Assembly (NCBI GenBank): GCA_965112735.1
Contig: OZ218951.1
Coordinates: forward strand, 2,108,001-2,172,000
Length of the DNA: 64,000 nt
Origin: Phaeosaccion multiseriatum
Lineage: Eukaryota; Protista; Ochrophyta, other classes
Reading direction: 5' to 3'
Part shown: in pieces, positions 1-64,000 of the stretch
How positions within the stretch are numbered: the stretch's first letter is position 1
Layout of the letters: every line of letters starts with the position of its first letter
Translations under genes and position numbers: made by a program
The notes under the pieces: model-generated
What the model was told of the DNA's origin: nothing
Databases searched by the model: none
The model's input: the letters and a program-made list of their open reading frames with translations, nothing else

Positions 1-978
1 ATGGCAGCCTCAGGAGAGGGGCACTCCACGATGGTGCAGCAGCTGCTCTCGGCGCGTGCTAGTGTCGACTTGGCCGACAAGCAGGGGTTTTCTCCGATTT
101 GTATGGCCTCTCAGAACGGACATGGCTCTGTGCTAAGGCTCCTCATCTCAGCCCAAGCGGATGTGAACCAAGCAACTAATCGCGGGTGTACTCCGCTTCT
201 GCAGGCGTCGCTCAATGGGCATGCGGGCACTGTACAGCAGCTCATCAGGGCTCACGCCATTATCGACAAGGCTGACATCGAAGGGCTCACTCCTCTTCAC
301 GTTGCCTGTCAGGAAGGGCACGACGCCGTGGTGGAGAAGCTTCTCTGTGCGGGAGCACAGGTGGACAAATGTACCAACACCGGCGAATCACCCCTCATGC
401 TTGCCGCGCAGAATGGGCACGAGGCCGTCGTCGCTCGTCTCATCTCTGCGGGAGCACGTGTGGACAAGGCTGACCCCGAAGGTTTCACTGCTCTTCACTT
501 TGCCTGTCAGGAAGGGCACGACTCCGTGGTGGAGAAGCTTCTCTCTGCGGGAGCACGTGTGGACAAAGAGGCCAACAATGGCGCAAAACCCCTCATCCTT
601 GCCGCGTGGGATGGGCACGAGGCCGTCGTCGCTCGTCTCATCTCTGTGGGATCCCCCATGGATGCCTCAAGAGTAGACGACCCTTCCCCGCTGGTTGCCG
701 CTATCTGCAGTGATCAGCACAGCATTGTGCGGCAGCTCCTCTCGGCCGGTGCTTCGGTGGACAAGGCCTTGGCTGGGGCACAGCGGTGTCAGCTCGGCCT
801 CGGCATCGAGCAGCGACTTATGGAGGCAGCAGCAGCCTTCTTCCGGTCCCAAACCGCGCTGGACCTCATGCGAAGGACGGATAAGACCTTCGGCAAGGAG
901 AGCGGAATCCTGCCGCTGGAGAGGCCCGGGCGGGTGCAGAGCGAGACGTGGGAGAGCATGGCGGAGGAGATGAGCTGA
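1..978 (+). CDS. Ankyrin-repeat protein, family A copy 1 (5' part outside window)
   Basis: Tandem ankyrin motifs (G-x-T/S-P/A-L-x-x-A-x-x-x-GH-x-x-VV-x-x-L-L). Family C-terminus TALDLMRRTDKTFGKESG...AEEMS. Position 1 aligns to an internal part of copies 2 and 3, so this ATG is not the real start. Confidence 0.9.
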   Translation: MAASGEGHSTMVQQLLSARASVDLADKQGFSPICMASQNGHGSVLRLLISAQADVNQATNRGCTPLLQASLNGHAGTVQQLIRAHAIIDKADIEGLTPLHVACQEGHDAVVEKLLCAGAQVDKCTNTGESPLMLAAQNGHEAVVARLISAGARVDKADPEGFTALHFACQEGHDSVVEKLLSAGARVDKEANNGAKPLILAAWDGHEAVVARLISVGSPMDASRVDDPSPLVAAICSDQHSIVRQLLSAGASVDKALAGAQRCQLGLGIEQRLMEAAAAFFRSQTALDLMRRTDKTFGKESGILPLERPGRVQSETWESMAEEMS

Positions 979-1666
979 GCGAGCAGGAGGGATGCGCGGG
1001 GTGGGGGCGGGTAGGGCAGCGACGACTTTGGCAACGAAAGAGTACCGCTCCAGCTGCTCACTTGCACCAGCCAGCCATGCCGCACATGCGAGTGAGCCTG
1101 TACATCAGGATGCGATGCGAGAGAGAGACTGCCCACGGCACACTGGCTTGGCGTAAGGGCGGTGAAGTGATGGCGATCCTCTGTCGCAGAGAGGAGCGGA
1201 GAATAGGAGGTAGGGGGTCGGGGGGTGAGGGAAGTCACGCAAGTGTAGAGTCAAGTGTGTAGGCTAGGGAAAAGGGAAAGGGGGGATTTTGAGGGGGAGG
1301 GGGAGAGGGAAGGTCAATTCGTTTGAAGGGGGGAGAATGTAGTCCCGATGGACCGAGGCCGAGAGCTTCCTGGGTGGGGCATGCGGGAACAGCAAGTAGT
1401 CGTAGCTTAGAAAAGGTACTGCCCTACTAAACACACAATGGTATACGTGAATGCCAGGTCCTAGGCAGGGGTTGTGCTCGTGTGGAGGCAAAAGCAGGCA
1501 ACGCTCATCTAGCTAGGCGCAGCTGCGCGCGCGGTGATCTGTGAATCGGATCACCAAACCAGACCCAACAAATGCCTTTCAGTTTCGGCGGCGATTGGCC
1601 GTGGCGCTCCAGCGGGCCCGACACGAGCGATCGATTCGACACAGGGTCCTGGCTAGTATCAACTAA

Positions 1667-1984
1667 CTACTTTGTCCGTTGGGGAGGACTGACGAGTCGG
1701 GGAAATACGACGGGGCGGTGAGACGTTACTTTTAGACAACCATAGATGGCACTTTAAGGGGACCGCGAAAATAGAACTGGTTCTACTTTGTCCGATGGGG
1801 AGGACTGACGAGTCGGGGGGAATACGACGGGGCGGTGAGAGTTACTTTTAGACAACCATAGATGGCACTTTAAGGGGGCCGCGAATGTGCTGATGGGGAG
1901 GACTGACGAGTCGGGGGGAATAGAGGGAAGATGGGGCGGTGAGAGTTACTTTTCGACAACCATAGATGGCACTTTAAGACCGCG
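1667..1984. repeat. Three tandem ~90-116 bp direct repeats
   Basis: Units start at ~1667, 1783 and 1892. They share ggggaggactgacgagtcgggg...ggggcggtgaga..ttactttt.gacaaccatagatggcactttaag. The array ends just left of the transposon TIR. Confidence 0.9.
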
Positions 1985-1991
1985 CTCCTTG

Positions 1992-4821
1992 GGGCACTTC
2001 CACAATCGCTGCTCTGCCCCAGCTTCCAAAGCTCGTAACTTTTGGCCAGAAAGGTGTACGAAGGTGTGTGGTGGGTCAGAATCTGCGCAAGGATGCCCTC
2101 TACAAGAAGAGCTGTCGTCCGGTTCGCAGCACTGCCGAGAAACGAAGGGCGAGGGAGAAAAGGGGGGTTGGGAGAAATATTGAAAACACTAAAAGTAATA
2201 TTTATGTCAATTAAAAGCACTAAAAGTAAAATTTCTGTAAAATTTATGTCAATTATATCATGATTGCAGCGTCTGGAGCGGCCGGGGGCGGGCTAGAGAG
2301 GACAGCAGGGGTGGCGGAGGTGTTGGGGGTGCCGAAGGCTCTACAACGGGCGCCACAGGCTGCTCCGCGGGTGCTTCGCGGGACGCAAGGTGCGCCAACA
2401 GGAGCTCCACCAGCCCCTGCTTGAGGGTCCGTTTCGGGTACTTAATCCCTTCCCGTGCGCAGCAAGACTCCAACGTAGGCCAGTTCATCGCGAGTACACT
2501 GGCCCGAGTGAGAAGCGGGCCCTGGGCTCCCACTATAGACCGGTACAGGTACACAAGCTTTGGCTCCCCCCCAAACAGGTCGCCTTGCCCATTCTTCGCG
2601 GCGAAGCACTCCCCGTACTTGCCCTTGCTGCAGGGGGTGCAGCTACAGCTCATCGTGCGAACATGAAGTGGGTACGCAACATCATAGTCCTGGCCTTGAT
2701 GGAACGCTTCAATCGTGGCCTCCGAAACGAAGCCACCCTTCTCCACATCGCCCTCGTAGTGGTATATACTCTGGGTGCCCTGGATGCCCTTGATGGTCAC
2801 GTCCTCCCGCTGAATGCTGCCGGCGGCAATAAACCTCACACGGGTCATCCGGGCTGTAAAAGGTGTCCAGCGCTTTCCAAAGTACTCTTCGTCCGACATT
2901 GGCTGGGCGGTGGTGTCAAACATCTCAGTCACGAAGGTCTCAAAGTCCTTCGCCGAGTTCATCACCCTCTCCCCCATGTCCGTCCTCCTCGATGCCATGG
3001 CCTTGATGGTACCCCCAAGCCCATCGTGGGGCCCCTTACCATGCGAGGTGGTGTGGAACATGTGCGTCATCTTCACCCCCCACAACTTGAGACAGGAGGC
3101 AACGAAGGCGAAGTTCTTTGCGCCCTTGTACTGCTTGGCGCATCCGTCAGTGACGTTGATCCACTCCTCCAGCTTGAGGCCGTGCTTTTCGAAGTATCCC
3201 TTGTACTGCTGATGCATGAGGCTGGAGCAGTGCTCATGGAAGGCTTGGTCTTGAAGGTCGTCGGAGATGAAAATCTGAGCGTGCACGTCATGGACGGGCT
3301 TCTCCCCCCCCCACATCCTGGGGTTGCAGTGCACGTAGCAAATCATGAGCGTCGCGGACGGACATGTGCCACAGGTCACAGAGAACGCGCCTGATGAAAG
3401 CGAGAGCAGGAGAGAAACACACGAATACATTAGGAAAGGAAACGAGGGAGCAGGGGAGGGGGGAGAGGAGGGAGGAAGGGTGGGGGGAGGACGGGAGGGG
3501 AGAGAAGTGAGCGCCCCTCTTGCTCTGACGTACCGCTGAGCTTATGCTTCTCCGAAAAGTCCATCCCCATTATGATCTGATGGGGCTTGAGTCGCTTCAG
3601 ACTCACCTCGGCAGCAAGCCTCTGCACCTTCGTCGCGACATGATACCGGATGTACTTCTGCCGGAGGTACTGCTCGGCCCTCCTAAAGACCTCGGCCACA
3701 GTCATCTCCACAAGCACGTTCTGCCGGTCGTGCTTCTTCCCTTCTGCTGTCACCACTGGCGCCCACTCTTTCACCTGCACCGTGTGCGTGTAGTTTCTGT
3801 CGCTGTACTCACAATGGGGGATACCCTTCACGCCGGCTTTGCAGTCGTCACAGGCTCCCTTCACACAAGCCGCCTTGTAGGTGCACAGCCCGTAGTGAAG
3901 CGCAGCAAGCTCGGCGTCGCCCTCGTAGTACTCCACCTGGTTGCAGAAGAAAGGCTTTGCTCCTGCTGCTGTGCTGCTGCGTCACCCCCTGCTCCGCTTC
4001 TCAGGCTGCATCTCGGCCTCGCCGTTTCTAGGGCTTTGCGCTTCTCCGCAAGACCCTCTGCTTTCTTGCTTGCTACCTCTTGCCTCTCCCTCGCCTCCGC
4101 AGCTTCTCCGCTTTTCTTTACGGCCTCTGTGAAGAGCATGTCGGCCGTATCCTCAGCTGGACCCTCCTTCCCCCAATCGCCATCTCGGAGCTTCCTCTTC
4201 TTCGCTGGGGACTCTGATACACCCTTGGGAAAGTAAGACTTGGACCCCTTCACCAGCGAAGCCCACCGATGCTTTATCCCGCTCCTCTTTGCCGGCGGCG
4301 TCTTGATCTTGGCCTGTTCCATTCGTTCCGTAAGAAGTTCATCCTCCGTCTCTTGGACGTGCTCCTTAGAGCACACGCGGCCATAGCGCTTCTGCTCCTT
4401 CCTGGCTCCACTGGGTGCGACAGTCAGTGTCACGCTTGTCTTCTTGCCGCAGGGCGTTTCTGCATGCTTGAAAGTACATCGATCCAGGTACCGGAGGTGG
4501 TGAGGACGCTCCGGAGTGGCCATTTCAATTTTCGCTTGGAGGGCGTTTTTACAGCTGAAGATGATCAGTAGGAGAAAGGTCACAGAGAGCATTCTTAAAG
4601 CCCTAAGCACGCTGCATCCAGTGATGTGCTTGCAGTGCGCTATCGACGCTGTCCTCCCTGTTTTCTCATCCAGATTTCCCACTTCCCCGCCATGGATTTG
4701 AATTTGCAGATCATGACCGTGACCGGCATACCCCTAAACATAGGGGTAGCCGCGAGCTTGTAACGTAAATCGCATCGAAACCGGTGTAGATCCGAAAATC
4801 GATGCGATTGTGGAAGTGGCC
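1992..4821 (-). mobile_element. Sola-like (probably Sola2-type) DNA transposon, apparently full length
   Basis: Left end GGGCACTTCCACAATCGC (1992-2009) and right end GCGATTGTGGAAGTGGCC (4804-4821) are inverted, with 1 mismatch. CTTG flanks both ends (1988-1991, 4822-4825); 2-bp TT or 6-bp CCTTGG are alternative readings. Internal DDD-type transposase. Subterminal hairpins at ~4730-4749 and ~4768-4809. Confidence 0.75.
2258..4523 (-). CDS. DDD transposase (Sola-like), spliced
   Basis: Motifs MDFSEK, VTDGCAKQYK and HGKGPHDGLGG supply three catalytic Asp. SCSCTPC Cys motif and a SAP/HeH-like C-terminal helix pair (LESCCAREGI...KQGLVELL). Intron 3391-3533 (GTACGT...TCATCAG) joins the 3430..3936 and 2258..3430 ORFs in frame. 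The junction near 3937 is either an intron (acceptor-like ctttcttctgcaaccag) or a frameshift. Start at MATPERP (4523) is inferred. Confidence 0.75.
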
Positions 4822-4930
4822 CTTGGCCTTTCAGGAATCAAGAAGGAAAAAAAACAAAAACAAATGTTGTTGCCTTCTTAGCCCCCTTGTGTCACCACTC
4901 CCGTCTCAAGGGCGGGGCCACTTGCTCCCC

Positions 4931-7307
4931 ATGGCGCAGCAGGCAACTACAACGCCCGAGGTACGACCTAGCGCCCTCTTGGAGGACGACTCTGTGCTTC
5001 AGAGAGAAATGCGCAAAGCGAGAGGGGGGAGTTCGAATGGTAGACACGATAGCTGCGGAAGGACGATTAGCTGCGGAAGGACGCTCCCGAAGTTGTGAGC
5101 AGCGCCCCCTTTTGAAGTTGGGACGCTTACGTAACGCTCCCGAAGTTGTGAGCAGCTTGCCCTCTTTTGAGGCACAGTACGCAGTAGCAAGACGACTGGA
5201 GAGAAAGAAGGGAGGGGGGGTCATTCTGCGGATACGATAGCTGCGCTGGGAAGCTCGCGTGTCGACCTATGAGCCGCTCTCCGTTGATCCCTTTTTGTCC
5301 GGTTTATGCGCCCTCTCCCCCCTTAACTCCTTTCCCTCCACAACACCAGGCGCGGCGACTCGGACAGGCTCTGGCAAGGGGAGATAGCTTCCTCACTGTG
5401 AGAGCGCTGATTAGGAAGCTCATCGCCAAGCACGGCAAAGCGAGTTTGGATCAGCCTATCGATGAAGAGGGCTATTCGTCTGCACTCTGCGCTTCAAGAT
5501 ACGGTCGACTGGATGTCGTGGACCTTCTGTTGCGGGAAGGGGCCTCCTTCAGAACCAGAGGCGGGCCCTTTGGAGACACGGCGTTGATATGCGCTGCCTG
5601 CAGCGGGCACGATCAGGTGGTGAGGCGGCTGTTGGACATTGGAGCCCCTGTGGACCAAGCGAGTGACGCAGGAGTTACTCCCTTGCTTGCAACCTCAATT
5701 GATGGGCACTCCACGATAGTGCAGCAGCTGCTCTCGGCGCGTGCTAGTGTCGACTTGGCCGACAAGCAGGGGATTTCTCCGATTTGGATGGCCTCTCAGA
5801 ACGGGCATGGCTCTGTTGTAAGGCTCCTGATCTCAGCCCAAGCGGATGTGAACCACGCAAGTAATCGCGGGGCTACTCCGCTTCTGCAGGCATCACTCAA
5901 TGGGCATGCGGGCATTGTACAGCAGCTCATCAGGGCTCACGCCATCATCGACAAGGCTGACCCCGAAGGTGCCACAGCTCTTCACATTGCCTCTCAACGT
6001 GGAGACGACGCCGTGGTGGAGAAGCTTCTCTGTGCGGGAGCACAGGTGGACAAATGGACCACCACCGGCAAATCACCCCTTCTTCTTGCCGCCCAGAATG
6101 GGCACGAGGCCGTCGTCGCTCGTCTCATCTCTGCGGGACCCCCCATCGACAAGGCTGACCCCAAAGGTTTCACTGTTCTTCACATTGCCTGTCAGGAAGG
6201 GCACGACGCCGTGGTGGAGAAGCTTCTCTGTGCGGGAGCACGTGTGGACAAAGAGGCCAACAATGGCGCAACACCCCTCATGCTTGCCGCGGAGGGTGGG
6301 CACGAGGTCGTCGTCGCTCGTCTCATCTCTGCGGCACCCCCCATCGACAAGACTGAACTCAACGGTGTCACTGCTCTTCACTTTGCCTCTCAACATGGAC
6401 ACGACGCCGTGGTGGAGAAGCTTCTCTCTGTGGGAGCGCGTGTGGACAAAGTGACCAACAATGGCGCAACACCGCTCATACTTGCCGCGAACAATGGGCA
6501 CGAGGCCGTCGTCGCCCGTCTCATCTCTGCGGGACCCCCCATCGACAAGGCTAACCCCGGAGGTTTCGTCTCATCTCTGCGGGACCCCCCATCGACAAGG
6601 CTAACCCCGGAGGTTTCACAGCTCTTCACCTTGCCTGTCAGGAAGGGCACGACGCCGTGGTGGAGAAGCTTCTCTTTGCGGGAGCACGTGTGGACAAAGG
6701 GGCCAACAATGGCGCAACACCCCTTCTTCTTGCCGCGTGGGATGGGCACGAGGCCGTCGTCGCTCGTCTCATCTCTGCGGGACCCCCTATCGACAAGGCT
6801 GGCCCCAAAGGTTTCACTGCTCTTCACGCTGCCTGTCAGGAAGGGCACGACGCCGTGGTGGAGAAGCTTCTCTGTGCGGGAGCACGTGTGGACAAAGAGG
6901 CCAACACTGGCGCAACACCCCTCCTCCTTGCCGCGCAGCATGGGCACGAGGCCGTCGTCGCTCGTCTCATCTCTGTGGCATCCCCCATGGATGCCTCAAG
7001 AGTAGACATTATTTCCCCGCTGGTTGCCGCTATCTGCAGTGATCAGCACATCATTGCGCGGCAGCTCCTCTCGGCCGGTGCTTCGGTGGACAAGGCCTTG
7101 GCTGGGGCACGGTGGTTTCTGCTCGGCCGGGACATCGAGCAGCGACTTATGGAGGCGGCAGCAGCCTTCTTCCGGTCCCAAACCGCGCTGGACCTCATGC
7201 GAAGGACGGATAAGACCTTCGGCAAGGAGAGCGGAATCCTGCCGCTGGAGAGGCCCGGGCGGGTGCAGAGCGAGACGTGGGAGAGCGTGGCGGAGGAGAT
7301 GAGCTGA
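4931..7307 (+). pseudogene. Ankyrin-repeat protein family A copy 2, frameshifted by a 50-bp tandem duplication
   Basis: Exon 1 4931-4960 (MAQQATTTPE|gtacga). Exon 2 from 5350 (caccag|ARRLGQAL). 6517-6566 is duplicated at 6567-6616, shifting the frame between the 5269..7005 and 6657..7307 ORFs. This is the longest repeat array of the copies. Confidence 0.8.
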
Positions 7308-8272
7308 GCGAGCAGGAGGGATGCGCAGGGTGGGGGCTGGTAGGGCAGCGACGACTTTGGCATTGAAAGAGAACCGCTCCAGCTGCTCACTTGCACCAGT
7401 CATGCCGCACATGCGAGTGAGCATGTACATCAGGATGCGATGCGAGAGAGAGACTGCCCACGGCACACTGGCTTGGCGTAAGGGCGGTGAAGTGATTGCG
7501 ATCCTCTGTCGCAGAGAGGAGCGGAGCACAGGAGGTAGGGGGTCGGGGGGGGAGGGGAGTCACGTGTGTAGCTTACGGGATCAATGGGTGAAGTGTATGG
7601 CTTGAGGGGGGGGGGGAGAGGGAAGGTCAATTCGTTTGAAGGGGGGAGAGTGTAATCCCGATGGACCGAGGCCGAGGGCTTGCTGTGCCCGCATGTAGTC
7701 GTAGTCGTAGCTTAGAAGGGTACTGCCTTGATAAACACACAATGATAAAAGGTGAACGCCAGGTCCTAGGCGGGGGTCGTGCTCGTGTGGAGGCAAAAGG
7801 CAGGCACCGCTCATCTAGGCAGCAGCTGCGCGGTCGCGTCTGTCCGCACTCAACACAGCCTTGCTGCCGCTGCCCCCTCGCCCCAAGCAACGGAACTCCC
7901 CCCCTCCTGCGATCCAAGGCATGGGATCTTGCCTCATAGACTTGGATCAGCAGTTTGTTCTGGCTTGGAGTGAGAATGCTCTCCGCGTGCGAGTCGCCTT
8001 ACAAGGGAGAGGAAGCACTCAAGGAGCACACATGTCGGGGCCGAGACATCGCTCTGAGAAGGATCTTAAGTTGCGTGACTGAATATTAATGCAAATTACG
8101 ATATCAAATGAATAAGGATCCTTTCTCTCTGCCTATGGTCACACGAAGCTTGTTGTTGTCGAAAGCTGCGGAGCACCGAGCACCTGGTGGTGAAGGTGCT
8201 TGCCATCAGAGCAGCGACGGACCCGAAAGATGGGCGGGGCGGAGGTAGGCCCATCCGGAAGATGGACATCGC

Positions 8273-8985
8273 TCACCAGCTGCATCGCGAAGGAGAAGGC
8301 GAAGGGAGGAGGACAGATGTGAGACAGCGTGGAAGCATATACTCAGCCAGTCCCCACTTGCACCACCAGCACTCACCCTCCCCACTTGCCCCACTTGCCC
8401 CACTTGCCCCATCCCCATCCGCCCCATCCGCCCCAGTGGTAGCTGTTATCGCCAGGGGTAAAGGATGCCCAAGAAGTTGAGCGGGGGGGGGCGCACACGA
8501 TCCGGGTCGATGGCGGCGGAGTCAATTGGATCCGAGTAGATGAGGAGCGCGGAGTGGTAAGGGAAAGACGGTGAGAGACAGACAGTAAGCAGGTGTGAGC
8601 GATGTAGGGAGACGTCACTTACAGTTTGCGTCCCCTCTGGTGGCCTTCGCCTCGAGAGCCGTAGCTCCTGTAGCGGAGCGGCGCCCGGAGTGAAGGTGAA
8701 GAGCGACGGGGGAGGGACGAAGGGCGGAACGGAGGCGGCAGGGGCAAAAGCGAGCGTACAATATATGTCGAGCGGAGCGTGAGGCAGAGAAGAGGTGTGC
8801 GAGAGCCGAGAAGAGGAGAGCGGAGCGAGTGTAGAGGACGTGCACGGGCACAAGCAGGCAAGATCCGATCCTTGAACTTACAGCTTGCGGGCCGGCTTGT
8901 CCTTGATGGTGTCGGGGACTTCGGCGGCGCCGGAGAGCACTGCCACGAAGAGCAGGGCGAAGAGAGTGAGGATGACGCGAGTCAT
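8273..8985 (-). CDS. Secreted RxL-delimited peptide precursor, Trp/Gly/Lys-rich (4 micro-exons)
   Basis: Exons 8985-8882, 8667-8623, 8442-8377, 8279-8273. Donors GTAAGT/GTAAGT/GTGAGT, CAG acceptors, all introns phase 2. Product: MTRVILTLFALLFVAVLSGAAEVPDTIKDKPARKL-SYGSRGEGHQRGRKL-YHWGGWGGWGWGKWGKWGKWGGW*. Confidence 0.8.
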
Positions 8986-9280
8986 GGTGCTTTGCTGGTA
9001 GTCTTGCGGCAGTAGCGAGGCCTGAGGCAACTGTGGTTGTGAGCAAGGCAGAGAAAAACAAAAAAAAATGCACCCCTCCTGGAGCCCTTTTTTTGGACCA
9101 CCCCCCTTGATAAGTGATCGTGACAACCCGTGCCAAGATTTGCAGGTGTATGGGTATGACCAGAGGGTTGTCCGGGGCAGGTGGTCAGGCGGGAAGGCAG
9201 CGGACGAGGTTCCTTTGCACACTGGGTAGGAAGCGCTGGGCCCCACGCGTGCTGGTGGCGATGACGCACAGGCTGGGCGC

Positions 9281-10026
9281 ATGGCGGAGGAAGAAGCTAC
9301 GACGGCACACTGCCCTGCAAAGAGGATCGCGTGCAGCCCTGATGCTGCTTTCGCGCCTTTGGCCTGCTCTGCAGACTGTCTCCCCTCCGACTGCCTCCGC
9401 GCTGCTCCGCGGCATAGCTACAATGATTTTCGTGAACACGAAGCGGGCGCGCTCTTCGGGCCCGCTACAGCGCGTCAAGCTGAGCCACCCATTCCATGTG
9501 GTTCTCACCTTTGGGACCAAAGTGTGGTGCCTCTCTCGCTGAAGCACATAATGCTGCCTACCACAGGGCCGCCCGTGTAGCGTGCTGCGCTACTGAGGAG
9601 GGGGCTACAGGGGAGGACTCAGGGCACGGAAACACCGGCCCAAGGCATGGTGAGAATCTGTGATCACGACACGAAGAAGTTCTTCTTATACTGGACCGAG
9701 TGTCAGCATCCTATGGCATAAACACCACACCTTCTCGCGAACGAGCAGTCTCGCGGAGCTCGGGAGTGCGCGGGTCAGCCGGAAGGACCTTGCAGAGAGG
9801 CAGCCCGCAGGAGGGCAAGGCCCTGAGTCAGGCATACGAAGACAGCAGGCAGAGCGCCCGGGAAGACCGTAGGCAGAAGGCCGAGTGCAGGGGCCTGGTG
9901 ACGACGATGTATTACGATACCGCAAAGGGCTGCAGCAGTTCCATCGTTGACCGCCTTCCGAATCATTTTCTCACGTACGAAGCACGTACTGTGCAGAAGC
10001 GCCATGAGCCCAGTTCCTTACACTAA
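9281..10026 (+). other. Possible degraded coding remnant of unknown identity
   Basis: Short overlapping ORFs with protein-like composition, present in both units (also 21310-22054). No recognisable motif. Confidence 0.2.
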
Positions 10027-10557
10027 CCCTAACCCTAGCCCTGTTCTGATGTGACTGTCGTGGAAGCATCAAAGAGCCAAGCCCGCGACGTAACCTGGTG
10101 CGCGGATAGCAGGACCCTGTGAGTGCTTCGGATGATCGACACTGCGATGCGCCGCTTTTCCGATGAAGCATTCGAAGCTTGGACATGAAGCTGCGGGTGA
10201 AGAGTGGCCCCCCATCCCTCGTAGTTGCCCTCCTGTCGCTCGGCTCCCTTCCCCTCCTCCCTCCCTCCCTCTCGCCTCCTGCCTCGCTCCCTGCCTCGCT
10301 CCCTCTCCCTCCCTCCCTCTCTCTCGCCCGTCCCCCGCTGCCTCTTGCCTACACTCCCCCATTCATGGCGCCGCACGAGAGGACCCCTTTCGCCAGTGAG
10401 CAAAATCTTCCAATGCCCTGGCGAGCGATAGATACCAGTGCCTTCCTTCGGTGGGCGCTGTGCTCGTCACAGGCCTAACCCGGCCAACTATATCGCGACC
10501 CCTTCGCCTACCACTCCCATCCGTGATCATCCCACATGCACCGGCGGCCCTCAGTCC

Positions 10558-11430
10558 TCAGTTCTCGCAGTTGCAGGGGAGGCCATTGGCGTGCGCCCAC
10601 CGCTTCATGTCCTCAAAGGCGTCCTTCCTCCCCGCCCTCCACCTACCCGTGTTGAGCAGCACATCCGGAAATGAACCCTGGTTCCATGGACACATGGCGC
10701 TCGGCAGCAGTAGGCTTTCGCCGTACTTGACAGCAAAGAAACAAACAATAAGGTCCCTCTTGCACAGCACCTCCAAGTGCCCTCCCCCGCAGCTCAGGTA
10801 GCCCCCCATCGCCACTCGCTACCACCCGCTGCCGCCTCAAGCTCAGGCCTGACTCTGCGGTGATTCAGAAGCATCTCCAGCACATTGATACATCCTTTGT
10901 GCGCAGCCTCGCTCCACACACCCCAGTCCAATGGAGTAAATGCCTCATCCGACAACAGCCACGTGACCATGTCCACGTCCCCTCTCAATGCGGCTTGAGT
11001 GCAAGTATACTCGTTCCAGGGGCATGGTCTCTTGTTAGGGCTTTCCGAGCGGAGCCACTTGAGAATACTCGTGCCGTGCTTGGCATTCTCGGCAGCGCCT
11101 TGGCACACTTTCTCGCACCATGCGCAGCCGTGGCGATGGAGGGCCTTGGCCTTGGCCTTGGCCTCGCAGATGCTCACATCTCCCCACAAGGCTGTAGCGT
11201 GGAAAAAACTGACGCGCGCCCGCCGTAGATCCGAATAGAAGAGAGGTCTCCAACCGGGGATAAGCGGCGCTGTACAGCCTCTTCCAGTCCTTGCTCACAC
11301 CAGCGACGAAGATGCCCTTCCCCAACAATGGCCAGCCAGGACCTTCCGCCTCATGTCCTCCACCGCCAGCACCTTGGCACGGGGCGAAGGCTCCTCCGCG
11401 TAAAAGAAGGGGCGCTATTCCCCCTCTGTG
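10558..11430 (-). pseudogene. F-box-like/CPW-type ankyrin-repeat protein pseudogene (algal/giant-virus type family)
   Basis: Fragments in several frames: KVLAVEDMRRKVL..IFVAGVSKDWKRLY, ILKWLRSE..PCPWNEYTCTQAALRGD, GGGHLEVL, CPWN, RWAHANGLPC. Multiple frameshifts. 5' limit approximate. Confidence 0.7.
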
Positions 11431-11657
11431 TAGATGTGCGGACGGCACAAGTGGCCCACTCGCAGTCTGCACAGCCTGGTACATGCAAAGCAAAAACCCG
11501 CCTCTGTGCTCATCCCGCTCATCAAATTTGGGTCTTTGCAGGACGGCCTTTGCAATCAAGAATACTATCATCCAAAGGGCTCCAAGAGCGTTGCCCGTGT
11601 CACACAACACAACAACACAGGAGCTATCTCGCAGGACCCAACCCACGCAAGCCCACC

Positions 11658-12841
11658 ATGAACCTCTCTCTCTTCGCTCTCTTCACCCTGCTCCTTGTCG
11701 CAGTGCTCTCCAGCGCCGCCCGAGTCCCTGACACCTTCCCCGAGGCCCGCGAACTGCAGGAGTAAGTTCCATGAGCATCGAAAGGGGGGAAGATCTTTTG
11801 CCCCGCTCTTGTCGCCTCATTCGAACACACCTGCTCTTGAGCCCGCTGTCCCTCCTCTGCCTCGCAACCCCCCGACTCATTGCCCGCCTCCGTGCGCTTC
11901 TCTCCCCCTCCTCCTCTCTTGACATCCGCCTCCACCGCCTCCACTCCCCCGGGCTCGCGCTTCGTCCTCTCCTGTGACGTTTCCTCTCCATCGACCTCAC
12001 GGACTGCGCCAACAATAGCGACGGAAACGATGAAGATGACTTCGGGGATAATGGCGACCGCCGCGCCCGCAAACTGTAAGCCCCCAAGTGAACTTGCATG
12101 CTCAAGCGGAGTCTTCTTCTCCTCACTCTACTCTCTTCTCTCCACTGCTCCTCTCTTCTCGGCCCTGCGGGTCACACCGCGGACCGGGCTTCTATCAACT
12201 TCGGTCTTCACTTGTATCGACAACAGCCAAGCATCGCCCACACCTGCGCCCTCTGGCAACCGCCGCGCCCGCAAGCTGCAGGAGTAAGTTCCCCCCTCGC
12301 GCCCTCTTTGCGTCCCTCCCTGGGTTTCTCTCTCCGTCCCCTCCTCTCCCGGCTTTACACTTGCCTTCTTCTTGACACCTTCCTCTCCGCCCCTACCCTT
12401 ACGCTTCTTCCCTCTCCTGTCCTATCTCCATCGCGCGCCATCTGCACACCATCGTCGCGTCGTGTCAGGAACGGAGACGAAGAAGATGACTTCGGGGATG
12501 ATGGCGATGAAGATGGCTTAGGGGATGATCGCGACCGCCACGCCCGCAAACTGTAAGCCCCCAAGTGAACTGCATGCTCAAGCGGAGTCTTCTTCTCCTC
12601 ACTCTACTCTCTTCTCTCCACTTCTCCTCTCTTCTCGGCCCTGCGCTTCACACCGCGGACCGGGCTTCTATGGCTTCTATCAACTTCGGTCTTCATTTAC
12701 ATCGACAACAGCCAAGCATCACCCACACCTGCGCCCTCTACGTAAGTTCCAGCTCGGCGTTTTCCGCTCTTCTTTTTGCTTACTCCACCTCCGTATCGTA
12801 GTCCTTCTTTTCGCTGCAGAGGAGCCGACTGCCGCAACTGA
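11658..12841 (+). CDS. Secreted RxL-delimited peptide precursor, acidic/Pro-rich (6 micro-exons)
   Basis: Exons 11658-11761, 12019-12075, 12227-12283, 12469-12552, 12712-12741, 12820-12841. All donors GTAAG, all introns phase 2. Product: MNLSLFALFTLLLVAVLSSAARVPDTFPEAREL-QDDGNDEDDFGDNGDRRARKL-QASPTPAPSGNRRARKL-QENGDEEDDFGDDGDEDGLGDDRDRHARKL-QASPTPAPSTGADCRN*. Confidence 0.85.
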
Positions 12842-13689
12842 GCGATGTCCTTCTTCAAGGCGTGCAAGCTTTGGTCAAGCTGTTTGGTGGGAACTCCGTG
12901 GGAGAGCTCCGTGCGTTGTCAGCGTAGGGCAGAGGGCACGGGAGATTTAACAATTTATGCTTGATAAGTCCAACCTCGTCACCTCGGTATGCTTCTTACA
13001 TCTTGGGCGGAGAACGACGAAAGTTCGTGTAGCACGAAGGCATGCAGGGCGGTGCTGTCGCTGTGGCTACTGCCCCTGCTTCTCCTCGTGCTGGAACCGC
13101 TTCGGCTCCGGGTCGTGGAGGTGCTCGCTTGCTGTCGCCCTCGTCGCCACTCCTGGAGTCGGAAAGGGCAGCCGCCTCAGTTGGGGTGGCGAGGGGGCAG
13201 TGGCGCCGGCGGCCTCCTCGCTGCTGACGTACTCGGGCTCCTGCCCCTCGGCCCACGCTCCCCTTCCCTGGTCATCGACCTGCAGATCCACATGGATGGG
13301 AGGTGGTGCCTGGTCGAGGCAATTGTGGTAGCTTGTAGAGGAAATCGACGGCGGACGGTAGTAGCTATGTGAGTATGCATCTCACAGCCGAACAAAGTGT
13401 GGTGGATCTCGAGAGAACCGATGGGGGCCCGTTAGAGTACTGCACCACAGACTAAGTGTCCGTAGTGGTGCCTCCGATTAACCTTGCTCCAAGGAGTTGA
13501 CGCCTAAGAGGTACCTATCTCGATCTGTCTCAGGTAAAGAACTAAGGGGAGAGGAGGGGATGTGGGACACGGGCCCGTTACTTTTGGCAACGGCACTCAT
13601 ACCTATACGTGAAGGTCTTACGGACCCTTCCTCTCCCTACTAGCCCCCGGGAGAGAATGTTCCTGCTGCTAGATGGCACAGTAAGCGGC

Positions 13690-15600
13690 CTAGGCCTAGA
13701 CACCTCTAGGCCTATAGGTGGGATGGAGCCGAAGTGAGGGAGTGAGGGGGGTGAGTGAGGGAGTGAGTGAGGGAAGGATGGAGTGCTGTGTGAGTGAGAG
13801 AGGGGGGAGTAGTGAGGGTGGGGAGTGAGTGAAGGCTTGGGTGCGTGCGTGCGTGCGTGAGTGAGAGTGAGTGCGTGCGGGAGTGATTGGGTACGCGAGG
13901 GACTGAGGGAGTGAGGGGGGTCTGCCAGGAAGTGAGGGAGTGAGGGAGTAAAAGCGTGACGGAGGGAGGGTGGGAGGGAGGGAGGGAAGGAGGGAGGGGA
14001 GTGGGTGAGTGAGTGAGGGGGGGGAGATGGATGGAGGGAGGGAGGGAGGGAGGGAGGGAGGGAGGGAGAGAGGGAGGGAGGGAGGGAGGGAGGGAGGGAG
14101 GGAGGGAGGGAGGGAGGGAGGGAGGGAGGGAGGGAGGGAGGGAGGGAGGGAGGGAGGGAGGGAGGGAGGGAGGGAGGGAGGGAGGGAGGGAGGGAGGGAG
14201 GGAGGGAGGGAGGGAGGGAGGGAGGGAGGGAGGGAGGGAGGGAGGGAGGGAGGGAGGGAGGGAGGGAGGGAGGGAGGGAGGGAGGGAGGGAGGGAGGGAG
14301 GGAGGGAGGGAGGGAGGGAGGGAGGGAGGGAGGGAGGGAGGGAGGGAGGGAGGGAGGGAGGGAGGGAGGGAGGGAGGGAGGGAGGGAGGGAGGGAGGGAG
14401 GGAGGGAGGGAGGGAGGGAGGGAGGGAGGGAGGGAGGGAGGGAGGGAGGGAGGGAGGGAGGGAGGGAGGGAGGGAGGGAGGGAGGGAGGGAGGGAGGGAG
14501 GGAGGGAGGGAGGGAGGGAGGGAGGGAGGGAGGGAGGGAGGGAGGGAGGGAGGGAGGGAGGGAGGGAGGGAGGGAGGGAGGGAGGGAGGGAGGGAGGGAG
14601 GGAGGGAGGGAGGGAGGGAGGGAGGGAGGGAGGAGGGAGGGAGGGAGGGAGGGAGGGAGGGAGGGAGGGAGGGAGGGAGGGAGGGAGGGAGGAAAGGAGG
14701 AAGGGAGAGGGGAGGGAAGATGGAGGGAGAGACGGAGGAGGGAGTGAGGGAGTGAATGAGTGAGTGACACCTCTGGGCCTATAGTGGGGATGGAGCCGGA
14801 GTGAGGGAGTGAGGGGGATGCGTGAGGGAGTGAGGGGGTGGGTGAGGGAAGGATGGAGTGCTGCATGAGTGAGAGAGGGGTGAGTAGTGAGGTTGGGGAG
14901 TGAGTGAGGGCTTGGGTGCGTGCGTGCGGGAGTGATTGGGTGGGCGAGGGACTGAGGGAGTGAGGGAGGTCTGCCAGGAAGTGAGGGATTGAGGGAGTAA
15001 AAGCGTGACGGAGGGAGGGTGGGAGGAAGGGAGGGAGGGGAGTGGGTGAGTAGGTGAGGGAGGGAGGGAGGGAGGGAGGGAGGGAGGGAGGGAGGGAGGG
15101 AGGAGAGAGGGAGGGAGGGAGAGAGGGAGGGCGGGAGAGAGGGAGGGAGGGAGGGAGCGAGGGAGGGAGGGAGGGAGGGAGGGCGGGAGGGAGGGAAGGA
15201 GGGAGGAGAGGGAGGGAGGGAGGGATGGAGGGGGGGAGGGAGGGAGGGAGAGACGGGAGTGAGTGAGTGAATGAGTGAATGAATGAGTGAGTGAGTGAGT
15301 GAGTGAGTGAGTGAGTGAGTGAGTGGGTGAGTGAGTGAGTGAGTGAGTGAGTGAGTGAGTGAGTGAGTGATGGAGGGAGGGAGGGAGGGCGGGAGGGAGG
15401 GAAGGAAGGGAGGGAGGGAGGAAGGAGGAAGGGAGAGAGGGAGGGAAGAGGGAGAGACGGAGGAGGGAGTGAGGAAGTGAATGAGTGAGTGCGTGCATGC
15501 GAGCGTGCGAGTGCGTGCGTCCGTGTGTCTCGCGTGAGTGAGTGAGTGAGGAGTGGGTGAGTGAGTGCTGGAAAGCGTGCGTGTTTGTGTGAGTGGGTGA
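13690..15600. repeat. Compound (GGAG)n/(GAGT)n microsatellite block with an internal ~1.07 kb direct duplication
   Basis: Near-pure GGAG run ~14035-14690. gacacctct(a/g)ggcctatag..gggatggagccg heads two similar segments at ~13700 and ~14766. Confidence 0.9.
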
Positions 15601-15875
15601 GGGGTGCGTAGGGGCTGGGGATGGAAGGGGGAAGGGGAAAAGAAGATAGGAGGAGGAGTGGTGAAGCAGCTTGTTCTTACGTTATTACCACCTACACTCA
15701 CACCAACCTCCTTGGACGTCTCTCTCTCCTTCATCCTCCTACCTACCCCACAGCCTCTCACGCTGACCTCTGCTCCACCCCATCAACACTGCCTCTGCAA
15801 GTCTGACGAGGGCCATTTTCGTCCCCTTCCTTCTCAACGCCCTGGCCAAACCGCAGGCGAGAGGTGCCGCTTTCA

Positions 15876-17448
15876 TCATGCCATCTCCTCCGCCACCTCC
15901 TGCAGCACGTCAGGGCCAATCTCTCTCTGGGACACCTTCAGCCTCCCTTCCTTGCCAAAGACAGGGTCAATGTCCCGCATCAGGTCCAGCGCGCTTTGTG
16001 ACGCAAAGTGCTGCCTGTCGGCGGTCAGGAGGAATTCTACAATACGGGCTTCATCGCGATCCTCTCGCGCTTTGATCAGAGCCTTTGACAGTGAGGCCCC
16101 TCCTGAGAGCAGCTCCAGCGCCGCCCCGCTGTGGCCATTCAATGCTGCACAAAACAAGGCCGTTCCGCTGCTGACACTGCCCTCATTGTCAGGATCAGCC
16201 CCTGCAGACAGGAGCTCATGAATCACTGCCCCATGACCAAACGCGGCAGCCAGCAACAAAGGCGTACCCCCCACCCCAGTCAGCATTTCCACATCGGCAC
16301 TTGCTGAGATGAGCTCCTCCACGACACGAGCATGACCTCCATGAGATGCCAAGTGTATCGCCCCCCACCCGTCGCCACCCATGGCATTCAACTCTGCACC
16401 CGCCCTGAGCAGCTTTCGCACAATACTTCTGTGCCCTTCCATAGACGCTCCCATCAACGCACTTCTCCCCTCCTCACCATTGCGGCGTTCGAGTTTCGCG
16501 CCGGCTGCGAGGAGCTGATCCACCACAATGCCATGTCCATGTTGGCTTGCAAGATATAGAGCGCATCCCACTGGCTGCGGCCTCCTAAATTCGCCTCCGC
16601 CCCGGAGATGAGGAGCAGCTGCGTGACCCTGTGGTGTCAGTTTCGTGTGGCCATCGTCAAGGGGGTGCGGCCCCAAACATTTCTGTCATCAAAGTGGTTG
16701 GGATCAGCGCCGGCCGACAGCAGCTGCTGCACCACCGCAAGATGTCCTCGATGGGAGGCCACTACCAATGGCGTAAAGCCTACGGAATCTGTCATATCGA
16801 CCTCCGCGCCGGCTGAGAGCAGCTACTGCACCACCGCATGATGGCCGTCCTGTGCCGAATGGGTCAACGCTGTGGAACCTTCACTGTCAACCCAGTCCAC
16901 GCTGGCACCGGCGGAAACCAGCTTGTGCACCACCACAACGGCCCCCTCCGAGGAGGCCGTCATGAGAGCCGTGTTTCTCTCCATCGTTACTGCATTGACG
17001 TCCGCACCAGCAGAGACAAGCCGTGGTACAATAGCAGCAGCATCCTTTACCGTACATACACCCATTAACGCAGTCAACCCGTACACCCAATTTGCAGCAT
17101 TCGCCGACGCCCCCTCTTGCAGCAGAAGAGCTATGATGTCACCCCGCCCTTCACATATAGCTGCGGGTAGGGCAACCCACTCTCTCTTATCGAGGGGCTC
17201 GTCCAAGCATGCCTTGCTCCCTCCGTTTTCAGCGACGAGGGCTCTCACCGCCCCTTTCACCTTTTTTTACGCTCTGGCCACTGATGATGGCTCCCTTCAG
17301 GCGGGTGGCCTGCCACAAGGGGAAAAAGGAGCAGCGCGAGTGTAAGAGGGGGGCATGCATGGACCGAGCGAGTGGGTGCGTCGTTCGAGGGAGGGACAAG
17401 GGGGGAGTTTGAAAATTTGTAGACCTCAGTGCTGAGGGTCCTTTACAT
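15876..17448 (-). pseudogene. Ankyrin-repeat protein family B copy 1 (paralog of family A)
   Basis: Short exon 1 starts ATG-TAA (ATG-CAA in copy 2). Exon 2 begins ATRLKGAI. In-frame TAG at 16823 plus frameshifts. C-terminus SQSALDLMRDIDPVFGKE...VAEEMA is homologous to family A. Confidence 0.8.
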
Positions 17449-17718
17449 GGTTGAGCAAGGCAGAAAGAGAGAGGGGGAGAGAAGGGTGCTGTGCTCGTGT
17501 AAGAGGCAAAAGACAGGCACCGCTCATCTAGGCAGCGGCTGCGCGGACGTGTCTGTCAGCACTCAACACAGCCATCGGCATCTGTGAACCCCCCTATCAC
17601 CAAACCAACTACTGTACATACGCCCTACGCCACATATAAGTTTAATTGAGCAAAAGCAGAGCCTTCTGTAGCTCCCTAGTCAGCAGCACCCTCTAAAGGG
17701 CGGGGCCGCTTGCTCACC
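17449..17718. promoter_or_regulatory. Putative bidirectional promoter between head-to-head ankyrin B and A genes
   Basis: 270 bp between divergent ATGs, conserved at 30196-30499. GC box ggggcggggc-like sequence lies just upstream of the family A ATG. No functional data. Confidence 0.45.
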
Positions 17719-19234
17719 ATGGCGCAGCAGGCAACTTTTACGCCCGAGGTACGGATGTAGCGTCCTGCCTCCGATAAGGTGGTATCATTTTTAAAATAGG
17801 AGAGATGGGTATGAAGCTGCGAAGCTCGCGTGTCGACCTATGAGCCGCTCTCCGTTGATCCCTTTTTGTCCGGTTTATGCGCCCTCTCCCCCCTTAACTC
17901 CTTTCCCTCCACAACACCAGGCGCGGCGACTCGGACAGGCTCTGGCAAGGGGAGATAGCTTCCTCACTGTGAGAGCGCTGATTGGGAAGCTCATCGCCAA
18001 GCACGGCAAAGCGAGTTTGGATCAGCCTATCGATGAAGAGGGCTATTCGTCTGCACTCTGCGCTTCAAGATACGGTCGACTGGATGTCGTGGACCTTCTG
18101 TTGCGGGAAGGGGCCTCCTTCAGAACCAGAGGCGGGCCCTTTGGAGACACGCCGTTGATAGGCGCTGCCGGCAACGGACACGATCAGGTGGTGAGGCGGC
18201 TGTTGGTTATTGGAGCCCCTTTCGACGAAGCGAATGACGCAGGAGTTACTCCCTTGATGGCAGCCTCAGGTAGAGGGCACTCAACGATAGTGCAGCGGCT
18301 GCTTTCGGCGCGCGCTAGTGTCGACTTGGCGGAGAAGCAGGGGTTTTCTCCGATTTGGATGGCCGCTCACAACGGGCATGGCTCTGTTGTAAGGCTCCTC
18401 ATCTCAGCCCAAGCGGATGTGAACCACGCAGATAATCTCGGGGCTACTCCGCTTCTGCAGGCATCGACCTATGGGCGTGCGGGAATTGTACAGCAGCTCA
18501 TCAGGGCTCACGCCATCATCGACAAGGCTGACCACGAAGATTTCACTGCTCTTCACCTTGCCTCTCAATATGGACACGACGCCGTGGTGGAGAAGCTTCT
18601 CTGTGCGGGAGCACAGGTAGACAAATGGACCACCACCGGTAATTCATCCCTCATCCTTGCCGCGCAGAATGGGCACGAGGCCGTCGTCGCTCGTCTGATC
18701 TCTGCGGGATCCCCCATCGACAAGGCTGACCCCGAAGGTTTCACTGCTCTTCATATCGCCTCTCAAGATGGACACGACGCCGTGGTGGAGAAGCTTCTCT
18801 GTGCGGGAGCACAGGTGGACAAAGGGGCCAACAATGGCGCAACACCCCTCGAACTTGCCGCGCTGAATGGGCACGAGGCCGTCGTCGCTCGTCTCATCTC
18901 TGTGGGATCCCCCGTGGATGCCTCAAGAGTAAACGTCCCTTCCCCGCTGGTTGCCGCTATCTGCAGGGATCAGCACAGCATTGTGCGGCAGCTCCTCTCG
19001 GCCGGTGCTTCGGTGGACAAGGCGTTGGCTGGGGCACGGCGGTGTCAGTTCGGCCTCGGCATCGAGCAGCGACTTATGGAGGCAGCAGCAGCCTTCTTCC
19101 GGTCCCAAACCGCGCTGGACCTCATGCGAAGGACGGATAAGACCTTCGGCAAGGAGAGCGGAATCCTGCCGCTGGAGAGGCCCGGGGGGGTGCAGAGCGA
19201 GACGTGGGAGAGCATGGCGGAGGAGATGGGCTGA
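17719..19234 (+). CDS. Ankyrin-repeat protein family A copy 3 (intact)
   Basis: Exon 1 17719-17748 (MAQQATFTPE|gtacgg). Exon 2 17921-19234 is open throughout. Fewer repeats than copy 2. Confidence 0.88.
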
Positions 19235-20298
19235 ACGAGCAGGAGGGATGTGCGGGGTGGGGGCTGGTAGGGCAGCGACGACTTTGGCAACGAAAGAGTA
19301 CCGCTCCAGCTTGCTCAGTTGCACCAGTCATGCCGCCCATGCGAGTGAGCCTGTACATCAGGATGTGATGCGCGAGAGAGACTGCCCACGGCACACTGGC
19401 TTGGTGTAACAGCGGTGAAGTGATTGCGATCCTCTGTCGCAGAGAGGAGCGGAGCACAGGAGGTAGGGGGTCGGGGGGGGAGGGGAGTCACGTGTGTAGC
19501 TTACGGGATCAATGGGTGAAGTGTATGGCTTGAGGGGGGGGGGGAGAGGGAAGGTCAATTCGTTTGAAGGGGGGAGAGTGTAATCCCGATGGACCGAGGC
19601 CGAGGGCTTGCTGTGCCCGCATGTAGTCGTAGTCGTAGCTTAGAAGGGTACTGCCTTGATAAACACACAATGATAAAAGATGAACGCCAGGTCCTAGGCG
19701 GGGGTCGTGCTCGTGTGGAGGCAAAAGGCAGGCACCGCTCATCTAGGCAGCAGCTGCGCGGTCGCGTCTGTCCGCACTCAACACAGCCTTGCTGCCGCTG
19801 CCCCCTCGCCCCAAGCAACGGAACTCCCCCCCTCCTGCGATCCAAGGCATGGGATCTTGCCTCATAGACTTGGATCAGCAGTTTGTTCTGGCTTGGAGTG
19901 AGAATGCTCTCCGCGTGCGAGTCGCCTTACAAGGGAGAGGAAGCACTCAAGGAGCACACATGTCGGGGCCGAGACATCGCTCTGAGAAGGATCTTAAGTT
20001 GCGTGACTGAATATTAATGCAAATTATTATATCAGATAAATAAGGATCCTTTCTCTCTACCTATGGTCACACGAAGCTTGTTGTTGTCGAAAGCTGCGGA
20101 TGCAATTATTATATCAAATAAATAAATAAATAAATAAATAAGGATCCTTTCTCTCTGCCTATGGTCACACGAAGCTTGTTGTTGTCGAAAGCTGCGGAGC
20201 ACCGAGCACCTGGTGGTGAAGGTGCTTGCCATCAGAGCAGCGACGGACCCGAAAGATGGGCGGGGCGGAGGTAGGCCCATCCGGAAGATGGACATCGC

Positions 20299-21014
20299 TC
20301 ACCAGCTGCATCGCGAAGGAGAAGGCGAAGAGAGGAGGACAGATGTGAGACAGCGTGGAAGCATATACTCAGCCAGTCCCCACTTGCCCCACCAGCACTC
20401 ACCCTCCCCACTTGCCCCACTTGCCCCACTTGCCCCACTTGCCCCATCCGCCCCATCCGCCCCAGTGGTAGCTGTTATCGCCAGGGGTAAAGGATGCCCA
20501 AGAAGTTGAGCGGGGGGGGGCGCACACGATCCGGGTCGATGGCGGCGGAGTCAATTGGATCCGAGTAGATGAGGAGCGCGGAGTGGTAAGGGAAAGACGG
20601 TGAGAGACAGACAGTAAGCAGGTGTGAGCGATGTAGGGAGACGTCACTTACAGTTTGCGTCCCCTCTGGTGGCCTTCGCCTCGAGAGCCGTAGCTCCTGT
20701 AGCGGAGCGGCGCCCGGAGTGAAGGTGAAGAGCGACGGGGGAGGGACGAAGGGCGGAACGGAGGCGGCAGGGGCAAAAGCGAGCGTACAACATATGTCGA
20801 GCGGAGCGTGAGGCAGAGAAGAGGTGTGCGAGAGCCGAGAAGAGGAGAGCGGAGCGAGTGTAGAGGACGTGCACGGGCACAAGCAGGCAAGATCCGATCC
20901 TTGAACTTACAGCTTGCGGGCCGGCTTGTCCTTGATGGTGTCGGGGACTTCGGCGGCGCCGGAGAGCACTGCCACGAAGAGCAGGGCGAAGAGAGTGAGG
21001 ATGACGCGAGTCAT
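20299..21014 (-). CDS. Trp/Gly/Lys-rich RxL peptide precursor, copy 2
   Basis: Same four-exon structure as 8273-8985. Terminal peptide [24 protein letters not shown], with one more Lys-Trp-Gly unit and frame preserved. Confidence 0.8.
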
Positions 21015-22585
21015 GGTGCTTTGCTGGTAGTCTTGCGGCAGTAGCGAGGCCTGAGGCAACTGTGGTTGTGAGCAAGGCAGAGAAAAACAAAAAAAAATGC
21101 ACCCCTCCTGGAGCCCTTTTTTTGGACCACCCCCCTTGATAAGTGATCGTGACAACCCGTGCCAAGATTTGCAGGTGTATGGGTATGGCCAGAGGGTTGT
21201 CCGGGGCAGGTGGTCAGGCGGGAAGGCAGCGGACGAGGTTCCTTTGCACACTGGGTAGGAAGCGCTGGGCCCCACGCGTGCTGGTGGCGATGACGCACAG
21301 GCTGGGCGCATGGCGGAGGAAGAAGCTACGACGGCACACTGCTCTGCAAAGAGGATCGCGTGCAGCCCTGATGCTGTTCTCGCGCCTTGGGCCTGCTCTG
21401 CTGACTGTCTCCCCTCCGACTGCCTCCGCGCTGCTCCGCGGCATAGTTACAATGACTTACGTGAACACGAAGCGGGCGAGCTGTTCGGGCCCTCTACAGC
21501 GCGCCAAGCTGAGCCACCCATTCCATGTGGTTCTCACCTTTGGGACCTAAGTGTGGTGCCTCTCTCACAGGAGCACGTATTGCTGCCTACCACAGGGCCG
21601 CCCGTGTAGCGTGTTGCGCTCTGAGGAGGGGGCTACAGGGGAGGACTCAGGGCACGGAAACACCGGCCCAAGGCATGGTGAGAATCTGTGATCACGACAC
21701 GAAGAAGTTCTTCTTATACTGGACCGAGTGTCAGCATCCTATGGCATAAACACCACACCTTCTCGCGAACGAGCAGTCTCGCGGAGCTCGGGAGTGCGCG
21801 GGTCAGCCGGAAGGACCTTGCGGAGAGGCAGCCCGCAGGAGGGCAAGGCCCTGAGTCAGGCATACGAAGACAGCAGGCAGAGCGCCCGGGAAGACCGTAG
21901 GCAGAAGGCCGAGTGCAGGGGCCTGGTGACGACGATGTATTACGATACCGCAAAGGGCTGCAGCAGTTCCATCGTTGACCGCCTTCCGAATCATTTTCTC
22001 ACGTACGAAGCACGTACTGTGCAGAAGCGCCATGAGCCCAGTTCCTTACACTAACCCTAACCCTAGCCCTGTTCTGATGTGACTGTCGTGGAAGCATCAA
22101 AGAGCCAAGCCCGCGACGTAACCTGGTGCGCGGATAGCAGGACCCTGTGAGTGCTTCGGATGATCGACACTGCGATGCGCCGCTTTTCCGATGAAGCATT
22201 CGAAGCTTGGACATGAAGCTGCGGGTGAAGAGTGGCCCCCCATCCCTCGTAGTTGCCCTCCTGTCGCTCGGCTCCCTTCCCCTCCTCCCTCCCTCCCTCT
22301 CGCCTCCTGCCTCGCTCCCTTCCTCGCTCCCTCTCCCTCCCTCCCTCTCTCTCGCCCGTCCCCCGCTGCCTCTTGCCTACACTCCCCCATTCATGGCGCC
22401 GCACGAGAGGACCCCTTTCGCCAGTGAGCAAAATCTTCCAATGCCCTGGGGAGCGATAGATATCAGTGCCTTCCTTCGGTGGGCGCTGTGCTCGTCACAG
22501 GCCTAACCCGGCCAACTATATCGCGACCCCTTCGCCTACCACTCCCATCCGTGATCATCCCACATGCACCGGCGGCCCTCAGTCC

Positions 22586-23465
22586 TCAGTTCTCGCAGTT
22601 GCAGGGGAGGCCATTGGCGTGCGCCCACCGCTTCATGTCCTCAAAGGCGTCCTTCCTCCCCGCCCTCCACCTACCCGTGTTGAGCAGCACATCCGGAAAT
22701 GAACCCTGGTTCCATGGACACATGGCGCTCGGCAGCCAATTGGTAGGCTTTCGGCGTACTTGACAGCAAAGAAACAAACAATATAAGGTCCCTCTTGCAC
22801 AGCACCTCCAAGTGCCCTCCCCCGCAGCCCAGGTAGCCCCCCATCGCCACTCTCTACCACCCGCTGCCGCCTCAAGCTCAGGCCTGACTCTGCGGTGATT
22901 CAGAAGCATCTCCAGCACATTGATACATCCCTTGTGCGCAGCCTCGCTCCACACACCCCAGTCCAATGGAGTAAATGCCTCATCCGACAACAGCCACGTG
23001 AGCATGTCCACGTCCCCTCTCAATGCGGCTTGAGTGCAAGTATACTCGTTCCAGGGGCATGGTCTCTTGTTAGGGCTTTCCGAGCGGAGCCACTTGAGAA
23101 TACTCGTGCCGTGCTTGGCATTCTCGGCAGCGCCTTGGCACACTTTCTCGCCCCATGCGCAGCCGTGGCGATGGAGGGCCTTGGCCTTGGCCTTGGCCTC
23201 GCAGATGCTCACATCTCCCCACAAGGCTGTAGCGTGGAAAAAACTGACGCGCGCCCGCCGTAGATTCGAATAGAAGAGAGGTCTCCAACCGGGGATAAGC
23301 GGCGCTGTACAGCCTCTTCCAGTCCTTGCTCACACCAGCGACGAAGATGCCCTTCCCCCACAATGGCCAGCCAGGACCTTCCGCCTCATGTCCTCCAGCG
23401 CCAGCACCTTGGCACGGGGCGAAGGCTCCTCCGCGTAGAAGAAGGGGCGCTATCCCCCCTCTGTG
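22586..23465 (-). pseudogene. F-box-like/CPW-type ankyrin pseudogene, copy 2
   Basis: Near-identical to 10558-11430, with slightly different indels. Confidence 0.7.
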
Positions 23466-23694
23466 CACATGTGCGGACGGCACAAGTGGCCCACTCGCAG
23501 TCTGCACAGCCTGGTACATGCAAAGCAAAGACCCGCCTCTGCGTCCATCCCGCTCATCAAATTTGGGTCTTTGCAGGACGGGCCTTTGCAATCGAGAATA
23601 CTATCATCCAAATGGGCTCCAAGAGCGTTGCCCGTGTCACACAACACAACAACACAGGAGCTATCTCGCAGGACCCAACCCACGCAAGCCCACC

Positions 23695-25353
23695 ATGAAC
23701 CTCTCTCTCTTCACTCTCTTCACCCTGCTCCTTGTCGCAGTGCTCTCCAGCGCCGCCCGAGTCCCTGACACCTTCTCCGAGGCCCGCGAACTGCAGGAGT
23801 AAGTTCCATGAGCATCAAAAGGGGGGAAGATCTTTTGCCCCGCTCTTGTCGCCTCATTCGAACACACCTGCGCTTGAGCCCGCTGTCCCTCCTCTGCCTC
23901 GCAACCCCCCGACTCATTGCCCGCCTCCGTGCGCTTCTCCCCCCCTCCTCCTCTCTTGACATCCGCCTCCACCGCCTCCACTCCCCCGGGCTCGCGCTTC
24001 GTCCTCTCCTGTGACGTTTCTTCTCCATCGACCTCACGGACTGCGCCAACAATAGCGACGGAAACGATGAAGATGACTTCGGGGATAATGGCGACCGCCG
24101 CGCCCGCAAACTGTAAGCCCCCAAGTGAACTTGCATGCTCAAGCGGAGTCTTCTTCTCCTCACTCTACTCTCTTCTCTCCACTGCTCCTCTCTTCTCGGC
24201 CCTGCGGGTCACACCGCGGACCGGGCTTCTATCAACTTCGGTCTTCACTTATATCGACAACAGCCAAGCATCGCCCACACCTGCGCCCTCTGGCAACCGC
24301 CGCGCCCGCAAGCTGCAGGAGTAAGTTTCCCCCTCGCGCCCTCTTTGCGTCCCTCCCTGGGTTTCTCTCTCCGTCCCCCCTCTCCCGGCTTTACACTTGC
24401 CGGCGTCTTGACATCTTCCTCTCCGCCCCTCTCCTCGCGCTTCGTCCCTCTCCTATTCATTCTCCATCGCGCGCCATCTGCACACCATCGTCGCGTCGTG
24501 TCAGGGACGGAGACGAAGAAGATGACTTCGGGGATGATGGCGATGAAGATGACTTCGGGGATGATCGCGACCGCCGCGCCCGCAAACTGTAAGCCGCCAA
24601 GTGAACTTCATGCTCAAGCGAAGTCTTCTTCTCCTCACTCTACTCTCTTCTCTCCACTTCTCCTCCCTTCTCGGCCCTGCGCTTCACACCGCGGACCGGG
24701 CTTCTATCAACTTCGGTCTTCACTTGTATCGACAACAGCCAAGCATCGCCCACACCTGCGCCCTCTGGCAACCGCCGCGCCCGCAAGCTGCAGGAGTAAG
24801 TTCCCCCCTCGCGCCCTCTTTGCGTCCCTCCCTGGGTTTCTCTCTCCGTCCCCTCCTCTCCCGGCTTTACACTTGCCTTCTTCTTGACACCTTCCTCTCC
24901 GCCCCTACCCTTACGCTTCTTCCCTCTCCTGTCCTATCTCCATCGCGCGCCATCTGCACACCATCGTCGCGTCGTGTCAGGAACGGAGACGAAGAAGATG
25001 ACTTCGGGGATGATGGCGATGAAGATGGCTTAGGGGATGATCGCGACCGCCACGCCCGCAAACTGTAAGCCCCCAAGTGAACTGCATGCTCAAGCGGAGT
25101 CTTCTTCTCCTCACTCTACTCTCTTCTCTCCACTTCTCCTCTCTTCTCGGCCCTGCGCTTCACACCGCGGACCGGGCTTCTATGGCTTCTATCAACTTCG
25201 GTCTTCATTTACATCGACAACAGCCAAGCATCACCCACACCTGCGCCCTCTACGTAAGTTCCAGCTCGGCGTTTTCCGCTCTTCTTTTTGCTTACTCCAC
25301 CTCCGTATCGTAGTCCTTCTTTTCGCTGCAGAGGAGCCGACTGCCGCAACTGA
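23695..25353 (+). CDS. Acidic/Pro-rich RxL peptide precursor, copy 2 (8 micro-exons)
   Basis: Exons 23695-23798, 24056-24112, 24264-24320, 24505-24588, 24739-24795, 24981-25064, 25224-25253, 25332-25353. One extra acidic + Pro-rich exon pair (EDGDEEDDFGDDGDEDDFGDDRDRRARKL, QASPTPAPSGNRRARKL) relative to copy 1. Confidence 0.85.
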
Positions 25354-26199
25354 GCGATGTCCTTCTTCAAGGCGTGCAAGCTTTGGTCAAGCTGTTTGGT
25401 GGGAACTCCGTGGGAGAGCTCCGTGCGTTGTCAGCGTAGGGCAGAGGGCACGGGAGATTTAACAATTTATGCTTGATAAGTCCAACCTCGTCACCTCGGT
25501 ATGCTTCTTACATCTTGGGCGGAGAACGACGAAAGTTCGTGTAGCACGAAGGCATGCAGGGCGGTGCTGTCGCTGTGGCTACTGCCCCTGCTTCTCCTCG
25601 TGCTGGAACCGCTTCGGCTCCGGGTCGTGGAGGTGCTCGCTTGCTGTCGCCCTCGTCGCCACTCCTGGAGTCGGAAAGGGCAGCCGCCTCAGTTGGGGTG
25701 GCGAGGGGGCAGTGGCGCCGGCGGCCTCCTCGCTGCTGACGTACTCGGGCTCCTGCCCCTCGGCCCACGCTCCCCTTCCCTGGTCATCGACCTGCAGATC
25801 CACATGGATGGGAGGTGGTGCCTGGTCGAGGCAATTGTGGTAGCTTGTAGAGGAAATCGACGGCGGACGGTAGTAGCTATGTGAGTATGCATCTCACAGC
25901 CGAACAAAGTGTGGTGGATCTCGAGAGAACCGATGGGGGCCCGTTAGAGTACTGCACCACAGACTAAGTGTCCGTAGTGGTGCCTCCGATTAACCTTGCT
26001 CCAAGGAGTTGACGCCTAAGAGGTACCTATCTCGATCTGTCTCAGGTAAAGAACTAAGGGGAGAGGAGGGGATGTGGGACACGGGCCCGTTACTTTTGGC
26101 AACGGCACTCATACCTATACGTGAAGGTCTTACGGACCCTTCCTCTCCCTACTAGCCCCCGGGAGAGAATGTTCCTGCTGCTAGATGGCACAGTAAGCG

Positions 26200-28270
26200 G
26201 CCTAGGCCTAGACACCTCTAGGCCTATAGGTGGGATGGAGCCGAAGTGAGGGAGTGAGGGGGGTGAGTGAGGGAGTGAGTGAGGGAAGGATGGAGTGCTG
26301 TGTGAGTGAGAGAGGGGGGAGTAGTGAGGGTGGGGAGTGAGTGAAGGCTTGGGTGCGTGCGTGCGTGCGTGAGTGAGAGTGAGTGCGTGCGGGAGTGATT
26401 GGGTACGCGAGGGACTGAGGGAGTGAGGGGGGTCTGCCAGGAAGTGAGGGAGTGAGGGAGTAAAAGCGTGACGGAGGGAGGGTGGGAGGGAGGGAGGGAG
26501 GGAGGGAGGGAGTGGGTGAGTGAGTGAGGGGGGGGAGATGGATGGAGGGAGGGAGGGAGGGAGGGAGGGAGGGAGGGAGAGAGGGAGGGAGGGAGGGAGG
26601 GAGGGAGGGAGGGAGGGAGGGAGGGAGGGAGGGAGGGAGGGAGGGAGGGAGGGAGGGAGGGAGGGAGGGAGGGAGGGAGGGAGGGAGGGAGGGAGGGAGG
26701 GAGGGAGGGAGGGAGGGAGGGAGGGAGGGAGGGAGGGAGGGAGGGAGGGAGGGAGGGAGGGAGGGAGGGAGGGAGGGAGGGAGGGAGGGAGGGAGGGAGG
26801 GAGGGAGGGAGGGAGGGAGGGAGGGAGGGAGGGAGGGAGGGAGGGAGGGAGGGAGGGAGGGAGGGAGGGAGGGAGGGAGGGAGGGAGGGAGGGAGGGAGG
26901 GAGGGAGGGAGGGAGGGAGGGAGGGAGGGAGGGAGGGAGGGAGGGAGGGAGGGAGGGAGGGAGGGAGGGAGGGAGGGAGAGAGGGAGGGAGGGAGGGAGG
27001 GAGGGAGGGAGGGAGGGAGGGAGGGAGGGAGGGAGGGAGGGAGGGAGGGAGGGAGGGAGGGAGGGAGGGAGGGAGGGAGGAAGGGAGGGAGGGAGGGAAC
27101 GGATGAGGGAGGCAGGCAGGCAGGGAGGGAGGAAGGGAGGGACAGAGGTAGGGACGGAGGGAGGGAGGGAGGGAGGGAGGGAGGGAGGGAGGGAGGGAGG
27201 GAGGGAGGGAGGGAGGGAGGGAGGGAGGGAGGGAGGGAGGGAGGGAGGGAGGGAGGGAGGGAGGGAGGGAGGGAGGGAGGGAGGGAGGGAGAGAGGGAGG
27301 GAGGGAGGGAGGGAGGGAGGGAGGGAGGGAGGGAGGGAGGAAAGGAGGAAGGGAGAGGGGAGGGAAGATGGAGGGAGAGACGGAGGAGGGAGTGAATGAG
27401 TGAGTGACACCTCTGGGCCTATAGTGGGGATGGAGCCGGAGTGAGGGAGTGAGGGGGATGCGTGAGGGAGTGAGGGGGTGGGTGAGGGAAGGATGGAGTG
27501 CTGCATGAGTGACAGAGGGGTGAGTAGTGAGGTTGGGGAGTGAGTGAGGGCTTGGGTGCGTGCGTGCGGGAGTGATTGGGTGGGCGAGGGACTGAGGGAG
27601 TGAGGGAGGTCTGCCAGGAAGTGAGGGATTGAGGGAGTAAAAGCGTGACGGAGGGAGGGTGGGAGGAAGGGAGGGAGGGGAGTGGGTGAGTAGGTGAGGG
27701 AGGGAGGGAGGGAGGGAGGGAGGGAGGGAGGGAGGGAGGGAGGGAGGGAGGGAGGGAGGGAGGGAGGGAGGGAGGGAGGGAGGGAGGGAGGGAGGGAGGG
27801 AGGGAGGGAGGGAGGGAGGGAGGGAGGGAGGGAGGGAGGGAGGGAGGGAGGGAGGGAGGGAGGGAGGGAGGGAGGGAGGGAGGGAGGGAGGGAGGGATGG
27901 AGGGGGGGAGGGAGGGAGGGAGAGACGGGAGTGAGTGAGTGAATGAGTGAATGAATGAGTGAGTGAGTGAGTGAGTGAGTGAGTGAGTGAGTGGGTGAGT
28001 GAGTGAGTGAGTGAGTGAGTGAGTGAGTGAGTGAGTGATGGAGGGAGGGAGGGAGGGCGGGAGGGAGGGAAGGAAGGGAGGGAGGGAGGAAGGAGGAAGG
28101 GAGAGAGGGAGGGAAGAGGGAGAGACGGAGGAGGGAGTGAGGAAGTGAATGAGTGAGTGCGTGCATGCGAGCGTGCGAGTGCGTGCGTCCGTGTGTCTCG
28201 CGTGAGTGAGTGAGTGAGGAGTGGGTGAGTGAGTGCTGGAAAGCGTGCGTGTTTGTGTGAGTGGGTGAGG
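26200..28270. repeat. Compound (GGAG)n/(GAGT)n microsatellite block, copy 2
   Basis: Same layout as 13690-15600, with different tract lengths. Confidence 0.9.
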
Positions 28271-28543
28271 GGTGCGTAGGGGCTGGGGATGGAAGGGGGA
28301 AGGGGAAAAGAAGATAGGAGGAGGAGTGGTGAAGCAGCTTGTTCTTACGTTATTACCACCTACACTCACACCAACCTCCTTGGACGTCTCTCTCTCCTTC
28401 ATCCTCCTACCTACCCCACAGCCTCTCACGCTGACCTCTGCTCCACCCCATCAACACTGCCTCTGCAAGTCTGACGAGGGCCATTTTCGTCCCCTTCCTT
28501 CTCAACGCCCTGGCCAAACCGCAGGCGAGAGGTGCCGCTTTCA

Positions 28544-30195
28544 TCATGCCATCTCCTCCGCCACCTCCTGCAGCACGTCAGGGCCAATCTCTCTCTGGGA
28601 CACCTTCAGCCTCCCTTCCTTGCCAAAGACAGGGTCAATGTCCCGCATCAGGTCCAGCGCGCTTTGTGACGCAAAGTGCTGCCTGTCGGCGGTCAGGAGG
28701 AATTCTACAATACGGGCTTCATCGCGATCCTCTCGCGCTTTGGTCAGAGCCTTTGTCAGTGAGGCCTCTCCTGAGAGCAGCTCCAGCGCCGCCCCGCTGT
28801 GGCCATTCAATGCTGCACAAAATAAGGCCGTTCCGCTGCTGACACTGCCCTCATTGTCAGGATCAGCCCCTGCAGACAGGAGCTCATGAATCACTGCCCC
28901 ATGACCAAACGCAGCAGCCAGCAACAAAGGTATACCCCCCACCCTAGTCAGCATTTCCACATCGGCACCTGCTGAGATGATCTCCTCCACGACACGAGCA
29001 TGACCTCCATGAGATGCCAACTGGTATCGCCCCCCACCCGTCGCCACCCATGGCATTCAACTCTGCACCCGCCCTGAGCAGCTTTCGCACAATACTTCTC
29101 TGCCCTTCCATAGACGCTCCCATCAACGCACTTCTCCCCTCCTCACCATTGCGGCGTTCGAGTTTCGCGCCGGCTGCGAGGAGCTGATCCACCACAATGC
29201 CATGTCCATATTGGCTTGCAAGATAAGATAGAGCGCATCCCACTGGCTGCGGCCTCCTAAATTCGCCTCCGCCCCGGAGATGAGGAGCAGCTGCGTGACC
29301 CTGTGGTGTCCGTTTCGGGTGGCCATCGTCAAGGGGGTGTGGCCCCAAGCATTCCTGTCATCCAAGTGGTTGGGATCAGCGCCGGCCGACAGCAGCTGCT
29401 GCACCACCGCAAGATGTCTTCCATGGGAGACCAATACCAACGGCGTAAAGCCTACGGAATGTCTTACGCACCGTCCTTGAGCAGCTGCTGGACCACCCTT
29501 TTCTGTCCTCCAAGACAGGCATAATGGAGCGCCGTCTTCCCTCTCATACCTACACGGTCCACCTCTGCACCTGCCGATAGCAGCTGCTGCACCACTGCAT
29601 GATGGCCGTGCTGTACCGAAAGGGTCAACGCCGTGGAACCTTCACTGTCAACCCAGTCCAAGCTGGCACCGGCGGAGAGCAGCTTGGGCAACACCACAAC
29701 GGCCCCCTCCGAGGAGGCCGTCATGAGAGCCGTGCTTCCCTCCATCGTTACTGCATTGACATCCGCACCAGCATAGAGAAGCTGTGGTACAATAGCAGCA
29801 GCATCCTTTACCGTACATGTACCCATTAACGCAGTCAACCCGCACACACGATTTGCAGCATTCACCGACGCTCCCTCTTACCCCCCCCCCCCCCCCCTTC
29901 ATGTATAGCTGCGGGTAGGGCAAGCCACCCTCTCTCATCGAGGGGCTCGCCCAAGCACGCCTTCCTCCCTCCGTTTGTAGTGACGAGGGCTCTCACCGGC
30001 CCTTTCACCTTTTTGACGCTCTGGCCACTGGTGATGGCTTCCTTCAGGCGGGTGGCCTGCCACGAGGAGAATAAGCAACAGCGCGAGAGCAGGAGGGGGG
30101 CACGCATGGACCGAGCGAGTTACTGCGTCGTTCGAATGAGGGACAAGAGGGGAGTTTTAAAATTTGTATACCTCAGTGCTGAGGGTCCTTTGCAT
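28544..30195 (-). pseudogene. Ankyrin-repeat protein family B copy 2
   Basis: Exon 1 MQRTLSTE|gtatac. Exon 2 ATRLKEAITSG. Several frameshifts (poly-C at ~29885, ~29460, ~29225, ~29020). Carries a repeat (GKTALHYACLGGQ) absent from copy 1. Confidence 0.8.
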
Positions 30196-30499
30196 GGTTG
30201 AGCAAGGCAGAAAGAGAGAGGGGGAGAGAAGGGTGCTGTGCTCGTGTAAGAGGCAAAAGACAGGCACCGCTCATCTAGGCAGCGGCTGCGCGGACGTGTC
30301 TGTCAGCACTCAACACAACCATCGGCATCTGTGAACCCCCCTATCACCAAACCAACTACTGTACATACGCCCTACTCCACAAATAAGTTTAAGTAACATT
30401 AGAACTCCCCAGAAAAAGCAACCACAACAAGCAAAAGCAGAGCCTTCTGTAGCTCCCTAGTCAGCAGCACCCTCTCAAGGGCGGGGCCGCTTGCTCACC

Positions 30500-31017
30500 A
30501 TGGCGCAGCAGGCAACTTTAACGCCCGAGGTACGGATGTAGCGTCCTGCCTCCGATAAGGTGGTATGCGATACGATAGCTGCGCTGGGAAGCTCACGTGT
30601 CGAGTAGTGAGCAGCTCCCCGTTGATCCCTTTTTGTCCGGTTTATGCGCCTCTCCCCCCTAAACTCGTTTCCCTCAACCCCAGGCGCGGCGACTCGGGCA
30701 GGCTCTGGAAAGAGGAGATAGCTTCCTCACTGTGAGAGCGCTGATTGGGAAGCTCATCGCCAAGCACGGCAAAGCCAGTTTGGATCAGCCTATCAATGAA
30801 GAGGGCGATTCGTCTGCACTCTGCGCTTCAAGATACGGTCGGCTGGATGTCTTGGACCTTCTGCTGCGAGAAGGGGCCTCCTTCAGAACCAGAGGCGGGC
30901 CCTTTGGAGACACGCCGTTGATAGGCGCTGCCTGCAACGGGCACGATCAGGTGGTGAGGCGGCTGTTGGACATTGGAGCCCCTGTCGACGAAGCGAATGA
31001 CGCAGGAGCTACTCCCT
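30500..31017 (+). pseudogene. Ankyrin family A copy 4, 3'-truncated at the array breakpoint
   Basis: Exon 1 30500-30529 (MAQQATLTPE). Exon 2 from 30684. Homology ends after DAGATP. The frame then runs antisense into the ORC2 3' end to a stop at 31367. Confidence 0.8.
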
Positions 31018-31094
31018 TCGCCCGTTCGCCGAGGGTCGTTAGGCGCCTCGCCGTCCTTCGCGGCCTCGCGTCTCAGCCCCTCAGGGCCTCTCCA

Positions 31095-34000
31095 TCACAA
31101 CTGCCGATACGCCAAGATGCGCTCCAGCACCTCTCTCGAGTGCGGCACCGAAATTCTCCATCCGCTGAGCACCTTGGCCGCCGCTACCGCCCCTCCAGAA
31201 ACCTTGCGGGCCGCCCAACTACCACGGCGAGGAGCCGTCGAAGAAGACGAGGAGGGCCCCCCGCCTGGCAAGCTGTGGCGCTTCACCTCCACAAAGCTGT
31301 GGTCTTTGAGCTCAACGAGGGCCTTGTCCAGCTGGTGGTTCTGACTCAGCGTACCGTTGCGACGTAGCCGCGCCAAGAGGACTTCCTGATCCACCCCGGG
31401 GAGGCCTTGCTCATCATCCTCGTCTTCATCCCCACCACCTCCTCCTGCTGCTGCTGATGATGCTGCTGCTGCTCCTCCTTCGCCGTGTCCCTTGCGGTTG
31501 CCCAGGCCTACCGCCCCCCCCGCCCCCACCGTGCTCGCCGTGGTGCTCCTTTGCTTGCGATCCTCCCTCTCCACCGCCATCCTGGCAATGGTCTGGAGTA
31601 CCTCAATGTGCCGGGGCGTGAGCGACTGCAGCACGTACTCCAGCCCTTGTGCAGAAGACGCACCACCCTTCCACCTCCCCCCCTTGCCAGCCACACCGTT
31701 CCCCTTCAGCCCACCGCCCTTGGACCCCGCTGTGTCGCCCTCGACCTCTGCGTCGTACGGTGCAAAGGTTGCCGCTTCTTGCCACACAAAGTCAAAGAAT
31801 CCTCGGTGCTGCCCGTTGAGCTCCCCCTTCAGCCGGCCCCCCACCTGATCCTCCTCCTCCTCCTCCTCCTTCTGCTGTCGCTGCTGCTGTATCACCAACT
31901 TCTGCTGATGGTACTGATGTTGAACATTCCCCTTACCCTCTGCACCCGCAGGACCCGGCGACCCCAGCCTTTCACTCGTACTCCTTACCGATGATGCATG
32001 TCCTGGGTGTGCAGCCGACGACCCGCGGCTCTCACCATGACCGTAAGTTTGCCCTCCAAGCGCAGCGTACTCACCGGACTCGTTGCTATCGACACCTTCA
32101 CTGTTAAAGGCCGCCGAGGAAGGGCGGCCAACAATCTCTGCGTCCCACAGAAAGGCTGCATTGACGTGGTCCACAGAAGCAATGAGATGAATGTGCGGAC
32201 AGCAGGCGAGCCACGCCAGGGCCTCTTGGGAAGGGGCGTTGCGCAGTTTGCATCCGTCGATGTTGTGGACGACGAGGTAGAGATGGGAAGGGGCCGGCAG
32301 AGTAGAGAGGTTGGGAACCTTCTTGCTCTGTCAAGTAGCAGCAGAAGCAGCCGCGGTAGCACAGCAGTAGTGACAGAGTAGCAGCGGCAGTAGAAGGAAG
32401 AGAACACAGAGCCACCATAGCATGAACAGGGGGTGGGAGGGGGGTGGGAGGGGGGAGGGAGGGAGGGGAACAAATATAGTCAGGCTTACATGTCCTTCCC
32501 TCTCTCCTCTGGCCACTTTCAAAAGGGAGTGACCCATGCTGTTCGTTCCTATGTCAATACATGCTCTGAGACATACCGACCGACCTCACCCTCTCTCACC
32601 TTCGTGCTGTGCTCTCTCATGCCATCCGCCACCTGCCTGCGTATCGCCGACCTCGCCGCCGTAGCAGACGCGCGCTCAGGCTGAGAGGAGGAGGGGGGGG
32701 GAGGAGATGGAGGGATTCATAAGTGCTATGTAGGGGGTGGGAGTGCATCACTTTACCCCTCCCTCCTCCCCTCCTCCCCTCCTCCCGCCCTTCCCTCCCT
32801 CCATCCCTCCCTCCCTCCCTCCTCCCTCTCCTCCTCCCTTCCTCCACTCACCAGTACCCCGCCCACCCCCGCGCTACCGCCAACGCTGCTGCTTCCCCCT
32901 CCCCCGGTGCCAAGGGCCTTTCCGCCACCAGACGCCGCCGCTCGTGCCTGTCTGTAGGCCCCGTTGATGTTGAGAGCGTACTGCACAGGGTCGCTATCTG
33001 AGAGATCGGATCTACCCAGGACACGGTACGAGATGTCTGTGAAGAGAGGAGGGGAGGGGAGGGGAGGGGAGGGGAGGAGAGGGGAGAGGAGGGGAGGGGA
33101 GGGGAGAGGAGGGGAGGGGAGGGAAGGGGAGGGGAGGGGAGGGGAGGGAAGGGGAGGGGAGGGCAGGGCAGCAAGAATGAGGGCGGGAAGGGGGGAGGGG
33201 ACAGAGAGAGAGAGAGAGAGGGTTCCCTTCGACCTCGGATACCGCTACCGCCTATTCGGATACCCTACGTCTCGTACCGTCCAGCAGCGCCGCCACACTG
33301 GCCCACAGTTCGAACCCGAGAAACTCGTACACAGCGCCCCCGTCCCGACGCAGCTTCTGACGGACAAAGTCCTGCTCAGGTGCAGCAGTTGGTGATACAC
33401 GGGGCAGGAGCAGGGACAGGAGCAGAGTCAGGGTCAAGAGCAGGGTCAGGGGGTAGGTCGAGGGTGAGGGTGAGGGTGAGGGTGAGGGTCAAAGTCAGGG
33501 TCAGGGTCAGGGTCAGGGTCCGGGTCAGATGCAGGGCGAACGCGACAGCACAGCGGGAAGGACGATACATGCCTCCCATGCGGTCCACCTACCTGCAGGA
33601 GCTGCTTCTTGCTACCGAAGCCGTGCAGCAAAACGCTGTGCCCGCCCCCCGCCCCTTCTTCCCCTCCTCCCCCTCCTCCTCGCAGCAGGTGGTACCAATC
33701 GTCAAAGGCGCCCCCCGGCCGGGCGAAGCTCTGCCTGAGGGCGGTGAGGGCCCTTTGGTGGTGGTTGTCCTCGTTTTGCTGCTGCTTGGCCATGTCCAGG
33801 AGCTGACGCGGCCCGAGCGCCGCCAGAGACGATTGCCAAGCGGGAGGCACTGACGCCGTACCGCTGACGCCGCCTGCATTGGGGAGGGAAGGAGGAAGGA
33901 TGAAGGAGGGGGGGTGGGGGGGAAGGACAGGCGCAGAGAGTGTGTGAGACTGTGTGAGACTATGTGTGTGCGTGTGCGCGTGCGCGTGTGTGGTGCGTGT

Positions 34001-36025
34001 GCGTGCGCGGAAAGTGCAGAAAGCAACGAATGAAAGCACAAGCACCGGGTAATGGAGAGCCCCCCCCTGCACACATCCCAGAGGTTCGCTGTGTCGCGTT
34101 GACGCACCTTGCTCCCTCTTCCTCTTCATCGTCTTTCCCTTGCGCCCCTCGTCTTCCTCCCCGTCCCGCTCCTTCTCCTCGTCTGTGCTGCCGTCCTCGT
34201 CCTCCTCCTCCTCCTCCTCCTGCTCATCATCATCATCATCATCAGCGTCTTGCTCCGCTTGCTGCCCACGCCCTTTGCCTCCTCCTCCTCCCGCTGCTGC
34301 TGCTGCCCCCTTTCCCTTGGCCTTTCCGTATGCCTTTCCCTTCTGAGCTATGGCTTGCATGGCCTTCTTGGCAGCTCTCTCGTCGGCCTCTCGATCTTGC
34401 CTGCATACAAAGTAAGTGCGCGGGAAAGGGAAGGACGGGTATAGACCACGTTCGAGGTTGGGGATGGGAAGGTAGAGAGGGCGTGCACGTGATACATTCA
34501 TGCGTGCGTGCGTGCGTGCGTGCGTGCATGCATGCGTGTGTACGTATGTGCATACGTGCATATGTGCAAGCTTCGCCCAGACCCAAAAAGCAGCCCGACA
34601 AGACAAGCAGCAGAGTGCGGAGAAAGTCCACAAGTCGAAGCGCCTCGTCTCCTCTCCTCTTCCTCTTGCCAAGGAAGGGCTTTGTTCCAGCGCTCTGCCG
34701 GCCCTTCACCAAAACAACCGACTTTGACTGACTGACTGATTGAATGATGGAAAGCACTTCACTTCACTTTACTCACCTGTGCATAGACGCAATCTTGTTC
34801 CGCTTCTTCTTCTGAAACGCCTTCTTCTGTGCACCCCTTCCTCCTCCTCCTCCTCCTGCTGCTGCTGCTGCTGCCGCCGCTGCTACTCCTGACGCACTCG
34901 CAAGTGCCCCTACCTGGCTGCGCTTCGTTTGCCCACCGCTGCCGCCCAGAAAGTAGCACTGAGGAGAGAGATGGGGCGAGTGGGACAGGGCAAGGCAGAG
35001 CAGAGCACAGGAGAGCAAAGTGGACAACGCACGTCACAGGAGAGCCACAGCCAGAGAGAGAGAGTAAAAGGCGAGAGAGAGAGATGGAGAGAGAGAGTAA
35101 AAGGCGAGAGAGAGAGAGAGATGGAGAGAGAGAGAGAGACAGGAAGAGTGAGAACGACATGAGAACGAAATAGAGAGAGAGAGAGAATGCACACACTAGG
35201 TGAGCGTCCTCCTTCATCTGAGGGAGGACAGCGGGCGGCTCACTCGCTCCAAGGACGCGACGCACCACACAGCACAGACCACACGGCACACGACACACGG
35301 CAGGTGGGACTCACACACTTCACTCACTCACTCACTTACTCACTCTTTCATTCACTCACTCACTCACTCCTTCACACATTCACTTCTTCACTCCTTCACT
35401 CATTCAATCCTTCACTCACCGACGCCCCGTCTGGCAGCTGCGAGAAGGCCCGCTCATCGCTCTCTGTAGCAGCCGACCCACCGCCTCCCGCCCACCCCCC
35501 TTCCTCCTCCTCTCCACCAAAGTACGAGTCTCGGAAGGCCTCGATTGCGTCCATCTCCCTGTGGCGCTCGACCATGAGCGCCTCCTCCTCCTCCTCCTCC
35601 TCCTCCTCCTCTTCCTCCTCTTCATCCCCTTCCTTTTCCGCCTCCTCCTGCTCCTCCTCCTGCTGCCGCCCGACAACACAGCTAGCAGCAGCATCATCAG
35701 CACCGTCAAGAGTTGGTGATACAGAAGCATCAGCCGACTGCTGCCCTTCCCCCAAGACCGATGTCGATGCCGAGGCCTTCTTCCTCCTCTTGACGACGCT
35801 CCTCTCCATGTAGCGCGCGAAATGACTGCGCAGCGCCCCTGACGACTGCACGTGCTGCATCACAGCCGTCTCCGAGCGGAAAAAGTCGATACCCTCTCGC
35901 TTCCGCACGTCTTGCCACTTCTGGCCATGAGTCGGAGCTCGTGCGCAGTCAGCAGCAGCAGCAGCAGCAGCTCCTCCTCCTCTTCCTCCTCCTCCTCCTC
36001 CTCCTCCTCCTCCTCCTCCTGCTCC

Positions 36026-36088
<63 letters not shown>

Positions 36089-38743
36089 ATCTCCTGCGCC
36101 ACTCACTCCTCCTCCTTCTCGTTCCCCTCCTCCTCCCTCGCTGTCGTCCCCCTTCTCTGCCCCCCCTGGTGAGGCTATACCCCCCCCACCCCCTCGTCCT
36201 ACTGCTGCTGTATCACCAACCGCTTCCGCTGCTGCCCCCGCTGCCCTGACCCCCTCTTCTGATGCTGCTCCCGCCCCCCCCCCCACCACCCTCCCTCTCC
36301 CCGTCCCGGCGAGCCCGGTCTGCTCGGCCCCGATCGGTGGCAACAGCGGTGGCAAATACACATACGCAGACAACAAGTCGCCCCTGGCCCAAGTCCATCC
36401 GTGCTCCTTCTTGAGATACGGCCACAGAAAGTGGAAACCGTAGTCACATTGCAGAATAGCGCGCACATTGGCCGCTTCTTGACTGCGGCGTCGGTCCTCT
36501 TGCACTTCGTACGGGTAGCAAAATGACACTTCAGCGGTCGGTCGGGCCTCCTCCTCCTTCTTATTCTTCTTCATCTTCTTCTCCTTCTCCTCCTTCCTCT
36601 TCTTTTCCCTCTTCTTCTTCTTCTCCTCCTCCTCCTTTTGCTTTCGCTCTGCCTCTTCCTTCTTCTTTTTCTTGTTCCTCGCCTCCTCCTTGTCCTCCTC
36701 TTCCTCCCTCTTCCTCTTCTTGTCCTCCACCTCCTTCTCCTCCTCCTCTCGCATGGTCTCTTCCTGCTCATCGAAATTTCTCTCTATTTCCCTCTCGCGC
36801 TCAATCTCCCGCTCCTTCTGAGACCAAGATTCCTCCTCCTCCTCCTCCTCCTCCTCCTCCTCTCTCGTCACACCCTCATCCGCATGCCGCTTCTTCTCAA
36901 CCACCTTCGCCTTTACCGCCATCTCCCTCTGCTTCCTCTCCTTCTCCGCCTCATTACGAGCATCCTCCACCTTGTGCCTGAGCTTTGCAGTGTCCAACAC
37001 GTGCTGCCGCAGCTCCTCCTCGCCGTAGAAGAGACTCACTCCTTCCACGAGGTTCCCTCCATCCCTCGCGTCCTTGCTCTCCCATGGCTCAGACACCAAA
37101 TGCTCGGGAAAGTAGGCGTAGTTGGCCCGCAGCCGCTCAGTCCTGCTAGTCCCCGTGGGTCTCGAACTGAAGCCAATGGCCGAGCAGATATCCTTGATAC
37201 TCACGGTCAGAAGGTACTCGCTGTCTACGGTGCTCAGCACACGTCCCCCCCGGCGCTTCCTCACCCTGCCCTTTCCCGGGCGCTCCAGCAGCGCGTCAGA
37301 AGGGGCCTCACCACTTTCCTTCCCCCTAGACCTGGTCTTCCTCCGCAGCTGCTGCTCCCACTGCTGTTGTAGATGTAACTGTTGCTGTAGATGTAACTGT
37401 TGCTTATGCCGCTGCTGTGGCCGATCACCTACCTCCGGCTCCTCCTTCGTGCTTGCCGTCGTATGGACTTCCTTCACCGCTTCATCACCTGTCGGCCCCT
37501 CCCCCTCATCCCCCCCCCCCCCCCGCCCCTCCTCCTCCTCCTCCTCCTCCTCCTCCTCTTCCCCTCCTCCCCCCTCCTGCTCCTGCGGCTCCCGACACTT
37601 GGACGATGTTGACAGAGGCGATCCTCCTCCTTCCCCTCCTCGCACTTGCGGTGCTTTTACTGGTGTCGCCACTACTGTTGCTGCTCGTGCTGGTGGTGGT
37701 GTTGCTGGTGTTGCTACTCTTACTACAGCCGCTGTTACTACTAGTGGTGGTGCTGCTGGTGTCGCTGCTGCTGTGGCGGCGGCGGTGGCTGTTGCTTGTC
37801 CTGCTTCTCCTGGCGTTGCTGGCGTTGCTGGTGCAACAGCTGCTGCCGCCGCCTCCTCCCCGTCAAACCTACTCCTGAGCGCGGCCGTCCCCACCACATG
37901 CCGGAGAAACGCTTCCTCCCCAAAGAAGAGCGTCTCGCCCTCCACAGCCCCTCTCTCCCCCAGGACCCCCGGCATGAAAGCGAGGGGGGCATCCGCATCG
38001 TCGCTGCCGAGAGAGTGGCGCGTGCATGCCCAATCACAGGCCTGTGCGACCTCGCCCGCGCCCAGAGTGTCCCTCAAGTACGAGAGGAGCCGACGGTCCC
38101 TTCCCTCCTTCTTGGCCTGCTTGGCGACGATACGCACCAGCTCTCTCAGAGTTGGGGTGGTGCTACTACTGCTGGTACAGCTGCTGCTGGTCTTGCTGTT
38201 GCTCTTGCTGCTGGCCTTCTTTCCTCGAGCGGGAGTCACTACTCTTTGCTCGCCGCTGCTCCTGCTGCTGCTGCTACTGCTACTGCTACTGCTCCTGCTA
38301 TTCCCTGTCCCCAGGCTAAGACAATGCCGGATGACGGACTCCTCCGTCGTGTGCCTTTTTTTGGTCGGAGTACCGCCTTCCCCTTTATACATGTGGGTGT
38401 ACATAGGCCTTCTGTCCATCCCCTGCTCCGCTTTCCAGCCGAACTTACGCAGCTGCGGCCAGAGGTGGGTCGTGAAGGGCGCCGCGGATGGAGGTCGGTA
38501 CGGGTCATCGGAATCGTCCTCGTCATCGTCCTCATCATCCTCGTCTCTTCTCACGGCATCGTTGGGCATAGTCAGAAGAAAGCGCACCATCTCTTCATCA
38601 TCATCACTATCGTCGTCATCTTTTTTGGACATAGTCTTATGGTCGCGTCGTCGAGGCATTGGAGCAGGAGGGGCCGCCCAAGCCCTTCCCGGCTGCCCAC
38701 TCCCTCCTCCCCTCACTCGCGCAACCGGCGTCGAAAGATCCAT
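31095..38743 (-). CDS. ORC2: Origin recognition complex subunit 2 with a long N-terminal extension
   Basis: ORC2 motifs: SVLLHGFGSKKQLL, LYLVVHNIDG..LR, HIHLIASVDHVNAAFLWD, TFAPYDAE, GLEYVLQSLT, LVELKDH. Phase-compatible exons 38743-35420, 34958-34777, 34400-34108, 33873-33593, then ~33372-33279, ~33036-32851, ~32680-32600 and ~32327-31095. Linkage of the 3.3 kb first exon is inferred from splice phase. Confidence 0.85.
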
Positions 38744-38973
38744 AATCTCTCTGATCCCTTCACAGAATGCACCCACCCCCCCCTTCTCCTTGTCCCAACA
38801 ACTACAAGGGAAGGAAGGCCAAGTCCCCCCCCCCCAAATCAATCCCAATTCCACTCTCTGGAGCACCAACATGCAAATCTCCTGAATCCCCACTGCTTCC
38901 CTTTATGGTTGGATTACAGGGGCACGCACAACAAGAAAGTAAAGTACATGCAGACACTGCCGGTAGGGCGGGG

Positions 38974-41902
38974 ATGGAAGGTAAGAGGAGGCGACGGAAG
39001 TATAGCAGGAAGAGGCGGGCTTGTCGAAGGAAAGGATCCCTACGGATCTGTAAAGCACTCTCCCCATCTTTCTCTTTTTTGTCTTGTTCACCGCTGCTGC
39101 TGCCCGCTGTGCTTCGTCCTCCATCGTTCACAGAACCCCGCCAAAGCCTGAAAACACTGGCAGACGGCCAGAGCCTCAGCCAGCAGCTCTTGGTAATTTG
39201 TAACCACGGCGACTGCGAAGTGGAGACCGTGCGAGTGCTTCTCGACAAAGGAGCCCTCGTCGACGCGGTTGAGGGTCCAGAAGGAAGCCTGGGCGGCAGC
39301 AGCAATGGCAACGGCAGCAGTAGCAACAACAGCAGTTTGGCTGGTCGCACGCCGCTGCATTTTGCTGCGGAGAGGGGTGAGGTGCTGACGGCCTCTTTGC
39401 TCGTAGACCGAGGAGCCAACGCCAACGCCCTAACGGCGGCCAAGGAGTCACCCCTCCATCTTGCGTCCTGCAGTGGACACTTGGCAATGGTCAATCTGCT
39501 TCTCGAGGTGGGTCGAGCGGATGCATCGGCCCTTGATAAGAACGGCTGGAGTGCCTTGCATGGGGCCGCTTTCTTTGGGCATTTAGACGTGGCACGCGCC
39601 CTCCTCCAGCGAGGGGCGGTGGTGGACTCATTTGATTTCAAGTACCGCTGGAGCCCTCTCTTCTTCGCGGTGTGGGCAGGGCACTTTGGCGTGGCCTCTC
39701 TGCTTCTCAGCGACCACGCCCCCACCCAACCTCCAAACGTGGTGCCGAGCGAACTGAGTAGTGAAGGCTTGACTCAGAGCACGTGGATGGGCACGAAAAG
39801 CAGAGAGGGGGACACAACGGTAGATACAGCAGCAGCAACAGTAGCAACAGTAGCAGCAGCGGCGGCAGGAGGAGCAGAAGCGGGCAGAGGAGGGGGAGGA
39901 GCTCAAATTGGGGTAGAGGAAGGAGGGGTGGTGGCTGGCGACACGGGCAAGAAGGCGAACATACACGCCAGAGACAGCCGCGACTGGACATGCTTGCATT
40001 GGGCGTGCGCGAACGGAAAGACGGAGACGGTGGGCTTCCTCCTTCAGAGGGGGGCCAAAGTGCGTGATGCGACGGAGGAGGAGGAAGAGGAGAAGAAGGA
40101 GGAGAAGGAGAACAGTCACTCCCCCCCCTCCTCACGGACCGCAGCGGGTAGTATCGTGGACCTGACCGACACCGCTTCTTGCCGTCCGCTGCCTTCCCTG
40201 AGCCCTCTCCACCTCGCGGCCCAAAGCGGCCATGAGAAGACGGTGGCGCTGCTTCTACGCAAGGGAGGCGACGTCGACGCACGCTCTCCGCTGGGCCGCT
40301 GGACAGCTCTGCACTATGGTGAGCCCTCTCTCGATCTCGATCTCGATCTCGATCTCGATATGTCTCTATCCATCTCTCTCTCTCTCTCCCGCTACGTCTT
40401 GTCGCTCGCGTTTCGACTCGTCTGACGTTGCTTGCCTTCTCTCTCCCACGCCCCCTTCCTCTCCTCGCCCTACCCCCAAACCCTTCCTCAAGCGGCGTTT
40501 AATGGCCACACCAACGTGGCGCAAGTCCTCCTCAGCGAAGGGGCAAGAGTCAACAGCCGATGTGACCAAGGCGCCATGGCACACACGATGAGGGGGGGAA
40601 CAAACAAGACCGATGGAGGAGGCTCTTCCTCCTCCTCCTCCTCCTCCTACTCTGAGGAAGACGATGGCACAACCCCCCTCCACCTGGCCTGTCGACACGT
40701 GAGAAGCCTGTTCACAGCGGCACTCCTCATCGACAATGGTGCTGCCGTTAACGCGAGGGACTCTCGCGGAAGGACTCCACTGGCCATGGCAAGTTGGTAC
40801 GGGGTGACCGAGCTTGTAGAGCTGCTCATCGGTAGGGGGGCGGACGTAGAGGCAAGGTGTGTGGGGGATACGGAGGACTACGCCTCAGAAGAGGGGCCAG
40901 AGGGACCGGGAGGGACGAGGGGATGGCAGTGGATGGGGGGGCGGGAAGGAAGAGAAGGAGGAGCAGCAGCAGGAGGAGGAGGAGGAGGAAGAGGAGGAGA
41001 AGGAGGAGGAGGAGGAGGAGGAGGAGGAGGAGGAGAAGGAGGAGGAGGAGGAGGAGGAGGAGGAGGAGGAGGAGGAGGATCAGGAGGAGGAGGAGGAGGA
41101 GGAGGAGGAGGAGGAGGAGGAGAGACTCCGCTGCATCGTGCGGTCGCCAAGGGCCACCGCGCCACCGTTGCCATGCTCGTGGGCCAGGGGGGGGCTGACG
41201 TGCTGTCTCGGGATGGGAAGGGAAGAACGGCCGGGCACAGGGCGGCGGAGAATGGACATTGGAGGACTATGGCTCAACTTCTAGGGATCATGAGGGGTAC
41301 CATTCCAACGGGATGGCGGCCCGAGCAAGAGGAGGGGCGCAAGGCGAGGCTGCTGGCGGCGGTCGACTCGGGGGGTAACACACCGCTGCACCTTGCCTGT
41401 CGGGGGGGGCACGCAGTGATGGTGGCTGGGCTTGTGGGGCAGGGGGCGGGGGTGCGGGCTGTCAACAAAATGCAGGCGACTCCGGTGCGTTTGTACAGTA
41501 AGTCAAAGTGGGAGGGTGGGGTGGCAGCGGCAGTCATATGGGCAGCGGCAGCCTGTTGCACCTGTGTGGGGGACAGGAGAAGGAGGAGCATGAGCGAGAG
41601 GCACCAGGCCAAGCAGGCAGGGGAAACAACAGGCAGGGACAACAGGCAGGGACGGGCAGACTTGCTTTGTTGGTATCGTAGACCCCCTCCTACTCCCGGT
41701 TCTTGCGTGTCTTCCTTCCCCTCTGAGCCCCTCCTTCTCTCTCCCCCCCCCTCCCCTTCCCCAGCTCCTCTGTGCGGCGGAGGGAGGGCACGTGACGGCG
41801 GCCGCTGTGCTCCTTCCCCCCCAGGGAAACGAAGACCCCAACACTGCCAACGCCTCGGGGTGGACTCCGCTGCATGGAGCGAGTTTCAATGTGAGTTGGT
41901 TG

Positions 41903-41934
<32 letters not shown>

Positions 41935-44054
41935 GTTGGTTGGTTGGTTGGTTGGTCGGTTGGTTTCGCCGAACTATTATCTGACGCGGCCTCGTGCTCT
42001 CTTTCCTGCGCCTCTGATTCCCGCCGCTCACTACACTGCCGCTCTCCTCTCTCTCCATCTCACCCTCACTCTCGGTCGTCTTCTCTCTCACTCCCTCTCC
42101 CTCTCGCTCGGTCGTCTCTCTCTCTCCCTCTGTCCCCGCTCTGCTGCCATCGTTTGGCGGACTCTGCGGTGCTCTGTTGTATCACCAACTGTTGCTCTGC
42201 CGATACCTCTGTCTCTGGCCTCTTGTTAGGGACATCCGAAAATGGTGAGTGAGCGCGCCGTGTGTGTGTGTGAATCGCTTTATGTTTGTTGGGTGGGGAA
42301 AAAAGGCAAGGGCTAGCAGCAGCCCAGTCAGCTCCATTGAACGTGTGCCGTTTTGTCCACCAAAGGAGTGCTATGGATCGATAATCCTCGCCGGCCTTCT
42401 CTGCTACCGAGCTACAATGTAGCTGCAGAAACCAACCCCACCCCCCTCCTCCTCTTCATCCCACAGCACGTGTCATTCCTTCTCCCCATTCACGTCGTAG
42501 CACTGACCCCCCCCCCCCCCCCCCCAAACCCTCTCTCACTCCTTCCCTCCCTCCTCAGGTTGCTCTGCTCATCAGCCAAGGCGCGTTGGTGAACCGCAAA
42601 GACAGCGATAGCGTCGCCAGCCTGCACGCCGCGGCCTTCCAGGGCCACGAGGCAGTCGTCCGTCTCTTGGGGCAAAGAGGGGCCGACCTTTCCAGCGCTG
42701 ATAAGGACCAGAGCACCGCCTTACACATCGCCGCTTATGCAGGCAAGGATGAGTGCGTCAATGCGCTTCTCGACTTGGGGAGTGATATAGACGCCCGCAA
42801 CAGCCATCAATGGACTCCTTGTCATGGGGCGGCGGAGCGAGGTCTGGCAGGAACGGTGGCGCTGCTGGTGGAGCGGGGGGCGGAGAAGGATTGTGTGGAC
42901 ACGGGGGGGCGCACTCCACTGCACTGGGCAGCGCTGCACGGCCACACGGAGACGGTGCGATGCCTCCTCGATAAGGGGTACGTGACCAGTACGTAAGGCT
43001 TACGTAAGGCTTAGGTTAGACAGGACAACGGGGCAGGGTCAGGGGCAGGGAGGGGCACATACTCTTTTTGTCTGTCGGGTTTCGGGTGCCTGGTGTCGGG
43101 TGCCTGGTGTCGGGTGCCTGGTGTCGGGTGCCTGGTGTCGGGTGCCTGGTGTCGGGTGCCTGGTGTCGGGTGCCTGGTGTCGGGTGCCGGCGCCTTGTGC
43201 CCTGTCCACCCCGTCTATCTGACTGTTGCTATTTGGCGCTCGGATGTGCGCCTCTCCCTCTCTCTCTCGCCTTCTCTCGTCTCTCTCTGCTCTCCCCTCC
43301 TTTCCTCCCTCTCTCCTCTCCTGTCCTCTTCTCTCCTCTCCCCTCCCTTCCCCTCCCTTCCCCTCCCCTCCCCTCCCCTCACACCTCGCACCTATGGAAC
43401 TGGCGTCTCGCACCGCGGTCTGTTCTGATCCCTCCTCTTACGCTTTTTTTGTGTCTCTTTCTCTCTTCACTTCACGACGTGGAAAAGCTTCCCATGCCAT
43501 GCCCACCTCTCTCCCCTCTTTCCTCTCCCCACCCCTCCTCTCAATATGCCTCTCATATGCCTCCGTATGCCTCTCACATGCCTCTCATATGCTTCTCATA
43601 TACCTCTCATATGTCTGCCGTATCCCTCTCATATTGCCTCTCATATGCTTCTCATACTGTATGCCTCTCATGTGTCTGCCATATACCTCTCATACTGCGT
43701 CTCATGTACCTCTCATATGCCCCCCATATGCCTCTCACATGCCTCTCACATGCCTCTCATACGCCTCTCATATGCCTCTCATACGCCTCTCATACGCCTC
43801 TCATATGCCTCTCATATGCCTCTCATATGCCCCCCATATGCCTCTCACATGCCTCTCATATGCCTCTCTTATGCCTCTCATATGCCTCTCATATGCCTCT
43901 CCCGTCCCCTCTCCCCCCCCCCCTCAGCTCACTGGCGAGCTCCCCCGATGCGCAAGGCATGACCCCCCTGGACCTTGCGTCCTCCCGGGGGTTGCGCGCC
44001 ACTCGAGCCCTCCTCGAGAGCAGAGGCGCCACAAAGCGGAAACACAACACATGA
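38974..44054 (+). CDS. Multi-exon ankyrin-repeat protein (single copy)
   Basis: ATG GAA G|gtaaga spliced to cacag|AACCCCGC gives MEEPRQSL. Many ankyrin motifs (GRTPLHFAA, GWSALHGAA, GNTPLHLAC, GRTPLHWAA, GMTPLDLAS) across ORFs 38767..40425, 40432..42252, 42586..42996 and a last exon ending 44054. Divergent from ORC2 by ~230 bp. Confidence 0.8.
43083..43190. repeat. 14-bp intronic minisatellite (CGGGTGCCTGGTGT)n
   Basis: About 7 perfect tandem units are visible. Confidence 0.9.
43525..43900. repeat. 11-bp intronic minisatellite (CATATGCCTCT)n
   Basis: Many degenerate tandem units upstream of the last ankyrin exon. Confidence 0.9.
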
Positions 44055-44722
44055 CACACACACACTCCCTATGTAAGAGCACGTAATACCCACCCGAAAT
44101 ATTATGTGCTAGTACGTAAGTACCATGTCCAGGATTGTGGTTGCCGGGCCAAGTGATAATGGACATGTGTGTGTGTGTGTGTGCGCGCGCGTTGGATCGC
44201 CTGGTCATCCCAGCATTTTTTCTTTTCTTTCTTACAGCAAAAACACTAACGTGGCCGGATGAAGTAAAGCCCCAGGGGAAAAGGGAGAGGGTCGAGGCGC
44301 GAAGTAAGCAGTAAGTACTGCGTTTGTTGTTGTTGTTGTTGTTGTTGTTGTTTTAAGTCTTATTTTTTATTTAAAAAATACTACGTAAGTCTTATTTATG
44401 ACCATGGTTATATATGTACAAACAAAGGTGTTTTGTTCGATAGTAGGACACAGACTTTCTGCACCGTCGCACACACACGCACCCACAGAGGAGAGAGACG
44501 AGGGAGAGGGAGAGGGAGATACAGAGAGAGGGAGAGGGAGACAGAGGGAGAGTGGGAGCGAGAGAAAAAAGCGAGACAGACACAGATAAGAGAACGAGAG
44601 GGAGAGAGAGAGAGAAAGAGAACAACGCGAGGGAGACACGGAGAAGAAAGCGAAAGAGAGAGAGAGAGAGAGAAAGAGACATACGGGGGGGGGGGGTGCT
44701 CACAGAACAGAACCTGATTTGC

Positions 44723-45260
44723 TCACAGAATCCGATCCGCTCTTGTGTCCGGAAAGGCATTGGCCGGAAAGTTGGGGTTGTATATCTGTCCCCCAATCAC
44801 GTTGGGTGGTTCCTTCTTCTTCTTCTTCTTCTTGTTCTTCTTCTGAAGGGCCTTTTTGACGGAGTAGCTAATGCTACCTTCGCTCTGGTTGCTGCCAGCC
44901 GCATTCGCCGCCGCCCTTCGTGCCGCTTCCTCCTCCCTCTCGTTCTGCTTCAGCTGGGCCTTTTGCAGTTTTCTTAGCTGCTTGGCCTGCTCATTGGCAC
45001 TCACGGCTGCCCCCTTCTGAATCTCCTTGTCCACCTCCTCTATTTCGTAAGCGTACTTCTCCTTGTAGTTTTTGGCCCTCGGTCCGTGCTCGTACTCGTC
45101 ATCACTGTCCACCTCCAGCACGTCGTCAAGGTACCAGTGGTGGGAGGGCTCCGGCACTTTGGGGATCACCACGGGGGGAGGGGGGACGGGGGGCGGCTTT
45201 CGCAGCAGCCACGCGATGAAGCTGAGGGAGGAGGAAGGAGGGGGTTGACGTGGTGTTGCC

Positions 45261-45302
<42 letters not shown>

Positions 45303-46216
45303 CGTGGGGTGTGTGTGTGTTGAAGTCGGGGGGGGGGGGGGGGTAGGGCGGAGGATGAATGCATGTGTATCGCAATGGAACGATGGATTGAGGTGAGGTC
45401 TTGCGTGCCCCAGGGCAGCATCGAAGCAAGTGGCATCCCAGCTGCTTTCTATCTGCCTGTTGTGTCTCGTGTGTGAGTAGCCGTCCACAGTAAGGAAACT
45501 GTAGGAAATCCCTCTCAAGGTAAGAGAGAGACGGAGTGAAAGCTGCGGATGATAAGAGCTCTCTGAGGCAGCACAGGGGGGACGACAGCGTCCACAGCGC
45601 GAGAGTGGCACCCACTCACTCACTCACCCACTCCCTCACCCACTCACCGCCGTCGCTTGACATTGAACGGCACCCAGCAGAACCTGAACGCACAGGATAG
45701 AACTGACGTGGTATCGTCGAGACCAGGTGACAGAGCAGAGCCAAAGGATAGCGGGAGTGTGTGCGGGGGGGGCAAGGGCGGGGCTGTGAGAGCTTGGGTG
45801 ACACGGGTAGGGGAATCTGTGTGGGAAAGAAGTATGGTCCTGATACTATAGTGAGGTGGGCGAGCAGCCCCACGAGGCGCCCTCCATCCAACATAATACC
45901 CCAGCTCTCTTCGTATACCCACATGTGGCAAGGCCAGTGTCTCCCCTCCTGCCCATCCCCCACACATACTTCTCATTCTCATGCGTACGTCCGTGGCCAG
46001 CGACTTACCGCATAATCCAGCGGCGATAATAGCGAACCATGTGGCGAGTGTCAGACTCGAAGTCCCACTGAGTTTTGGAGTCTCTTGGAGCCTTCTGCTC
46101 CCATCCAAGGAGCGTTGCTCGCCTTCCGCTCCAAACACATGTGCATTGAAGAGCCTCACCGCCCGCATCACACGAGCGGCGCCGTCTATCCGGGAAGAGT
46201 CTACCCTATACTCCAT
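44723..46216 (-). CDS. Hypothetical single-pass membrane protein
   Basis: Three phase-compatible exons give ...SRRLQETPKLSGTSSLTLATWFAIIAAGLC-VLSCAFRFCWVPFNVKRR-RFIAWLLRKPPPVPPPP... followed by a charged coiled-coil tail. Start and last exon are uncertain. Confidence 0.55.
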
Positions 46217-46573
46217 GGCGGTGCACACTCTCCTCCACTCGCTCTCCCTCTTTTGTCAAGGGGAAAGCTGAGCTTCTCGGAAGAGGCCGGGCTTTGTCTT
46301 CCCTTCACCTCCGCACGAGACTCTGGTTAGCCCTCCTCCCCCCCAACCCTCTTCCTCTCCTTTCAGTTCCTGTGTATGGCCTTTAAACCCTTCTCTGCCC
46401 CGTGTGTGGGGGTGGGTGAGGCCTGTTTTTCATTTCGATAATCCGTCCGCGTTCTGAGGATTTGCCAGTTTCAGTTTGAGCTTTGCAGATTTGAGTGGCT
46501 GCAACTGGAACTCCAAACTTTCCGTTAGGTCGCGAATACGCCCGAGACAAAGGACGACAAAGAAAAAGTAGAA

Positions 46574-48601
46574 ATGAGCTCTCTCCTGAAGCGGAGCTTC
46601 TCCCGAGGCAGCCTCAACAAGGAGGGAGGGAGCTCGGAGGGGGGAGGAGATAGCTCGGGCAGCGGACCCGTGGACTTGTCCGTTTCTACGGCGGCTCCTG
46701 AAGATCTAGCAGACGGTGCTGGGGCGAGTGACAGCAGCCCGAGTGGAGCAGGGTTCCTCAGCCGCTTCAAGCGAGGGGGAGGGGGAAGAGGTAGGAGCCA
46801 CTCAGGCAAGTGAGGGTGTGGAGAGGGGAGAGAGCGACCGAAAGATGTCTAATTAACCGTCCTGGACTGGCTGACTTCACTCTGCAGGCGCTTCTTCAGC
46901 TGGAAGCAGTCCGTCCCACTCCACCGAGCGAGTCGCGGTGACCCCCCCCTCCAGCAGCACTGCGCCGGGGGGTGACCCAAGTGGCTGGAAGGGCATGCTG
47001 GGCAGTCCCAAGGCCGAGTGGTGGGGCACTCTGACGAAGAAGAAGAGGAAGAAGGGGAAGAAGAGAGGGCAAGGAGAGGAGACCAGTGAGGGAGAGGGAG
47101 GCAGTGTTGGTGGTTCGGAAGACGGGCTTGGTGGTGGTAGTACTCGTGGCGGGAGAGGAAGAGCGAAGAGCAGAAAAGCCGGCAGCCGGCAGGCCCAGGA
47201 AGAAGAAGCTTCGGAGGACGATCGAGGGTATGATGGGAATGCCGAAATGTCTCCCTCGCCATCTCCTTCGGCCGAGCGCCAGAGGAAGAAGGTGGGAAGC
47301 CTCGAAGAGAAAGGGGGAGCGCAGGAGAGGGACGAGGTCGGCGGGCAGGCCGGCACCTGTCTTCCTCTCTCTCATATCCTCTAGGATGCCGGTCCTCTAT
47401 GTTCGGTGTCTAGCTTTCTCTCTCTCCTCTCACACACCCTCTCTGTCTTCCCCTCCCTCTCCCCTCTCCTTTCTTTCTCCCCCCCCGACCTCCCATCCCC
47501 TTCTCCCTCTCTCCCCACCACTCGCCTCCGCTCCCCTCCAACTTGCGTTTCAGTTCGGCTTGCCATCCGCTGAGGGGGCGTCTAAAGGCTGGCAGGCAGC
47601 TTGTTCAATGGGCTCCCACCAAATCGCCAAGATGAGGGCCTTCAGCACCACACACGGCAAAGAGCTCACCCCCAGAAGTGTTACGGGTGAGTGTAGTGTG
47701 AGTACAGGCTTCTCCAGCACCACTCAATCTTCCTCTCTTGTCTCTCTAGCTAGCTAATCCCCCCTTTCCCTCTCTCCCCTGCTGCATGCTGCCTCTCGTC
47801 GCCCCTCCCCCCCTCCCTCCCACCCTCCCCCAACGGATCTTTCGATCATGTTCAGTCCTGAGCCGGCCTGCCTCCTTCAGCCGCTCCCCCTCCCCCTCGC
47901 CATCGCCTTCTGCCGCCTCTCGCCACCCCCTCTCAAAGTTCAAGAAGCGCTCGTCCTTCTCCTCTTCCTCAAAGAAGAAGAATGCCGCCGCCGCCGCCGC
48001 CGCTGCTGCTGCTGCTACTGCTGTTGCTGGCGAGAAGGCGGAGGGAGGAGGAGCGAGACAAGGCGAGGAGGAGTTACGATCCTTCCGAAGGCGGGCAAGC
48101 GCTGCTTCTCCTCCCTCCACGCCCACGCCGATCCGCTCCTTTGCGGGGGGGCGCGAGGAGGAGGAGGAGGAGGAGGAGGAGGAGGAGGAGGGAAACTACA
48201 CCAGTATGGACGATGCGGCAGCAAGAGGAGGGGGTGCAAGGAGGGTAAGCACCAGGGAAGGAGCGCGTGGCAACCCCCAGCTCTACCTCTCTCCCCGCAG
48301 CAGCCCCACCTCAGGTTAGAACATGTGTCCCTTCGGAAACCTTTTGCTGTCGGACATGGCGGGGGCTCATGGGGTGGCGTGCTTGGTCCACGCTTCTTCA
48401 CGCCTCCTTTCCACGCGTGGTTCGCTATACGGACAGACTACGATAGTTGCACATAGCTGTGTGGAGCTCACTGCTATTGGTGTACATGCATACACACACA
48501 CTCTCCTAGAGAGACTATTGGAAAGGGCTAGGAAAGGGTTCTCGACGTTTGGGCCTCCCCTTTGACACCCATTTACCCCCCCTTGACATGCAACGTCCCA
48601 A

Positions 48602-48633
<32 letters not shown>

Positions 48634-48660
48634 GTCTCTCTCTGTCTGTCTCTCTCTCTG

Positions 48661-48704
<44 letters not shown>

Positions 48705-51700
48705 TCTCCTTTTCAACGCAGGCCCTGGCACCCCCGGCTCCGTGCTGCCACCCACCCGACGTATGAGCGCCCCATCCCCGTCCAGCGAGAGGGACTCCGA
48801 CTTCTACGCCAGCAGTCCCACTCGCCAGCCGGCCCGACGGGGCAGCAGCTCCAAGAGCAAGCAGCAGCAGTTGGTGATACAGCAGGGGGGGAGGGGGGAG
48901 GGGAGGGAGGAGGAGGAAGGGGGGCGCTTGCGCAGAAGAGGCAGCGGCACAAGGAATGATCCGGCCATGGCTGCGGAAGGCGATGTATCGGCAATTCTTT
49001 CCGTGGTGCAAGTAGGGGGGGAAGGAGGAGGAGGCACAGCAGCAGCAGCAGCAGCAGCAGCAGGAGGAGGAGGGGGAGGAGGAGGTGGAACAGCAGAAAG
49101 AGGAGCAGGAGGAGGCGCAAGATGGGGGGGGAGCAGGAGGTCGTCGTCGCCGGCCAAAGAGATGCGGACAGTGAGCTTCAGTCAGCAAGGACCGCTCATG
49201 CCTGGTGAGCATGCAAGCACCGCCCCCGCCGGAGCTGCGCACCCCTTCTTTCCGCCCTCTCCTTCCCCAGGGGGTGCACCTCCTGGTGCTGCTGCTGCTG
49301 CTGTTGCTGCTCACAGCCCAAGCTTCAGCCGCAGAGCAAGCTCACCCTCCACTGGCGCCAGCAGCAGTCATATGGGCAGCAGCAGCAGCAGCAGCCAGAG
49401 GAGAGGGACATGGCAGGCGCAAGGGCAAGGGCGAGGGCACGGCGAGGGCCACCTCCTTCCAAGCCCTCTCCGGAGGGCGGGGGGGAAGCTTCACCTCGAC
49501 AGCAACAGCAGCAATGACGGCGGCGGCGGTGCCGGCGGCAGACGAGGCAGCAGCAGCCCTCTGAGCGTCGTTGCAGGGGGTGGTGCGGGTGGGCGCACCT
49601 ACGCACACTCTCCAGCAGGGCGGCCAGTTTCAGTGCCAGTGCGAGCCTACGACGGCCTGCTGGATGATGACGACGACGCGGAGTACCAACTGGGCGAAGA
49701 GGAGGACGATGAGGATGAGGCAGACCGCCGCAAGAAGGACTGGCCCACGCAACTCCTCACCGCCACACAGGGGAGCGCCACGCTGGGCAAGTCGGTACGT
49801 GTGTGGGTGCGTGCGTGTGCGTGTGCGTGCGTGTGTGTGTGCGTGTGTGTATGTGTGTGGTGTGTGAGTGCGTGGGTGTGCGCGCGTGCGTGTGTGTGTG
49901 CGTGTGTGCGCGGGCGCTTATGTGTTGACCCCTTCCGAAGAGTCAACCGAAGATACCGAAGATACAGGTACCCCCTATCCATTTATTCCATCAGTCACCC
50001 CACTCATTCCTCCCCTCCTTCGACCACTGCTGCCACCGGCTCTACTGCTGTTGCTGTGTACATTTGGGCTGCCTCAGATGCCCAAGGAGGCCTCCCTGCG
50101 CAACAAGGTGGACTACTTGATCATGGTGTGCAGCAACGCGGAGAACTACGCCAAGACAGAAATCAAGAAGGTCCGTTTCTGCCTCTGTGTCCTCCTCCTC
50201 CTCCTCCTCCTCCTCCTCCTCCTCCTCCTCCTCCTCCTCCTCCTCCTCCTCCTCGGCTCCAGACTGGCCTAGAAGCCTATGCTCTAGGCCCTAGGCCGAG
50301 CGGCCTACGCCCGCTCTAGGCCTAGGCCGGCGGCCGTCGGCCGCTCTAGGCCGGCCATTTTTTCTCCCTAGGCCGGCGGTTCTAGGCCTAGGCCTCGACC
50401 TATCTGATTAGTAATTACGGCCGGCGCAGCCGGCCTGATTACTGATTCTGACCGGCGCCAGCCGGCCTGAGTACTGATTATGCGCCAGCCGGGGGCTGAT
50501 TACTGATTACGGCCGGCGCACACCGTAATCTTGTCCAGGGTCGAGGGAGGGAGGGAGGGAGGGAGGGAGGGAGGGAGGGAGGGAGGGAGGGAGGGAGGGA
50601 GGGAGGGAGGGAGGGAGGGAGGGAGGGAGGGAGGGAGGGAGGGAGGGAGGGAGGGAGGGAGGGAGGGAGGGAGGGAGGGAGGGAGGGAGGGAGGGAGGGA
50701 GGGAGGGAGGGAGGGAGGGAGGGAGGGAGGGAGGGAGGGAGGGAGGGAGGGAGGGAGGGAGGGAGGGAGGGAGGGAGGGAGGGAGCGAGCGAGGGAGGGA
50801 GGGAGCGAGGGAGGGAGGGAGGGAGGGAGGGAGGGAGGGAGGGAGGGAGGGAGGGAGGGAGGGAGGGAGGGAGGGAGGGAGGGAGGGAGGGAGGGAGGGA
50901 GGGAGGGAGGGAGGGAGGGGGGAGGGAGGGAGGGAGGGAGGGAGGGAGGGAGGGAGGGAGGGAGGGAGGGAGGGAGGGAGGGAGGAGGGAGGGAGGGAGG
51001 GAGGGAGGGAGGGAAGGAGGGAGGGAGGGAAGGAGGGAAGGAGGGAGGGAGGGAGGGAGGAAGGGAGGGAGCGAGGGAGGGAGGGAGGGAGGGAGGGAGG
51101 GAGGGAGGGAGGGAGGGAGAGAGGGAGGGAGGGAGGGAAGAAGGGAGGGAGGGAGGGAGGGAGGGAGGGAGGGAGGGAGGGAGGGAGGGAGGGAGGGAGG
51201 GAGGGAGGGAGGGAGGGAGGGAGGGAGGGAGGGAGGGAGGGAGGGAGGGAGGGAGGGAGGGAGGGAGGGAGGGAGGGAGGGAGGGAGGGAGGGAGGGAGG
51301 GAGCGAGGGAGGGAGGGAGGGAGGGAGGGAGGGAGGGAGGGAGGGAGGGAGGGAGGGAGAAAAGGAGGGAGGGAGGGAGGAGGGAGGGAAGGAGGGAGGG
51401 AGGGAGGGAGGGAGGGAGGGAGGGGAGGGAGGGAAGGAGGGAGGGAGGGAGGGAGGGAAGGAGGTAGGTAGGTAGGGAGGGAGGGAGGGAGGGAGGGAGG
51501 GAGGGAGGGAGGGAGGGAGGGAGGGAGGGAGTCGACCCTGGACAAGATCATCTGATTCTGATTACAGCCGGTGACCAGCCGGCCTGATTACTGATTTTGC
51601 GCCGGCCGGGGGCTGATTACTGGTTACGGCCGGCGCACACCGTAATCTTGTCCAGGGTCGATAGGCCTAGGCCGGGGGGGCTAGGGAAGGAGGGAGGGAG

Positions 51701-53218
51701 GGAGGGAGGGAGGGAGGGAGGGAGGGAGGGAGGGAGGGAGGGAGGGAGGGAGGGAGGGAGGGAGGGAGGGAGGGAGGGAGGGAGGGAGGGAGGGAGGGAG
51801 GGAGGGAGGGAGGGAGGGAAGGAGGGAGGGAGGGAAGGAGGGAGGGAAGGAGGGAGGGAGGGAGGGAGGGAGGGAGGGAGGGAAGGAGGGAGGGAGGGAG
51901 GGAGGGAGGGAAGGAGGTAGGGAGGGAGGGAGGGAGGGAGGGAGGGAGGGAGGGAGGGAGGGAGGGAGGGAGCGAGCGAGGGAGGGAGGGAGGGAGGGAG
52001 GGAGGGAGGGAGCGAGCGAGGGAGGGAGGGAGGGAGGGAGGGAGGGAGGGAGGGAGGGAGGGAGGGAGGGAGGGAGGGAGGGAGGGAGGGAGTCGACCCT
52101 GGACAAGATCATCTGATTCTGATTACAGCCGGTGACCAGCCGGCCTGATTACTGATTTTGCGCCGGCCGGGGGCTGATTACTGGTTACGGCCGGCGCACA
52201 CCGTAATCTTGTCCAGGGTCGATAGGCCTAGGCCGGGGGGGCTGCGCCAAAAATAGGCCTAGGCCGGGGACCTGCGGCCCCCTCTAGGCCTAGGCCGGGG
52301 GCCTGCGGCCCCCCTAGGCCGGCCGAGTTTCGTCTCTAGGCCTAGGCTTCTAGGCCAGTCTGGAGCCGATCCTCCTCCTCCTCCTCCTCCTCCTCCTCCT
52401 TGTCCTCCCCATTCTCCTTGTCCTTGCCCTTCTTCTTGTCCTTCTCCTTCTCTTGCCCCACCCACCCCACCCACCCTCCCCTCCCCTGCCCTCCCCTCTC
52501 AGCTGAAACTGATCCGATCGGGGCCTCAGCTCCTTGAGTCTCTCCACGAGACGAGTGGCGATCTGAAACGGCAGAGGCAAAAGATCCTCGCTGTGTATGA
52601 CGCACGGGAGGTGCGACGCACGGCGGATCGCCTTGGGGACACGCTCAAGCGTGTATATGAGGTACTCGGAGACCTCGAGAAGCGGTACGTAATAATGTAC
52701 GTAAGGGTTTGTGTGTGTACGTGCGTGTGCAGCATGTGTGTGTGTGTGCGTGTCCGTGCGTGCGCGTGCGTGCGTGTGGGTGTACTCCTCTCAAGCGCAC
52801 ATATGAGGTGCTTGGAGACCTCGAGAAGTGGTCCGTAACGCCGCACGTAAGGGTGCGCGCGCGCGCGTGTGCGTGCTTCCTCCTCCTACCCACCCACCTC
52901 ACCCTACCCCCTCATTCATCCCACACTCACCACAGCACCCGCCTCTTCGGCTACAAGAAGGGGTTCGGCAAGCGTCTGCAGCAGCTCGTGCATGATCTCG
53001 GCACCCACAGCAACGCTCTCCTCGCCGCCACCTCCCTCGCCATCGCAGACAGACCGCATATGCTGTACATGGTCGACGGCGAAGAGGAGGTGAGAGGAAA
53101 TTTCGATGACTTACTGTACGGGAATCACCCGAAGAATTACGGAAGTATATTGACTTATGGGAATTCACGTAGGAATTGCGCAATCGTGTGTGTGTGTGCG
53201 TGTGTGTGTGTGTGCGTG

Positions 53219-53250
<32 letters not shown>

Positions 53251-56200
53251 AGGAGGTGAGGTGAGGTGAGGTGAGGGGGTGGGCGTGTGCGGTTGTGTGG
53301 TTGTGTGGGTGTGTGGGTGGGTAGGTGGGTGTCGGTGCGGGTGCGTTCGGGTGTGCGTGTATGTGTGAGGGAAGGCAGGGTGAGTGTGCTCGCATGCCTG
53401 CGTGCATACATGAGTAAACCTGTACCCTGCCCTTCTCTGACGTGCAAATCTCTCTCTCTCTCTCTCTCCGGCCGCCCACCATCTCTCTCTTCATGGGGTG
53501 AATGGGTATCAGCCCCCCAAGGACAAGAAGGAGGAGCTGCTGAACAAGTGCGGCGAGGCGGACAGGGCCTTCTTCGGTAGAGGGGTCGTGCCCAACTACG
53601 AGAAGGCCTTTGAGGTACGTACCAAGAACTTTGGAAGCATTGAGTGTCAGGCCTTGCTACTACTCGGTGTCGGGCCTTAAGGACTCCGTGTGAGGCCCTG
53701 GTAGTACTCGGTGTCAGGCCTTGCTACTACTCGGTGTCAGGTCCTGTGAGTACTCGGTTTCAGGCTCTGTGTGGGTACAATTTCCCGGCCTTCGTTTGCT
53801 TACTGAATTGCGCACAACAATTTGCGTGTGCATGTGTGTGCGCTTGTGTGTGTGCGTGCGTGTGTGTGTGTGTGTGCGTGCGTGCGCTCGTGTGTGTGAA
53901 TGTGCGTGCGTGTGTGCGTGCGTGTGTGCGTGCGTGCGTGCTCTCGTGCGTGTGTGTGTGAGTGCGTACGGGGAGGGTATCTCACCTCGCCGCTTTCCCC
54001 CCTACCCCCCCACACACACCAACAACACCACACCAACACACCACACACAACGAAACACCCCCCCCCCTACCCCCCTGAACAACCAACAGCTATACCTGTG
54101 GGCGGCGGAGCGCGGCCTTGCCGAGGCCATGTACATGCTTGCATGCATGTTCAGAGACGGACGCTTCGTTGAGCCGGACTTGGAGAAGAGCCAGGTGGGT
54201 GGGTACGTGGGTGGGTGGGTGGGTAGGTGGGGAGGGAAGGGGTGGGTGGATGGTGGAAAGTGGATGGTGGTAAGGTAGACAGGGGAAGGGAGAGGGAGGG
54301 GGGCGGTAGAGTAGACCCCGGGGGTGGAAGAAAGCACCACTATATTAGCCGCTTACATTCATTCCCTCCCTCCCGCCCTCAACTGTTCAAAACGACGGAA
54401 CACAACCACGGAACAACCCGACGGAACTTCCCACCCCCCCCTGGGTAGGAGTGGCTGACGGCGGCGACGAAGAAGCGCTACGGCCCTGCTCAGAACGAAT
54501 TGGCACTGCTCCTCATCGGACAGGCAGAGCGGATTGAGCACCTGCATCCTGACATCAGGTACTACTGCTGCCCGACTGACTGACTGACCGACTGACTGAC
54601 TGGCTGACTGACTGACTGACTGACTGACCGACTGACTGACCGACTGACTGACTGACTGACTGACTGGCTGACTGGCTGACTGCGACGAGAGAGAGAGACG
54701 GAGAGAGAGGGAGAGAGAGAGGGAGAGAGAGAGGGAGAGAAAGAGAGGGAGAGAAAGAGGGGGAGAGAAAGAGAAAGAGAGAGAGAGAGAGGGAGAGAGA
54801 GGAGAGAGTTTCCATCATCGATCGATGTACACACACACGACGAACCTTTGATACGTAAAAATACGCATCAATTGATATAATCGCACGGACAGTATGCCCT
54901 CCTTACTTTGAGCACCTGGGTGAAGCATGTACTGAAGCACCTGGTGAAGCATGTACTGAACCCTGCCGCCCCAAACCATCCCCATGTGTGTCGACTATGG
55001 CATACGATGATAACAGAGCGGCGGGGGGGAATGGGCAGCACGGGAGGCCCAAGTGTGAGGAGGAGCAGGTGGCGCTCACCATGCGGGAAAAGCAGCAGCG
55101 GCGGCGCAAGGTGGAGGAGAACGAGAGTAAGAGGAAGCAGCAGCTGCAGCAGCAGCAGCAGAAGCAGCGTGAGAAGAAGAGGAAGAGGATGAAGAGGGAA
55201 AAGGAGAAGGAGCGCCTGCGGAACGAGAAGGCCCGGCGCAGGGAGGAGAAAAGAGAGAGGAGAGAGGCCAAGGAGGCGCAAAGGTTGAGTGGTGTGGCGC
55301 AGCAACGAGGGAGAGGGGGCTGGGGCAGACATATCACCCTGGGAGATGGTGAGGGAGGGGAGGGGGGGCACGCGTCGAACGAGGAGAAGAGCACCGACAG
55401 CGACAGCAGCTTTGGAGAGAGTGAGGAGGAGGAGGAGGAGGAGGAGAAGGAGGAGGAGGAGGAGGAGGAGGATGATGATGATGAGGGTGATGATGATGTT
55501 GGTGATTCGTATAACGAGGGGGATGGGGAGGACGCTGGTGACGCCACTGCCCATCTCGATAGTCTCATTGACCATCGCAACAAGCCAAAGAGGAGGAGCG
55601 ATGATGGTCACACACACTCCTCAGGAGGGGAGGATCAAGAGGAGAAGGAGAGACAAGATGAATGCGAGTACGAGCTCGAAGAGGAGGAGGAGGAATATGA
55701 GAATGATGAGGGCGAAGAAGGCGAATCGTACATCGGTGGCGGGGGAGGGGGCACGTACCTGGGTCTGACTCGCCCCCCCGGGTTGTCTGCAGATGACGAC
55801 GACGCGTGGGAGAGGGCCACACAGCTCCGCACCAAGGCGTGGCATCTGTTCAGCTCGGGTATGTCAGCGAAAGAGAGACGTCGCCAGTCAAAGTCAAAGG
55901 CTGATGCACTGCAACCCCCTCTCAGTCTCATAGGCACACTCAACCTTCCCTTCCCTTCCCGTCCCTTCCCTTCCCTTCCCTCCCCTCCCCTCCCCTCCCC
56001 TCCCCTCCCCTCCCCTCCCCTCCCCCTACCGTACCCTACCCTCTTCACAGCGGCAAAGGGCGGCCATACGGAGGCTATGACCAACCTCGGCTCCATCTGC
56101 CAGGCCAACAGCCGCATCAAGGAGGCAGCGGAGTGGTTCTCTTTGGCCGCCAACCCCGACAAGAGCGCTAACAACCCCCGGGCGCAGAACTATCTGGGCA

Positions 56201-56431
56201 TGTTGTACTACAACGGACAGGTGTGAATGGGGCATGTATTGCTCGGGGGAGGGGCGGGGGGCTATTGCCTTAGGGCAGTGAAAGGAGGGGAGAGAGGGAG
56301 AGAGGGGAAGGAAGGAGGGAGGGAGAGAGGGGAGGAGGCTGCCTTCTTCTTCTTCGTCTTCGTCTTCCCGGTCCCTGCCACTGTCCTCTGCCCTGCTCTG
56401 CTCAGTCTCCTTGCATACGCGGCATGGTCAT

Positions 56432-56468
<37 letters not shown>

Positions 56469-56469
56469 A

Positions 56470-56523
<54 letters not shown>

Positions 56524-56979
56524 ACACGCACACACACACACACATACACACACACACATACACACACACACACATACACAGGGCGTGGGTCGGCAGGACC
56601 GCGACGAAGCAGCTCGATGGTTCACGCGCAGTGCGAGGCAAGGCTTCGCGTTGGGCTGCAATAACCTCGGCCTGTGTTATGAGGCAGGGCATGGAGTACC
56701 GAGGAAGGACTACAACAGGGCGGTGGACATGTACCGACAGGCCGTGGAGGGGGGCAGCGCACTCGCCATGGGCAATCTTGCTTACTTGCTCGCCAGGGAG
56801 GCGCTTCATACGCTTAGGTAGGGGGAATGGGGGTTGGGATGTGTATATTGACTTATGGCAATCAACTCTAAGACTTACGTAATTTTGTTGTGGGGGTGGG
56901 GACTATTACCTTGTCATGGCGCACCATTCACCCATACCCATATACCTACACGACCCCCCTTCCTTACGGTACTGTGATC

Positions 56980-57016
<37 letters not shown>

Positions 57017-58284
57017 CCTCCCTCCCTCTCTCTACCCACAGCTCTATGCGCGACCACGCCAACGTCATGGCCGCCTCCCGGCCCTTGTATGGTAGTGCGA
57101 GTGTTAAAGGAGCCGGTGCCTGGTGTCAGGCCATCCCCGGCACAATGCGCTTTGAAGACCCCGGGGTGGGGAGGATGCGCACGGTTACAGAAAATCTCAG
57201 AGCTTCCGATGTTGTGTACAGCGGTGAGTGAGTGAGTGAGTGAGGGAAGGAGGGAGGGAGGGAGGGAGGGAGCGAGGGACGGAGGGAGGGAGGGAGGGAG
57301 GGAGGGAGGGAGGAAAGGAGGGAGGGAAGGAACGAAAGAGTCAGTCAGTCAGTCAGTCACTTAGTCGGTCAGTCAAGCTGATTGAGGGGGAGCTTCTACT
57401 CTTCTACTACATCTGTATCCTTTGTATTATAGTGCGAGGCGTAGAGGAGCAAGGCGTATCCGGGGCAAGAACCAAAAGGGTCACTGCATTGAACGTGCCT
57501 TTGCTTTCACGCTGCCCTGTCCGCAGACATGATGAAGCAACTCAAGGAGGCTGCGACCCTCTTCCGGAGAGCCGCAGATGAAGGTCAGTGGCGCGGAGGG
57601 GTAGTAGGCCTGGGGTGGTTGGTTGGTTGGTTTTTTTGTTTGGTTGGTCGATTGGTTGGTTGGTTGGTCGATTGTTTGGTTGGTCGATTGGTTGGTGGGT
57701 TGGGTGTTTGCTTTACAGGCCACGATATCCGAACCCCATGCTTGCAGGAGGGGAGGTTCATGCTGTTGCCCTCTTTAGCACTGTCGGCATCTTCGCACTT
57801 GAACCTCACCCCTCACTCCTCGCTCCTCACTCCTCACCCCTCACTCCACACTCCTCACCCACTCCTCACTCCTCACCCCTCACTCCTCACTCCTCACTCC
57901 TCACTCCTCACTCCTCACTCCCCACACCTCACTCCTCACACCTCACCCCTCACTCCTCACTCCTGCTCTGCCGCCCTGCGTCACAAGCAATCATATGACT
58001 CACTCATCTTTCACCCCTCTTCGCTACTCACCCCTCCCTACTCTTCGCTAATGGTAACATTAACTTAATCCTCACCTACATAAGGGTAACATTAACTTAA
58101 TCCTCACCTACATGCACTCACTCACATACTCGTGTGGGCCTCGCTTTCCGTCTGTCTGTGCATGTGCATTCTCTCCCTTTCTTTTGTCTCTCCTTCTTGC
58201 TCTCTCCTCCCCTCTCTCTCCCCCTCTCTCTCTGTGTCTGCCTGTCTCGATCTTTCCTCTCCCTCTTTGATGCCCCGCAACTAC

Positions 58285-58356
<72 letters not shown>

Positions 58357-59750
58357 CCACCACCACCACCACCACCACCACCACCACCGAGCACAGGCGT
58401 TGTGGACGCCTCCTACCAGCTGGGTCGCCTCTACGAGCAAGGACTGGGGCTGCCCAGAGACCCTGTCGCCGCCTTTGAGAACTTCCGAGCGGCCGCAGAC
58501 GCTCCTCCCTCCACCCATCATCCACAGGGCGGGCACCCCAGCGCCGCTCTCTGTGCCGCAAACATGCTCTACTCCGGGGTGGGATGTGGCGCGAGCCCTG
58601 ACGAGGCAGTGGGGTACTATCTGCAGGCCGCAGCGGCAGGGGAGGGGGCCGCAATGAACTGTTTGGGCCTCATGTACGAGACAGGGAAGGGCGTGCGCAA
58701 GCGAGACTGGACAGAGGCGCTTGGATGGTACCAAATGGCAGCAGAGGAAGGTTCGTCTGCGGATGGGGCGTTCAATGCGGCGCTGCTGTTAGAGAAGGGC
58801 AACCCCCTCACTTTGCTGCAGGCCATGGCGGAGATCCCGGGGGATATGCATGCCTTTCGGGCCAGGAGCGGCGAGTTTTGCAAGGTGGGGATGCGGGAGA
58901 GAGGAAGGAAGGAAGGAAGGAAGGAAGGAAGGAAGGAAGGAAGGAAGGAAGAAAGAATGAATGAAAGAAAGAAAGGAAGGAAGGAAGGAAGGAAGGAAGG
59001 AACGGAGGAAGGAAGGAAGGAACGAAGGGAGGAAGGAGGGAAGGAAGGAAAGGGAGAACAAGTTTTTGTGTGCATGCGTGCAAAACCTTGTCACGTGCAA
59101 AAGACCGCAGCCGCATTCCCCTCTTCTTACCCATCCTCTCCCCCTCCTCTCCTATCCCCTCCTCTTCTCTCCTCTCCTATCCTCTCCTGTCCCCTCCTCC
59201 TCTCTCCTCCCTTCTCCCCTCCTTTCCTCTCCCATCCTCTCCTCTCCTCTCTCCTCTCCCCTCCCCTCCCCTCCTATCCTACCCCCCGTCCCCTTACCTC
59301 CTCCTCTTCCTCCTGCTCCTCCCATTTCTCCTTCCCCTCCCTCAGGCTGTGGGAGACCACGTCCAGGCACTCGCAATGTACGAGAAAGCAAAGGAGCTTG
59401 GCCACCCCATGGCCGAGGGAGAGGCCCTTCGTCTGAGATTGAGGGTGCGAATGGACACTGTGGCGGACGGGATGGTGGGGCGCTCCAATGACCTCAAGAA
59501 GGAGCGTTTCGTGCAGCAGCAGCAGTTGGTGATACAGCAGCAGCGAGAGCAGCTGCAGCAAGGGCAAGGGAAGGGGGAAGGGGACGGTGAAGACGGTCAT
59601 CAGCGGCGGCAGCAGCGCGAGCAGCAGGAGGAGAAGGAGGAGAGTCGGCGGAGGGAGAGGAAGAAGGCATCACACCCATCATACGGGCCGGAGACGGAGG
59701 CGAGCGGAGACGAGGCAGAGAATGGGTCTGTGCGGATGTATGACCAGTGA
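46574..59750 (+). CDS. Large multi-exon Sel1-like repeat protein with low-complexity N-terminus
   Basis: Sel1 repeats: [109 protein letters not shown]. Probable GC-AG first intron (AG|GCAAGT, ~46805). Whether the 46.6-50 kb exons belong to the same transcript is inferred. Confidence 0.7.
50253..52369. mobile_element. Non-autonomous TIR element (MITE-like) inserted in an intronic (CCT)n tract
   Basis: Perfect 27-bp TIR TCGGCTCCAGACTGGCCTAGAAGCCTA / TAGGCTTCTAGGCCAGTCTGGAGCCGA, with (CCT)n on both flanks. No credible coding sequence. Subterminal CCTAGG/AGGCCT/CGGCCG palindrome arrays and internal (GGAG)n tracts. Confidence 0.85.
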
Positions 59751-60733
59751 ACATAAGTGCTGCAGCATGTAACGCATGTAACCGCCTTCCATCATACATC
59801 CATAGTGCATGCATCGATCTGTCTTCCGATTCGTATTTTGTCCTTTCTCTACTGATGCAGCAGTCACTAGAAGTAAAGCTTTCCCGCACCAGCAATCACC
59901 GACTTGGGCGCTCGTTCAGGCCATGCCTCGGGCTTGACCCCTGTTGGCCTGCGCCTGCCTATACATGCACGCCACCGCCTCACGACTGTGCTCATCCGCT
60001 CATCCAGCTCCGGCTCACTCGGGCTCTTGCTTTGCCGGTGCTTCCTCGGACTCGCTTGGGCGGTCTTGTGGCAGAGGAGGCCTCCTCCCCTCCTCCCCCC
60101 CTCCTGGGGTACCAACCAGTGTGGTACCTGAGCTATTGGTGCCGCCGCTGCTGCTGTTGCTAGTGCTGGTGCTAGTGCTGGTGGTGCTGGGTGGTGGTGC
60201 TGCTGCCGCGTGACAATCTCGGTATCCGGCTCCGCTGCCGTGTTACCGACATGGCATCATCAGGAGAGTGAGGAGAGTCACCGGAACCGGGGCGCTGTCT
60301 GTGGCGCAATCATCAACATGACAGTCCGCTCGCAGAAGGGCCGTCACTACATCTCCTTACCGCCTGCCTGTCCCCCCCCCCCCCTTTGCAGCTGCCTGCC
60401 TGCTCTACTCGCGCAACTTGCCTTCAACTTGTCGCTGGACCGCAGTAGTGACGTGTGCCCTGGTGAGGTGTTGGTTCCTCTTCCTCTTCCTCTTCCTCTT
60501 CCTCTTCACTGGCGAGCGCGTGCCTCTTGAGAGGGACGGTCGTCAGTGTGAGCACGGTGCATTCATTCGACCCTCCCTCGAACGGAACGACCCATCCCCA
60601 CACACCACGTTCCACTTTCCAATTTCCCGTGCGCACTTCTCAACGCCACAGACGCCACCTACCACCCCGCCATCTACCTCCATCTCCTCACGTGCTGCTG
60701 CTGTTGCTGCTGCACGAGTTGGTCATTCACGCT

Positions 60734-63703
<2,970 letters not shown>

Positions 63704-64000
63704 CTGAGTCAGCACAGGAGGGTCACGGACAGGGTCAGGGTGAGGGTGAGGGTGAGGGTCAGAGTGAGAGAGAAGGCCATGTCTCTCTTCCTCAGTCGAC
63801 GGGGCGTGTGGGGGAAAGCCATCCTCCTTTACCCAAGGGCGCCAAGGGAACACATGCCCCTTGTACTTGTCCTGTCTGTCCTCTGCATGTACTCATCCTC
63901 TGCCATGCTCCAAAGTAACACACCAGGACCATCCTCATCGTCCCCACAATTTCATGTACCCTTGCAACTCAGTGCCTTCCCTTCGCATCATCGCACACTC

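Follow-up and report, generated by a model that had tools for sequence, protein, structure and literature searches.

A predicted RxL-processed Trp/Gly precursor gene and its low-complexity relatives in a PX-clade ochrophyte

The minus strand of the window (the whole stretch of 64,000 nucleotides analysed here) carries a four-exon gene which, when cut at canonical splice sites, is predicted to encode a 73-aa precursor: a 32-residue leader, RKL, a 12-residue Gly/Ser/Arg spacer, a second RKL and a 23-residue tail of mostly Trp and Gly. On the sequence evidence the gene is real, conserved and unannotated, with its exons under purifying selection. There is about an even chance that it encodes a secreted prepro-polypeptide supplying structural peptides of the cell surface, such as those of a wall, a cyst or zoospore coat, or a settlement glue. 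The features of the gene are as follows.

8882..8985, minus: exon 1, 104 nt; putative signal peptide, pro-piece and the first RKL, split by the intron
8668..8881, minus: intron 1, 214 nt, GTAAGT...CAG, phase 2; retains some likeness to intron 1 of a C13 paralogue
8623..8667, minus: exon 2, 45 nt; 12-aa Gly/Ser/Arg spacer peptide and the second RKL
8443..8622, minus: intron 2, 180 nt, GTAAGT...CAG, phase 2
8377..8442, minus: exon 3, 66 nt; Trp/Gly/Lys tail built of 9-nt units
8280..8376, minus: intron 3, 97 nt, GTGAGT...CAG, phase 2; missing in the C13 paralogues
8273..8279, minus: coding part of exon 4, 7 nt; last Trp and TGA
8258..8275, minus: stop context, 17 of 18 bases in common with the acidic gene
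9082..9091, minus: upstream motif AAAAGGGCTC, about 100 nt 5' of the ATG

Architecture of the precursor

The plan given in the original prediction is confirmed as first read: four minus-strand exons, phase-2 introns, and the spacer and tail sequences. The Leu codon of both RKL motifs is divided by an intron. RKL had been placed at the end of each module, which holds for modules 1 and 2, whereas the last module closes at the stop. The spacer was first given as SYGSRGEGHQ; the sequence stands, but the peptide is really 12 aa long, with two more residues (RG) ahead of RKL. Exon 4 contributes a single Trp, and an unspliced exon 3 would stop one residue earlier.

The N-terminus resembles a signal peptide, with a basic N-end and a hydrophobic core at residues 5-16 (mean hydropathy 3.05). 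Signal cleavage probably follows Ala20 or Ala21, with small residues at the likely cut, and RxL sits 12-14 residues past this predicted site. Plastid targeting was rejected, as there is no Phe after the signal cut, where the ASAFAP rule needs one. The tail comprises 8 Trp, 10 Gly, 3 Lys, 1 Tyr and 1 His (35% Trp, 43% Gly; net charge +3, pI about 10), and is devoid of Arg, Pro, Ser and Cys. It contains two K-x-x-K spacings and six WxxW motifs, and the last 12 residues of exon 3 have a hydrophobic moment of 0.39 at 100 degrees and 0.56 at 120 degrees. C-mannosylation of the WxxW motifs was considered and dismissed: no DPY19 scored above the cut-off, and the best match lay inside an ABC transporter gene.

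Two short sequences link the gene to an acidic precursor gene nearby. The 13-mer formed by RKL and the donor site is found at nine places in the window, where chance would give 0.08, and all nine lie in Trp/Gly or acidic genes. The stop-context 18-mer occurs four times against 0.00 by chance, at two Trp/Gly and two acidic genes and nowhere else in the window, in agreement with the shared stop context first reported.

The upstream motif AAAAGGGCTC is kept, in exact or near form, at 14 of the 15 loci that carry the leader. Its occurrence across the genome is only weakly enriched (27 against 15 in the control) and it precedes ubiquitin-like genes too, on which grounds we rejected it as an element specific to the family. 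In a three-copy family with a ubiquitin-like domain it lies about 60 nt before the ATG (L189, C12:2716550-2717650; C12:2725838; C12:2740283). Possibly it serves this alga as a general promoter element.

Conservation among the copies

Contig C2 carries six intact Trp/Gly copies. The window contains two of these, in a tandem unit of 12 kb.

20299..21014, minus: second Trp/Gly copy, one 12-kb repeat unit further on; precursor of 74 aa whose tail has four Lys
21014-20911, 20696-20652, 20471-20403, 20305-20299, minus: exons of this copy

Across the six copies the open frame is intact together with all 18 donors and all 18 acceptors, both RKL motifs are present in 6/6, and the precursors measure 70-76 aa. 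Variable columns number 3/149 in exons 1-2 and 69/444 in the introns (Fisher p = 1e-6); the same comparison with introns 1 and 2 only gives p = 4e-4. All variation in exon 1 (3/104 columns) consists of two silent changes and one of Val to Ile, and exon 2 does not vary. Exon 3 ranges from 54 to 75 nt, with in-frame differences of 3, 9 or 15 nt; gaps in the introns and flanks are of any length. Taken alone, the in-frame gaps weigh little, because the repeat unit is 9 nt long and such tandems are common as non-coding microsatellites. Intron 3 is supported independently, since both C13 paralogues, which do not have it, share the ending of the spliced form: their last exon closes with Gly-Gly-Trp-stop and the bases that follow it. 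The public runs (n=4, one sample) are all DNA, with contigs that run through the introns, and contain no joint at the predicted introns.

The leader and its cargoes

It had been proposed that exon 1 be used as a query to list the cargo types and that further members would be found. A genome scan with the leader recovers the exon at 15 loci: six Trp/Gly genes of the window type, five acidic genes, one Tyr/Gly gene, two Trp/Gly genes on C13 and one lone leader. The cargo is of Trp/Gly, acidic plus Pro/Thr, or Tyr/Gly composition, and in every member it is low-complexity and Cys-free. All leader introns have a phase-2 donor. Ten further candidates retrieved with a loose pattern proved not to be real leaders.

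The five acidic genes alternate Asp/Glu and Pro/Thr exons, and the acidic gene of the window gains exon pairs via tandem duplication. The Tyr/Gly gene (L007) is a two-exon Tyr/Gly/Lys gene. The two C13 genes have a longer leader, a 6-residue acidic spacer and a Trp/Gly/His/Arg tail containing His-Gly-Gly-Trp units; like the window gene they follow a three-module plan, and they have the same ending and remnants of its introns 1 and 2. By these likenesses they are true diverged duplicates. Among the eight Trp/Gly tails the Gly spacing of Trp and the final GGW are conserved and Lys is not kept; net charge is +2 (L006), +3, +4, +2 (first C13 gene) and -1 (second C13 gene). In this second C13 paralogue (L008:2024-2100; C13 ~848880-848960) RKQ/RKH replaces RKL at the end of the spacer exon, which is tandemly duplicated together with its donor. 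The tail has a net charge of -1, and the gene may be decaying. The leader on C10 (L019:1492-1800; C10:1428828 on) is without RxL and is followed by part of intron 1 and then by unrelated sequence. It is a lone or truncated member of the family, with no cargo found after the leader.

In the window, the acidic relatives and the sequence between the precursor genes are arranged as follows.

11658..12841, plus: paralogous gene for an acidic plus Pro/Thr precursor; its leader exon is of the same type, and it lies 2.7 kb upstream on the opposite strand
23695..25353, plus: second copy of the acidic gene, with one extra 476-nt exon pair
10558..11646, minus: frameshifted ankyrin-type frame of a Cys-Pro-Trp repeat kind, between the two precursor genes and outside the family

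The first exon of the acidic gene had been described as the same 104-nt exon. It is equal in length and phase, but identity is limited to 70/104 bases and 50% of the residues, and the acidic exon closes with RELQE. The two genes align in exon 1 and the stop context alone, and have no cargo exon or intron in common. The original prediction further proposed a conserved chassis with interchangeable cargo exons. Frogs, cone snails and fungi are well known for precursors that keep the leader and vary the cargo, and the part of the proposal that concerns a common leader with differing cargo holds across the 15 loci. Not a single cargo exon, however, was found on two backbones, and exon interchange is unsupported because whole-gene duplication, divergence and internal exon duplication explain the shared 5' and 3' ends equally well. 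The symmetric (phase-2) exons would make swapping possible.

All five acidic genes face away from a basic gene 2.5-3.8 kb off (four Trp/Gly, one Tyr/Gly). An ankyrin-type frame also occurs in the other paired copies; lying between the Trp/Gly and the acidic gene, it means that the members of the pair are not separated by a bare promoter. All the acidic/basic pairs may go back to a single ancestral arrangement that the 12-kb duplications copied.

Other features of the window include ankyrin-repeat arrays with a 198-nt unit at 5269-7307 and 17816-19014 (plus); in the first of them a 50-nt duplication near 6517-6617 causes a frameshift. Very long GGAG/GAGG tracts, each 1.5-1.7 kb, lie at 13733-15489, 26473-28142 and 50543-52092, two of them inside the 12-kb repeat unit. 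Exons at 33446-34672 (minus) resemble origin recognition complex subunit 2.

The host genome

The genome amounts to 67 Mb in 22 contigs, with a eukaryotic 18S gene and a plastid. The host's RuBisCO large subunit shows 89-91% identity to its counterparts in Vaucheria, Chrysoparadoxa and brown algae, and the rbcL tree places it with them in an unresolved group (support 88/92). By this placement, the host is a PX-clade ochrophyte and not a diatom. On plastid contig C18 (L084:453-2892), rbcL is followed by a same-strand 266-aa frame, with no rbcS in that stretch. rbcL is found on both C18 and C21, and 16S on C18 and C19; the plastid genome may be split or rearranged.

We found no silicon-transporter (SIT, PF03842) match in the genome. 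The Site-1 protease domain PF23090 likewise gave no match, a search in which the control was silent too. The genome has aspartic protease genes at about six loci, among them three near-identical intronless genes on three chromosomes (C5:1946681, C9:141928, C12:460033).

Searches for relatives

Each exon was searched separately. For the frame of exon 1, exact look-ups found nothing on record. The word search with the leader profile produced 1567 candidates, none of them at E up to 10; with self scores of 66-79 bits, it was able to detect close relatives of 30-94 aa. The tail profile gave four word-search candidates and no match in the big search, and is powerless, as it recovers its own members only at E of 21 or worse. 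Searches for cingulin homology were blank, with a tail profile that misses its own members at E < 21 and a word search restricted to proteins that are not long. Pfam and the ESM Atlas contained nothing usable. A pattern of three Trp-Gly-Lys units matched 104 stretches in metagenomes; the 79 examined were 9-nt microsatellites with no leader or RKL and were rejected. Contig L156, labelled as human-gut metagenome, was left out of all comparison. Within these searches no relative appears, which falls short of establishing that relatives are absent.

Possible functions of the peptides

If the precursor provides structural peptides, its signal-peptide-like start would direct it into the ER, and cleavage after the Leu of each RxL along the secretory path would free the spacer and the flexible 23-aa tail, as in diatom wall precursors and oomycete RXLR proteins. 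The evenly spaced Trp would serve as stickers, stacking on polysaccharide and engaging in Trp-Trp and Lys-Trp contacts, and the tail could condense with polyanions, either the acidic peptides of the neighbouring gene or wall polysaccharide, to form an organic, non-mineral matrix. Diatom wall proteins are marked by RXL sites that follow the signal peptide and separate the repeats; among these proteins, the Trp- and Tyr-rich cingulins belong to an insoluble organic matrix. The protease that cuts RXL in these precursors is unknown (PMC4557024; PMC5525289). In oomycetes, another stramenopile group, RXLR is cut after Leu (PMC11754927), and a Tyr/Lys protein of similar composition from Amphora proved to be wall matrix (PMC4220933).

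An extracellular matrix role is favoured because the exons are conserved and their length changes in frame, because the Trp/Gly spacing and the final GGW outlast Lys in the distant C13 paralogues, because the cargo is low-complexity and Cys-free in all family members, and because the basic genes stand paired with an acidic partner. A flexible chain, regular aromatics, free repeat number, several copies and an acidic partner are best suited to a material. The argument loses strength because the pairing may reflect one copied arrangement with a broken ankyrin frame in between, because no homologue of known function was found, and because composition alone does not separate a matrix from a defence peptide. 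Small, secreted, flexible proteins rich in Gly, aromatic and basic residues and encoded by multicopy variants are known among mussel foot proteins 3 and 5, tick cement and plant class II glycine-rich proteins. The likeness of the present tail to these adhesive peptides is one of composition and not of homology, and Trp here prevails over Tyr.

An antimicrobial function was among the first suggestions, and the tail is indeed short, cationic and Trp-rich. A membrane-active defence peptide with a conserved prepro leader and a variable tail, in the manner of frog skin peptides or plant shepherins, is nevertheless unlikely. Such a role would suit 23 residues with eight Trp, net charge +3 and a pI of about 10, and a Lys at every third residue that yields the moment of 0.56 at 120 degrees; most of the differences between the six copies fall in the tail, and the sample's runs contain long contigs that are probably bacterial. 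The suggestion is weakened by a net charge that is not conserved, going from +4 to -1 among the tails (the -1 copy perhaps decaying). Moreover, the tail is 43% Gly and without Arg or Pro, unlike classical Trp-rich antimicrobial peptides; strongly acidic cargo stands behind the same leader; and the tail varies by slippage in the number of 9-nt repeats and not by substitution. Indolicidin-type peptides and shepherins resemble the precursor in being short, cationic, Trp-rich and Cys-free with a conserved prepro region and variable tail, and shepherins also in the release of several Gly-rich peptides: these Gly/His-rich peptides come from one signal-bearing precursor (PMC4695807). The gene described here departs from them by its low and unconserved charge, RxL in place of dibasic sites, and acidic cargo on the same leader. 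Chances are slim for a signal or recognition peptide (a pheromone, or one marking cell stage or mating) or a metal-binding peptide. The spacer is invariant in the six copies, and a small polyprotein cut at fixed sites resembles peptide hormone precursors, of which this build is typical; the His-Gly-Gly-Trp units of the C13 genes recall copper-binding prion repeats. Yet a tail whose length is free to change by whole repeats is better suited to a material than to a receptor ligand, the C13 genes do not conserve the spacer (theirs is acidic and 6 aa long), and the tail of the window gene has a single His. Oomycete RXLR and apicomplexan PEXEL proteins, too, have Arg-x-Leu shortly after the signal cut, and the RELQE of the acidic paralogue is PEXEL-like, but here the alga is free-living, the motif also stands between internal modules and there is no host-export context.

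A role in templating silica or another mineral, in which the peptide would act like a miniature W-type cingulin beside an acidic partner of silacidin type, for instance in a silicified cyst wall, is decidedly improbable. It draws on the signal, the RXL sites, the Trp-rich region with two K-x-x-K spacings and the acidic partner with its RxL-separated units; some xanthophyte cysts are said to contain silica. Against it, the genome has no SIT (PF03842) match, while all silicified Parmales and diatoms possess SITs (PMC10328945); the tail has no Ser and hence no phosphorylation, and the host groups with the PX clade, not with diatoms. The likeness to cingulins, on which the original prediction drew, holds for the layout: the W- and Y-type proteins of Thalassiosira pseudonana similarly combine a signal, RXL, low-complexity Gly-rich sequence, Trp and Tyr versions in one genome, and Lys at i/i+3. 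It does not hold for the motifs and size, as cingulins are 248-383 aa long and carry K(S/G)2-4K motifs (PMC9650480; CinW2 383, CinY2 248), against 73 aa here (70-76 in the copies), a fifth of the length, with three Lys separated by Trp-Gly, no Ser and no K(S/G)nK clusters; K(X)nK clusters are absent in L006 and C13. One peptide is built per exon, the host is a non-diatom with no SIT match, and no sequence similarity was detected. The Trp/Gly gene therefore does not look like a cingulin; it would work like the RXL-cut precursors of silaffin-1, silacidin and cingulin. It shares with the silaffin-1 and silacidin precursors a signal, a short pro-piece ending in RXL and units bounded by RXL, and the silacidin layout is copied by the acidic paralogue. 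It differs from them in that its units are not repeats of one peptide, the cargo is neither Ser/Lys-rich nor phospho-Ser, and the RKL codons straddle phase-2 introns. Extremely improbable, finally, is a non-working gene, that is, a decayed or silent leader with a 9-nt microsatellite, multiplied passively with the ankyrin-rich 12-kb duplications. The same 9-nt tandem does occur as a non-coding microsatellite in many unrelated contigs, the copies do lie in segmental duplications with frameshifted ankyrin genes, and the public runs (n=4), being all DNA, contained no RNA match. A silent locus would be hard to reconcile with exons 1-2 far better kept than introns (p = 1e-6), with 18 donors and 18 acceptors intact in six copies, and with C13 paralogues that retain the three-module plan and its ending.

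Significance

What appears to be new, against the systems compared above, is the host group, the build of one peptide per symmetric exon and the tail itself. Genes of this kind are missed by ordinary annotation because they consist of micro-exons and have no database relative, and other ochrophytes may harbour similar families unnoticed. Synthesis of the 23-aa tail would cost little, as would testing it as a coacervating or antimicrobial peptide.

Low-complexity secreted precursors cut at RXL have been described as typical of the silica proteins of diatoms and parmaleans. A rather unlikely extension of the extracellular matrix reading is that this non-silicifying PX-clade alga owns a kit of acidic, Pro/Thr, Tyr/Gly and Trp/Gly/Lys RxL peptides, one per symmetric exon, which co-assemble into an organic coat, and that the kit is a mineral-free counterpart, perhaps the ancestral form, of the silaffin/silacidin/cingulin system of diatoms. 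Were this so, the 73-aa precursors would be minimal substrates for finding the RXL protease. The same layout, in Trp and Tyr versions, in an alga of the brown/yellow-green lineage with no SIT match suggests that this route may be older and broader than silica walls.

Follow-up and report, generated by a model that had tools for sequence, protein, structure and literature searches.

The stretch from 11658 to 12841 on the forward strand of the window (the whole 64-kb stretch of Phaeosaccion multiseriatum DNA that was analysed) raises the question of whether a series of very short exons, missing from the list of open reading frames, forms a gene, and what its product would do. The sequence-only reading had proposed six exons separated by phase-2 introns with GTAAG...YAG boundaries, the internal ones being 57, 57, 84 and 30 nt long, which would encode a signal peptide and a series of secreted peptides. 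Joined computationally, these exons stay in frame and encode 117 amino acids followed by a stop codon. As that reading had observed, the list of open reading frames does not contain the gene, because the unspliced frame stops at the first donor.

Exon 1 (11658-11761; 104 nt) encodes a predicted signal peptide (approximately codons 1-21; the prediction is based on a best 12-residue mean hydropathy of 2.99), followed by a 12-residue propeptide ending in A-R-E-L and then by a Gln. Exon 2 (12019-12075; 57 nt) contains an acidic module with eight Asp/Glu residues and a basic spacer that ends inside the Leu codon of R-K-L. Exon 3 (12227-12283; 57 nt) encodes a Pro/Thr/Ser module, a basic spacer and L-Q, and exon 4 (12469-12552; 84 nt) a longer acidic module with 14 Asp/Glu residues in the predicted peptide, again ending inside the Leu codon of R-K-L. 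A second Pro/Thr/Ser module, without an RxL, is found in exon 5 (12712-12741; 30 nt), and the last coding exon (12820-12841; 22 nt) carries the stop codon, whose context is also found in the basic paralog described below. The proposal of one peptide per exon is therefore an approximation. The exon boundary falls within the Leu codon in exons 2 and 4 alone, while exons 1 and 3 extend past it to L-Q-(D/E), so that the Gln of the acidic peptides is encoded by the preceding exon; the last predicted peptide spans exons 5 and 6.

All five introns of this copy (copy A; 257, 151, 185, 159 and 78 nt) are in phase 2 and have GTAAG...YAG boundaries. GTAAG occurs five times within 11658-12841, each time at a modelled donor; the earlier description of exons with GTAAG donors is accurate for every donor, although six exons have five of them. 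The first four acceptors are immediately preceded by 175, 113, 178 and 122 AG-free bases, against a background of 3107 YAGs in the window, of which 1.9% have at least 100. The pyrimidine content of the introns is 65-77%, compared with 36-40% in the acidic exons. Thirty-one possible exon chains were computed, and every six-exon chain has identical first five exons. The last acceptor is ambiguous, at either 12801 or 12819 (18 nt apart in the same frame, a difference of six amino acids), and likeness to the last acceptor of the basic paralog favours 12819 as the probable site. The junction pattern CGCRANCTGTRAG, comprising the R-x-L codons and then the donor, is present nine times in the window, where 0.02 occurrences would be expected; these are paralogous copies, mostly recent duplicates, of which approximately three are independent. 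The splice signals of copy A exceed chance, and the locus is very probably a real gene. It appears to be a secreted, exon-modular and lineage-specific precursor, its secretion being predicted from the leader. Four sequencing runs contain the locus; they include no RNA, cover the introns and show no spliced joint. The four runs represent one sample, possibly the source of the assembly, and were assessed by contig placement with depth ignored.

The best clue to function is a divergent basic paralog that is absent from the sequence-only reading. It lies 2.7 kb upstream of copy A on the opposite strand (8273-8985), back to back with it, and its four exons (8882-8985, 8623-8667, 8377-8442 and 8273-8279) encode 73 amino acids. 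The leader is as in the acidic gene, and two R-K-L sites are located at phase-2 exon ends with a split Leu codon. Its final peptide, rich in Trp, Gly and Lys, comprises 23 amino acids, of which eight are Trp, with a net charge of +3. A second copy of the basic paralog (20299-21014, reverse strand) encodes 74 amino acids owing to one extra Lys codon. A 15-nt motif shared by the two genes, which is a candidate cis-element, is found 84 nt before the ATG of the acidic gene (11574-11588, forward strand) and 105 nt before that of the basic paralog (9076-9090, reverse strand).

Similarity between the acidic and basic genes is restricted to islands: the upstream 15-mer, the leader, the first donor, the 3′-end of intron 2 and the stop context. 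The remaining intron sequence can be aligned only with many gaps. Within the leader, 51 of 60 nucleotides are identical over codons 7-26, and 16 of the 34 residues of the leader exon are invariant; this island could stem from gene conversion. No codon-level sign of purifying selection was found in the leader (pS 0.22, pN 0.22). By sequence comparison, exon 3 combines, as a mosaic, the head of exon 5, the tail of exon 2 and the donor of exon 1. The simplest history would be an ancestor with four exons (leader, module with RKL, module and stop), with duplication occurring later in the acidic gene.

Copy B of the acidic gene is found approximately 12 kb downstream of copy A (23695-25353, forward strand). 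It has eight exons and encodes 164 amino acids, with one extra Pro/Thr exon and one extra acidic exon. The earlier suggestion that modules could be duplicated without loss of frame is borne out by this copy, and the unit of duplication is an exon pair, because copy B has gained one Pro/Thr and acidic exon pair; the duplicated cassette thus comprises two exons and 141 nt (six versus eight exons). Copies A and B show no differences between 12284-13600 and 24796-26112, a span that begins with intron 3 and continues for at least 759 nt beyond the stop codon, and their 5′ parts are 1-2% divergent. The identical 3′ parts point to a very recent crossover, conversion or assembly join. Copy B alleles are present in contigs from the raw data (positions 11780, 11984, 12214, 12470 and 12540). 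Indels in exons come in multiples of three (27 nt and 3 nt), while those in introns and intergenic regions are mostly otherwise. Among the exon copies of copies A and B, one of the 11 substitutions is synonymous and ten are non-synonymous, mostly swaps among D, N and E, with no significant difference from the neutral expectation (p 0.2-0.5).

The acidic/basic pair has been duplicated together as part of a tandem unit of approximately 12 kb, which also contains an ankyrin-repeat gene and a purine-rich microsatellite. The four ankyrin copies (1-978, 5269-7005, 17840-19234 and 30663-31364, all on the forward strand) contain internal repeats of approximately 198-201 nt, and the last copy is shortened; no signal peptide is evident in the ankyrin gene of this unit. 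Long purine-rich microsatellite blocks with a GC skew of 0.64-0.84 are located at 13700-15600, 26200-28200 and 50400-52300, the first two within the tandem unit. Between two of the ankyrin copies, reading frames on the reverse strand (2258-4682) are transposase-like, with an H-G-K-G-P-x-D-G motif, and have no Pfam match. Three imperfect direct repeats at 1667-1984 adjoin these frames.

The acidic and basic genes have six sites between them, each of which conforms to [AG]-R-[KE]-L, in agreement with the proposal that RxL is a common processing motif. The first site of the acidic gene (R-E-L) is at residues 31-33, and R-K-L of the paralog is at residues 33-35. As R-x-x-R occurs only in the three internal spacers of the acidic gene, and neither in its first site nor in the two sites of the paralog, R-x-L would be the processing signal shared by both genes. 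By analogy with known precursors, cleavage at RxL is likely. Predicted cutting after Leu would place Gln at all four new N-termini of the acidic gene, as had been claimed for every mature peptide, but the claim does not extend to the basic paralog, whose predicted peptides start with Ser and Tyr; pyroglutamate formation is consequently possible for the acidic gene only.

The earlier view that the family is undescribed agrees with exon-by-exon searches, which found no relatives, although such searches are not very sensitive when the pieces are short and of low complexity. A profile of the leader exon against 1.84 billion proteins returned four weak matches (E 1e-4 to 1e-3), none of which contains an RxL; three are repeat proteins and one is a generic signal peptide. 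A search with the exon 4 region gave no match, the ESM Atlas yielded no usable match for pieces of the acidic gene, and Pfam gave nothing above the cut-off for these pieces, including exon 4. The 16-nt junction pattern, which is too short for such a search, gave only chance matches in metagenomes, without exon similarity. A non-coding RNA array was rejected, as Rfam was negative. A thrombospondin type-3 or EF-hand calcium loop in exon 4 was also rejected, there being no Pfam match and DxDxDG being absent from the sister module of copy B.

In layout, the acidic gene resembles a diatom RXL precursor, but by sequence comparison it lies outside every named family. In diatom silaffin, cingulin, SAP and silicanin precursors, the signal peptide likewise precedes a short propeptide with RXL at its end (PMC5647440, PMC5525289); silaffins lose C-terminal RRIL/RRNL, and RXL ends the repeats of cingulins and silacidins (PMC4557024). 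The closest parallel drawn by the sequence-only reading was with silacidins. The silacidin precursor of Thalassiosira pseudonana resembles the acidic gene in its signal peptide, its repetitive RXL-spaced structure and its short peptides, which are rich in Asp/Glu and of comparable length (PMC4557024, PMC11733937). The comparison does not hold for composition, and membership was rejected: silacidins are Ser-rich phosphopeptides, approximately 60% phosphorylated, in which phosphoserine is essential for activity (PMC4557024), whereas the acidic modules contain no Ser or Thr. Unlike silacidins, they also alternate with Pro/Thr modules and are located on separate phase-2 exons. No sequence similarity to silacidins was found in exon-level searches, which have little power for such short, low-complexity pieces. 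The basic partner is basic and aromatic-rich, as are diatom RXL-domain proteins, but it is far smaller. Its membership of the cingulins or silaffins was rejected on the grounds that its Lys residues are spaced by W-G, its final peptide contains no Ser, and it lacks K(S/G)nK clusters, in which the Lys of cingulin-type proteins is grouped within Ser/Gly-rich regions (PMC9650480).

Outside the diatoms, oomycete RXLR and Plasmodium PEXEL proteins similarly have an R-x-L soon after the signal peptide that is cut after Leu in the secretory pathway. Cutting at PEXEL also acts on non-exported proteins (bioRxiv 10.1101/2023.07.12.548774). These proteins have one site and form one folded protein, whereas the acidic gene has four sites that would yield several short peptides, and no host-translocation context. 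An oomycete RXLR effector, in which R-x-L-R (with EER) precedes an effector domain, was rejected, since Leu is followed here by Q, S or Y and there is no downstream domain. In Ectocarpus, LRR (ROCO) and TPR genes also carry repeats on frame-symmetric exons that have been duplicated and shuffled (PMC3341825). There, the repeats together make up one folded intracellular binding domain, whereas the units of the acidic gene are predicted to be secreted and cut apart, and the duplicated unit is an exon pair.

The product of the acidic gene may well be a secreted, RxL-processed polyprotein whose polyanions pair in the extracellular matrix with the polycation of its neighbour. Judging from its hydropathy, the leader would direct the precursor into the ER, where a secretory-pathway protease of the RxL type, for which there is diatom, oomycete and apicomplexan precedent, could cut after Leu at the four R-[EK]-L sites. 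Basic spacers may then be trimmed as in silaffins, leaving Asp/Glu polyanions with charges of approximately -8 and -13, together with short Pro/Thr/Ser peptides that could be glycosylated or mere spacers. The back-to-back paralog, with the same leader and upstream motif, would supply a Trp/Gly/Lys polycation. Polyanion and polycation might be co-secreted and associate by charge, their most likely role being that of an organic component of wall, mucilage or adhesive; a matrix role together with the partner is thus tentatively suggested. Tandem duplication of the two-exon 141-nt cassette would tune the polyanion dose, the number of peptides in the acidic gene being tunable by frame-safe duplication of exon pairs.

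Alternatively, and this is unlikely, the pair could serve defence or signalling: the Trp/Gly/Lys peptide would be an active membrane binder, and the acidic peptides would either neutralise it or pack it into secretory granules, or would themselves be signals. Cationic peptides masked by acidic pro-pieces are known and count for this explanation, as do the small size of the cation (eight Trp in 23 amino acids), the variable ankyrin-repeat genes that share the tandem unit with the pair, and the almost entirely non-synonymous changes among exon copies. However, no signal peptide is evident in the neighbouring ankyrin gene, adjacency is no proof of function, the non-synonymous excess is not significant, and low-complexity repeated modules would fit a bulk material better than a ligand.

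It is quite unlikely that the peptides form a biomineral matrix in scales, cysts or wall, with polyanion and polycation acting like silacidin and polyamine or cingulin on silica, or with Asp-rich peptides acting on calcium carbonate. The order of signal, RXL propeptide and RXL-separated repeats is that of diatom precursors, and silica precipitation is itself a chemistry of polyanion plus polycation (PMC11733937). Against this, the acidic modules contain no Ser or Thr, whereas silacidins need phosphoserine for their activity (PMC4557024), and the partner has W-G-spaced Lys in place of the Ser/Gly-spaced K-x-x-K clusters of the cingulin kind (PMC9650480). RxL cutting also occurs in non-silicifying lineages; the oomycete RXLR is itself cut after Leu (PMC11754927), so that RxL is not a pointer to silica. 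No silica machinery was seen in the 64-kb window.

It is improbable that the precursor is cut in another manner, whether at the first RxL only, by a kexin/furin-type protease at R-x-x-R or dibasic sites, or by a site-1-type protease after R-x-L-x, yielding a polyampholyte or peptides with an N-terminal residue other than Gln. The internal spacers do hold R-R-A-R or R-H-A-R and dibasic pairs, and a second RXLR of Phytophthora, located within a structured region, remained uncut (PMC11754927). The first site and both paralog sites nevertheless keep R-x-L without R-x-x-R, and the precursor is low in complexity and probably unstructured throughout. That the gene is silent or decaying, or that it is a repeat spliced on paper only, is highly improbable: the missing transcript in four runs of one sample, the undetectable purifying selection and the unstable tandem region with its transposon-like ORF and truncated ankyrin copy would suit it, but frames, donors and long AG-free zones are preserved in four intact copies, which belong to two diverged genes, and chance would not produce this.

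The extracellular polyanion-polycation pair also admits a broader, rather doubtful version: a system of two genes built from exon cassettes in an alga other than a diatom, in which an ancestral four-exon chassis, with its upstream element, leader exon and stop exon in common, accepts interchangeable peptide cassettes in phase-2 slots at the P1 Leu, and a polyanion and a polycation encoded back to back are released by one RxL protease and together build up a wall, an adhesive or a material that templates mineral. RXL sites have been reported in biosilica proteins only (PMC5647440). A multi-site RxL polyprotein in another alga would suggest that stramenopiles use RxL generally as a maturation signal, and that the silica peptides of diatoms were built from it. 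The protease acting on diatom RXL domains is unknown (PMC5525289) and the diatom cleavage partly hypothetical (PMC5647440, PMC5525289); if true, the peptides described here would provide short, easy substrates for finding it. Such genes evade both ORF-based annotation and homology search.

Several other genes are found downstream of the tandem unit. An ORC2-like gene on the reverse strand (approximately 31095-34700; Pfam RecA-like_ORC2) contains long low-complexity insertions, and searches for relatives of its ORF gave nothing or distant fungal ORC2; the other genes of the window that were searched likewise yielded no close named relative. A 1165-aa open frame on the same strand (35396-38893), with no Pfam or Atlas match, carries several short modules of the W..GW/Y..P/F..E..V..H type among low-complexity tracts. 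On the forward strand, a second ankyrin gene (38767-44054) is unrelated to the ankyrin copies of the tandem unit, and a multi-exon SEL1-repeat gene is located at approximately 53700-59436.
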